A DNA stretch of 36,854 nucleotides from Planctomycetota bacterium. GTDB taxonomy: Bacteria; Planctomycetota; Brocadiia; SM23-32. The position numbers and the translations under genes were made by a program. The stretch covers positions 1-36,854 of the forward strand of contig DAOVRD010000002.1 of the NCBI GenBank assembly GCA_030628375.1. The letters run 5' to 3'. Position 1 is the stretch's first letter, and each line of letters opens with the position of its first letter. Of this stretch, positions 1 to 36,854 are shown one piece after another. The notes under the pieces were generated by a model, which was not told the DNA's origin, searched no databases, and worked only from the letters and a program-made list of their open reading frames with translations.

Positions 1-759
1 CCGCCGCTCACCGCCGGGCTCACCGGCAGGGTCGAAGAGGAACTGGCTGACGTAGAACGCCTTCGCTTTCTGGGCGATCCTGCCGTAGTCCTTACCGCCG
101 GCTGCGCTCAGGTCGCTGGTCGCGATGTGTTCCGCATCTTCGGGCGCCTCGGACGGGCGGACGACGTAGTAGAGGGAGAGCCTGCATCCACGTTGCCGGT
201 TGCAGTCCTTCACGGCGGCGATTACGGGCCGAGTGGCGGCGATGTGCTCCTCGTGGTTGGTCACCCCCTTCTCCGGATCGAGGGCGATGACGAAGGTGGC
301 GTTCTTCTCTTGGAAGAGTTCGGCCAGCTTGACGGCCGGGTCGCCGTCCTGTTCAGTCCACCGCTCGTAGGCCGCCTCGGCCGTCTCTGAGCGGCCGCCT
401 GGCGCCCGCCAGCGCCGGTGGGCCTCCTCCTCAAGGTCCAGCACAGCCAGGCCCTGCGGATGGGCCCGCGACGTGCCGTTCACGTAATCGAAGGTCACGG
501 GCATGCCGCCGAGCATGCGGACGGCCGAGCCGAACTCCTTCCTGCGCACCTGGGCCAGCGTCTGCGTCAGGTCCTCCTTGCCCAGGTTCCATCCCGATTC
601 CCCCTTGGTCAGGGACACAACCACCAACTCTCGGCAGCGGTCGGCGCAGTAGGCCAGCAGCGGGCCGACCAGCGTCTCGTCGTCCGGGTGCGCACCCACG
701 AACACCACCACGTCCTTCTCCTGAAGGCGCTCGACGAACGAATCCCGCCTCATGTTCAT
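1..759 (-). CDS. PIG-L/LmbE family deacetylase; N-terminus in window, C-terminus runs off the left edge
   Basis: Absent from the ORF track because there is no in-window stop. My translation of the minus strand gives MNMRRDSFVERLQEKDVVVFVGAHPDDETLVGPLLAYCADRCRELVVVSLTKGESG..., open for 253 codons down to position 1. AHPDDE is the PIG-L/LmbE metal-site motif. GGGGAGAG abuts the ATG at 759, so the second ATG at 753 may be the true start. Confidence 0.8.
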   Translation of the reverse strand, partial: MNMRRDSFVERLQEKDVVVFVGAHPDDETLVGPLLAYCADRCRELVVVSLTKGESGWNLGKEDLTQTLAQVRRKEFGSAVRMLGGMPVTFDYVNGTSRAHPQGLAVLDLEEEAHRRWRAPGGRSETAEAAYERWTEQDGDPAVKLAELFQEKNATFVIALDPEKGVTNHEEHIAATRPVIAAVKDCNRQRGCRLSLYYVVRPSEAPEDAEHIATSDLSAAGGKDYGRIAQKAKAFYVSQFLFDPAGEPGGERR

Positions 760-1042
760 CTCTCCCCTTGTGCAGCCACAGCAGATGACAACCAGCGCGA
801 TGCCGAGGAATCCCAGGCGCCCGCAGCGATTCTACCCCTTCTCCCATGCTCCAGTCCAAGAACAGTATCAGCCCCACCAGGGTCATTCAATTGCCCCGTA
901 TCGCATCAGATGGATGACCCTGTGGCGGTGGGCGGCAATACAAGCACTCTAACACGATGCACAGGATGAGCAGGACCTGCCAGCCGGCCGGCAGGCTGGT
1001 GCGCACGACAAACTGGGCCCCTCCTCAGCTCGCCGCCTGCCC

Positions 1043-1175
1043 GGGAAAAACAGGGACTGGCATGTCGTTCTATGCCTGTCCCGTTTTTCGCTGCGATGCC
1101 GGAAAATGGGTTTTTCGCCGTAACGCTGGAAAATGGGATACAGGCACCCTCCGGGATGCCAGTCCCCATTTTCCC
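1043..1175. repeat. Hairpin repeat family A, locus 1: two A-tract/stem/T-tract hairpins
   Basis: GGGAAAAACAGGGACTGGCATG..TATGCCTGTCCCGTTTTTCG (1043-1089) and GGAAAATGGGATACAGGCACC..GATGCCAGTCCCCATTTTCC (1128-1175). The same unit (GAAAAnGGGGACWGGCA / TGCCWGTCCCCnTTTTC) recurs at 10715-10776 and 15171-15286. Confidence 0.75.
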
Positions 1176-1378
1176 CGGCCCAAAACATCCCACAACCTCT
1201 TGCCCTGCGCCTCACCCATCGTCCGATAGCCCCTTGCTTGAGTAGCCTCTGCAAGGAGTTATCGGAAGAATCCACCCGCATTTGAATGGGCCTGGTCAGC
1301 CCCCGGCGTCGGCCCGGCCGGCCTGAAGCAGATGCGGCGCTCCACCCCCCGCGTCGGCCGGGATTCAGCAGAGGAAAG

Positions 1379-1407
1379 TTGACGCCGTCGCCTGTGTACC
1401 ATACATT
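1379..1407 (+). promoter_or_regulatory. Candidate sigma70-type promoter of the 1438-9140 operon
   Basis: TTGACG (1379-1384), 17-nt spacer, TACATT (1402-1407), about 30 nt upstream of the ATG at 1438. Sequence match only. Confidence 0.35.
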
Positions 1408-1437
1408 CACGGCAACGAGGAAGCGAGACGAGAGAAT

Positions 1438-2673
1438 ATGCCCGGCAAACGGCTTCTACTGCTTGTGCTTTGTGCGATGCCCATGCTGGGGGTCACAGGA
1501 CCTGCGGCCGTCGTCGCATGTCCCTATTCCTTCCGGCAGGCGGGCTTCGCGGAACTCGATCCGCGCCCGTACTCCGCCTGCTTCGTCCTCAGGGAAACAA
1601 CGGCCGGCAGGGAGAGCCTGTCCCAGTGGATAAGGGAAGCCTCGCTGGAAGTCCTCCTGGGCTCGAACGTGGTGGCGACGACGGTAGACATGGATCAGGA
1701 GCCCTCGCACAGGGCAGCGGACCTCTGCAAGTCCCTGGGAATCGCCACCTTCCCCGCCGTGCTGCTGTTCTCGCCGGATGGAAGGAGCATGGTGGCCGCC
1801 GAAGCGCCCCAGGACGGGGCTTCCAGGGACTGGGTGACATCGCAATTGGAGAAGATGGTCCGTTCGCCCCTTCGCGAGGAGATCGTCCGCAATATCGTGC
1901 GCAACTGGTGCGTCGTCCTCCTTATGGAGGGGGAAGACGCCGAGCAGAACCGCCGGGCCAGGGCCGCGATCGAGTCGGCCGTGCGTCGGATTACGGGCTC
2001 AATAACCGAGACCGGTCTCACGGTTCAAGATGGGCCGTATCTTGTGCTCCCTTCCCCGGGCGCCGCGCAGGAGAGGGTTCTGCTCTGGAGTCTCGGTCTG
2101 GAAGGCGAGGAGGCGGGGCCGGCCGTCGTTGTCCTGTTCGGCAGGGGGCGACAGCTTGGACCCGTATTCAAAGGCCCGTTGATGACGGCCGATGCGTTGC
2201 ATGAGGCCTTCTACCTGCTGGGCAGACGGTGCGTCTGCACGGTGGACAGGCGTTGGCTGTCGGGACGCTCGATCCCGCTGAAGTATCCGGCCTGGTTTGA
2301 GGACGAGGTCCTGCGAAGGGCGCAGATAGACGTATCCAGTCCCGAAGTCAAGCTTCAGATCGCTCCCGGGATGCGATGGCTGTCCGCATACCCGGGCCCG
2401 GCGGGTGACGGCAACGGCTCTGCGCTGCTGGGGACGGGCGCGATGGTCACCGGGCCGCTCGGCTACACTGAGATCGCGCTGGCGCCGCATAACGGCGGGC
2501 CCGGGGCCACCTCGTCGGTTCCCCAGGTAGCGTTGCGCCCCCCTCAACCGATCGAATCCACTCTCTCCTTCGTTGCCCAGATAAGGCGAGTGGTGTTTTT
2601 CCTCGTCACGGCCCTGGTGCTCGTAGCGGTCCTCGGCAGCGTGGCAGTCATGCTGAAGAGAAGGAACGCATGA
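1438..2673 (+). CDS. Exported/bitopic hypothetical protein with N-terminal thioredoxin-fold-like region (CPYS motif) and C-terminal TM anchor
   Basis: 411 aa. N-terminal hydrophobic signal MPGKRLLLLVLCAMPMLGV..AAVVA followed by C-P-Y-S (nt 1519-1530). TFPAVLLFSPDG resembles the cis-Pro/beta3 segment of Trx/Grx folds. C-terminal helix VVFFLVTALVLVAVLGSVAVML followed by KRR. Stop lies 1 nt before the next start. Confidence 0.7.
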   Translation: MPGKRLLLLVLCAMPMLGVTGPAAVVACPYSFRQAGFAELDPRPYSACFVLRETTAGRESLSQWIREASLEVLLGSNVVATTVDMDQEPSHRAADLCKSLGIATFPAVLLFSPDGRSMVAAEAPQDGASRDWVTSQLEKMVRSPLREEIVRNIVRNWCVVLLMEGEDAEQNRRARAAIESAVRRITGSITETGLTVQDGPYLVLPSPGAAQERVLLWSLGLEGEEAGPAVVVLFGRGRQLGPVFKGPLMTADALHEAFYLLGRRCVCTVDRRWLSGRSIPLKYPAWFEDEVLRRAQIDVSSPEVKLQIAPGMRWLSAYPGPAGDGNGSALLGTGAMVTGPLGYTEIALAPHNGGPGATSSVPQVALRPPQPIESTLSFVAQIRRVVFFLVTALVLVAVLGSVAVMLKRRNA

Positions 2674-2674
2674 G

Positions 2675-3820
2675 ATGAGCGCACTGCCGTTGATCTTGCA
2701 GGAGATCTGGCACAGGAAGCTGGACTTCCTGCTGGGCCTGCTGGCCGTCACGATAACCGTAGCCCTCTTCGTAGCCCTCCTCACCATGAGCGGCGCCTCC
2801 GACAGGGAAACCAAGCGTCTGATGCGCGACATGGGGTTCAACCTCTTGATCGTCCCGAAGGACACTGACATGGAGGACTTCTGGGCGAGGGACTTCGCCC
2901 AGGAAGAGATGCCCGAGGACTACGTCCACCGCCTGGCCGGCTCCGGCGATATCCACGCCGACCACTACGTGGCGATCCTCCAGAAGAAGATCGAGTGGCG
3001 TGGGCGACAGATTCTGCTCACGGGTTGGCTGCCGGAGGTGCCATCGGCAAGGAGAACGCGTGAGAAATCCTTCATGGGGCTGGGCGTCCCTCCGGGCAGG
3101 GCCTGCGTGGGATACGAGCTGGCCCGGGGCCTGAACATCCAGCGCGGAGATGAGATCGAGTTGCACGGCAAGTCGCTGCTGGTGGACGCCGTCCTTGCCG
3201 AGGCAGGCAGCAAGGACGACATCCGCCTGTACACCCACCTGCACGACGCGCAGGAGATCCTCAACAAGCCCGGGAAGATCAACATGATCAGGGCACTGGG
3301 ATGCCTCTGCGGCCAGGGCGGACGGCTTTGGAGCATCAGGCCGCAGATCGCGGAGGTCCTTCCTGACACCAGAGTCACGGAATTCCGCTCGATCGCCGTC
3401 GCCCGGGCGGAAACGCGGAGGATGGTGGAGCGACAGGCCGTCCTCATCCTCTCGACGGTCGCCATAGCCTGCGTGATATGGGTCGCGGTGCTCTCCCTCC
3501 TGAACGTCTGGGAACGGCGTCAGGAGATCGGAATTCTCAGGGCGCTGGGTGCAGGCTCGGGAAAGATCGCCGTCCTGTTCCTGGGAAGGGCCGTGTCCGT
3601 CGGGCTGGGCGGAGCGGTCCTCGGCTTCATAATCGGGACCGGTCTTGCGCTGCACTTCGGCCCCACGATCTTCAAGGTGACGGCAGCCGCCATCAAACCC
3701 GTTTACGCGTTGATGGCCCAGTCGCTGGTGGCGGCGCCGCTGGTGGCCCTGCTTGCAAGCCTCTTGCCGACGGTGGTTGCGGTGACCCAGGACCCCGCCG
3801 TCACGATTATGGAAGAATAG
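2675..3820 (+). CDS. ABC transporter permease, FtsX/MacB-type (1 TM + periplasmic domain + 3 TM)
   Basis: 381 aa. N-terminal TM LDFLLGLLAVTITVALFVALLTM, a roughly 220-aa soluble insert, then the FtsX-domain signature WERRQEIGILRALGAGSGKIAVLFLGRAVSVGLGGAVLGFIIG and a terminal TM. Confidence 0.9.
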   Translation: MSALPLILQEIWHRKLDFLLGLLAVTITVALFVALLTMSGASDRETKRLMRDMGFNLLIVPKDTDMEDFWARDFAQEEMPEDYVHRLAGSGDIHADHYVAILQKKIEWRGRQILLTGWLPEVPSARRTREKSFMGLGVPPGRACVGYELARGLNIQRGDEIELHGKSLLVDAVLAEAGSKDDIRLYTHLHDAQEILNKPGKINMIRALGCLCGQGGRLWSIRPQIAEVLPDTRVTEFRSIAVARAETRRMVERQAVLILSTVAIACVIWVAVLSLLNVWERRQEIGILRALGAGSGKIAVLFLGRAVSVGLGGAVLGFIIGTGLALHFGPTIFKVTAAAIKPVYALMAQSLVAAPLVALLASLLPTVVAVTQDPAVTIMEE

Positions 3821-3821
3821 A

Positions 3822-4478
3822 ATGGTCCGCCTGGCGCACGTTACGAAGGTCTACCGACGTGGGAAGGAGGAGGTCCACGCCCTCAAGTGCGCGGACCTGG
3901 CGATTCGGCAAGGGGAGTTTGTGACGGTGGTGGGGCCCAGCGGAAGCGGGAAGTCCACGCTCCTGCTGACCATCGGCGGCATGCTCCACCCGACACAGGG
4001 CACGGTAGAGGTCGGCGGGACCGACGTCTACGCCCTGAGCGGACGGGCGAGGGCGAAGTTCCGTGCCGAGAGAATCGGCTTTGTCTTTCAGATGTTCCAT
4101 CTCCTGCCCTATCTCACCGTGCTGGGGAATGTGCTCCTTCCCGGCCTCATCGCGGCAAGGAAGAGCCAGCGGCAGGAGGCGCTCTCCCTGCTTGAGCACT
4201 TCGGGCTCGGCGACCGGACCCGCCACAAACCGTCCGAACTCAGCACGGGGCAGCGTCAGCGCGCAGCCATGGTTCGTGCCCTGATGAGTCATCCCGCACT
4301 GCTCCTGGCGGACGAACCCACGGGGAACCTGGACCCAGAGAACGCACGTGTTATCATGGATTATTTCGGCGAATTCCATCAGAATGGCGGGACCATCGTG
4401 CTGGTCTCCCATGAACGCCTGGCGGGGGAGTACGCGGATCGCGTAGCCACCATTGAAGACGGCCGGGTCCGAGAGTGA
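3822..4478 (+). CDS. ABC transporter ATP-binding protein (MacB/LolD/FtsE-like)
   Basis: 218 aa. Walker A GPSGSGKST, signature LSTGQRQR, Walker B LLLADEPTGNLD, H-loop VSHE. Confidence 0.95.
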   Translation: MVRLAHVTKVYRRGKEEVHALKCADLAIRQGEFVTVVGPSGSGKSTLLLTIGGMLHPTQGTVEVGGTDVYALSGRARAKFRAERIGFVFQMFHLLPYLTVLGNVLLPGLIAARKSQRQEALSLLEHFGLGDRTRHKPSELSTGQRQRAAMVRALMSHPALLLADEPTGNLDPENARVIMDYFGEFHQNGGTIVLVSHERLAGEYADRVATIEDGRVRE

Positions 4479-4502
4479 CGCGGCCCAAAGGAGGCCGACA
4501 AT

Positions 4503-7500
4503 ATGTTCAACCCACGACCGACAACTTGCGGTCAACAGCGCTGGCGTCTCGGAGCGGCTGCTCCCTGGCTGGTAGTGGCGATCGCCCTTTCCTGCGTCGG
4601 CGCAGCGCGAGCGGAAGACTGGCCGACACACATGCACGACGTCGCCCGCAGTGGAACGACTTCCGAGCGGCTGGCCCTGCCCTTGTCGCCGCACTGGGTC
4701 TTCACTTCCAAACATGCTCCCGAGCCCGCCTGGCCGCCGCCCAAGTCCGTGGAGATCGAGTATGTCCGCGAAGTGCACAAGGTGGACTTCGATGAAGCAT
4801 ACCAGGCGGTTGTGGCCGGTGGCGCCCTCTACTTCGGTTCGTCTGCAGACAATAAGGTCTACTGCCTTGACGCCTCGACCGGAGAGGTGCGCTGGTCTTT
4901 CTTCACCGGCGCCCCCGTGCGGCTGGCGCCGACCGTGTGGAACGGCAAGGTGCTGGTGGGCTCCGACGACGGATTCGCTTACTGCCTGAGCGCGGACACC
5001 GGGAAGCTGCTGTGGAAGTTCAGGGCCGCTCCCCACGACGACGAGCTGCTCGGCAACGGGAAGATGATGTCGCTGTGGCCCGTTCGAACCGGGATTCTGG
5101 TGGACAAGGGGATCGCCTACTTCGCCGCCGGGCTGTTCCCCGGAGAGGACGTGTACCTTTACGCCGTGCGAGCGGAGGACGGCGAGCTGGTCTGGAAGAA
5201 TGACGCCTCGGCCCAGGCGACGTCGGGCTGGCGGTCCTTCTCGCCCCAGGGTTACTTGCTCGCCAGTGCGACAACGCTTTTCGTCCCGTGTGGAAAGGTA
5301 CTCCCTGCGGCCTTCGACAGAAGCAACGGCCGAATGCTCTACCAGCGAGAGAGCGTGCTGTGGTGGCATTCGGCCGAGGGCGGAACTTATGCCCTGCTCG
5401 CCGACGACCATCTGTACGGCGGCGGGCAGGAAGTCGTGGCCTACGACCAGAAGACGGGGGGCGTCGGGTTCGCCTGGTTCCCGGGGCGGCGGCTCATCAC
5501 GAAAGGCGACTTCGCCTATCTGCTTACGGACAACGCATTGTTCGCTCTGGACCGAAAGACCAGCGCCCAGGCAAGCTGGAAGCGCGGCCAGTTCAACGCG
5601 CAGATGAGGAGCCGGCTTGACTACGAGAAGGCCGAACTCCAGAGGAGCCTCAAGTCCCTGAACGTGCAGATAGACGCAGCTCGCAAGGAACTGGAAGAGC
5701 TGGAGAAGCAATCCAAGGAACTGAAGTCGCCCCAGGCCGCAGAGGCCATCGAGCTCAGGAGAACCAGGGACGCGGTGAGCCAGAAGATCGAGTCGCTGTC
5801 CAGCCAGCCCGATGCTGTAACTCAGCGACTGGCAGAGATAGAAGAACAGTTCAACAACCATGAGAAGCTGGAGGAAGCCTATCGCAAGACCGTCATCTGG
5901 CAGACGCCGTGCGAGAGGCCCGAATCAATGATCCTTGCCGGAGAAGTCCTGTTCGCCGGCGCCCAGGACGAAGCGCTGGCATTCGATGCAGCCACCGGCA
6001 AGGAACTCTGGCGAGGAAAAGTGGACGGCAAGGCCAAAGGATTGGCTGTCTCGGGCGGACGTCTGTTCGTGAGCACGGACAAGGGCGCCATACATTGCTT
6101 CGGAGACGGCAAGCGGGCCGCTCCCGTGCTGGTTGCCGATCCCCTCGAACCCGACCCCTATCCCGAAGACAAGCTCACGCCCATCTACAAGGCCGCGGTG
6201 GAGCGCATCATAAAGGAGACGGGCGTCACGAAGGGCTACTGCCTCGTCCTGGGCTCCGGGCAAGGAAGGCTCGCCTTCGAGATCGCCAGGGCAACGGACC
6301 TGGTCATCTACGGGATAGACGAGGACGCGAAGGACGTCCGCAAAGCAAGAGAAGCACTCGATGCGGCCGGGCTCTACGGGACCCGCGTGACCGTCCAAAA
6401 GGGGTCACTGTCCGATCTGCCCTACGCGGACTACTTCGCCAACCTCATCGTATCCGACGAGATGCTCATTTCGGGCCGCCGGCCGGGTTCGGCCGACGAG
6501 ATGTTCCGTGTCCTGAAGCCCTGCGGCGGAGTGGCCTACATAGGTCAGCCGAAGGAGACAATGAAGCTGTGGCGACGGCTCAATGCGAAGAAGCTCCGAC
6601 AGTGGCTGAAGGAAGCGGAGGTCGCCGACGCCCAGCTTACCGAAGGCGACGGCGTATGGGCGAAGATCGAACGGGGACCGCTTCCCGGGGCCGGCAAGTG
6701 GACCCACCAGTACGCCAACCCGGCGAACACCACCTGCTCCGACGACGAACTGGTCCGGCTCCCCCTGGGGGTGTTGTGGTTCGGCCGCCCGGGCCCCGCC
6801 AAGATGGTGCAGCGGCACTACGCCGTAGCCGCCCCTCTGTCCGTCAACGGTCGGATGTTCATCCAGGGCGAGAACGTCGTGATGGCTTACGATGCCTACA
6901 ACGGCGTGCAGCTCTGGGAGCGGGAGATCGAGGGCGCGATGCGCGAAAACATGCGCGGCGACTGTAGCAACCTGGCGGCCGACGAAGACAGCCTGTTCGT
7001 GGCCGTGGCGGACAAATGCCTCCGTCTGGACGCGGCAACCGGTGAGACCCGGCAAACCTACAGCCTGCCCCCGTTCCCGGACGCGGCGCCGCAGTCGTGG
7101 GGTTACGTCGCCGTCGTGGGCGACGTGCTCTTCGGCAGCACGACCCAGGAAGGCAGCACCTGCGACCTCGTCTTTGCCCTCGACGTGGACAGCGGCAGAC
7201 TTCGATGGGACCACCGGGGCAAGACGATATCCCACAACACCATCGCCATCGGTGACGGCCGCGTGTTCCTTGCCGAAAGCGACGTGACCGCCGAGCAGCG
7301 GCAGGAAGCGCTGAAGCAGAAGCTCGTCCGGCTGCCAGCCCCCGAGGAACCGGAAGCGGCCGAAGCGCAAGAGGAACTCGACAGCGCCGACGTGCGACTG
7401 GTCTGCGCCCTGGACGCCGATTCGGGCAGCGTAGTCTGGCAGACGCCCGTGGACCTGACCGACTGCGGTGACTGGCTCCTCCATGCCATCTACCAGAACG

Positions 7501-9140
7501 ACATCCTTCTGTTCGTGGGATCGTTCCCAAACGGCCACTACTGGCGCCAATTCCACGCCGGCGCACTTGCCCACCGGCGTGCGGTGGCCCTGTCGGCCGA
7601 TGACGGGCTCGTGCTGTGGAATCGCGCGCTGGGGTATCGCACGCGTCCGATCGTCAACGGGAACACGATATACGCCGACCCGTGGGCCTTCGACCTGTGG
7701 ACGGGCGAGCAGGTAATGCGCACGCACCCCGTCACCGGCGAGAAGGGCCCGTGGGAGTTCGGCCGCGGTCACCACTGCGGCGCGGTCTCCGGCTCGCCCA
7801 ACTGCCTGTTCTTCCGGTCCCTGACCACCGCGTTCTACGACCTGATCAGGGATTCCGGCGTGCTCCACTTCGGCGGCCATCGCCCCGGCTGCTATATCAA
7901 CACGATAGCGGCGAACGGCCTGGTGCTGCAGCCGGAAGCCAGTTCGGGCTGCGTCTGCCCTTTCTCCATCCATGCCACCGTCGTCTTCAAGCCCAGGCGC
8001 ACGGACAGGGCGTGGGGCACGTTCTGCTCGTACACGTCTGACCACAAAGAGGCCGGCTTCATCCAAGACTGGCTCATCTGTGGCCCGTTCCCCAACTACC
8101 TGGAAGGCGACCAGACGGACTACGAAAACCACAGGAAGCTGTGCTGGGGGTACGCGCATGATTTCCTCGAGGAGCACGGCGGGGAGGCATTCGTGATCCC
8201 ACACGAAGGCATGGAGTGCAAGCACGCCGCCGCGCTGAAGTGGCGAAACAAACAGATGGAGGCCGTATACGGCGGGAAGACACCCGTATGGCAGAAATAC
8301 GAATCTCCGGAGTACTTAGTAGACTTCGAGAGCCTGTTCCCGGGTGCCGATGACAGCGTGGCCTACGCCTACTGCGAGATAGATTCCGCGCAGGACAGGG
8401 AAACGGTCCTGGGCGTGGGCAGCGACGACGGGATCAAGATATGGCTCAATCACGAAGTGGTTCACGACCACCATATCGGCAGAGGGGCGAGAGTGGACGA
8501 GGACCAGGTGCCCGTCCGCCTCAAGAAAGGCAAGAACAAGCTGCTGGTCAAGGTGGACGAGAGTGCCGGAGCGTGGGGCTTCTACCTGCGGGAACTCCCC
8601 CTGATGCGCGTCAGGCATCTGGCCCTCAACTTCGGCGCGCCGGGGGACAGGAGAGACAGAAGCGGCACTCTGTGGCTCGGGTATCCTCGCCCCAGCCTGC
8701 CCCTCGCCCTCGAATTCAACATGAGGACCTCAATCCTGCCCGGACTCGGCTACTACCAACTCAACCCCGAAGGCGTGCGTATCGAGGGGACGGACAAGCC
8801 CTGGCTCTTCTCCTTCGGCTGCTGCGGACTCACCAGGTGCGTCGTTCCCGTCATCGGACAGGGCCAGGAGCCGGGCCTCTACACCGTGCGGCTGGGGTTC
8901 GCCGAACTGGGCGACGCAGGCAAAGGCCAGCGTGTCTTCGACATCAAGCTCCAGGGGCGACAGCTCGCAATGGCCGTGGACATCCGCAAGGAAGCCGGCG
9001 GTCCGAACAGGGCGATGGTCAGGGAGTTCAAGGGCATAAGGGTCAGGCGAGACCTGACGATCGAGCTTGTTCCGAAAGTCCAGAACCCCACGCAAGGCCA
9101 GGCCCCCCTCATAAGCACCCTGGAACTGATCCGCGAGTGA
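4503..9140 (+). CDS. Giant exported multidomain protein: PQQ-like beta-propeller, coiled coil, class I SAM methyltransferase-like domain, second propeller, beta-sandwich, malectin-like domain
   Basis: 1545 aa. AAGGAGG lies 8 nt upstream. Signal peptide ..LVVAIALSCVGAARA/EDW. PQQ/BamB-like repeats (KVYCLDASTGEVRWSF, FAYCLSADTGKLLWKF). Heptad-rich segment at about nt 5600-5885. GxGxG motif CLVLGSGQGRLAFEIA..VIYGIDED..FRVLKPCGG (about nt 6170-6560). WLICGPFPN..GIKIWLNHEVV..FYLRE (about 8060-8595). C-terminal GQRVFDIKLQG..VDIRKEAGGPNRAMVREF is malectin-like (about 8610-9137). Confidence 0.9.
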   Translation: MFNPRPTTCGQQRWRLGAAAPWLVVAIALSCVGAARAEDWPTHMHDVARSGTTSERLALPLSPHWVFTSKHAPEPAWPPPKSVEIEYVREVHKVDFDEAYQAVVAGGALYFGSSADNKVYCLDASTGEVRWSFFTGAPVRLAPTVWNGKVLVGSDDGFAYCLSADTGKLLWKFRAAPHDDELLGNGKMMSLWPVRTGILVDKGIAYFAAGLFPGEDVYLYAVRAEDGELVWKNDASAQATSGWRSFSPQGYLLASATTLFVPCGKVLPAAFDRSNGRMLYQRESVLWWHSAEGGTYALLADDHLYGGGQEVVAYDQKTGGVGFAWFPGRRLITKGDFAYLLTDNALFALDRKTSAQASWKRGQFNAQMRSRLDYEKAELQRSLKSLNVQIDAARKELEELEKQSKELKSPQAAEAIELRRTRDAVSQKIESLSSQPDAVTQRLAEIEEQFNNHEKLEEAYRKTVIWQTPCERPESMILAGEVLFAGAQDEALAFDAATGKELWRGKVDGKAKGLAVSGGRLFVSTDKGAIHCFGDGKRAAPVLVADPLEPDPYPEDKLTPIYKAAVERIIKETGVTKGYCLVLGSGQGRLAFEIARATDLVIYGIDEDAKDVRKAREALDAAGLYGTRVTVQKGSLSDLPYADYFANLIVSDEMLISGRRPGSADEMFRVLKPCGGVAYIGQPKETMKLWRRLNAKKLRQWLKEAEVADAQLTEGDGVWAKIERGPLPGAGKWTHQYANPANTTCSDDELVRLPLGVLWFGRPGPAKMVQRHYAVAAPLSVNGRMFIQGENVVMAYDAYNGVQLWEREIEGAMRENMRGDCSNLAADEDSLFVAVADKCLRLDAATGETRQTYSLPPFPDAAPQSWGYVAVVGDVLFGSTTQEGSTCDLVFALDVDSGRLRWDHRGKTISHNTIAIGDGRVFLAESDVTAEQRQEALKQKLVRLPAPEEPEAAEAQEELDSADVRLVCALDADSGSVVWQTPVDLTDCGDWLLHAIYQNDILLFVGSFPNGHYWRQFHAGALAHRRAVALSADDGLVLWNRALGYRTRPIVNGNTIYADPWAFDLWTGEQVMRTHPVTGEKGPWEFGRGHHCGAVSGSPNCLFFRSLTTAFYDLIRDSGVLHFGGHRPGCYINTIAANGLVLQPEASSGCVCPFSIHATVVFKPRRTDRAWGTFCSYTSDHKEAGFIQDWLICGPFPNYLEGDQTDYENHRKLCWGYAHDFLEEHGGEAFVIPHEGMECKHAAALKWRNKQMEAVYGGKTPVWQKYESPEYLVDFESLFPGADDSVAYAYCEIDSAQDRETVLGVGSDDGIKIWLNHEVVHDHHIGRGARVDEDQVPVRLKKGKNKLLVKVDESAGAWGFYLRELPLMRVRHLALNFGAPGDRRDRSGTLWLGYPRPSLPLALEFNMRTSILPGLGYYQLNPEGVRIEGTDKPWLFSFGCCGLTRCVVPVIGQGQEPGLYTVRLGFAELGDAGKGQRVFDIKLQGRQLAMAVDIRKEAGGPNRAMVREFKGIRVRRDLTIELVPKVQNPTQGQAPLISTLELIRE

Positions 9141-9293
9141 AGCGGGCCCCGCCCCAGCCCGGCCGCTGGCAGCCGGTTCGCAAACGTTGGGGGGAATGTC
9201 AGTGCGTTTGAGGTCTGTCACAGGGATGCGGCTTCCGCAACTTCACAGTGATCGCACTGCGCTTCTGGGTAGACCACATCTGCCTCCAGATAC

Positions 9294-10376
9294 CTATTCC
9301 TCTGCGGGCTCCTCACGCTCCTTTTGGTCTTCCGATTCGCGCCACTTCTTCCAGCCGAAGTAGACAGCGGCGAAGACCGGTCGCGCATCCTCTCGGATTT
9401 GCTCCCAGTCCTGCTCCGATGACAACCAGAGGCGCGTCCAGTCACCCGCTCGCTCAGCACCGTGTTTCTCTGCGAACTCCGTGACGGCCTCATTTGCCAC
9501 CCGGTAGGCCCGTTCGCCGAACTCCAGTGCGACTCTGCGGCTGTTCTGGTCCAGCCAGGCGCCTGCATATATGCGATGGCTGAGATTACCTCGGTCTGTC
9601 AACTCCTGTAGATAGAAGCCATACTTGCTCTGCGTGGGATCGACGTACACGACTCGTTCCATGCTGTCCTCTGCTGTTTCCCGAACCTCTTCCATCAGAC
9701 CCCAGAGCCCCAGCGCCCGAGCGTTTTGCTTCAAAGCTTCCAACCTCTCTTTCTTCGTCGGCCATTTGTGCTGTGGGGCGGGACCGCCACTTTCGATTTC
9801 GACCTGGCGTGCCAGCAGGAACTCCTCTCCCCTCTGGAACCCGTAAAAGGTGATGAGTGTGATATCAACCCCTGAATCTGCCAGGAATGACACCATCGCG
9901 CGGGTTGCCTCATCCGCACCCAGGCCCAGCAGTGCGAGCCGTGGAGGACCGGCCAAGTCCGCTTCTTCGTTAGGAAAGTTCTCTTCGTACCATTCTCTGA
10001 AGTCCCCGACCGGTCGGATGCCGCCCTCGCCGGATCGCTCGGAGATGTGTTCGGCCAACTCGTCGGCGCCCATGTTGTTGAGCTGGGCGGCGTAATCTAT
10101 GACCTGGGCAACCGCCTCCCGGCGCAGAGTCCCTCGCTTCAGCTCAAACACCACCAAACGCCCCTCCTCGTCGACTCCCAGCAGGTCGAGAGGGCCGTCC
10201 TGAGTCGGCACCTGGCGACCGACGAGCTTCAGGTTAGGCATGAGCATGTCAGGTTCCTGAACGAGGAGGTCCTCAAGCAGATCCTCCGCTTCTGCGTCGC
10301 TGACTTCTTCCAGGGAAGTCACCTGTCGGTGAGTCTCGCCCGACCTGCTGACTTGCCAGATCCTGATCTTCTGCAT
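9294..10376 (-). CDS. PD-(D/E)XK nuclease superfamily protein, NucS/DUF91-like N-terminal core with uncharacterised C-terminal half
   Basis: The track ORF is 9294..10469. I prefer the internal ATG at 10376 (MQKIRIWQV...) because the first 31 residues look non-native. Motif PLDLLGVDEEGRLVVFELKRG..AVAQVIDYAAQL (nt about 10131-10190) is the D...ExK core seen in NucS/RecB-like nucleases. GC is visibly lower than in the neighbours. Confidence 0.7.
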   Translation of the reverse strand: MQKIRIWQVSRSGETHRQVTSLEEVSDAEAEDLLEDLLVQEPDMLMPNLKLVGRQVPTQDGPLDLLGVDEEGRLVVFELKRGTLRREAVAQVIDYAAQLNNMGADELAEHISERSGEGGIRPVGDFREWYEENFPNEEADLAGPPRLALLGLGADEATRAMVSFLADSGVDITLITFYGFQRGEEFLLARQVEIESGGPAPQHKWPTKKERLEALKQNARALGLWGLMEEVRETAEDSMERVVYVDPTQSKYGFYLQELTDRGNLSHRIYAGAWLDQNSRRVALEFGERAYRVANEAVTEFAEKHGAERAGDWTRLWLSSEQDWEQIREDARPVFAAVYFGWKKWRESEDQKEREEPAEE

Positions 10377-10714
10377 CGGTTGGCTCGTTCTATGCTGTGT
10401 GGCCGCGCCAACGATCCTCTTCAGGCAGCGCCAGAGGATCGCTAGTAGCACGAAGACATCGCGCGCCACTTCATGCCACCGTACGCCAGATCGCGCGCAG
10501 TCAGTGACGCTAGGACGTCACGGTCCGTAGGAACTATGAGTTAGTCCTTGCCCACTACTCGCCGGTAAGTGTTTACCGTCCAGCTTTGCTTAGAATGAGT
10601 GTAAGCCGCGACATGGGGCTTGTCAACCATTCTTTCCGCCGGGCGGATTTCAGTGTCGTCCACGCAGGCTCCGTCGCGTCAATTCTGCTCTGAGTTCCTT
10701 CTCGGCGGTTCCGT

Positions 10715-10776
10715 AGAATGGCATACAGGCGAAAAATAGGGACTGGCTCGTCGTCCTGTGCCTGTCCCGTTTTCGC
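10715..10776. repeat. Hairpin repeat family A, locus 2 (one full hairpin plus a half unit)
   Basis: GAATGGCATACAGGC then GAAAAATAGGGACTGGCTCGTCGTCCTGTGCCTGTCCCGTTTTCGCC; same unit as 1043-1175 and 15171-15286. Confidence 0.7.
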
Positions 10777-10819
10777 CATAGCGTGGACACTATGGCCTCA
10801 TGCGGCATCCACTTTAGTC

Positions 10820-10847
10820 GTAAGGGCACGGCGCGCCGTGCCCCTAC
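10820..10847. repeat. 28-bp near-perfect GC-rich palindrome (possible terminator/REP hairpin)
   Basis: GTAAGGGCACGGCG|CGCCGTGCCCCTAC with one mismatch, about 100 nt downstream of the stop of the minus-strand gene ending at 10947. No clear U-tract follows. Confidence 0.5.
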
Positions 10848-10946
10848 CCCACGAGGCCAGAACGTCCCTACCCGCAAGTTCGCTGTTCAAGCCCCAATAG
10901 TTCCCTCTGCGGCCTCCGCGTGCTCTGCGGTAATGCAAGATGGACA

Positions 10947-13900
10947 CTAACGGCCCGAGCGGCGGCTTCGGATTCCTTCGAGGGCGACTTCCAGGCTCCG
11001 GCGGGCTACATTGTCGCTCGGGTTTGTGGCAAGGACTTCGGATAAGTGCGCGGCGGCCGCTTCGAACTCGCCCCGGTCAATCAGAACAATGCCCATGCTC
11101 CTGCGGGCAGGCGTTAACCCGGGGTCGAGCCGAAGCGCCTCAGCCCATTCCGCCATCGCCTCGTCCGTTCGCCCCCGCGCGGCAAGGGCCATTCCGAGGT
11201 TGCTGTGGGTCTCGGCCGAGTCCGGGTCGAGCCGCAGCGCGCTCAAGTAGTGGGCGACCGCCTCGTCGAATCTGCCCTGTGAAGCCAATGCGAACCCAAG
11301 ATTATGATGCGCAACCGCATTGTCGGGCTCCAGGGCCAGCGCGTTACGGTAGAGGGTGACGGGCTGATCCCGGTTGCCCGGCACGGCCATGGCACGCCTG
11401 GCCAGCCACATCAGCCCGACGGCGCTGTCCGCGTAGTACGCGGCCACCCCCCGGACCCACTTCAGGCCCTGGGCCAGGTTCTCTCCGTACTTCCGGAACT
11501 TCGCATCTTCCGGCAGCAGCGCAACAGCCTGCGGGACCTGTGTTGCGAACATCAGCGCGTTGGCCGCCGCGCGCAGAGTCAACTCGCGCTCAAGCGTTTG
11601 GGCTTCAGTCTCGCTCCCGGTGTTGCGCACGTAGGGCCAGACGCTTTCCACCAGGAGCAGGAACGTAGTCCCTGTGCACTTGGGCCCGGCGGAGTATCTT
11701 GTCTTATACTGAACATAAGGCAGATCATCGGTGTTGATCGGGCCCTCGCCGGTCCATTCCCGCAGGCGTTCCTCACCGCAGACGAAAGTCTCAAGTATTC
11801 CCAGCGGGTTCTCCAGGCCCCAGGGGCGCAGATCCGCATTGACCTCCGCCGCCGAAAGCTTCTCCCTCATTGCCCCCACGTCTATCGTCAGCCTGTCCGC
11901 TGTCCCCACGAGGTGCGTGTGACCTCCGTACACACCGGTCTCCGCCACGCCGTGTGAATACCAGAGGCTTGCGTGGGGGAATACGCACTGAAACGTCCTG
12001 ACGATACTCTGGTACTCCGCAACGCTCAGCTCCTGAAACGGCACCCACTGCACGTAGATGCCGTCGTCAGTCAGATGCTCCTTGATCGTCTGGTAGAACT
12101 CGCGGGTGTAGAGGACCCACGCATCGCTGGACTTGGGGTGCAGGGAGTCCGAAACGATCACGGGCCACTTCTTGCGCGACATCAGGACGTAGTTCCGGCC
12201 GTCGTCAATTGCCACGCGCACCTTCGGATCATTCAGGACGGAGTTGTTCGCTTCCTCCAGGACCTTGGCGCCCTCCAGAACGCTGCTCTCAAGGTCCACC
12301 GCCAGCACTGACTTGACGTCGGGATAGCGCGCGGCAGCCCCGGAAGCGATGCCGCCGCCGAAACAGATCATCAACACTTCCTCAGGATTCGCGTGCAGCA
12401 GCGGACCAAGGGCTGCCATCAGCTTGAAGCACACCATCTCCGTATACGCAGTGGTCACCTCGACCGCGCCGTTCATGTAGAGATACTTCACTTTGCTGAC
12501 TTTGTCCTGAACGATTGTTTCCGTGCTCGTCCTTCCCTCCCGGTAGAAGACGATGTCCCTGTGTCTCCTCAGGTGCACACTGAAGGGGAGGCCGACCCTT
12601 TGACACAGGTCCGGCGGGATGACAAGGGTGAAGACCAGCACGACGACCAGCGCGGCCGCCCCGGCGCACGCCAGACCCAGCGATTTCCGCCGCGTCGCCG
12701 ATGCCAACAACAGCGTCGTGCCGACAATCCAGTACAGCAGGCTGATGAGAAGGATGCTCTTCTGGATGCCAATGACGGGGACCAGCACGAAAACCGGAAT
12801 GAGCGACCCGACGATTGTGCCGAGCGTGTTCAGGGCGTAGACGGTGCCGACGCTGCGACCAACGGTAGCCACGCTTCGAGCGTAAGCTGCGCAAATGAGG
12901 GGAAACACGACTCCCATGACCATCGTGGGCGCCAGCACGGTGATGATCGTCATGGGCCAGAGGGAGAGAGGGATGGTCGCGCGGGACGACGATATGAGCG
13001 CCCCCAGCGCGAAGCAGACGACGACCGTCAGGCCGAGGAGCAATTGCGCCCCCGCCAGAATCCGCAGCGATGCCCCGAATCTGGCCAGGAAGTACCGATA
13101 GATCAAGCTGCCCAGCCCGATGCCCAGCAGGTAGATGCCGAGGATCGTGGGGAATGTGTAAGCCATGTTGGCCAGCGGACCAAGATACCGCAGCCACAGC
13201 ATCTCGCAGGAAAGGGCCGCCAACCCGGAAACAAACGCTACCGGCAGCAGTAACCCTCTCGTCCCTGGCGGGAGTCCTCTTGCTTGTGCAGCGGCTGCGG
13301 GACTGCCAGCAGCGCCCCCGACCGGCGCCGCAGCCGGCCGGACAGGCAGCGGAACCTTGCCTCGCCGGTACTTGAAGCCGAGGGCAAGCGCGCCCGCGGC
13401 GATGAGCAGGTTGGTGCCAACGGCCGCCTGGTTGGTGACCGACACCCCGAGAGTATCAATCAGCCAGTAGCCTGCCGCAAAACATCCCAGTGTCGCCCCG
13501 AGGGTGTTCAACGCATACAGCAGGCTCACGCGCGCGCCGATCACTTCGCGTGATTCGGTGCAGAAGCGAGTCAGTAGAGGCAGCGTCGCGCCCATCAGTG
13601 CGCAGGGCACAAACAGGATGCCGAACGAGATCACAACGCGAGCACCCATGGACAACAGCACCGACTCGGGCGCAAGCAGGGCAACGCGCGGCAGCCACCA
13701 CCGAAGGGCTGCAAGCAACAGCGGCACGCCCATCGCCCACAGAGCAATGACGGCCTGGATAGTCCCATACATCAGCAGCCGGTGGGGGAAGCGGTCCGCA
13801 AGTCGGCCGCCCAACCAACTCCCGACCCCCAACCCGGCCATGAAAGCGCACAGCACGACACTGATGGAGTAAGTGCTTGCACCAAGGACCGTCACGAACT

Positions 13901-14069
13901 GACGGCTCCACAGTATTTCAAGAACCAGCGCGGTCGCACCGGACAGGAAGAACGCGCCATAGACGGCCAATCGAAACCCCACTGCGGGCCCCAGAGGCGG
14001 CGCCACCTCACTTCCTTGCGGAGCCTGAGTCTCTGCTGGTCGGTTGCCCATGGCCGGCCGCGTCCCCAA
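10947..14069 (-). CDS. Fused polytopic membrane (MFS-like) / spermidine synthase-like / TPR-repeat protein
   Basis: 1040 aa. The N-terminal half is multi-TM (FFLSGATALVLEILWSRQ.., many hydrophobic helices). Central SpeE-like Rossmann region (VLMICFGGGIASGAAARYPDVKSVLAVDLE). C-terminal TPRs (AVAHHNLGFALASQGRFDEAVAHYLSALRLDPDSAETHSNLGMAL..). Confidence 0.9.
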   Translation of the reverse strand: MGTRPAMGNRPAETQAPQGSEVAPPLGPAVGFRLAVYGAFFLSGATALVLEILWSRQFVTVLGASTYSISVVLCAFMAGLGVGSWLGGRLADRFPHRLLMYGTIQAVIALWAMGVPLLLAALRWWLPRVALLAPESVLLSMGARVVISFGILFVPCALMGATLPLLTRFCTESREVIGARVSLLYALNTLGATLGCFAAGYWLIDTLGVSVTNQAAVGTNLLIAAGALALGFKYRRGKVPLPVRPAAAPVGGAAGSPAAAAQARGLPPGTRGLLLPVAFVSGLAALSCEMLWLRYLGPLANMAYTFPTILGIYLLGIGLGSLIYRYFLARFGASLRILAGAQLLLGLTVVVCFALGALISSSRATIPLSLWPMTIITVLAPTMVMGVVFPLICAAYARSVATVGRSVGTVYALNTLGTIVGSLIPVFVLVPVIGIQKSILLISLLYWIVGTTLLLASATRRKSLGLACAGAAALVVVLVFTLVIPPDLCQRVGLPFSVHLRRHRDIVFYREGRTSTETIVQDKVSKVKYLYMNGAVEVTTAYTEMVCFKLMAALGPLLHANPEEVLMICFGGGIASGAAARYPDVKSVLAVDLESSVLEGAKVLEEANNSVLNDPKVRVAIDDGRNYVLMSRKKWPVIVSDSLHPKSSDAWVLYTREFYQTIKEHLTDDGIYVQWVPFQELSVAEYQSIVRTFQCVFPHASLWYSHGVAETGVYGGHTHLVGTADRLTIDVGAMREKLSAAEVNADLRPWGLENPLGILETFVCGEERLREWTGEGPINTDDLPYVQYKTRYSAGPKCTGTTFLLLVESVWPYVRNTGSETEAQTLERELTLRAAANALMFATQVPQAVALLPEDAKFRKYGENLAQGLKWVRGVAAYYADSAVGLMWLARRAMAVPGNRDQPVTLYRNALALEPDNAVAHHNLGFALASQGRFDEAVAHYLSALRLDPDSAETHSNLGMALAARGRTDEAMAEWAEALRLDPGLTPARRSMGIVLIDRGEFEAAAAHLSEVLATNPSDNVARRSLEVALEGIRSRRSGR

Positions 14070-14104
14070 TCTGCCTCGGCTGCCTTAGAACGCCCAACAG
14101 AACC

Positions 14105-14197
14105 CACCGCAGAGATCGCAGAGGGCGCGGAGAAGGCTAAGAAAGGAGCCCAGAACACCCTGTTTCCACTCTGCGTACTCTGCGTCCTCGGCGGTGA
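14105..14197. repeat. Inverted pair of tandem CTCTGCG heptads (9-bp phasing) in the 5' region of the 10947-14069 gene
   Basis: CGCAGAG at 14108 and 14117. CTCTGCG at 14169 and 14178. The arms CACCGCAGAGATCGCAGAGGGCGCGGAG and CTCTGCGTACTCTGCGTCCTCGGCGGTG are imperfect complements. The same heptad occurs twice at 10906 and 10924, just downstream of that gene's stop. Confidence 0.55.
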
Positions 14198-14353
14198 TGT
14201 CGCTTTGTTGGACGCTTTTACTCCGTCCGGCGGCAGAAACGCCGCACACTTGCAGCGTTTCCCCGCCCGAAAGGCTGACAGCATACACAATACGGTGCCC
14301 CTTGTCATGTGCCCTGCCTCTGGGGGCCTGCTGGCGGCGTATCGGGAGGGCAT

Positions 14354-14459
14354 GGCTCCGGTAGGAGCGACGGAGGCTCGGCTCGTAATGTAGCGCAGCC
14401 GCCCCCGGCTGCGGCGGATGGGAATGGCCGGAACTCAGGCGAGGGCGCCTGAGCTACAA
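14354..14459 (+). repeat. Repeat family B, copy 1 (about 105 bp, compound GC-rich hairpins)
   Basis: GGCTCCGGTAGGAGCGACGGAGGCTCGGCTCGTAATGTAGCGCAGCCGCCCCCGGCTGCGG..GGAACTCAGGCGAGGGCGCCTGAGCTACAA. Contains GCAGCCG-CCCC-CGGCTGC and CTCAGGCG-AGGG-CGCCTGAG hairpins. A near-identical inverted copy lies at 19987-20091. Confidence 0.85.
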
Positions 14460-14468
14460 GGTTCTGGC

Positions 14469-15080
14469 TCAGTCAAGGCGCGAAAGGGCCTCCCGTATCT
14501 GCGTCTCGGGGATGGCTCCCTCCCTGAGCACCTCGACCTCAGCCCCGAGCACGCGGACCACTGTGGAAGGCACGGTGAGCCTGGACGGCCCCCCATCCAG
14601 GACCGCCGCTATCCGGCCGTCGAAGACCTGCAGCACCTGCTCAGCGGTGGCAGCCGGCGGCTCGCCGCTCAGGTTGGCGCTGGGCGCAGCAAGGGGGGTC
14701 CCCACAAGCCGCAGCAGTTCCAGCGTCGGCTCGCAGTCCGGACATCTGAGCCCCACGTCGCCCCCCTTCCCATCGGGGATGACGAGCGTCAGCGGCCCCG
14801 GCCAGAGGACCCTCGCCAGTGCGAGCGCGGCCGGGCCCGGAGCCCCACAGCGCAACGCGTCCCCGGGCGAGGCGATCAACAGAGCGAACCTCTTCTCCTT
14901 CGGACGCCGCTTGAGGCGCTGAAGCTCGGCGACGGCTGCCGCATCGTCGGCACGGGCGCCCAGACCGTAGACCGTCTCGGTGGGGAAAGCCACGATCCGC
15001 CCCCCGCGCAGCAGGGCGGCCGCACGTTCCATGTCTTCCCGCCTGCCCGCTCGCAGGACTTCCGTGCGCATTGGCGACAT
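14469..15080 (-). CDS. tsaC: L-threonylcarbamoyladenylate synthase (YrdC/TsaC type, t6A biosynthesis)
   Basis: 203 aa. IVAFPTETVYGLGA, PLTLVIP and APSANLSGEPPA are hallmark YrdC/Sua5 motifs. The ATG at 15071 is an alternative start. Confidence 0.92.
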   Translation of the reverse strand: MSPMRTEVLRAGRREDMERAAALLRGGRIVAFPTETVYGLGARADDAAAVAELQRLKRRPKEKRFALLIASPGDALRCGAPGPAALALARVLWPGPLTLVIPDGKGGDVGLRCPDCEPTLELLRLVGTPLAAPSANLSGEPPAATAEQVLQVFDGRIAAVLDGGPSRLTVPSTVVRVLGAEVEVLREGAIPETQIREALSRLD

Positions 15081-15148
15081 CCCCCGTGCCGGTCGGACCC
15101 ATCTTATGCTACCGAGACAGGGCCGCGCAACGCGTAAGGACGCCTTTC

Positions 15149-15357
15149 CCGACTCTTTGCAGCCTTGCAGGGAAAACGGGGACTGCCAGTGCGTCTATGG
15201 CTGTCCCCGTTTCCCCGCTCCAATGGCGGGAAATGGGCTACAGGCACCTCTCGCTACGCTCGGGGATGTCAGTCCCCATTTTCCGCACTCCCCCCCAACG
15301 CCAAAGCACGCAGAGGGCAAATGCCTGCTTTCGACCGACTCTTTGCAGCCTTGCAGG
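15149..15357. repeat. Hairpin repeat family A, locus 3, bracketed by a perfect 23-bp direct repeat (MITE-like footprint)
   Basis: CCGACTCTTTGCAGCCTTGCAGG at 15149-15171 and again at 15335-15357. Between them are two family-A hairpins (15171-15286) plus about 48 bp. Confidence 0.8.
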
Positions 15358-15386
15358 ATTTCTGATAAGGTGGGTGCTGTACGTCC

Positions 15387-16538
15387 ATGCGCAGTCCGGG
15401 GGGGGGCGCGATGAAGGACATCAGAGAGGTAAACGAGGGGGACTTCGGCGACATCCTCAACTGCATCAATGCAGGCGTATACATCACCGACACCGAGCGC
15501 CGGATTGTCTTCTGGAACAGGGCAGCGGAACTCATAACGGGACATCGTGCGCAGGACGTCCTTGGTCGCCCCTGCTCCGACGACATCCTGAAGCACGTGG
15601 ACAAGGACGGCAGGGAGCTGTGCACCACCGATCTCTGCCCCCTTCACCGCAGCATGATCCTGGCCGCGCCCAGTGAGGCGCCGATCCTCGTCTATGCCAT
15701 CTCTACCAGCGGCAGACGGCTCCCTCTCTCCACCAGCACCGCGCCCGTGTTCGACGAGGCCGGGAACGTCATCGGCGGCGTCGAGGTCTTCAGAGACGAG
15801 CGCGAGAACATCCGGCAGATGGAACTTGCCCGCACCGTCCAGCGGCAGATGCTCACGCAGGCGCTGCCTGAGGACGAGCGCGTTTCCTTTGCGGTGGAGT
15901 ACGCGCCTGCCGAACTGGTGGGCGGAGATTTCTATCACGTCGGCCGGCTTTCGGCGGACGAATTCATCGTATTCCTGGCGGACGCCGCCGGCCACGGGGT
16001 CTCTGCGGCGCTCTACTCCGCTCTCGTCTACAGCCTGATCCTGGAATGCCAGGAATGGCTGGGGGATCCGGCCCGTCTGATGGCGGAACTCAACGCGCGT
16101 GCGTGCAGCCGGGCAGAGGGCCTGGGGTTCTTCACGGCGGTGTGCGCCCGGTTGGACACCGACGGGAGGACCCTCACGTTCACTGCCGCCGGGCATCCGC
16201 CGCTACTCTACCAGCACGCCGGCGGCGAAGTGGAACTGCTGGAGATGTCGCAGCTTCCGGTGGGAGTGCACGCCGAGGCGTCCTACGAGAACCGCACCGT
16301 GAGCCTGACACGCGGCGACCGCCTGCTGGCCTACTCCGACGGCGCCACGGACATCCCTACCGGCGGCCCTCCGGGCGGCGAGGGACGGCTCGGCATCGAA
16401 GGACTGCGCGCACTGGTGGCCCAGCATCCCCCGGCAGAGGGCCATGAGCTGACCGGACTCTACGAGGCATTGATGGAGCGCTGTGTCGCGGTGCAGGCGG
16501 AAGACGATATCACGTTGGTGAGTTGCCTGGTGCTTTGA
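15387..16538 (+). CDS. PAS-domain PP2C/SpoIIE-family serine phosphatase (RsbU-like)
   Basis: 383 aa. PAS core INAGVYITDTERRIVFWNRAAELITGHRAQDVLGRPC. PP2C/SpoIIE motifs GGDFYHV, FLADAAGHGVSAALYSA, LLAYSDG, DDITLV. The ATG at 15411, preceded by a G9 tract, is an alternative start. Confidence 0.9.
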   Translation: MRSPGGGAMKDIREVNEGDFGDILNCINAGVYITDTERRIVFWNRAAELITGHRAQDVLGRPCSDDILKHVDKDGRELCTTDLCPLHRSMILAAPSEAPILVYAISTSGRRLPLSTSTAPVFDEAGNVIGGVEVFRDERENIRQMELARTVQRQMLTQALPEDERVSFAVEYAPAELVGGDFYHVGRLSADEFIVFLADAAGHGVSAALYSALVYSLILECQEWLGDPARLMAELNARACSRAEGLGFFTAVCARLDTDGRTLTFTAAGHPPLLYQHAGGEVELLEMSQLPVGVHAEASYENRTVSLTRGDRLLAYSDGATDIPTGGPPGGEGRLGIEGLRALVAQHPPAEGHELTGLYEALMERCVAVQAEDDITLVSCLVL

Positions 16539-16562
16539 GGAAGCAAATGAGGGGGAGAACTG

Positions 16563-18221
16563 ATGATGCCGATGCGGAGCCTGCGGCGTTTGGCCTGCCT
16601 GCTCCTGGCCGTGCCCATCATAGCGGTGGTGTTGGCCGTCACGGGCTCAGGCGCCGGAGCGGGGGCCGTCCGACCCGCAGCGGTGGCCGGGACCTTTTAC
16701 CCGGGGCGGGCCCGATCGCTGCGCGCGACGGTCGAGGACTTCCTCGCTGAGGCCAGTCCGAAGGTCCCCAACGGATGGCGAGAGGCCGGCCTGCGGGCGC
16801 TGATCGTTCCCCATGCGGGCTACGTCTACAGCGGTCGGACGGCCGCTGTCTCCTACAAGCTACTCGAGGGCATCAAGAAGCCGTCGCGCGTGATACTGCT
16901 GGGCCCCCCCCATCGCGCCCACATTCCCGGAGCGTGCAGCGTGGCCGACTTCTCGCACTACGCGACGCCGCTGGGCCGGGTGGAAGTGGACGCAGAGGCC
17001 CGAAAGAAACTGGTCCGCTCCGAGCCGTTCCGCGCCATGCGGCGGCCACACGAGCACGAACACTGTCTGGAAGTGCAGCTCCCATTCCTCCAGGTGATCT
17101 GGCCCGAGCCGCCGAAGATCGTGCCGATTCTGGTCGGGCAAATCGGCGGCCACGACTACCGGGCCGCGGCGGCCGGCATCGCGCGCATACTCGATGAGGA
17201 CACGCTCATCGTCGTAAGCACTGACTTCACACACTACGGAGCGAGATTCGGCTTCGCCCCCTTTAGAGGGACGCCGTCGGACCAACTGCGCGCAAAGATC
17301 AGGGAACTCGACATGGGCGCCGTCAGGCACATCGAGGCCCTCGATCCCGCCGGGTTCCGCCAGTACCAGGCGCAGACGGGCGCCACGATCTGCGGCCGTG
17401 CGGCCGTGAGCGTCATGCTGGAGCTGTTCTCACAGGCCGGGCAGGCCCGGGCCGAGTTCCTGCAGTGGACCAATTCCGGGGAAGTGACCGGTTCCTACAG
17501 CGATTGCGTCAGCTACGTCGCCCTGGCTGTTTGGGCGCCGTCGGACGCCCTGCCGCAGATCAAGAAGGCGCTGCCGGCCCAGGTGGCACGCGGCCCTCGC
17601 CAGGGGGCCCCTCTCCAGGGGGCGGAAGAACCTGGCGTTGCTCGCGCCCTCACCGACGAGCACAAGCGCATGCTGTTGAAGCTGGCCCGTCAGTCCATAG
17701 AGACGCGACTGGCCGGCAGGGAGGCCGCGGCGGGCGCACCCGCAGTAGGGGCGGACGAAATGCCCGAAGCCCTGCGCGGCAAGCACGGGGCGTTCGTGAC
17801 GCTCAAGAAGAACGGGGAGCTTCGCGGCTGCATCGGACACATCGTGTCCAACCAGCCGCTGTACCTCTGCGTGCGCGAAGTGGCGCGCCTGGCAGCGCTG
17901 TCCGATCCCCGGTTCCCGCCCCTTGAGGAATCCGAGCTGGGCGAGATCACGATCGCCATAAGCGTCATGAGCCCTCCGAAGAAGGTGGAGAGCGTCCAGG
18001 AGATAGAGGTCGGCCGGGACGGCCTGATCATCAGCAAGGGCGGCAGGCGCGGATTGCTGCTGCCGCAGGTGGCCACCGAACGGGGATGGACCAGAGACGA
18101 GTTCCTCGCGCACACGTGCCGCAAGGCCGGCCTGCCCGACGATGCCTGGCAGCAGGAGACAGTGACGATACATCGGTTCGCGGCCACCGTGTTCGGCGAA
18201 GCAGACACGGCGTCGGACTGA
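16563..18221 (+). CDS. Fusion of MEMO1-family (AmmeMemoRadiSam protein B-like) and AMMECR1 (protein A-like) domains with an N-terminal signal/anchor
   Basis: 552 aa. N-terminus MMPMRSLRRLACLLLAVPIIAVVLAVTGSGAGAGA. MEMO hallmarks AGTFYPG and ALIVPHAGYVYSG. AMMECR1 hallmark GAFVTLKKNGELRGCIGH..LSDPRFPPL. GGGGGAG lies 5 nt upstream of the ATG, and the gene starts 24 nt after the phosphatase gene. Confidence 0.9.
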   Translation: MMPMRSLRRLACLLLAVPIIAVVLAVTGSGAGAGAVRPAAVAGTFYPGRARSLRATVEDFLAEASPKVPNGWREAGLRALIVPHAGYVYSGRTAAVSYKLLEGIKKPSRVILLGPPHRAHIPGACSVADFSHYATPLGRVEVDAEARKKLVRSEPFRAMRRPHEHEHCLEVQLPFLQVIWPEPPKIVPILVGQIGGHDYRAAAAGIARILDEDTLIVVSTDFTHYGARFGFAPFRGTPSDQLRAKIRELDMGAVRHIEALDPAGFRQYQAQTGATICGRAAVSVMLELFSQAGQARAEFLQWTNSGEVTGSYSDCVSYVALAVWAPSDALPQIKKALPAQVARGPRQGAPLQGAEEPGVARALTDEHKRMLLKLARQSIETRLAGREAAAGAPAVGADEMPEALRGKHGAFVTLKKNGELRGCIGHIVSNQPLYLCVREVARLAALSDPRFPPLEESELGEITIAISVMSPPKKVESVQEIEVGRDGLIISKGGRRGLLLPQVATERGWTRDEFLAHTCRKAGLPDDAWQQETVTIHRFAATVFGEADTASD

Positions 18222-18264
18222 GAGAGGGGCACAGCGGGGCTTACCTTCGCCGCCTGCCGTGCCT

Positions 18265-18292
18265 TTGAAAGGGCAGACGGGAAGCGTATAAT
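18265..18292 (+). promoter_or_regulatory. Candidate sigma70-type promoter for the ThuA-like gene
   Basis: TTGAAA (18265-18270), 16-nt spacer, TATAAT (18287-18292), about 88 nt upstream of the ATG at 18380. Confidence 0.45.
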
Positions 18293-18379
18293 CAGGCGGT
18301 CGCATCAGCCTGAGGCGCCGGGCGTGCGAGGGCACGACGGCAGGCTCCCTTTAGCAAGAGCTGCACAAGGAGAGGTGCA

Positions 18380-19114
18380 ATGGGTGAAGTGATCCGAGTG
18401 ACGGTGTGGAACGAGGGGCGCCACGAGAAGACGATGGAGGAGTGCAAGGCGGTCTACCCGGACGGCATGCACACGGTGATAGCCGGGTTCCTGTCCGCCG
18501 AGCCGGACATCGAGGCCGGGACGGCGACCCTGGACGAGCCGGACCACGGGCTGACGGACGACGTGCTGGCCGCCACCGACGTGCTCACCTGGTGGGGGCA
18601 CATGGCCCACCATGAGGTGCGGGACGAGATCGTGGACAAGGTGCACGCGCGCATCCTGGACGGCATGGGGCTCCTGTGTTTCCATTCGGCGCATTACTCG
18701 AAGATCTTCAGGAAACTGGTGGGCGCTTCGGCCTCGCTCAGATGGCGCGAAGTGGGGGAGAAAGAGCGGCTCTGGGTCGTGCAGCCCGGCCACCCCATCG
18801 TCCAGGGCGTGGGTGACTACATCGAGCTGCCTCACACGGAGATGTACGGGGAGTTCTTCGACGTGCCGCAGCCCGACAACCTGATCTTCGTCAGTTGGTT
18901 CGCCGGCGGGGAGGTGTTCCGCAGCGGGCTCTGCTACTACCGCGGCCGCGGCAAGGTATTCTACTTCCGCCCCGGGCACGAGACCTTCCCCATCTTCAAA
19001 AACCCTCAGATCCAACGCGTCATTATAAACGCAGTGCGGTGGGCGGCCGCTCCGGGGAGCGAGGCCGCGCTCGGCGCCGGCAACGTGGTGCCGCTGGAAA
19101 AGCTGGAAACCTGA
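18380..19114 (+). CDS. ThuA-domain (trehalose utilisation-like) protein
   Basis: 244 aa. [57 protein letters not shown] matches the typical ThuA family N-terminus. AAGGAGAGG Shine-Dalgarno. Confidence 0.88.
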
Positions 19115-19231
19115 CGCGACGCCATACAGCCCGATGAGAGCAGCTCGCCGTCCGAGGGGGTCGCGGCCATGTTGAGGCAAGCCGCCGGACGGCCGTGCTC
19201 AGTGATTCCTTATATGTCAGGAGGTTGTGCC

Positions 19232-19969
19232 ATGCGCAACGGCACGGACAGGCGAAGTTTTATGAAGGCTCTGGGTATGGGGACTGCCGCCGCAGCTATG
19301 GGAACGAGAGCGGTTGGCTCCAGCGTCGCAGTCGGCGCAGGCAGACTGAGCGGCGCCACGGACCGAGACGGCAAATACGCGCTGCCCCGGCTGCCGTATG
19401 CGTACGACGCCCTGGAGCCGTTCCTGGCGAGCCAGACCCTGACGCTGCATCACGACAAGCATCATCAGGGCTACGTAAAAGGCCTGAACGCCACGCTGGA
19501 CAAGCTCGCGGCCGCCAGGCAAGCGGGCAATTATAGCACCATCAAACACCTGAGTCGGGACCTGGCCTTCCACGGCTCCGGACACGTGTTGCACGCCATC
19601 TACTGGCGCAGCATGACGCCCGGTGGCAGTCGTCTCAAGGGAGCACTGGCCGACGCAGTCCGACGGGACTTCGGGTCGCAAGAGGCTTTTGTGCAACAGT
19701 TTGCGGCGGCGACGCGGGCTGTGGAGGGCAGCGGATGGGGCGTGGCAGCTTACGAGCCAATGGGCGGCAAAGTGCTCGTGCTCCAGGCTGAGAAGCACCA
19801 GAACCTCACCGTCTGGGGCGTCGTGCCCCTGCTGGTCTGCGACGTCTGGGAGCACGCCTACTACCTGGACTACCAGAACCGTCGCGCCGAGTACGTGGAC
19901 GGTTTCCTCAAAGTCGCCAACTGGAGTTTCGCGAACCAGAGGTACATCGAGGCCACCGCACAGGCCTGA
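19232..19969 (+). CDS. Fe/Mn-family superoxide dismutase with twin-arginine (Tat) signal peptide
   Basis: The track ORF starts at 19169. AGGAGG lies 7 nt upstream of the ATG at 19232. MRNGTDRRSFMKALGMGTAAAAMG is a Tat-type leader. LPYAYDALEPFLASQTLTLHHDKHHQGYV and CDVWEHAYYLDYQNRRAEYV are SOD_Fe N- and C-domain signatures. Confidence 0.92.
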   Translation: MRNGTDRRSFMKALGMGTAAAAMGTRAVGSSVAVGAGRLSGATDRDGKYALPRLPYAYDALEPFLASQTLTLHHDKHHQGYVKGLNATLDKLAAARQAGNYSTIKHLSRDLAFHGSGHVLHAIYWRSMTPGGSRLKGALADAVRRDFGSQEAFVQQFAAATRAVEGSGWGVAAYEPMGGKVLVLQAEKHQNLTVWGVVPLLVCDVWEHAYYLDYQNRRAEYVDGFLKVANWSFANQRYIEATAQA

Positions 19970-19986
19970 ACGGCGTGCGCCAGCCG

Positions 19987-20091
19987 TTGTAGCTCAGGCG
20001 CCCCCGCCTGAGTTCCGGCCATTCCCATCGGCCGCAGCCGGGGGCGGCTGCGCTACATTACGAGCCGAGCCTCCGTCGCTCTTACCGGAGC
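19987..20091 (-). repeat. Repeat family B, copy 2 (inverted relative to copy 1)
   Basis: The reverse complement reads GCTCCGGTAAGAGCGACGGAGGCTCGGCTCGTAATGTAGCGCAGCCGCCCCCGGCTGCGGCCGATGGGAATGGCCGGAACTCAGGCGGGGGCGCCTGAGCTACAA. Only a handful of mismatches to 14354-14459. Confidence 0.85.
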
Positions 20092-20107
20092 TATGGAGCC
20101 CAGGGGG

Positions 20108-20128
20108 GGCTGCGCTACATTACGAGCC
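20108..20128 (-). repeat. Partial extra copy of the repeat B core, overlapping the dnaA stop codon
   Basis: GGCTGCGCTACATTACGAGCC is identical to 20046-20066. The TTA at 20120-20122 is the dnaA TAA stop on the minus strand. Confidence 0.75.
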
Positions 20129-21580
20129 GCCGAGCTTCGTCTGAAGGCGCTGGAGCAGTGCTGCGAGCTGAGGGTCCCGGCTGGATTCCGATGCTATCTT
20201 GTCCACGGCATGCTTGACCGTGCTGTGGGTGAGGCCCCCGAAGAGCCGTCCGATCTCCGTCAGGGACGCGCCCGTCAGCTTCCGGGCCAGATACATGGCT
20301 GTCTGTCGCGCCCGGCACACCGACCGCGACCGGGACCTGCCTGTCAACTGCTCGGCGCGCACGGAGAGGACCTCGGCAACCGCCTCTTTCACCTGCACAA
20401 GCCCCACGGGTCGCTCCATGAGCGGCTGTAGGGCGGCCAGGGCCTCAAGCGCCTGGGGCAGGCGTAGTCGGCCACTCCCCTCCACGCCGGCATACAGCGT
20501 CAGACAGCAGATGGCGGACTCCAGCCTCGTGAAGCTCTGCGCGTAGGTGCGCGCGATGAGCCGGAGCACTTCCTCCGTGGCAGCCAGCCCCCGGCGCCGG
20601 GCCAGCTCTTTGACGATTTCCAGGCTCTCGTCTTCCTGCGGCACCACCAGGACGGCAGGGAACGCACGCTGCAGCAGCGCCCGCAACGCCGGGTGAATGT
20701 CCTGGAGTTCCTCGGGGTGCGGCGTGCCGCTCAGGGCGACGCGTCCCCCCTTGCCCAGTATGTGCTTGACGGTGTGAAGAAGCTCGGTCTGACCTCCCGA
20801 CTTGCCCTCCACGAACTGGACGTCATCCAGCAGCAGCAGGTCGCAGGAACGGTACCGGCTGCGGAAAGCGTGCGTTCTCCGGTTCTGAATGGCGTGGTAG
20901 TATTCGTTGCACCACTGCTCGGCGGAGATATACATCGGTTCGAGACCCCGCTCGGGTCCGCGGGCCAGTGCGAACATGGCACGCAGCAGCGAGGTCTTCC
21001 CAAGTCCGTATTGTCCGCAGACATACAGGAAATGGAAGCGGGGGGTTTCCTGACCGGCCAGTTCCTTGGCAGCGGCAAAAGGGAGCCTGTTGGAGCGCGT
21101 CACGATGAGCCTGTCGAAGCTCCAACCGGGGGGTGGCTGGAGGTGCAGGCCGCGAGGGGCGACCAGCCGTCCGGCGCCGGCCTCGTCCTCCAGCAGCTCC
21201 GCGCGCCTCTGCGCCCTCATCTGCCGGAACAAGCGCGGCGCCACGTCGAAGCCCACTTCCATCGGGCGGCCCAGCAGGTCGCCCACGGCGTCCGCCACTG
21301 CACTTGCGTAACGCATCGTCAGGAACTGCTGAATGATGACGTTCGGCACGCCGACCACCAGGCGTCCGCTGTCGCCACCCATCAGTTCGGTCTGCCGGAA
21401 CCAGATGCTGTAGCGCTCAAGGCCCAGGCGGTCCTTGATGCTCTGCTGAACCGCCTGCCAGAACTCCTCCCGCGTCGCGTACTGCGTGTTGTCGCGCAGG
21501 AACTCGGACAGAGCATCGTCCTGAGTCCCTGTGACCCGTCCGCCTCTCTTGGCGGCCCCTGGTCTCAGTTCAGCGGACAC
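20120..21580 (-). CDS. dnaA: Chromosomal replication initiator protein DnaA
   Basis: Domain I (ERYSIWFRQTEL..LVVGVPNVIIQQFL), AAA+ Walker A CGQYGLGKTSLL, Walker B LLLLDDVQF, C-terminal DNA-binding LARKLTGASLTEIGRLFGGLTHSTVKHAVDKI. The track ORF begins at the ATG at 21724, but those 48 N-terminal residues are Arg/Pro-rich. A GTG at 21580 preceded by GGAGG (4-nt spacer) is my preferred start (487 aa). Confidence 0.93.
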   Translation of the reverse strand: MSAELRPGAAKRGGRVTGTQDDALSEFLRDNTQYATREEFWQAVQQSIKDRLGLERYSIWFRQTELMGGDSGRLVVGVPNVIIQQFLTMRYASAVADAVGDLLGRPMEVGFDVAPRLFRQMRAQRRAELLEDEAGAGRLVAPRGLHLQPPPGWSFDRLIVTRSNRLPFAAAKELAGQETPRFHFLYVCGQYGLGKTSLLRAMFALARGPERGLEPMYISAEQWCNEYYHAIQNRRTHAFRSRYRSCDLLLLDDVQFVEGKSGGQTELLHTVKHILGKGGRVALSGTPHPEELQDIHPALRALLQRAFPAVLVVPQEDESLEIVKELARRRGLAATEEVLRLIARTYAQSFTRLESAICCLTLYAGVEGSGRLRLPQALEALAALQPLMERPVGLVQVKEAVAEVLSVRAEQLTGRSRSRSVCRARQTAMYLARKLTGASLTEIGRLFGGLTHSTVKHAVDKIASESSRDPQLAALLQRLQTKLGGS

Positions 21581-22339
21581 ACAACCTCCCCGCAGCGGCA
21601 AGAAGTCGCTTCCAGAAAGCACACAGATAAGGGAGAGCCTAGGTGAAACTACGGATGGAACGACAAGCCCCGGGACGGACGGACTGCGGGGACGGCACAA
21701 TGACCGGCGGGGCCGTCCGCGCAACGTCCAGCCGTCCGCCCTCAGGCAGGCATGAACTACCGAAGACTGACACCCCCTCCACCGCCTTCTATCTCAGTTC
21801 CTTTCGAACCCAAGCTCGCAACAGATCGCCAATATTAGAACAACGCGAACACTTCTTCAACAGCTTCTCTTTCCCTTTTTTGCACTGCCGTTCGCTCGCG
21901 CATACATAAGTGTCCGGCGCCAAACAGATTCTGTAAAACAAGATTTGCTGTAATGAACGCGCAAGTTTTTTCGCGCCCCTGACCCGTGGGAACCACGGCC
22001 TTTTCCGCGCGCGTTGCGTGCTCGACGTTGAGTGTTGCGCGCCAACCACTTACGCATTCAAAACGCTGCCGTGCACGACGCCGCAAAACGATGAATGCCC
22101 CAGAAGGCCGACAAAGGCATCCTCGGCGCCTTACGAAACACCCCCGGCGTAGTACTACCAATCACCGAAATCGTGTTACCGTTTTAAACGCTCCGACCGG
22201 CCCGCCTCTGCACACTGGCAACCGCCACAGATCGTTCTGCGCGAAGTGTTTAGGCACAGGCCCGGCTCAAACAGGGCGCGCCAGCGAAATGCAGATCCGC
22301 CGAAGAATGCGCGGGCCTGGAAAACCATAGCCGGACGGA
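21581..22339. other. Lower-GC non-coding region upstream of dnaA: candidate oriC / dnaA control region
   Basis: About 760 bp with no credible ORF. Holds the AT-richest patches in the window (21829-21885 CAATATTAGAACAACGCGAACACTTCTTCAACAGCTTCTCTTTCCCTTTTTTGC; 21925-21975). No canonical TTATCCACA box seen. CAGAT-containing motifs recur at about 21633, 21822, 21925, 22228 and 22292. Confidence 0.35.
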
Positions 22340-22378
22340 GGAAAAAAGAAAGGCCGGCCCCTAGCTAGCAAGCCGGCC
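22340..22378 (-). terminator. Rho-independent terminator after tRNA-Ala
   Basis: Minus strand reads GGCCGGCTTGCTAGCTAGGGGCCGGCC followed by TTTCTTTTTTCC, beginning 13 nt after the tRNA CCA end. Confidence 0.65.
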
Positions 22379-22391
22379 AACGCAGGTGGGA

Positions 22392-22467
22392 TGGTGGAGG
22401 ATACGGGGATCGAACCCGTGACCTCGACAATGCCATTGTCGCGCTCTCCCAGCTGAGCTAATCCCCC
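22392..22467 (-). tRNA. tRNA-Ala (anticodon GGC), CCA encoded
   Basis: Minus strand reads GGGGGAU UA GCUC AGCUGGGA GAGC G CGACA AUGGCAU UGUCG AGGUC ACGGG UUCGAUC CCCGU AUCCUCC ACCA (76 nt). It folds by hand into a full cloverleaf. The G3:U70 alanine identity pair is present and the anticodon loop is A-U-GGC-A-U. Confidence 0.93.
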
Positions 22468-22480
22468 AGCGGTCTCCAGC

Positions 22481-22509
22481 AGTATATGGCAGTGCGCGCC
22501 GGCAATCAA
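22481..22509 (-). promoter_or_regulatory. Candidate sigma70-type promoter of tRNA-Ala
   Basis: Minus strand: TTGATT (22509-22504), 17-nt spacer, TATACT (22486-22481), 13 nt upstream of the mature 5' end. Confidence 0.5.
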
Positions 22510-22584
22510 CTCCCAGGAGCCCCCCGACGCCGCCCCGCTCAGACCCGGCCCCCGGCCCTCTCCGCCTCCGGGCTCCAGCATTGC

Positions 22585-24414
22585 TCACCAGCCCAGCAGA
22601 CGCAGGATGTCGTTGCGCGTTGTGTAGACGACCAGCAGCACCAGAAACACGAAACCGACCGTCTGAGCGATGGTCAGAGCCTTCTGGCCGATGCGGCGTC
22701 CCCGGACCTTCTCGATGGCGACAAACAGAAGATGCCCCCCGTCCAGCACAGGAATCGGCAGGATGTTCAGGAACGCAATCGCCCCGCTGATGACGGCGAT
22801 CATGTAGAAGAACATGCCTATCCCCCGCTGAGCGGCATGGTAGGACGCCTGAGCGATCAGCACAATGCCGCCGAACTGCCGGGGGCTCACCTCCCGGCGG
22901 GCAAAGCCCCTCAGGGTCCGGAAGATGTCGGAGAGGGTCTTGAAGACGTTCACAAAACCGGTCCTGACCGCGCCGATCGCGCCGTAGCGCCTCAGGGACG
23001 TTCTCGGCACTTGCATAAGGATGCCCAGATGCCCGCCGGACAGATGGGTATCGCTGACGGCCGTAACCCGTGCCGTGAGCAGTTCGCCGTCTCTGGACCA
23101 TTGGATCTCGTGCTCTTTGCGCCCGGTCCTGGCCCCGGCCCGCAGCACCTCTTCCCAGGTGTTCACCTCTTTCCCGCCCTTGCTGACAATCCTGTCCCCC
23201 GCGCGTATGCCGGCATTCCAGGCCGGGCTCCCTTCCTTGACCCACGCGAGGGTGGCCCCCGATTCGAACTCCGCGCTCCAGACGAACTCCTCAAGCGCCC
23301 TGAAGTCGGGGACGGCGAGCGTGAACGCAATCTCCTGGCCCTCCCGCAGCACGGTCAGGGCGACATCGCCAAGCGCCTCTCGAACGAACAGCTTGATCGT
23401 CACCACGCTCTCGACCGGGCGACCGTTGACGGCCGCTATCCGGTCCCCGACCCGAAGCCCCAGCCGTTGCGCCACGCCACCGCCCTCCAGGGACTCGATC
23501 GTGGTGCCCAGCCCCGAAATGCCGATCATGTAGCGGGGCGCAGGCTCGGTGAGGACCCGCAACGGGATCTGCTGGCCGTCGCGCTCCACCAGCACCTCGA
23601 CTTCGTCGTGGGGGTATTTCGCCAGCTCCATCAACAAGTCGTACGCGGTCTCGATCCTCTGGCCGTTAAGGGCGAGGATGCGGTCGCCCATCTCGATGCC
23701 TGCCTCCTCAGCGGGACAGCGGCCCTCTTCGCCGCCCACCTTGGCCAGGCCCGTCACCACCGGTTCCGTCGGCGGCCGGATTCCGACAACCTTCACGCCG
23801 GCTCGTTCGTCGTAAACGGGTGTCAAGCTGAAAGTCAGATGACTCCCCGCGCGATCCACCTGGAAGACCACGTCCCCCGAGGCACCCAGGGCCACGGCAC
23901 GCATCACGTCTTCAAAAACAGGATCAACCTTGTCCCCGACGGCCAGAATCTTGTCGCCAGGCTTGAGGCCCGCCTCCCAGGCCGGCCTGCCGGGCACGGT
24001 GCGCCCCACCTCGGCCACCATGAAGGGCACTCCTATGGAGAAGGCGGCGATGAACAGCAGAAGGGCGAAGACCACGTTCATCACCACCCCGCCCACGATG
24101 AAGAGCGCCCGCTGGCCGAGGCTTTTCGACCAGAACTCATAGGGCTCGCCGGGGCCCTCTTCGGGAGACTCGCCCGCCACCTTCACCATCCCGCCCAGAG
24201 GGATCACAGACAGCCTGTATTCCGTCTCCCCCACCTTCACACTGACGATCTTCTTCCAGAACCCGATGGAGAAGATCTCCACGCGCATGCCCACGGCCTT
24301 GGCTGCGAAGAAGTGGCCCAGTTCGTGAACCAGGATAATCAGGCTCACGCCCATGACGACCAGGACAATGTTTATAGCAGCGCCAAGCAACGGTTTGCCT
24401 CCTTCCGCGCCCAC
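22585..24414 (-). CDS. rseP: RIP site-2 zinc metalloprotease RseP (M50) with four PDZ-like domains
   Basis: 609 aa. HELGH zinc motif in TM1 (LIILVHELGHFFAAKAVGM). Four GxPAxxAG(L/I)xxGD(R/K)I segments. C-terminal NILPIPVLDGGHLL motif. A TTG at 24390 preceded by AAGGAGG (7-nt spacer) is a likely alternative start. Overlaps the dxr stop. Confidence 0.9.
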   Translation of the reverse strand: MGAEGGKPLLGAAINIVLVVMGVSLIILVHELGHFFAAKAVGMRVEIFSIGFWKKIVSVKVGETEYRLSVIPLGGMVKVAGESPEEGPGEPYEFWSKSLGQRALFIVGGVVMNVVFALLLFIAAFSIGVPFMVAEVGRTVPGRPAWEAGLKPGDKILAVGDKVDPVFEDVMRAVALGASGDVVFQVDRAGSHLTFSLTPVYDERAGVKVVGIRPPTEPVVTGLAKVGGEEGRCPAEEAGIEMGDRILALNGQRIETAYDLLMELAKYPHDEVEVLVERDGQQIPLRVLTEPAPRYMIGISGLGTTIESLEGGGVAQRLGLRVGDRIAAVNGRPVESVVTIKLFVREALGDVALTVLREGQEIAFTLAVPDFRALEEFVWSAEFESGATLAWVKEGSPAWNAGIRAGDRIVSKGGKEVNTWEEVLRAGARTGRKEHEIQWSRDGELLTARVTAVSDTHLSGGHLGILMQVPRTSLRRYGAIGAVRTGFVNVFKTLSDIFRTLRGFARREVSPRQFGGIVLIAQASYHAAQRGIGMFFYMIAVISGAIAFLNILPIPVLDGGHLLFVAIEKVRGRRIGQKALTIAQTVGFVFLVLLVVYTTRNDILRLLGW

Positions 24415-25541
24415 TGGTCGGCGGCCATTGCCGCCTCGAACGTCACGTCCGTCGCGACCTCATGCCTGTCAAGCACCATCTCGACCACCGTGACGATGTC
24501 AACAAAGCGTATCCGTCCCTTGAGGAACGCATCCACGGCCGTCTCGTTGGCTGCGTTCAGAACCGCCCCGCTGGTTCCTCCCTCCCTGGCCACCCGGTAG
24601 CCGAGCGACAGCGCCGGGAAGGCCTCCAGGTCCGGTTCGTCGAACTCCAGCCTGGATACGCCGGTTAGATCGAGCCGTGCCGCCGCCCCCGGCAACCTGG
24701 CCGGGTAGTTCAGCGCGTACTGGATGGGAAGGTGCATGTCCGGCACCCCCATGTGCGCCAGGACCGCCCCGTCCACCAGCTCGATCATGCAATGGATGAT
24801 GGACTGCGGATGTATGACCACGTCTATCATGTCCGGGCTGAGGGAGAAGAGCCACCGCGCCTCGATCACTTCCAGGGCCTTGTTCATCAGCGTCGCGCTG
24901 TCAATGGTGATCTTCCTTCCCATCCGCCAGATGGGATGATGCAGCGCTTCCTCAGGCGTGACGGTCGCCATCTCGTCCCGGCTCCTGCCGTAGAACGGGC
25001 CGCCGCTGGCCGTCAGAATGACTCGCCTGACCTCCTCGGGCTCAACGCTGCGAAGGAGCTGGAAGACGGCGCTGTGCTCGCTGTCCACGGGGATGATGGC
25101 CCCGCCGCTCCGGCCGGCCAGCTCCACCAGCAGCGGGCCGCACATGACGACGGCTTCCTTATTGGCCAGGGCGAGCGTCTTGCCGCTGCGAAGGGCGGCT
25201 ACAGCCGCCGGCAGGCCCGCCGCGCCGCTCACGGCGCTGACCACCACGTCGGCCCCCTCCCACGACGCCAGCCGACGCAGCCCGTCGGCTCCGCACAGCA
25301 GTTCCACGTCCCCGCCACCCAGCGCGTCCGCAAGCTTCGCGGCCACCTCCTCATCGCCCACCACGACGGCCTCGGGCCGGAATTCCTCGACCTGGCGGGC
25401 CAGCGCTTCCCAGCGCGAATAACCCGACAGCCCCACGACGCGGAAGCTGTCCGGCATGCTGCGCAGCACGTCCAACGTCTGCATGCCGACCGAGCCGGTG
25501 CTGCCCAGCACGACCACGTTCTTGCGGGTCCGCCCTGCCAT
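24372..25541 (-). CDS. dxr: 1-deoxy-D-xylulose 5-phosphate reductoisomerase
   Basis: 389 aa. NADPH-binding VVVLGSTGSVGMQTLDV, LANKEAVV, PVDSEHSAVFQ, HPIWRMGRKITIDSATLMNKALE. Confidence 0.95.
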   Translation of the reverse strand: MAGRTRKNVVVLGSTGSVGMQTLDVLRSMPDSFRVVGLSGYSRWEALARQVEEFRPEAVVVGDEEVAAKLADALGGGDVELLCGADGLRRLASWEGADVVVSAVSGAAGLPAAVAALRSGKTLALANKEAVVMCGPLLVELAGRSGGAIIPVDSEHSAVFQLLRSVEPEEVRRVILTASGGPFYGRSRDEMATVTPEEALHHPIWRMGRKITIDSATLMNKALEVIEARWLFSLSPDMIDVVIHPQSIIHCMIELVDGAVLAHMGVPDMHLPIQYALNYPARLPGAAARLDLTGVSRLEFDEPDLEAFPALSLGYRVAREGGTSGAVLNAANETAVDAFLKGRIRFVDIVTVVEMVLDRHEVATDVTFEAAMAADQWARKEANRCLALL

Positions 25542-25544
25542 GTT

Positions 25545-26681
25545 TCACTCCTGCGGTCCGTCGCCGCCAGACGACAGTTTCTCAATCTCGGCAATGAGCG
25601 CGTCGGCCAGTTGCGAAGCGTCCACCTTCCTCACTTTCTTCCCCCGGCGGAACAGGTAGCCGAAATCCTTCCCGCCGGCGATGCCCACGTCCGCTTCCGC
25701 CGCCTCTCCCGGCCCGTTCACCACGCACCCCATAACGGCTATCTTCACGGGGATGGACAGCCCCTGGACCCGCCGGACCACTTCCTCCACAAGCGCGCTC
25801 AGGTCCACCTCGCATCGCGCACACGTGGGACAGGAGATGATCTGGGGACCAACGGGGGCGCGCAGCCGGAGGGCCTCCAGCATCGCAATCCCCGCCCCGA
25901 CCTCCTCTTGCGGCGGGCCCGTCATCGAGACCCTTATCGTATCCCCGATGCCTTCGGCCAGCAGCGTGCCGATGCCGATGGCGCTCCTGACGATGCTGAT
26001 GTTCGGCGGCCCCGCCGCCGTAACGCCCAGGTGGAACGGATAGTCGCACCGCGCCGCCGCAGCTCGGTAGGCGGCGATGGTCGTCGGGACGTCGCTGCCC
26101 TTCAGGCTCAGAACGATGTCCCGCAGGCCTTCCTTCTCGGCCGCCTCGGCATAGGCCAGGGCTTCGCGGACCATCAGGTCGGCCATCTCCTCGTGTTGGG
26201 CCTCCGGCCTCACCTCCAGCCCCTTGCGGGGACGGATCGAACCCGAATTCACACCGATTCGCACCTTGATGCCCGCCTCAGAGGCGGCGCGGTATACCTT
26301 CTTGAGGCCCTCCCGGTTGCGCATGTTGCCGGGGTTTATCCTCACCCCGTCCGCTCCGGCGTCAATGGCCAGCAGGGCCAGGTTGTGGTCGAAATGGATG
26401 TCGGCGATGACGGGAATCGGCGAGGCGGCCGTGATGCGCGGCAGCGCGCGGGCAGCCTTACGGTTAGGCACCGCGCAGCGGATGATGTCGCAGCCCAGTC
26501 GAGCAAGCTCGGTGATCTGGGCCAGCGTCGCGTCCACGTCCTCGGTGTGGGTCTTGGTCATGGATTGGACGCTGACGGGCGCGCGAGCCCCTATCGTAAC
26601 GTCGCCCACGCGCACGGAGCGCGTGCGACGCCGCTTCGTGCCGAAAGATGGTGTGTGGTCCAAGTCCGGGTTTCCACCCAC
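25545..26681 (-). CDS. ispG: (E)-4-hydroxy-3-methylbut-2-enyl-diphosphate synthase (GcpE)
   Basis: 378 aa. RRTRSVRVGDVTIGARAPVSVQSMTKT, RINPGN, CPTCARCEVDL and VMGCVVNGPGEA (Fe-S cysteines). Stop lies 3 nt before the dxr start. Confidence 0.95.
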   Translation of the reverse strand: MGGNPDLDHTPSFGTKRRRTRSVRVGDVTIGARAPVSVQSMTKTHTEDVDATLAQITELARLGCDIIRCAVPNRKAARALPRITAASPIPVIADIHFDHNLALLAIDAGADGVRINPGNMRNREGLKKVYRAASEAGIKVRIGVNSGSIRPRKGLEVRPEAQHEEMADLMVREALAYAEAAEKEGLRDIVLSLKGSDVPTTIAAYRAAAARCDYPFHLGVTAAGPPNISIVRSAIGIGTLLAEGIGDTIRVSMTGPPQEEVGAGIAMLEALRLRAPVGPQIISCPTCARCEVDLSALVEEVVRRVQGLSIPVKIAVMGCVVNGPGEAAEADVGIAGGKDFGYLFRRGKKVRKVDASQLADALIAEIEKLSSGGDGPQE

Positions 26682-26801
26682 TTCAGAGGGAGGGTCGAGC
26701 CCCGAAGGGCAAGAAGTCAGAAAGGTGCCACAGGGCCAATTATACGGCGCTGGGGGTGGGAAATCAAAAAGGCCCCCCTGCTCAGGTGTCCCCCGCCCTG
26801 C

Positions 26802-26830
26802 TTGATTCGGCGCTGTCCTTGCCTTAGAAT
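26802..26830 (+). promoter_or_regulatory. Candidate sigma70-type promoter placed for a leaderless or near-leaderless PhoU-like mRNA
   Basis: TTGATT (26802-26807), 17-nt spacer, TAGAAT (26825-26830). The ATG at 26840 is only 9 nt past the -10 hexamer and has no Shine-Dalgarno. Confidence 0.45.
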
Positions 26831-26839
26831 CCGGACGCC

Positions 26840-27508
26840 ATGGGCGACGAAGGAACTGACACGGAAGAAACCCAGAAGGAACTGGACGAACTGGAGCGCC
26901 AGCTCATCGAGATGGGCAACATGGTCGAGTCGCTGTTTGCCGATTCTGTAGTGGCCCTCATGGAGAACGACTGGGGTGCGGAGACCGAACTCCGTGAAGA
27001 AGACTACAGGGCTCACGAGTGGTGGCTCAAGATAGACAAGCTATGTGTTGATCTGCTGTGCAACCGCAAGCTGAACGCGGACCAGGTCCGCTTCGTGTCG
27101 GCCACCATCAAGATCGCCTCGGCCCTGAAGCGGACGGCTGACCAATCCCTCCACATCGGCGAGACCATCCGGTCGTTCGAACTGGAATCCCTGCCGGACG
27201 CCGGCTCCCTTGCACCCGTTGCCAGCATGGTCGAGCTGACGCAGAACATGCTCGGCGACGTCATCGAAGCCCTCGTCAACCACAACGCCCAGGAGGCGGC
27301 CGGCCTGCACCTTGTCTTTCGCGAACTGGCGTCCCTGGATGCCAGGGCCGTGGACGAGCTTGGCGATGCGATGCTGAACGGCCGCGTCCCCGTTCATCTC
27401 GGCACGGGCTTCGTCCGCGCGGTCCAACGCCTGCAGCACGTCGGTAACGAGGTGTTGGACATCGCCAACCAACTTTGCCACGTGTACGGCCGCGGCCCCC
27501 AGCAGTAG
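26840..27508 (+). CDS. PhoU-family phosphate signalling accessory protein (orphan, no pst genes nearby)
   Basis: 222 aa. Two PhoU-like repeats: ELDELERQLIEMGNMVESLF..DQVRFVSATIKIASALKRTADQSLHIGE and ..LHLVFRELASLD..FVRAVQRLQHVGNEVLDIAN. Confidence 0.85.
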   Translation: MGDEGTDTEETQKELDELERQLIEMGNMVESLFADSVVALMENDWGAETELREEDYRAHEWWLKIDKLCVDLLCNRKLNADQVRFVSATIKIASALKRTADQSLHIGETIRSFELESLPDAGSLAPVASMVELTQNMLGDVIEALVNHNAQEAAGLHLVFRELASLDARAVDELGDAMLNGRVPVHLGTGFVRAVQRLQHVGNEVLDIANQLCHVYGRGPQQ

Positions 27509-27662
27509 GTGCCGATCCCGACCGAGCGCGCCACGGAAATCCTCAGGCGCTTCAGGACCCCGCGCCCCCGGCCGATTCCGTTGATTCGCGAGATACGACG
27601 ACATACCGTATGCGACGTCCGGTCATCGAAGTGCCTGGCAAACTGGCAGCGGGGAGGTACCC

Positions 27663-30164
27663 ATGAGTGCACATTGGTGGCTTGGGGCTGCGGCCGTGGG
27701 CTTTCTGATCTTCGGTGGAGAGCACAGCATGAGCGAAGCGCAAAGCAGCGAGGGCAAGGGCCTGGAACCCTGGGCGTCCAACACGCACCCGACGGACGTG
27801 GCCAGGCGTCACACGGAAGAGATATCCACCGGGCGGCACGAGTACACCGTCACGCAGGGCGGCACCATGGACGGCCGGAACTGCCTGTCGCCCATTGGGG
27901 TGTACGAGGCATGGACGCAGACCTGGGAGTCCAACCGGGCGCTGCGAATGGAGAACGTGGGCGAGACCGACGTGATCAACCCCTGGCTGTCCAACGGCCG
28001 CAACAACTTCCGCACCACTGAAGAAATCGTCGCCGCGGCCATCGAGCCGGGCATGAGCGACAAGGAGAAGGCCATCGCGCTCTGGTACCAGGAGATCACG
28101 CATCGCTATCACTTCACCAGCGGGGACAACGAGGTCAAGACCCCCGTGAAGGTCTTCAACGTCTACGGTTACAACACGTGCGGCGATGACGCCAACTGCA
28201 TGGCCGGGCTGTGGAAGAGGGCCGGCCTCAAAGTGCGCCCTGCCAGGCTCATGGGGCACTGTATCACCCAGGTCTTCTACGACGGCGGCTGGCACCTGAT
28301 GGACGGCGACATGCACTCCATGTACCTTCTGCGGGACAACGAGACCGTCGCCGGCGAGCAGGAGCTGGTGCGCGACCACGACCTGATCAAACGTTCCCAC
28401 ACCCACGGGATCCGCCACCCCAACCGCCGGAACCAGGACGAGTGGGAGGCCTCCCTGTACATCTACGAGGGTGACGCGGGAGGGGACCGCGACTGCGTGG
28501 GGACCCCCACCATGGATATGGTCTTGCGGCCGAACGAGGCCCTCACGTGGCGCTGGGGTCACCTGGATCCGATCAAGTATCACGGGAAGAGTCCCCCCAA
28601 ACATCCTGACACGGTCAGCAACGGCCTGTGGGAGTATCGCCCGGACTTCACAAAGGACACGTGGCGAAAGGGTGCGGATGCTGTCGAGGCCGTCCGGACG
28701 ACGGGCGATGGCCTTGCGACCGAGGCCGGCAAGACCGGCACCATCGTCTGGACGATGCGCAGCCCGTATGTCTTCGTCGGGGGCAGGCTTGAGGTGGAGG
28801 GCAGCGGGGCACGATTTGCAGTCTCATGGGATGGCAAGGCCTGGCAGCCGGTGGCCGAGGGCCTGGACAACCTGTTCCCGGCCACCGGGCCCGCGCGCTA
28901 CCAGTACCAGCTCAAGTGCGAGCTGTCCGGCGAGGCCCGGCTCAAGCGCATGGGCGTCGTCAACGATCTGCAGATGGCCATGCCCTCCCTGCCGGGAATG
29001 GCCGTCGGCGAGAACGCCTTCGCTTACACCGACCAGTCCCCCGGCGACCGAAGGGTGCGCATCACCCACGCATGGGTCGAACGGTCGGCCTCCAGGCCAC
29101 CGGAAGCGCCGCCGGCCCCCGTGTCCCCGGCCGATGGCGGAGAGACCGACGGCACGGACGTCGTATTCCAGTGGGCGCCTCCTGCGGACCCCGACGCCGA
29201 CAAGATCGCAGACTACCACTTCCAGCTCTCTGACCGGCCGGACATGAGGTGGCCCCTGTCCACGAACTTCCGGAAGCTGATCTCCAAGACGCCCGACCGT
29301 GGCAAGGCGCAGTACGCCCTGCCCTATGTCGGCATGCTGACACCGGACCGGGAGTACTACTGGCGGGTGCGGGCCAGGGACGGCAAGGGCGTGTGGGGCT
29401 CGTGGAGCAAGACGTGGAGCTTCACGGCGCGCGGACCGGCCCCCCCGGTGGACGTGACCCTGGAGTTCGACCGGGAGCGCGGCAGCGGAACCCTTCGCTG
29501 GAGGCCCAACCCCGTGGGCCGGCGTCCGGTCAAGTACCGGGTCTACGGAAGCGATGAAAAGGGCTTCTCGGTCAGCGACGAGCCTTATGCGGTCAACGTC
29601 GGCAACCGGGAGGAGAAGCTGCCCACCCCGTTCCCCGCCAACTTCGTGGCCGAGACGCCGGCCGTGGAGCTGGCTGTCGTGGGCGCGGGGCTCGAGCTGC
29701 CCAACGCCAACAGGGCCTTCTATCGCGTGGTCGCGGTGGACGGGCACGGCAAGCGAAGCTGGTCCTCGGACTACGCCGCCGCTCCCAGGGCCTTCATTTA
29801 CAGCGAACCGGCGCTGAAGGCCCAGGTCGGCAAGGAGTACGGCTGCCAGGTCTCGGCCATCCGCTCCCTGGGCGACCTGAGGTGCCGGGGCGGGTTGGCC
29901 ATGAGCTTCTGGGACGTCGAGGAGCCGAAGTTCGCCCTTGAGCGCGCCCCACAGTGGCTCAAGATCGACGAGACAACGGGCTTGCTCTCGGGCACACCGG
30001 ACGCTCCCGGAAGGGCAGAGGTGGTTGTGAGCGCCACCATCGACAGGGAGGTGCGACAACTGGACGAGCGCCGCCTCAGTTGGGGACAGGAGAGGGTCGT
30101 CGGCGTCACCACCGAGAGGGTGGGCAGCGCAACCCAGCAATTCGTCATAGACGTGGGCGAGTAG
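27663..30164 (+). CDS. Exported transglutaminase-like (Cys-His-Asp core) protein with FN3-like and cadherin-like Ig domains
   Basis: 833 aa. GGGGAGG Shine-Dalgarno. N-terminal hydrophobic segment WWLGAAAVGFLIFGG. YNTCGDDANCMAGLWKRAGLKVRPARLMGHCITQVFYDGGWHLMDGD matches transglutaminase-like core spacing (about nt 28155-28315). YYWRVRARDGKGVWGSWS is FN3-like. WLKIDETTGLLSGTPDAPG is a putative-Ig/cadherin-like motif. Confidence 0.85.
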   Translation: MSAHWWLGAAAVGFLIFGGEHSMSEAQSSEGKGLEPWASNTHPTDVARRHTEEISTGRHEYTVTQGGTMDGRNCLSPIGVYEAWTQTWESNRALRMENVGETDVINPWLSNGRNNFRTTEEIVAAAIEPGMSDKEKAIALWYQEITHRYHFTSGDNEVKTPVKVFNVYGYNTCGDDANCMAGLWKRAGLKVRPARLMGHCITQVFYDGGWHLMDGDMHSMYLLRDNETVAGEQELVRDHDLIKRSHTHGIRHPNRRNQDEWEASLYIYEGDAGGDRDCVGTPTMDMVLRPNEALTWRWGHLDPIKYHGKSPPKHPDTVSNGLWEYRPDFTKDTWRKGADAVEAVRTTGDGLATEAGKTGTIVWTMRSPYVFVGGRLEVEGSGARFAVSWDGKAWQPVAEGLDNLFPATGPARYQYQLKCELSGEARLKRMGVVNDLQMAMPSLPGMAVGENAFAYTDQSPGDRRVRITHAWVERSASRPPEAPPAPVSPADGGETDGTDVVFQWAPPADPDADKIADYHFQLSDRPDMRWPLSTNFRKLISKTPDRGKAQYALPYVGMLTPDREYYWRVRARDGKGVWGSWSKTWSFTARGPAPPVDVTLEFDRERGSGTLRWRPNPVGRRPVKYRVYGSDEKGFSVSDEPYAVNVGNREEKLPTPFPANFVAETPAVELAVVGAGLELPNANRAFYRVVAVDGHGKRSWSSDYAAAPRAFIYSEPALKAQVGKEYGCQVSAIRSLGDLRCRGGLAMSFWDVEEPKFALERAPQWLKIDETTGLLSGTPDAPGRAEVVVSATIDREVRQLDERRLSWGQERVVGVTTERVGSATQQFVIDVGE

Positions 30165-30213
30165 AGTCAGCGCGCTCGCCTCTGGCGGCGCGGGGAGCCG
30201 GGAATGGGTCCAG

Positions 30214-30256
30214 TGTATTCTGTACATCCTGTAAATCCTGTACATCCTGTCAGTCG
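30214..30256 (+). promoter_or_regulatory. AT-rich 9-bp tandem array TGTA(C/A)ATCC upstream of the GH140-like gene (candidate operator/promoter)
   Basis: TGTATTC TGTACATCC TGTAAATCC TGTACATCC TGTCAGTCG. Lies in the 130-nt spacer between the stop at 30164 and the start at 30297, and includes two TGTACA palindromes. Confidence 0.4.
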
Positions 30257-30296
30257 TCCCAGATGAATGGCCACCAGACCGAGAGGAGAAGTTGCC

Positions 30297-31697
30297 ATGC
30301 CGACGCCCTTCACCAAGCCTGTGGATCCCCTTTTCGCGTCGCCCGATTCCGTCAAGGGCATGCGACTGGAAGTCAGCCCCAACGGCCGGTACCTCGTCAC
30401 GGCGGAAGGTAGACCGTTCTTCTACCTCGGCGACACCGCTTGGGAGTTGCTCAAACGCCTCAACCATGAGGAAGTGGACGTCTATTTCAAGAACCGCATC
30501 GCCAAGGGCTTCACCGTCATCCAGGCCTACATGCTGCGCGGGCTCAAGTCGCCCAACCTCTACGGGGACCTGACGCTCGTGGACGGCGACCCCGCCCGGC
30601 CTAACGAGGCGTTCTTCGAGAACACGGACTACGTCATCAACCGCGCGAACGAGCTGGGCCTGGTCATGGGCATCGTGACCAACTCCGGGCAGCACGTTCG
30701 CAAGGGCTCGCTGGACGAGCAGGTCTTCACCGAGTCCAATGCGTTCGCCTTCGGCAAGTTCCTGGGCACTCGCTACAGGCAGAACGCCGTCATCTGGTTC
30801 CTGGGCGGCGACCGAACGCCCGAAGGGCACGAGGCGGTGTGGGCTGCGATGGCCGGGGGCCTCAAGGAGGGGAGCGCGGGCGACCATCTGGTCTCTTACC
30901 ACGGCCCCGGCCCTGCGCCGGGCGTGATCAATTACTCCTCTTCGTTCTGGTTCCACGACGCCGACTGGCTCGACTTCAACGTGATTCAGTCCAGCCACGC
31001 CTGGGGCACGCTCAACTACGAGTTCATCACGCACGACTACGACCTGACCCCGGCGAAGCCCACCATAGACATGGAGACCCGCTATGAAAACCATCCGGCT
31101 ACCGTGTCCTGGACGGCGGGCAAGAAGCGGATAGACGCCCATCAGGTTCGCGAAGCGGCTTACTGGAACATGCTGGCCGGCGCCGCCGGCAACGGCTACG
31201 GGGCATGGGAGGTAAGGCAGTTCTACGACGCCGGTAACCCCCGGCTTTCGACCCCCGACTATGCGTACTCCTTCGGGGAGCCGGAAGCGAGCATGAACTG
31301 GCGTGAGGCCATGGATTGCGAGGGCGCGTTTGGCATGGGCTACATGCGCAGGCTCCTCGAGCTGCGGCCCTGGTACCTCATGGTGCCGGACCGGCGCATC
31401 GTCGCCTCAGTGCCGGGGATTCTGGAGGATCACGTCCAGGCCGCCCGCGCGGAGGACGGCAGCTTCGTCCTTGCATACTCTCCCTTCGGGAACCCCTTCG
31501 GCATCCGCATGGACAAGATATCGGGCGCCAAGGTGATGGCCCACTGGTACGATCCGCGCACCGGCGGCTGGCAACCCATCGGCAAGTACTCGAACACGGG
31601 CGTGCAGGAGTTCGTCGCGCCCTCCTGCGGCGAGCGGGACGACTGGGTGCTTGTCCTGGACGACGCCGCGAAGGCCCTCCCGATCCCCGCCGGCTAG
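30297..31697 (+). CDS. Glycoside hydrolase family 140-like protein (DUF4038 TIM barrel plus C-terminal collagenase-type binding domain)
   Basis: The track ORF starts at 30267. GAGAGGAG precedes the ATG at 30297. NGRYLVTAEGRPFFYLGDTAWELLKRLNHEEVDVYFKNRIAKGFTVIQAYML is a close match to the DUF4038/GH140 N-terminus as I remember it. C-terminal AHWYDPRTGGWQPIG..DDWVLVLDD resembles the Collagen_bind_2 domain. Confidence 0.87.
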   Translation: MPTPFTKPVDPLFASPDSVKGMRLEVSPNGRYLVTAEGRPFFYLGDTAWELLKRLNHEEVDVYFKNRIAKGFTVIQAYMLRGLKSPNLYGDLTLVDGDPARPNEAFFENTDYVINRANELGLVMGIVTNSGQHVRKGSLDEQVFTESNAFAFGKFLGTRYRQNAVIWFLGGDRTPEGHEAVWAAMAGGLKEGSAGDHLVSYHGPGPAPGVINYSSSFWFHDADWLDFNVIQSSHAWGTLNYEFITHDYDLTPAKPTIDMETRYENHPATVSWTAGKKRIDAHQVREAAYWNMLAGAAGNGYGAWEVRQFYDAGNPRLSTPDYAYSFGEPEASMNWREAMDCEGAFGMGYMRRLLELRPWYLMVPDRRIVASVPGILEDHVQAARAEDGSFVLAYSPFGNPFGIRMDKISGAKVMAHWYDPRTGGWQPIGKYSNTGVQEFVAPSCGERDDWVLVLDDAAKALPIPAG

Positions 31698-31877
31698 AGC
31701 CGGTGCAAATCGCGCCGGGCCGCGGCGGAAAACCGCTGCACCCGGCTCGACGCAGCGTTCAATGATCCTGGCTGGATTGCGACGGAGAGGCGTTGAGCGA
31801 CACAAGCGGCGCCCAAGTCCTCAAGTGCAAGTACTGTGATCCGCCGTAAGGCCACTTCACATAGCGAGGGAGGCGTC

Positions 31878-32639
31878 ATGGCCGCCGGGGCTTTTCCGAC
31901 CATCAAAGCCCTCGTCTTCGCGGTTATACACGCGAACCGAGGCCGAGTCGATTACGCATCGCTGGAGGAAGCTGTACTCGCTCATTTCCCCGACAGCGCC
32001 TTCAAAAAAACGCACTGGTCATGGTATCGGTATCAGTCCACAAAAGGCCGGTTCGCTGACGAATTCAGCACCCCTGAGAAGCAGAACCTGACCAACTCGG
32101 GGCGCAGCCGCAAGAGACACAGCAAAGCCTCGATAACGCCACAAGCGCCATCGTCGTCAGAGGTGAAGACGATTCCAATCTCCGACGAGACCTTGGCCGC
32201 CACCAAATCAGTAATCCGGGCAGCGCTTCGTTACGAGCGGGTGACTGGCGGTACTCGCAAGGTAGGGATAACGGGTGAGGTCGGCGAAGTCCTTGCGTGC
32301 CACCAACTTGGGCTGCGACTGGCTGTCGACCCCCGGAGCCAGGGATTCGACGCGGTGGATGCTGATGGCAAACACGTTCAGATCAAGACCCGAAGGAGCG
32401 AATCGGCAGGACTTCCGCGGAACGCCGGCCGGTTGAGCAGGTTTTCCAAGCATCCTTTCGACTACGCCTTGCTGGTGCTTCTGGACCGCCAGTATCGTTT
32501 GGCGGAGATATGGCGCGCGGATTTCGAGGACCTGCTACCGCTCGTTGACAAGGAGAAGCGCCGCAATCCGAGCCTTTCGGCGTTCAAGCGAGCGGCAAAC
32601 CGCATCTGCACGGTCGCACTGCAGGAAGACCCCCAGTAG
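31878..32639 (+). CDS. Mrr-like PD-(D/E)XK nuclease-fold protein with an N-terminal small (wHTH-like?) domain and a basic linker
   Basis: The track ORF starts at 31836. GAGGGAGG precedes the ATG at 31878. C-terminal ITGEVGEVLACHQLGLRL..SQGFDAVDADGKHVQIKTRR..FDYALLVLLD shows an E...D...QxK arrangement as in Mrr-type catalytic domains (nt about 32343-32396). Lower GC than flanking genes. Confidence 0.7.
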   Translation: MAAGAFPTIKALVFAVIHANRGRVDYASLEEAVLAHFPDSAFKKTHWSWYRYQSTKGRFADEFSTPEKQNLTNSGRSRKRHSKASITPQAPSSSEVKTIPISDETLAATKSVIRAALRYERVTGGTRKVGITGEVGEVLACHQLGLRLAVDPRSQGFDAVDADGKHVQIKTRRSESAGLPRNAGRLSRFSKHPFDYALLVLLDRQYRLAEIWRADFEDLLPLVDKEKRRNPSLSAFKRAANRICTVALQEDPQ

Positions 32640-32652
32640 ACGAGGCGGGAAC

Positions 32653-33186
32653 ATGGTTGACGACGAGAGACTTCACTTGCGATTCTCTAAGGAACAGATC
32701 GCTTTGTGGTCAGGTAGGTACGAATTCGGTGCTGACGAGGAGATACAGAGAGCAATCGGTCCACGTGTCAAGGCGGCAGGTTACTTCACGAAGGACGACT
32801 TCCTGAAAGTGTGCGAGTGGAAGACTCCACGAACCCAGACGCACTGCAGGAAGAACGCCCCCGAGTTCATTCGGGAAACGACGCGCACGGCCCTTGCGAC
32901 GCCTTCAGAGCGGCTCCGTGTGGAAGTCCTAACGCTGCTGGATGGGGTAAGGTGGGCGACCGCTTCAGTCCTGCTTCACTTTGGACATGTGGACCCATAC
33001 CCCATCATGGACTACCGAGCGCTCTGGTCCCTCAGCATCACCAAACGACCCTACCCGTATGATTTCGCGTTCTGGTGGGGTTACACACAGTTCTGTCGCG
33101 AGCTTGCCGAAGAATGCGGCGTCACCATTCGCGTTGTCGACCGAGCACTCTGGCAGTTCTCAAAAGAGAATCAACCCGGCGAGTGA
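32653..33186 (+). CDS. Hypothetical protein, OGG/HhH-glycosylase-fold-like (tentative)
   Basis: The track ORF starts at 32545, but its first 36 residues are Arg/Ser junk. The ATG at 32653 lies 13 nt after the upstream stop. CEWKTPRTQTHCRKNAPEFIRETT..LLDGVRWATASVLLHFGHVDPYPIMDYRALWSL resembles the WK.PR...N / GVg.a.AS.iLhf..P..yPi.D.R pattern of OGG-fold proteins as I recall them. Unverified. Confidence 0.6.
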   Translation: MVDDERLHLRFSKEQIALWSGRYEFGADEEIQRAIGPRVKAAGYFTKDDFLKVCEWKTPRTQTHCRKNAPEFIRETTRTALATPSERLRVEVLTLLDGVRWATASVLLHFGHVDPYPIMDYRALWSLSITKRPYPYDFAFWWGYTQFCRELAEECGVTIRVVDRALWQFSKENQPGE

Positions 33187-33640
33187 CGGAAGTCGTGAAA
33201 CCGTTCACTTCGATCACGGCTGCCAGAAGCAAGTGTGGATTCGGAAGCACATGTGAACGAATGAGTTGCCAACGGGCACAACCTAACAGTCGTTACGAAG
33301 AGTGTTACAGTTGGGGAGCCGATCATTTCCGTCCTAACTCCCACTCGGCCGTCGGTTAACAGGCTGGTTCGGTTCGGACCCCGAATGCAACGCTGTTCGA
33401 ACTGACCCGTTGTTGGGCGTCGGGCACACGGCCATCACCCGTGGGCAGAGCTCTTGCACCACTCACTCAAGTATCCATCCCCGGGAAACGAGCGGCAGCG
33501 GCAGACTACGAAGTTGCGCGCCCTCTGGAGTGTGCCGTGATTCATCCCTTGCACGTCTTGTCGAGGGTCACGATCCTGCCGTAGTTCACCCATGTGACCG
33601 CTTACGCCTACGCTCTGCTGTACGTCGGACCGACCCGCCC

Positions 33641-35122
33641 TCAGGTGCCCGCAGGCTGGACGAGCACCGCCCAGAAAGCGCCCGAGGGCGCGGTCAGTGG
33701 CATGCGGTTCCCGGCCGGCTTGCGTTCCTCGTACGTCCAGCGGGATGCACGGACGTCCAACCACCGCAACCGTACATCGCCCTCGACGGCCGAGCAGTCC
33801 AACTGCACGGCGCCCCCGTTCGGGAAGCAGACGGCATACGCGCGGCCGGGGTCGGCCAGGCAGTAGGCCTCCAGGCCCCAGCCCATCGCGTCGCGCGTCA
33901 GTTCCGGCTGGTCGCTGCTCCGGCAGAGTTCCACCAGGCGGCTCATGCCCCAGTGCATGTCGTCGTCGAGCAGGTCCGGACGCGGTTCGCAGGTGAAGAC
34001 GCCCAGCTCGTCGGTGAACGTGCGCATGCTGCGGATGTGGCTCTGGGCCACCTCGTTGAGGCCGAGCCCGGAGGTCGGACGGTGGAAGCGCACCGCGGAG
34101 ACGCCAGCGAACACGTTCCGCCAGAAGCGGTTCTCACCGGCAACTGGTGGGCCGGCGTGCGAGTGCGTGGGCTCGGCGCCGTAGACCTTGTCGCAGTTGA
34201 CGGGCCTGGGCTTACCGCGTTCTTCGAGCTGGCGCCGGACCCACAGCGTGGCCTCGTAGTGCGTGCGCCCGAGCTGAGTGTTCGTGTTCGATATGTCAAC
34301 GAAGCTGTAGAGGTCGGGGTTCTCAAGGGTCACGCGCACGCAAGAGCGCATCAGGTAGTCGCGACGGTCCGCCTGGATGCGAATGCCCGGAATGGCGCCG
34401 TCGGTGGGGTCCCACATGTTCCACATCTCGGTCACCTCGACCGTGCGGCCCTGCCGTGCGGCGGCCGCCTTGACGAACTCCGCCCAGTAGCGGCTCCACT
34501 CCGGGTGCGTGTTCGTCTCGTTGTTCATGCAGTAGAGCACGTGGTCGTAATCGAGCGAGATGGCCAGCACCCTCTCCGCGAAGGCCTCCTGGTAGCGGCG
34601 GACGACGGGCAGGTCCTTCAGTGCGGGCACGCTCTCGAAGAAAGGCTGTATCAGGGTGTTCTGGCGGTAGTCAACGACTTCCTGGAAGCCGGACTCTTCG
34701 GCGGTGTAGTTGACGTTGTTCTTCGGGTTGAACGGGTGGGCAACCCAGAAACTGTAGTAGTCATACGTGGCCCAAAGTTCGATCTGGACGAAGATCTCAC
34801 GCTGGGCTGTCAGGTCCAACAGCGCACGGAACTTATCCCAGTACTCGTCGTGCCATCGGTCCAGATCGTAAAGGCCGGTGGCTCCGTCCTGGGCGAAGGC
34901 GTGGATGTTCCCCGGATCGCGGGAGGACATCGTGCAGCGCACAAAGTTGCCGCCCACCGATTGCAGCAGGTCGAGATGCTCCTGGAGATCCGGGATCTGG
35001 AAGAGGTTGTCCTCAACGGAGCCGCCCAGCAGCAGAACCGGGCGGCCCCTGTACTGCCAGTAGAACGGGTTGGCGTCGTACGGCTGGATGCGGCCGTTAT
35101 CCTCGTTGCGGGTTCGCGCCAT
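33641..35122 (-). CDS. Glycoside hydrolase-like TIM-barrel protein (clan GH-A/GH5-like) with C-terminal beta-domain
   Basis: 493 aa with balanced composition, unlike the 596-aa antisense ORF. NPFYWQYRGRPVLLLGGSVEDNLFQ, IFVQIELWATYDY, and VLYCMNNETN (Asn-Glu acid/base-type motif). GGAG Shine-Dalgarno 8 nt upstream. Confidence 0.82.
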   Translation of the reverse strand: MARTRNEDNGRIQPYDANPFYWQYRGRPVLLLGGSVEDNLFQIPDLQEHLDLLQSVGGNFVRCTMSSRDPGNIHAFAQDGATGLYDLDRWHDEYWDKFRALLDLTAQREIFVQIELWATYDYYSFWVAHPFNPKNNVNYTAEESGFQEVVDYRQNTLIQPFFESVPALKDLPVVRRYQEAFAERVLAISLDYDHVLYCMNNETNTHPEWSRYWAEFVKAAAARQGRTVEVTEMWNMWDPTDGAIPGIRIQADRRDYLMRSCVRVTLENPDLYSFVDISNTNTQLGRTHYEATLWVRRQLEERGKPRPVNCDKVYGAEPTHSHAGPPVAGENRFWRNVFAGVSAVRFHRPTSGLGLNEVAQSHIRSMRTFTDELGVFTCEPRPDLLDDDMHWGMSRLVELCRSSDQPELTRDAMGWGLEAYCLADPGRAYAVCFPNGGAVQLDCSAVEGDVRLRWLDVRASRWTYEERKPAGNRMPLTAPSGAFWAVLVQPAGT

Positions 35123-35180
35123 GGGCCAAGCTCCTCAACGGATGAGTCGAAAGGGCCAACAGCTTGCAGGCATCGCCGGA

Positions 35181-35996
35181 TCAGCCGCCCTCGCCGGTGA
35201 AGGATATCATGCTGCATCGGGTCATCGTGGTGCGACGGCGCGTTCCAGGAGCGTTCGCCAGGTGCCAGAAGGTGTACTGCTCGGCATAGGCATCGCCGGC
35301 CGACATGCCGTCAACCGGAACGATGACGTCGAACCCCCGCAGCGCCGCACCGGTCGCCGTGTGCAGGACCGCCCCGTGGGCTGATGTGCCGACCAGGATC
35401 ACTGCCCGGACGCCCCTCGTCCGAAGCAACTCCTCCAGTTCCGTCTGGTGGAACTTGTCCACGCTCGACTTCACGACCGGCTCGCCCGCCCGGAGAGCCA
35501 GTTCCTCCCGGATATCGGTAGCTGCACCGCCGCCCGTCAGGCTGTAGATCACGGGCGCACCGGCCGCCCGAGCGGCGTCCAACAGCCGCCGCACCCTGGG
35601 GATGGAAGCAACGCAGCGGGGCCTCCGCTCGCGATTGCAGTTCCGGTTCTGCATGTCAAGCACGAGCAGTGCCGTCTCCTGCGGGTCAGCGGCCACTTCC
35701 CGCAGCTCCGGGGGTGCGGGGGCCTCCACGTCCGGCCATTCCTCAATTATGGTGCGTTCCGAGCCCTCCATCGCGGGCCCCTCCTGAGCTAATCCTGACG
35801 AGTCTGTGGCCGGCACGCGGCAACTCGCGACACACAGAACCATTAACAGAACGAGGACGCCCGTCACCGTCCTCCCCAAGGCCTTTGCCGTCCCTCCAAG
35901 TGTTCCCACGACGCCCACCAGGTCCGCGCAGCTCGACCCGGCCACCTTCTTCGACAGGTCATCCACCCGCTGCGCCTTCGTCATCGCCTTGGCCAC
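35181..35996 (-). CDS. Isochorismatase-family hydrolase-like protein, catalytic Cys position apparently Ala; possible lipoprotein leader or shorter cytoplasmic form
   Basis: TALLVLDMQNRNC, VKSSVDKFHQTELEELLRTRGVRAVILVGTSAHGAVLHTATGAALRGFDVIVPVDG. In the usual G..t..CV..Ta motif the Cys aligns to Ala. Long form: leader with VLVLLMVLCVAS-C lipobox-like. Short form: ATG at 35771 preceded by AGGAGGGG (6-nt spacer), 196 aa. Confidence 0.82.
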   Translation of the reverse strand: MAKAMTKAQRVDDLSKKVAGSSCADLVGVVGTLGGTAKALGRTVTGVLVLLMVLCVASCRVPATDSSGLAQEGPAMEGSERTIIEEWPDVEAPAPPELREVAADPQETALLVLDMQNRNCNRERRPRCVASIPRVRRLLDAARAAGAPVIYSLTGGGAATDIREELALRAGEPVVKSSVDKFHQTELEELLRTRGVRAVILVGTSAHGAVLHTATGAALRGFDVIVPVDGMSAGDAYAEQYTFWHLANAPGTRRRTTMTRCSMISFTGEGG

Positions 35997-36222
35997 CGTG
36001 GCCCTCTTTGAGCGTTGCTCGGTAACGGATCGCTCCTCGCCACCCCGATGCCACAGAGCATACGTTCAAGCGACCCGGCGTGCAACGGCCGATAGAACGC
36101 ACTCCTTCCAGGCGGCCTGGGCGATGGAGGCGAGCCCTTTCACTGAAGCTTTGGCTCCACAGAGGGGGACCGCATGGCGGCGCTCCCTCTCAGCTTTTTT
36201 GGGGGAGAAGTCCATCTTTTCC

Positions 36223-36230
36223 TGTATAAT
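36223..36230 (+). promoter_or_regulatory. Extended -10 element (TGTATAAT), candidate promoter of the Flp-like gene
   Basis: TGnTATAAT match about 120 nt upstream of the ATG at 36352. No convincing -35. Confidence 0.3.
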
Positions 36231-36351
36231 AGGAAGGGGAGCAAGGTGCGTCTCCAGCGAGGCCGTGAAGGCTCTCGCGCTGGGCGGCTACCAACTGCTT
36301 TCACTGGCCGGTCAGCGTCTCGTTGCTTCACTGCTGTTGAAGGAGACGCCC

Positions 36352-36854
36352 ATGCGTCAGTTGAGACGGTCTGCCGACGATCGTCGCGGTCAGTCCATGG
36401 TCGAATACGTGCTGCTCTTGTGCCTTGTGGCTGCGGTAATTGTTACAGTACTGACGCTCCTGGGCGAGAGAGTATCCGACACCGCCAGCACCGCAGCTGG
36501 CGCCCTGGAGGAGCCAGAGGCGCTGGAAACATTGCACGTCAACCGCATTCGATTGAGCCTCTCCAGGACCCGCATCGAAGCGAGGGCGGACATCAGAGTC
36601 AAAGACGATGACGGGCGCAATGTCCCAGGGGCAATCGTCAGCGTAACATGGTCGGTCAACGGGGGCTCAGTGGGAACTGACTCAGCCGCCACCGACCGAC
36701 GAGGAAGGGTCCGCATCAACTACGAGAACAACGAACTAGTGTCGCGTCCCGGAATTAACTTGTACGGGTGTGGCGCCCGGGGTATAATGGGCTCGTTCCG
36801 TTTTGCCCAGGAGGATGCCCATGAGAACCGGTCGTCCGAAAACGCCCCTGACGC
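36352..36854 (+). CDS. Flp/Fap-type (type IVb/Tad) prepilin-like protein with an unusually long C-terminal extension; open to the window end
   Basis: Absent from the ORF track because there is no in-window stop. GAAGGAG lies 6 nt upstream. My translation: MRQLRRSADDRRGQSMVEYVLLLCLVAAVIVTVLTLLGERVSDTAS.., the Flp leader G/xxxxEY plus hydrophobic helix. It continues ..RADIRVKDDDGRNVPGAIVSVTWSVNGGSVGTDSAATDRRGRVRINYEN.. (beta-sandwich-like). The last about 40 codons may be read-through into a different element. Confidence 0.6.
   Translation, partial: MRQLRRSADDRRGQSMVEYVLLLCLVAAVIVTVLTLLGERVSDTASTAAGALEEPEALETLHVNRIRLSLSRTRIEARADIRVKDDDGRNVPGAIVSVTWSVNGGSVGTDSAATDRRGRVRINYENNELVSRPGINLYGCGARGIMGSFRFAQEDAHENRSSENAPD
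36821..36854 (+). CDS. Start of an unidentified gene (MRTGRPKTPLT...), possibly an HTH/IS630-like transposase N-terminus
   Basis: AGGAGG lies 6 nt upstream of the ATG at 36821 and TATAAT sits at 36783-36788. The frame differs from the Flp-like ORF. Only 11 codons are visible, and the M.TGRPK opening is reminiscent of IS630-family/HTH proteins. Confidence 0.25.
   Translation, partial: MRTGRPKTPLT

Follow-up and report, generated by a model that had tools for sequence, protein, structure and literature searches.

What role does a bacterial locus serve that places an FtsX-type permease and an ABC ATPase directly beside a membrane-anchored thioredoxin-fold protein and a giant exported propeller protein? 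Type VII ABC systems are known from lipoprotein release, wall-hydrolase control, TolC efflux and heme or peptide detoxification, and MacB, LolCDE and FtsEX act by mechanotransmission. We analysed a locus of this composition, with its genes designated A to D, in a window of 36,854 nucleotides (the whole stretch of DNA under study) from a Planctomycetota genome. The coordinates of all features are given in Table 1.

Table 1. Features of the A-B-C-D locus; nucleotide positions are those of the window, residue positions (aa) those of protein D.
Feature	Position	Strand	Description and basis
Upstream region and 5' leader of the operon	1340..1437	+	Conserved; includes the TTGACG-17-TACATT site
Gene A, 411 aa	1438..2673	+	Exported, C-terminally anchored, tandem thioredoxin fold (predicted structure)
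A, motif C-P-Y-S-F-R-Q-A-G-F	1519..1548	+	Cys28 is the predicted mature N-terminus (homologue alignments)
A, Cys265-x-Cys267	2230..2238	+	Invariant (138-sequence alignment)
Gene B, 381 aa	2675..3820	+	FtsX-type (type VII ABC) permease; four TM helices, PF02687
B, Cys210-x-Cys212	3302..3310	+	Periplasmic; invariant in A-linked B homologues
Gene C, 218 aa	3822..4478	+	ABC ATPase subunit; ABC_tran 112 bits
Gene D, 1545 aa	4503..9140	+	Exported multidomain protein (Pfam matches, hydropathy)
D, signal peptide	aa 1-37	+	Sole hydrophobic segment of D at aa 14-37
D, propeller 1	aa ~38-540	+	PQQ_2-type, 142 bits; coiled-coil insert 366-462
D, methyltransferase fold	aa ~560-700	+	Methyltransf_25, 39.2 bits (cut-off 27); PDB 3dlc, E=8e-18
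D, propeller 2	aa ~720-1165	+	Ends in the four-Cys motif
D, four-Cys motif (C1092, C1130, C1150-x-C1152)	7776..7958	+	End of propeller 2; HxCG...RPGC...PEAsxGCxC
D, PA14-like insert, weak	aa ~1176-1395	+	PA14 match only at E=0.063
D, malectin tail	aa ~1400-1545	+	Malectin, 37.8 bits

Organization of the locus

Genes A, B, C and D are co-oriented open reading frames on the + strand (1438-9140), with intergenic gaps of 1, 1 and 24 nt. A consensus scan placed a promoter-like TTGACG-17-TACATT site at 1379-1407, in which 9 of the 12 consensus positions were matched. Given that the same scan yielded four sites of this kind in 11 kb where 1.4 are expected, the promoter match is by itself weak evidence. 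The final ~95 nt 5' of the A start, including the promoter-like site, are ~94% identical to the related locus L087, although the A protein of that locus is only 82% identical and its upstream gene and the sequence further upstream differ. Moreover, synteny with a close relative breaks exactly where A begins. The spacing, the conserved upstream region and the synteny break thus support the view that the four genes constitute one unit, as claimed in the original prediction, whose gap lengths and promoter-like site were confirmed at the same coordinates. An Rfam scan of the window and of five related loci gave no match above the gathering score, and control by a Moco or SAM riboswitch was rejected on this result.

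The permease and ATPase pair

Protein B matched the FtsX model PF02687 with 47.9 bits (gathering cut-off 25.5), and a hydropathy scan placed its transmembrane segments at aa 14-43, 250-281, 298-333 and 342-372, leaving a periplasmic domain of ~205 aa (aa 44-249) between the first and the second. The solved structures of YtrF, MacB, LolF and LolC match the membrane region of B only. When searched in isolation, the periplasmic domain had no match in Pfam, and the MacB core domain PF12704 was absent even at E<=5. In this domain, C210, C212 and H97 (codon at nt 2963-2965) were found in 52/52 B homologues linked to A. Protein C has intact ATPase motifs (Walker A GPSGSGKS, Q-loop, signature LSTGQ, Walker B LLLADE, H-loop SHE), and the closest NCBIfam models, LolD, DarD, FtsE and MacB, each scored below cut-off.

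Judged by sequence, the B/C pair belongs to the type VII ABC class (FtsX/MacB/Lol superfamily). The PF02687 match, the four transmembrane helices and the LolD/FtsE/MacB-like ATPase bear out the earlier designation as a MacB/FtsX-type ABC module. Whether the pair is one of the known Lol, Mac or FtsEX systems had been raised along with that designation, and the scores lie below every curated equivalog cut-off: 41.2 for LolC/E TIGR02212 on B (cut-off 362.45), 212.3 for LolD TIGR02211 on C (307.75), 18.3 for FtsX TIGR00439 on B (255), 185.3 for FtsE TIGR02673 on C (264.85) and 15.5 for MacB NF007826 (966). On these cut-offs and the missing partners, a canonical Lol, FtsEX or MacB identity was rejected.

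A tandem thioredoxin-fold protein without a family model

Protein A gave zero matches to Pfam and NCBIfam families, thioredoxin-like models included, and zero matches to PDB sequences at E<=10. Its family comprises 699 clusters at E<=1e-30 (full HMM search; clusters at 50% identity). An AF2 model based on 138 sequences (pLDDT 86.6) displayed two beta-alpha-beta-alpha-beta-beta-alpha domains (aa 45-141 and 158-263), and Foldseek matched PDI a-b, ERp44 and QSOX1 at probability 1.0, with low TM-scores (0.2-0.34). The presence of two thioredoxin folds in A is a high-confidence prediction of this modelling. Hydrophobic segments at aa 5-28 and 376-408 correspond to a signal peptide and a C-terminal anchor, respectively.

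Cys28 is invariant among the homologues (70/70 and 138/138), and the family consensus at this position is C-[RPQK]-[YF]-[NTS]-[VI]-R, with Tyr/Phe30, Arg33 and Phe37 near-invariant. An AxA-type signal peptidase I site precedes Cys28 in 65/70 homologues, while a permissive lipobox fits just 16/70 signal peptides; on these counts, A is unlikely to be a lipoprotein on which a Lol-like B/C pair would act. Across the 138-sequence alignment, C28, C265, C267 and D298 are the sole invariant columns. The invariant cysteines of A mark the predicted mature N-terminus and a site that follows domain 2, and neither thioredoxin domain has a cysteine at the canonical CxxC/CxxS position (N-terminus of helix 1). 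From the earlier description of A as a CPYS thioredoxin-fold anchor protein, the fold and the anchor were retained. The CPYS sequence was rejected as a glutaredoxin/thioredoxin active site, as it marks the mature N-terminus, varies in its Pro and Ser, and is accompanied by domains devoid of an active-site cysteine. We take A as membrane-anchored and periplasmic, with both of its thioredoxin folds redox-inactive.

A giant exported double-propeller protein

Pfam matches to PQQ_2, Methyltransf_25 and Malectin bear out the earlier description of D as a PQQ-propeller/methyltransferase/malectin exoprotein, but the malectin domain is not conserved and the glycine loop of the methyltransferase fold is mostly non-canonical. 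The malectin tail is present at 5/32 loci only, other D homologues carrying PA14, LamG, CHB_HEX_C or fn3 domains, and it was rejected as a part of the core module; the variable lectin-like tails suggest that D may act at or on envelope glycans. The SAM loop reads LGSGQG in the window, and an acidic residue follows strand 2 in 24/24 linked homologues. However, the full GxGxG motif was found in 16/24 linked versus 11/73 global homologues, its middle Gly is replaced by Glu in 48/73 of the latter, and the loop is degenerate in a circularly permuted form of the protein (D'). As this loop is not conserved across the family, the case for D as an obligate SAM methyltransferase is weakened. D was also rejected as a true PQQ dehydrogenase (67.5 for TIGR03075, cut-off 480) or BamB (76.3 for TIGR03300, cut-off 285.2).

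The four-Cys motif at the end of propeller 2 is invariant in 24/24 cluster-linked homologues and in 102-106/102-106 of the global homologues aligned there, and it is also kept in D'. A profile search of the PDB returned no solved homologue spanning this region. Two further cysteines, C161 and C532, are near-invariant. The mode of anchoring differs between homologues, which have signal peptidase I sites, lipoboxes or, in one case, a transmembrane hairpin fusion; lipoprotein-type N-termini occur on D proteins of Bacteroidota. Some D paralogues have none of A, B and C in their vicinity, as would be expected if several clients were served by one machine.

Linkage of the four genes across genomes

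Linkage was evaluated at those A-homologue loci, 32 in number, whose flanks extended over 6 kb or more on each side. B was present at 25 of them, C at 23, D at 27 and B together with D at 21, while a single locus had neither B nor D; B was not found within the fetched flanks at seven loci, and D at five. The A-homologue loci span approximately nine phyla, among them Planctomycetota, Verrucomicrobiota, Bacteroidota, Omnitrophota, Armatimonadota, Calditrichota, Gemmatimonadota and Acidobacteriota, with a gene order that changes from locus to locus. Recurrence across phyla despite this shuffling indicates that the linkage is not due to chance. The ATPase gene is missing at one locus (L001). One Verrucomicrobiota MAG (L054/P0067) encodes an in-frame A-D fusion of consistent topology, which fits A as an adaptor for D.

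A membrane-fusion protein, a TolC/OEP component and an amidase were absent both beside the operon and among the recurrent families of 83 loci, in agreement with what had been claimed from the window; HlyD and OEP genes were absent from the window as a whole. Likewise, no LolA-type carrier recurs in the related loci, and no EnvC/PcsB-type hydrolase activator domain is present in the operon or its neighbours. A defence system was rejected, PADLOC having returned just generic ATPase, methyltransferase and LolE-membrane domain matches. Together, the profile searches (FtsX for B, ABC_tran for C, three families for D, none for A) and the neighbourhood analysis (25/32 loci with B, 27/32 with D) delineate a recurrent combination for which neither the papers covered by a full-text search nor the curated families gave a description, consistent with the original prediction that it is not a described system.

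Invariant cysteines and neighbouring genes

Each of the three extracytoplasmic parts has its own set of invariant cysteines: Cys28 and a CxC in A, a CxC accompanied by a His in B, and four Cys including a CxC in D. The CxC was found in 75/76 A, 48/50 B and 61/71 D proteins, compared with 0-17% in neighbouring families; it is thus specific to the A, B and D families relative to their neighbours.

At least one ModA/NifC-ModB/MoeB/MoaD/TauE-type gene was found at 25/83 loci, and ~70% of the loci are without ModABC/MoaD/MoeB. ModABC-type importer genes are present at about a quarter of the loci (ModA-type at 18 and a NifC/ModB-like permease at 20 of the 83), and MoeB-like (10), MoaD-like with a GG end (8) and TauE (7) genes in smaller overlapping subsets. 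These genes often form tight same-strand arrays directly adjoining A. At locus L079, the ModA protein passes TIGR01256 (116.7, cut-off 62.5), and the permease scores slightly under the cut-off of TIGR01581 (203.8 versus 210.3). None of the ModABC/MoaD/MoeB genes is located within the window, and apart from the Mo-type transporter no metal-handling genes recur in the related loci.

Possible functions of the module

The invariant CxC sites and the ModABC/MoaD/MoeB neighbours point to a hand-over or maturation role. A role of this kind does not appear among the readings offered with the original prediction. The best reading appears to be hand-over to D of a metal, a sulfur species or a disulfide. 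With a confidence that falls a little short of even, we propose a conserved, undescribed type VII envelope module in which A, B and C hand a thiophilic cargo to D in an ATP-driven manner. C2 would be the cytoplasmic ATPase of the module, and B2, by analogy with other permeases of its class, would transmit ATP-driven movement to its periplasmic domain, with no substrate carried through the membrane. A would be an adaptor or chaperone holding the thiophilic cargo on a three-Cys site (Cys28 and the CxC) together with the invariant Asp, and B would dock A and D via its CxC/His site. ATP turnover would then pass the cargo to the four-Cys site of D, or reset the site. B/C and A would together form a machine that matures or loads its clients, namely D and the D paralogues. 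Such a mechanism has a precedent in NosDFY-NosL-NosZ, where an ABC system drives the loading of a periplasmic propeller enzyme with metal. Structural disulfides are usual in exported proteins, and the cysteines could be of this type.

As to the cargo, the best lead from the gene neighbours is a metal or metal-sulfur species tied to molybdate/tungstate uptake. In a more specific version, to which we assign a slim chance, an ATP-powered relay of a thiophilic metal or metal-sulfur unit from Cys3(Asp) of A via Cys2His of B to Cys4 of D would equip a novel type of double-propeller enzyme with a new, pterin-free cofactor, for which a Mo/W-S species is the best candidate. The Mo/W-S unit would be formed from imported molybdate or tungstate and MoaD/MoeB sulfur, followed by export through TauE. 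The importer itself delivers to the cytoplasm, not to the periplasm.

An alternative that we consider unlikely is a thiol-disulfide pathway not involving a metal, with A as a PDI-like oxidase or isomerase for strained CxC disulfides of D, and with the CxC of B re-oxidising or reducing A. PDI, ERp44 and QSOX1 are indeed the nearest structures to A, the sites of A, B and D are all extracytoplasmic, and C161 and C532 of D are probably disulfide-bonded. The A motif C-R-F/Y-S/T/N after the N-terminal Cys resembles CRFS of ERp44, and redox-active CxC disulfides are known from Mia40 and Erv2. However, the empty active-site position in either thioredoxin domain and the odd number of invariant cysteines in A do not suit such a pathway. 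It furthermore gives no reason for ATP hydrolysis and leaves the ModABC/MoaD/MoeB/TauE neighbours unexplained, and B is not known to be connected with either quinones or cytoplasmic thioredoxin.

Control or anchoring in the manner of FtsEX corresponds to the reading offered with the original prediction, and in our estimate its probability is similarly low. Here, ATP-driven motion of B would switch D or hold it at the membrane via a passive adaptor A, and the cysteines would be structural. This reading shares architecture and logic with FtsEX-EnvC-amidase and is in line with the fusion of A to D and with a linkage kept across genomes. EnvC and PcsB bind FtsX through coiled coils, and D has a coiled-coil insert (aa 366-462), but its homologues do not share this insert as a conserved feature. 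Moreover, structure alone can hardly explain why one rare CxC motif should be invariant across three unrelated folds and scarce in neighbour families.

Much less probable is a Lol- or MacB-like function, i.e. extraction of a lipid-anchored protein or expulsion of a small product of D by B/C. The nearest NCBIfam/PDB models of B are LolC/E, LolF, MacB and YtrF, and Bacteroidota D proteins have the N-termini of lipoproteins. Nevertheless, the scores are far below the cut-offs (41 versus 362 for Lol, 15.5 versus 966 for MacB), the related loci have no recurring LolA, membrane-fusion or TolC partner, and the varied anchoring of D excludes lipoprotein extraction as the role that is conserved. Accidental adjacency of four unrelated genes can be virtually dismissed in view of the linkage over approximately nine phyla in varied order, the fusion in one genome and the shared motif signature.

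Significance

The module adds to the type VII class a widespread member with wholly different partners in approximately nine phyla, including a family (A) of ~700 clusters at 50% identity (E<=1e-30) without a Pfam or NCBIfam model. The invariant CxC sites represent a testable signature common to three extracytoplasmic parts. If the hand-over to D is true, the module would constitute a new periplasmic route for cofactor or redox maturation and provide a first function for hundreds of large proteins that carry the annotation "BamB family" or "PQQ-like" in Planctomycetota, Verrucomicrobiota and Bacteroidota. Should this model be wrong, the conserved linkage and the A-D fusion would still make the module a well-defined object for genetic and structural study.

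Comparison with known systems

The module shares with FtsEX-EnvC/PcsB/RipC a separate ATPase, a four-helix FtsX-type permease bearing a periplasmic domain, an extracytoplasmic protein rather than a solute as partner, and the lack of any membrane-fusion or outer-membrane component. It differs from FtsEX by the low scores of B (18 bits, cut-off 255) and C (185, cut-off 265), and by tandem thioredoxin-fold and double-propeller partners in place of a LytM, CHAP or amidase partner. To our knowledge, a periplasmic invariant CxC/His is not a feature of FtsX. In sequence and PDB comparisons, C and the membrane region of B are matched best by LolCDE/LolF and MacAB-TolC, but here there is a single permease gene and no MacB_PCD, LolA, MacA or TolC.

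Protein A shares the tandem a-b type arrangement of PDI, ERp44 and QSOX1, from which it differs in being bacterial and membrane-anchored, without a canonical CxxC/S or a thioredoxin Pfam match. The copper chaperones Sco1/SenC and Cox11 are, similarly to A, anchored in the membrane and extracytoplasmic. Of these, Sco adopts a thioredoxin fold, and the cysteines of Cox11, a single one and a CxC, agree with those of A in number and pattern. However, no sequence similarity to either was detected, there is no cytochrome oxidase context, and A has two thioredoxin folds with its cysteines not at the CxxxC position of Sco. Propeller 1 of D is of the PQQ_2 type as in BamB and the PQQ dehydrogenases, while D has in addition a second propeller, whose four-Cys motif is not covered by any solved structure.

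NosDFY-NosL-NosZ belongs to unrelated families (NosY is an ABC-2 type permease, NosD a beta-helix protein and NosL a lipoprotein), and no Nos family was among the Pfam/NCBIfam matches of A-D. The likeness lies in the inferred working principle: a tethered chaperone, an ABC motor, a propeller client and periplasmic hand-over of a cofactor. If the relay to the four-Cys site of D is true, the module would be the second ABC-driven extracytoplasmic cofactor assembly after Nos, with a type VII motor.

Operon layout and upstream region

The four genes of the operon, coding for a thioredoxin-fold protein (A), a permease (B), an ATPase (C) and a double propeller (D), share one orientation, and their intergenic gaps of 1, 1 and 24 nt reproduce the tight spacing of the original prediction. 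As was originally noted, no membrane-fusion, TolC-type or amidase gene was found near the operon in the window. The promoter-like site announced upstream of A is present, but the match alone is weak evidence, given that the consensus scan found four sites of equal quality in 11 kb where 1.4 were expected. The site is conserved in a close relative (L087), whose contig, again with 1-nt gaps, carries A (82% identical), B (94% identical) and the beginning of C. The approximately 95 nt preceding the start codon of A, both hexamers included, are ≈94% identical between the two sequences, which are unrelated throughout farther upstream; the upstream neighbour in L087 is an alpha-L-fucosidase gene, another gene than in the window. 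This pattern indicates that the unit starts at A and has a conserved leader of its own.

The intergenic stretch preceding the operon also contains an imperfect repeat/palindrome element with two direct copies of GGAAAATGGG (1101 and 1128), a single inverted copy, CCCATTTTCC (1165), a 27-nt tandem repeat and the outer arms GCCCGGGAAAA/TTTTCCCCGGC. Immediately 5' of the promoter-like site lies a tandem duplication of ≈45 nt, CCCCC(G/C)GCGTCGGCC(C)GG...CAGA, of which L087 has one copy only; this duplication is a candidate operator or regulatory site. Elsewhere in the window, the dnaA-like gene and the tRNA gene mark the sequence as chromosomal, and the Tat signal of the superoxide dismutase, if real, would mean that an enzyme type usually found in the cytoplasm is exported.

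Coordinates of features in the window and at related loci
Feature	Position	Orientation	Remarks
Imperfect repeat/palindrome element	1035-1180		intergenic; 27-nt tandem repeat at 1083-1136
≈45-nt tandem duplication	1300-1372
Sigma-70-like site TTGACG-17-TACATT	1379-1407	upstream of A	consensus scan, 9/12 positions
A	1438-2673	as B, C, D	ORF, 411 aa
B	2675-3820	as A, C, D	ORF, 381 aa
C	3822-4478	as A, B, D	ORF, 218 aa
D	4503-9140	as A, B, C	ORF, 1545 aa
Gene 3' of D	9294-10469	opposite strand
Protein with spermine/spermidine synthase-like domain	10947-14069	-	1040 aa; C-terminal TPR repeats
Memo-like and AMMECR1 domains	16563-18221		fused in one 552-aa ORF
Fe/Mn superoxide dismutase	19169-19969		weak N-terminal Tat-signal match, 20.0 bits, just under cut-off of 22.7
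dnaA-like gene	20120-21724	-
tRNA gene	22395-22467	-
A-D fusion (P0067)	L054 915-5648		single in-frame ORF
Locus lacking C	L001 11241-12719		otherwise complete A-B-D cluster; 67-aa PhdYeFM antitoxin-like ORF in place of the ATPase gene
D' (permuted D)	L011 6828-9992; L027 6802-9885; about 20 further loci	usually directly upstream of A

Conservation of the gene set

A word-indexed protein search returned only 12 homologues of A, three of which have as neighbours a gene for an FtsX protein and one for a propeller/methyltransferase protein. When 1.84 billion cluster representatives were searched in full by HMM, 699 clusters fell into the A family at E≤1e-30, and 1029 did so at E≤1e-10. Genomes were scanned for loci with one peptide pattern and one genome per species, a scan that is not exhaustive because it is based on a single pattern; 89 loci were found and 80 kept. 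All 80 come from MAGs, belonging to Planctomycetota, Verrucomicrobiota, Bacteroidota, Omnitrophota, Armatimonadota, Calditrichota, Gemmatimonadota, Acidobacteriota and Cloacimonadota. All loci were searched by tblastn with the window proteins; gene content is given here for the 32 in which A has 6 kb or more of sequence on either side. B was present in 25, C in 23, the first propeller of D in 27, its methyltransferase fold in 26 and its malectin tail in 5 of them; B and D occurred together in 21 and were both missing from one.

The genes are ordered A-B-C-D, A-D-B-C, D'-A-B-C or B-C-D-A, so that the set cannot simply have been inherited as a single frozen block. A and D are fused in a Verrucomicrobiota MAG (L054) through a hairpin made of the anchor helix of A, a short basic loop and the signal-like helix of D, placing the large parts of both proteins on the same side of the membrane. 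At L001, no ABC ATPase was detected within 10 kb. Together, these comparisons across about nine phyla support conservation of the quartet and show that A, B, C and D are genetically linked. Full-text literature searches found no description of this gene combination.

The ABC core

C is an ABC ATPase with all catalytic motifs intact. B contains an FtsX domain (47.9 bits, Pfam) and four hydrophobic segments, the first and second of which are separated by a loop of ≈205 residues; the solved YtrF, MacB, LolF and LolC/E structures resemble its membrane part only, and no MacB_PCD match was obtained for its external domain. By domain and topology, the ABC core is assigned to the type VII class. It fell far below every curated cut-off tested for known members (NCBIfam: LolCE, 41 vs 362; LolD, 212 vs 308; FtsX, 18 vs 255; FtsE, 185 vs 265; MacB, 15.5 vs 966), and the pair is thus no curated Lol, FtsEX or MacB equivalog.

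Proteins A and D

The sequence of A had no match in Pfam, NCBIfam or the PDB, and its homologues are named "hypothetical" in databases. It has a predicted signal peptide, and basic residues come after its C-terminal anchor. An AlphaFold model built with 12 homologues was poor (pLDDT 65), while 138 homologues gave a confident one (pLDDT 86.6, pTM 0.77) with two thioredoxin-like domains (aa 45-141 and 158-263). Foldseek related this model to the tandem-thioredoxin proteins PDI a-b, ERp44 and QSOX1 with probability 1.0, albeit with low TM-scores. A is thus modelled as an exported, anchored tandem-thioredoxin protein. It tested positive for the fold and negative for active site and sequence family, the canonical active-site Cys being absent from both domains. 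The "CPYS" originally read as a thioredoxin-type site had to be rejected as such: it is a local variant of a family motif, C-[RPQK]-[YF]-[NTS]-[VI]-R-[DE]-x-G-F, starting at C28. Since an AxA-type signal peptidase I site immediately precedes C28 in 65/70 homologues, this Cys is probably the first residue of mature A; a lipobox, even a loose one, fits just 16/70.

D, a double propeller that is exported or tethered, consists from N- to C-terminus of a signal peptide, propeller 1 (PQQ_2 type, broken up by a coiled-coil stretch), a class I methyltransferase fold (PDB 3dlc, E=8e-18), propeller 2, a PA14-like insert (weak match, E=0.063) and malectin. Database names of its homologues are only "BamB family", "PQQ-binding-like" or "methyltransferase domain" proteins; curated cut-offs exclude D as BamB or a PQQ dehydrogenase. 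Some loci split D over two genes, and D', its circularly permuted relative (≈1030-1050 aa), runs from the methyltransferase-like fold through propeller 2, with a C-D-C motif, to propeller 1. The GxGxG loop is canonical in the D protein of the window, but among 73 global homologues just 11 have it complete (in 48 the middle Gly is replaced by Glu), and in D' it is degenerate, so that SAM-dependent catalysis is not a safe assumption; a requirement for SAM in the periplasm is then less of a problem. The C-terminal lectin-like modules vary (malectin, PA14, LamG, CHB_HEX_C), which suggests that D acts at or on envelope glycans. Bacteroidota homologues (L059, L075, L076, L080) have lipoprotein-type signal peptides (e.g. 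LLMAAC, GVMSC, LFQSC), and those of the PVC phyla have AxA sites followed by (E/D)DWP. D also has paralogues that lack A, B and C within 10 kb.

A shared cysteine signature

Invariant residues of A are C28, C265, C267 and D298 and no others (70, then 138 homologues); those of the periplasmic loop of B are C210-x-C212 and H97 (52 homologues), and those of D are C1092, C1130 and C1150-x-C1152 (24 linked homologues). The four Cys of D recur in D'; of the top 120 global homologues of D, 102-106 align at these positions, and all of those have Cys there. A CxC motif was present in 75/76 ORFs of the A family, 48/50 of the B family and 61/71 of the D family, the last including propeller-1-only fragments of split genes, compared with 0/20, 2/20, 0/7, 1/11 and 12/72 ORFs of neighbouring control families. 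The same rare CxC, invariant in three unrelated folds that are all extracytoplasmic, is the strongest clue to mechanism.

Recurrent neighbour genes

Clustering all ORFs of 83 loci into families recovered A in 75, D in 56, the ATPase in 54 and B in 50 loci, besides recurrent neighbours.

Gene families recurring beside the core genes
Family	Loci (of 83)	Assignment
BPD-type permease	20	NifC/ModB-like by NCBIfam, 203.8 vs 210.3
SBP_bac_11 binding protein, double length	18	above ModA cut-off, 116.7 vs 62.5 (NCBIfam)
Prepilin-type (N_methyl) pseudopilin-like gene, ~240 aa	13
ThiF/MoeB-like	10	MoeB nearest by NCBIfam
ThiS/MoaD-like small protein	8	reaches MoaD family cut-off; Gly-Gly C-terminus
TauE/SafE	7

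Mod, MoaD, MoeB and TauE genes directly adjoin A in tight same-strand arrays in Bacteroidota and PVC phyla, as in L050 (ModA-B-C, MoaD, MoeB, TauE, A, B, C, D); L014 and L030 combine A with the Mod/Moa-type set without B or D, and one locus has an additional MoeZ-type ThiF-rhodanese gene. Such genes are absent from the window, and a riboswitch search of the window and five loci found none. The pseudopilin-like gene lies beside A, often between D' and A (L009, L010, L013, L014, L024, L065 and others); its link to A is uncertain because such genes are very common in Planctomycetota.

Discussion

In the MacB, LolCDE and FtsEX class, ATP-driven movement is transmitted to an external domain. By analogy with this class, B2C2 would pass such movement to its external domain and carry no solute across the membrane. 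The invariant residues would form a thiolate-rich site on each external part: three Cys and an Asp on A, two Cys and a His on B, and four Cys on D. Our best reading is that A acts as adaptor or chaperone presenting a thiophilic cargo, and that B/C would power or gate its hand-over to the four-Cys site of D, the clients being D and its stand-alone paralogues. Judging from the neighbour genes, molybdate or tungstate, together with carrier-protein sulfur, may be connected with the cargo. No other step of the argument is as weak, as these genes are absent from ≈70% of loci and an importer feeds the cytoplasm.

A dedicated disulfide pathway, with A as a PDI-like enzyme acting on D, would agree with the fold of A and with the redox-active nature of CxC motifs, but does not account for the ATP motor, for the lack of a canonical active site in A or for the Mo-type neighbours. 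FtsEX-like allosteric control or anchoring, as originally proposed, in which the cysteines would be purely structural, suits the architecture, whereas the shared invariant CxC does not fit it. Lol- or MacB-like extraction or export is argued against by the profile scores, the partners and the varying anchoring of D. Chance adjacency of the four genes is excluded by the comparative data.

We rate the operon as a mechanotransduction system of the type VII ABC class, distinguished by a new set of partners and a new motif signature; were cargo hand-over to prove a true metal or sulfur relay, the system would be categorically new. With homology in none of these cases, the operon comes closest in working principle to NosDFY-NosL-NosZ, and A alone to Sco by its fold and to Cox11 by the combination of one Cys plus CxC that Cox11 carries.

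Follow-up and report, generated by a model that had tools for sequence, protein, structure and literature searches.

Two short, low-GC genes lie side by side in an otherwise GC-rich stretch of a planctomycete chromosome, one resembling restriction nucleases and the other predicted to have the fold of OGG-like DNA glycosylases. A preliminary description of the sequence joined them into a single module, in which a nuclease of the Mrr type would act together with a protein that reads damaged or modified bases. The question raised by this locus is whether the two genes do constitute a new two-gene defence system, or whether they are separate genes that are neighbours here.

Layout and composition of the islet

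The islet (31698-33640) was analysed within a window of 36,854 nucleotides, the whole stretch of DNA available, and consists of a leader, ORF1, a 13-nt gap, ORF2 and a non-coding tail. The previously outlined arrangement of two co-oriented ORFs 13 nt apart (31878-32639 and 32653-33186) and a tail of roughly 450 bp was borne out. The leader, read from the sequence, is a 180-bp intergenic segment 5' of ORF1 (31698-31877, plus strand; GC 0.639), in which a simple scan found no sigma-70-like promoter; the ribosome-binding site of ORF1, GGAGG (31869-31873, plus strand), is located 4 nt before the ATG at 31878. This ATG is the most likely start of ORF1 (31878-32639, plus strand; 253 aa), in agreement with an independent gene-calling pipeline, the longest ORF alternative being one of 267 aa from the GTG at 31836. 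The spacer between the genes (32640-32652, plus strand), also read from the sequence, carries GAGG upstream of the ATG of ORF2, and a scan of its 13 nt found no terminator. ORF2 (32653-33186, plus strand) encodes 177 aa rather than the 178 aa first reported, and the two genes are probably co-transcribed here.

The tail (33187-33640; no strand assigned) measures 454 bp with a GC content of 0.586 and separates ORF2 from a convergent gene. It contains no tRNA and no conserved ORF. An RNA gene or a pseudogene was rejected as its identity, since it has no Rfam match, its RNA folding z-score of 0.40 denotes structure that is not unusual, and its sole tblastx match, which is weak and antisense to a helicase gene, was treated as spurious. 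The tail may be a portion of the acquired DNA or decayed sequence. Both genes flanking the islet had been described as glycoside hydrolases. This holds for the upstream gene, which is apiosidase/GH140-like according to Pfam, whereas the convergent downstream gene (33641-35122; 493 aa), native and unannotated, is without any Pfam match, so that the designation "GH-like" is unsupported.

The lower GC content noticed at the outset was confirmed. The islet has a GC of 0.589 compared to 0.644 for the window and ranks lowest among 699 equally long sliding windows. Third-position GC (GC3) is 0.69 in ORF1 and 0.66 in ORF2, against 0.81 ± 0.06 in 21 other genes, a deviation of about 2-2.5 sd that is real but modest. 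The remainder of the window is core chromosome, with genes for DnaA, RseP, Dxr, IspG, PhoU and SodA. As already remarked in the preliminary description, no integrase, tRNA or flanking repeats are present at the islet; neither direct nor inverted repeats bracket it, and the sole tRNA found, an Ala tRNA at 22392-22467, is distant. In an empty-site and synteny comparison, the flanking proteins had no relatives in any fetched locus, and no close relative of the source organism was found, the best homologues being 66% (ORF1) and 61% (ORF2) identical. The 13-nt spacing and the common low GC of the two genes fit one transcription unit acquired together, which speaks against their full independence.

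The explanation we favour, and consider moderately probable, is that the islet is a small horizontally acquired insert carrying two co-expressed but functionally independent genes. According to this explanation, the insert would have entered an otherwise housekeeping stretch of the chromosome, ORF1 would restrict modified phage or plasmid DNA while sparing the DNA of the host, and ORF2 would act on one particular kind of damaged or modified base, which it would flip out and remove, or at any rate bind, leaving the backbone uncut. Acquisition is supported by the composition of the islet and its core-chromosome surroundings, by the lower GC of the homologues of both genes relative to their flanks, and by the scattered occurrence of ORF2 relatives.

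ORF1 and its predicted dependence on modified DNA

ORF1 matches Pfam DUF6998 (5.8e-8) and the PADLOC model mREase_II (1.2e-10), and a phmmer search against the PDB retrieved Eco15I (8q5m; 9.2e-9). When its AF2 model (pLDDT 88) was compared to solved structures with Foldseek, the top 11 matches were Eco15I_Ntd/NhoI (2.5e-6 to 5e-5), followed by PvuII. Sequence and model together place ORF1 in the BisI/Eco15I/NhoI family (DUF6998), as a solitary endonuclease of the restriction type with a predicted PvuII-like PD-(D/E)xK fold. The Mrr family, to which ORF1 had been assigned at first, was rejected because neither Mrr_cat nor Mrr_N gave a match at E <=1, while true Mrr proteins scored 1e-30 to 1e-36 with the same Pfam library. 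ORF1 does share with Mrr the PD-QxK variant of the motif and the position of a solitary nuclease behind an N-terminal domain, whereas sequence and fold place it with BisI/PvuII.

The previously described architecture of a small N-terminal domain, a basic linker and an E..D..QxK nuclease core is present. The N-terminal domain (aa 1-75; 31878-32102, plus strand), delimited from the model and the alignments, has four helices in the AF2 model (residues 9-19, 26-36, 44-55 and 65-74; pLDDT >90), and two alignments of homologues share the conserved motif TIKxLV..G.VDY..LE..V...FP.S.F...HW.WYR.Q...G. Its lone Pfam match, to DUF6958, is sub-threshold (E 0.027), Foldseek with the whole of ORF1 gave matches to the nuclease domain only, and the domain queried alone retrieved seven small stand-alone proteins of 82-125 aa and no new fusion partners. 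The linker, composed of basic and Ser residues (Ser/Lys/Arg; about aa 76-96; 32103-32165, plus strand), is predicted to be disordered; aa 77-92 have a pLDDT <50, and the corresponding columns are gapped and variable among homologues. We regard the 75-aa domain on its basic flexible linker as a subfamily-specific add-on, possibly with a DNA-binding function.

The nuclease domain (aa 97-253; 32166-32639, plus strand) contains the quoted motif GEVGEV..GFDAVDADGKHVQIKTRR and was aligned by MAFFT with Eco15I and NhoI, using the sequences given in the supplement of PMC11347163. In this alignment, E137 (32286-32288), D158 (32349-32351), Q168 (32379-32381) and K170 (32385-32387; all plus strand), the last two as Q168-I-K170, correspond to E49, D69, Q79 and K81 of Eco15I. 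All four Eco15I residues are essential by mutagenesis, and the structural paper on BisI terms the site "Mrr-like PD-QXK" (PMC11347163). Across 37 homologues of 50-66% identity, the catalytic residues of ORF1 do not vary, nor do about 45 further positions, which indicates purifying selection.

The residues surrounding the methyl group are retained in part. R172 of ORF1, which is conserved, corresponds to the Arg of the external methyl pocket in BisI-family enzymes. The Arg contacting the internal methyl group, R98 in Eco15I and R101 in NhoI, aligns with a Ser in ORF1 at ~25% identity, with uncertain loops, and at the (H/R)(V/I/T/M) methyl-contact position, close to the C-terminus, ORF1 has R228-R229, of which only the first residue fits. 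The DNA-clamping β7-β8 hairpin is apparently missing in DUF6998 proteins, being gapped out where the loop alignment is uncertain at 25% identity, and some members of the family have ExK instead of QxK. With two of the three NhoI/Eco15I methyl-pocket elements not conserved, the hairpin apparently absent, the canonical ExK in part of the family and a conventional enzyme, PvuII, as the next-closest fold, ORF1 could be a nuclease that does not depend on modification, either a type II-like enzyme with a remote methyltransferase or a decaying, inactive remnant. We consider this quite unlikely, given the invariant positions described above, the solitary occurrence of the homologues and the fact that the best sequence matches are methyl-directed enzymes.

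In the contexts examined, no methyltransferase adjoins ORF1 or its homologues, with the exception of a ParB-methylase located two genes from an ORF1 homologue in one prophage-like locus. This absence is consistent with cleavage at 5mC/5hmC-modified GCNGC-type sites only, and with no such partner beside it ORF1 in all likelihood leaves the DNA of its host uncut. Judged by its characterised relatives, ORF1 probably cuts DNA only if it is base-modified, as in type IIM/IV restriction of phage or plasmid DNA.

The contexts of ORF1 homologues are varied and comprise serine recombinase/KAP NTPase, HEPN-MNT, prophage and housekeeping genes. Relatives were found on 104 plasmids, and a search for viral relatives found none. 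The homologues, patchily distributed like those of ORF2, differ in GC from their own flanks by -3.7%, being lower in 31/34 loci (p 5e-7). A literature search returned no publications on DUF6998. ORF1 takes the BisI family into environmental phyla. Its N-terminal domain is new and residues of its methyl pocket are altered, changes that might bring with them a new specificity, for a modification or for a sequence, of practical use in a reagent.

ORF2 and its family

ORF2 has no Pfam or NCBIfam match. Its AF2 model (pLDDT 94, pTM 0.89) was compared against the PDB with Foldseek, and all 50 matches listed are HhH-GPD glycosylases, led by the Ogg2 structures 3n0u, 3knt and 3fhg; the best matches are modest (E 2e-3, probability 1.0, TM about 0.5). 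These results are in line with the OGG/HhH fold originally proposed for ORF2, which is confidently modelled as a stand-alone protein with an Ogg2-type HhH-GPD fold from an unnamed family. The likeness is undetectable by sequence: ORF2 and 30 relatives gave no match at E <=1 to HhH-GPD (PF00730), AGOG or OGG (PF21790), and a profile search of PDB sequences with ORF2 retrieved no glycosylase.

The motif WKTPR..GV..ASVLLHF..PYPIMDYRA that had been quoted for ORF2 is present. In a gapless 23-residue register with MjaOgg, K129 lies opposite A102 and D147 opposite D120, so that ORF2 shows the HhH hairpin (G98-V99) and a catalytic-type Asp, D120 (33010-33012), and has A102 (32956-32958) at the position of the Schiff-base Lys. 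W56-K57 (in WKTPR) and D163 and W167 (the D-x3-W pocket motif) are invariant positions. Lys never occurs at position 102 among 271 relatives, which have Pro there in 245 cases, Ala and Ser in 9 each, Arg in 6 and Gly in 2; D120 is conserved in 266/271, D163 in 264/266 and W167 in 255/263. Since the lyase Lys, with which bifunctional enzymes such as Ogg cleave the strand, is Ala in ORF2 and mostly Pro elsewhere in the family, no lyase chemistry is expected. The retention of the HhH, D120 and D-x3-W without the lyase Lys predicts base excision or binding with no strand cleavage. The modest Foldseek values and the lack of sequence likeness to known glycosylases weigh against an enzymatic ORF2.

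Relatives of ORF2 were found in 445/185,579 species genomes, with 50-60% identity across many phyla, and a profile search with the family yielded 438 clusters (50% identity) at E <=1e-30. The GC of ORF2 homologues differs from that of their own flanks by -3.0% and is lower in 52/68 loci (p 9e-6). Apart from weak BFVD matches, a search for viral relatives produced nothing but a distant ORF of a haloarchaeal pleolipovirus, and no publications on "OGG fold protein" were found in a literature search.

To describe the neighbourhoods, the neighbour genes of ORF2 homologues in 80 genomes were clustered all-vs-all. A conserved partner was rejected, no neighbour family being present in more than 5/80 loci. 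The commonest immediate neighbour family is the UDG superfamily (5/80), and others are HhH-GPD (2), Y-family polymerase (1) and DinB-family proteins (2); a 5'-3' exonuclease adjoins the homologue at one locus (L030) and, by similarity, at another (L010). At many loci ORF2 homologues stand alone in housekeeping surroundings, one example being the vicinity of dnaN/gidB/parAB. Mrr, HNH and TIR are found among the neighbours as well, together with a Type ISP enzyme and a type I S subunit. It is possible, though on balance doubtful, that ORF2 is an accessory base-excision-repair glycosylase without any defence role, which came to lie beside a restriction gene by chance within acquired DNA. The prominence of the UDG superfamily and of other repair-type neighbours, the housekeeping settings and the fact that the nearest solved folds are repair enzymes point in this direction. 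They are countered by a patchy distribution that coexists with 50-60% identity across phyla, by the restriction- and defence-type neighbours listed above, and by a GC content consistently below that of the flanks, the signature by which a recent preprint separates defence from housekeeping glycosylases (bioRxiv 10.1101/2025.10.29.685425); moreover, the neighbours of the UDG type may be defence enzymes in their own right, akin to Brig.

For the role of ORF2 itself, we would divide the expectation about evenly between phage defence in the manner of Dag/Brig and accessory base-excision repair, with a non-catalytic reader roughly half as probable as either. The family is sizeable, strongly conserved and nameless, with an Ogg2-like fold and the lyase Lys lost throughout. 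The recognition that stand-alone glycosylases can be anti-phage effectors, of a kind that escapes sequence searches, is recent, and the ORF2 family is a testable anti-phage candidate and equally a candidate for a new repair specificity.

Pairing of the two genes and comparison with known systems

Searches by tblastn and HMM found an ORF1 homologue within 6 kb of an ORF2 homologue in 0/80 genomes. Conversely, an OGG-like gene is near DUF6998 at 1/92 loci; at that locus (L161) the gene order is DUF6998, a 115-aa ORF and then the OGG-like gene, which is only 27% identical. ORF2 is absent from the N-domain-bearing ORF1-type loci with enough downstream sequence (0/19). As the pairing is almost never seen elsewhere, ORF1 and ORF2 are two separate genes and not a new two-gene defence system. 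The neighbours here have no conserved pairing and are probably functionally independent, and the proposal of a nuclease and a base reader joined in one module is not supported by these counts.

These same counts make it unlikely that the islet encodes a cooperative two-component restriction module, in which ORF2 would recognise or excise the modified base and ORF1 would cut the strand or be licensed by ORF2. Those enzymes of the BisI family that have been characterised are sequence-specific dimers and need no partner (PMC11347163), and a nuclease neighbour is absent at most ORF2 homologues, both of which speak further against such cooperation. It would nevertheless accommodate the close spacing and shared composition of the two genes, the second, distant DUF6998 and OGG-like neighbourhood at L161, and the co-oriented type IV-like nucleases that adjoin ORF2 relatives at 4/80 loci (Mrr at L071 and L078; HNH_2 at L008 and L037, the HNH_2 gene and the ORF2 relative overlapping by a few bases at L037). 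It would also accommodate the fusion of some ORF2 relatives to DUF429, a predicted RNase H-like nuclease, in both domain orders, and the loss of the lyase Lys throughout the family, which would make a nuclease partner useful. The adjacency at 4/80 loci is, by our rough judgement, more than random placement would give. From the Mrr and HNH neighbours and the DUF429 fusions, a looser functional link between ORF2 and nucleases is conceivable. A broader reading, which we put forward as improbable, is that ORF2 and its relatives would form a new class of proteins derived from Ogg2 and devoid of lyase function, either glycosylases or base readers, which are dedicated to a phage DNA modification and team opportunistically with adjoining or fused nucleases. 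The partners would be BisI-like (here and at L161), Mrr, HNH or DUF429, giving a restriction strategy of modular design ("excise or mark, then cut"), of which the two genes of the islet would be an example.

The favoured explanation, an acquired insert with two independent genes, can be set against known systems gene by gene. Compared to the BisI family, ORF1 is homologous by sequence (E 9e-9) and fold and shares the E...D...QxK site, the Arg after QxK, the solitary gene without a methyltransferase and the tolerance of domain add-ons; Eco15I has an extra C-terminal domain (PMC11347163). In contrast, the extra domain of ORF1 is N-terminal, helical and carried on a basic linker, the identity is only ~25%, a Ser lies opposite the internal-methyl Arg in the alignment, the methyl-contact motif is R-R and the clamping hairpin is apparently deleted. 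The BisI family is recognised by cleavage solely at 5mC/5hmC-modified GCNGC-type sites (PMC11347163), and a GCNGC/5mC specificity of ORF1 cannot be assumed from these relatives.

ORF2 shares with the Ogg2 enzymes (MjaOgg, 3knt; Tm1821, 3n0u; SsOgg, 3fhg) the size class, the all-helical two-lobe HhH-GPD fold, and the HhH hairpin and catalytic Asp in one 23-residue register (G..AS..L....D...I.D). It differs from them by the Pro/Ala in place of the Schiff-base Lys (MjaOgg K129), an identity of about 15%, and the motifs WKTPR, H109, Y116-P117 and C148-R149, which are invariant in the ORF2 family.

The two genes do not belong to a named defence system, as had been anticipated; this assignment was rejected because the PADLOC matches are limited to mREase_II (ORF1) and OGG below threshold (ORF2), NCBIfam reports nothing, and neither names a system for the pair. 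The remote PADLOC match to OGG covers aa 145-173 of ORF2 (E 0.01, below threshold). PF21790 "OGG", an OGG-like protein ancillary to type IV CBASS, is matched by one fusion protein of the ORF2 family (E 0.009, below threshold) and by 0/30 close relatives. In type IV CBASS a CD-NTase gene shares its operon with genes of the QueC-like and TGT-like kinds; by contrast, no CD-NTase, QueC-like or TGT-like gene is near ORF2, and a scan of the window's genes between 16.5 and 36 kb turned up no CBASS component.

Close parallels to ORF2 are also found in the stand-alone defence glycosylases, namely the HhH glycosylases Dag1-Dag17, which are defence-associated (Getz et al., bioRxiv 10.1101/2025.10.29.685425), and the UDG-like Brig1 and Brig2, with Brig3 also listed (PMC11078745; PMC13160076). 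The Dag proteins, of about 230-260 aa and from Vibrio integrons, are recognised by protection against phages with 7-deazaguanine-modified DNA, and Dag1 depends on K118, D184 and W188 and acts as a bifunctional enzyme (bioRxiv 10.1101/2025.10.29.685425). Like these proteins, ORF2 is a stand-alone single gene, here of the HhH fold and in a context of locally lower GC, which sequence searches miss and whose distribution is patchy. The ORF2 family differs from Dag1 in being without the canonical Lys, whereas D163 and W167 of ORF2 have the same spacing as D184 and W188 of Dag1, in a comparison that draws on the published description of Dag only.

Composition and surroundings of the islet

As confirmed from both the list of ORFs and the sequence itself, two co-oriented reading frames lie between the apiosidase/GH140-like gene, which ends at 31697 and matches Pfam Apiosidase at 4.6e-95, and a convergent gene on the reverse strand (33641-35122). 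ORF1 (31878-32639, forward strand, 253 aa) has its most plausible start at the ATG at 31878, 4 nt past a GGAGG, and ORF2 (32653-33186, forward strand, 177 aa) begins 13 nt downstream of ORF1; an independent gene-calling pipeline for metagenomes agrees on both ORFs. In the 454-bp non-coding tail that follows ORF2 we found no Rfam match, tRNA or conserved ORF, and its folding energy is ordinary (z = 0.40). The convergent 493-aa gene has the composition of native genes (GC3 0.88) and no Pfam match, which leaves its preliminary description as glycoside hydrolase-like unsupported.

The lower GC content claimed for the islet was borne out, as was the absence of an integrase, a nearby tRNA and bracketing repeats. 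GC was 0.589 compared to 0.644 for the window, the lowest among 699 equal-length sliding windows, and GC3 was 0.69 in ORF1 and 0.66 in ORF2 compared to 0.81 ± 0.06 in the other genes of the window. The sole RNA gene of the window, a tRNA-Ala (GGC) at 22392-22467 on the reverse strand, adjoins a dnaA-like gene (20120-21724) and is unrelated to the islet. The remainder of the window is core chromosome, encoding DnaA, RseP, Dxr, IspG, PhoU, SodA and glycan-degrading proteins. Relative to their own flanks, GC was also lower in homologues of ORF2 (-3.0%; 52/68 loci, p 9e-6) and of ORF1 (-3.7%; 31/34 loci, p 5e-7). Relatives of the ORF1 nuclease family, DUF6998, were present on 104 plasmids and relatives of ORF2 on 4.

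ORF1 and the BisI family of nucleases

The C-terminal 155 residues of ORF1 match Pfam DUF6998 (5.8e-8), and the nuclease part matches PADLOC models for "type II methyl-directed restriction enzyme" (1.2e-10). A plain sequence search with ORF1 also found the solved structure of Eco15I (9.2e-9). Eco15I and NhoI belong to the BisI family, which cleaves GCNGC only if several cytosines are methylated or hydroxymethylated; they are PvuII-like dimers with a PD-QxK site termed "Mrr-like" (PMC11347163). An AlphaFold2 model built from 37 homologues (pLDDT 88) has four helices in the N-terminal domain (aa 9-74), followed by a basic linker that is disordered (aa 77-92) and by the nuclease domain; in a Foldseek comparison with the PDB its top eleven matches were Eco15I_Ntd and NhoI, with PvuII next. 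The E..D..QxK site on which ORF1 had been called an Mrr-type nuclease is present, while the family is BisI and no match to Mrr_cat was obtained.

When ORF1 was aligned with Eco15I and NhoI, whose sequences came from the supplement of PMC11347163, its residues E137, D158, Q168 and K170 fell at Eco15I E49, D69, Q79 and K81, all shown by mutagenesis to be essential (PMC11347163). R172 matches the Arg lining the external methyl pocket in the BisI family, and R228-R229 occupy the position of the methyl-contact motif (H/R)(V/I/T/M). The Arg of the internal pocket, Eco15I R98, lies opposite a Ser, and the beta7-beta8 hairpin, which closes over DNA in BisI enzymes, is gapped out across all DUF6998 proteins aligned. 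Judged by this alignment, ORF1 is therefore a BisI-enzyme homologue with an intact active site, to which the modification and sequence specificity of BisI is not simply transferable.

ORF1 is a new domain variant in a known enzyme family. Its N-terminal domain occurs in about 40 homologues (50-66% identity), and most remaining relatives are nuclease-only proteins of 155 aa, some others carrying different N-terminal domains such as an XRE-type HTH. As sole query, the N-terminal domain matched just a handful of small stand-alone proteins. A stand-alone copy of the domain, of 116 aa, lies in a region (locus L186, 2349-4351) that looks like a decaying defence island, with a 105-aa PD-(D/E)xK fragment just upstream and a ScoMcrA-like HNH enzyme and an rve integrase close by. 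A 415-aa ORF at another DUF6998 locus (L125, 3542-4789) has, read by eye, a Clp_N-like repeat region (starting MFERFTDRARKVMALANQEAQ) before the nuclease domain, which suggests a further N-terminal domain swap, or could be an ORF-extension artefact.

ORF2 and the Ogg2 fold

Neither ORF2 nor its family profile matched any Pfam, NCBIfam or PDB sequence, and the sole sequence hint was a match over 29 residues to the "OGG" model of PADLOC (E 0.01). The OGG/HhH fold proposed for ORF2 was supported by structure prediction. AlphaFold2 modelled the protein with high confidence (pLDDT 94, pTM 0.89, ten helices), and all 50 PDB matches listed were HhH-GPD DNA glycosylases, headed by the Ogg2 enzymes Tm1821, MjaOgg and SsOgg (E 2e-3, TM about 0.5), with Mag1, EndoIII, MutY and OGG1 ranked lower. 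We took the MjaOgg motif from PDB sequences, the 3knt chain of which bears a K129Q substitution; G98...D120 of ORF2 fell in gapless register with MjaOgg G125...D147. The catalytic Asp is D120, kept in 266/271 relatives, whereas the Schiff-base Lys position is A102, which is Pro in 245 and Lys in none of the 271. Since the matches are HhH-GPD enzymes, D120 is kept and the Schiff-base Lys is absent, ORF2 is predicted to be a monofunctional glycosylase or base-binding protein and not an Ogg-type glycosylase-lyase. W56-K57 (WKTPR), H109, Y116-P117, D163 and W167 are also near-invariant, and the D-x3-W spacing of the last two resembles D184/W188 of Dag1, both required by that defence glycosylase (bioRxiv 10.1101/2025.10.29.685425).

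ORF2 belongs to a family not yet described, inside a well-known fold superfamily, and its functional class, stand-alone glycosylases, is already known. The family is large and strongly conserved (386 database clusters at 50-60% identity), spanning Chloroflexota, Acidobacteriota, Planctomycetota, Verrucomicrobiota, Bacteroidota, Desulfobacterota and others, with relatives in 445 of 185,579 species genomes. At E <= 1e-30 an exhaustive profile search returned 438 clusters (50% identity), and at E <= 1e-3 it returned 3021. A distant ORF2-like ORF, "putative protein 17" (10951-11433; 27.6% identity across 81% of ORF2), is carried by the haloarchaeal pleolipovirus Haloarcula hispanica pleomorphic virus 3, and haloarchaeal plasmids bear similar distant copies.

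Genomic contexts and the function of the islet

Recurrent pairing of the two genes, decisive for the two-gene defence system proposed in the preliminary description, did not materialize, and that system is not supported. Neither tblastn nor an ORF1 HMM detected ORF1 relatives in 80 ORF2 loci (up to 6 kb per side, several ending earlier at contig ends). Among 92 DUF6998 loci, 62 of them with at least 700 bp downstream, a single one (L161) had an OGG-like gene nearby, two genes downstream and 27% identical to ORF2; ORF2 was absent from all 19 loci of the N-domain type having enough downstream sequence. ORF1-type genes are solitary, in contexts that include a serine recombinase with a KAP NTPase, a HEPN-MNT pair, prophage genes and plain housekeeping genes.

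L161, on an 846-kb metagenome contig, is the sole other place among the loci examined with both families near each other. Its cluster (2338-6128), which looks like a defence island, encodes in order a 306-aa HExxH-type protein (HEMVHLLERHH), a 139-aa ORF, a nuclease-only DUF6998 protein (3968-4474), a 115-aa ORF, the distant OGG-like protein (4886-5476), with a more canonical hairpin (GVGERTAS), and a 144-aa ORF.

ORF2 homologues are likewise solitary, and neighbour families recurred at no more than 5 loci (146 immediate and 127 second neighbours). Accessory repair as the role of ORF2 is favoured by neighbours of the UDG superfamily (five), HhH-GPD (two) and Y-family polymerase (one) types, by a 5'-3' exonuclease in L030 and, by similarity, L010, and by frequent housekeeping flanks. 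Defence is favoured by the patchy yet highly conserved distribution, the low GC and occasional neighbours such as Mrr (two) and HNH_2 (two), all four adjacent and co-oriented, TIR (two), a Type ISP enzyme, a type I S subunit and methyltransferases (two). We choose neither role over the other. No immediate neighbour of ORF2 homologues is more frequent than small proteins of the UDG superfamily (5/80 loci, including L021); in two Anaerolineae loci (L005, 2980-3459; L006, 5409-5924), where the protein has about 160-170 aa, the gene lies directly upstream of the ORF2 homologue, co-oriented, and the two could form a glycosylase pair of repair or Brig type.

A few family members fuse the ORF2 domain to DUF429, a predicted RNase H-like nuclease (PMC3985635), EcsC, subtilase, DUF6884, DUF4379 or DUF7662. 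Among the fusion representatives (P0249, P0325, P0363, P0381, P0388, P0348, P0350, P0305, P0382), DUF429 occurs in both domain orders; DUF4379 is a treble-clef zinc finger. Such modular architectures are common among conflict systems.

That ORF1 and ORF2 cooperate as a "glycosylase plus nuclease" module seems improbable to us: their tight spacing, the second neighbourhood in L161, the nucleases adjoining ORF2 relatives and the DUF429 fusions are consistent with it, but the two families are hardly ever found together and BisI enzymes need no partner. The best reading of the islet is acquired DNA with two independent single-gene functions. On this reading ORF1 is a solitary restriction endonuclease, probably modification-dependent because no methyltransferase accompanies it and those of its relatives that have been characterised are methyl-directed. 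ORF2 is a protein derived from Ogg2 that stands alone and is predicted to act on a specific non-canonical base, by excision or by binding. The main value of these results lies in the ORF2 family, a candidate, open to testing, for a new specificity among glycosylases or a function in defence. In being patchy, low in GC and elusive to sequence detection, it resembles Dag and Brig, recently described defence glycosylases likewise missed by sequence searches (bioRxiv 10.1101/2025.10.29.685425; PMC11078745; PMC13160076).
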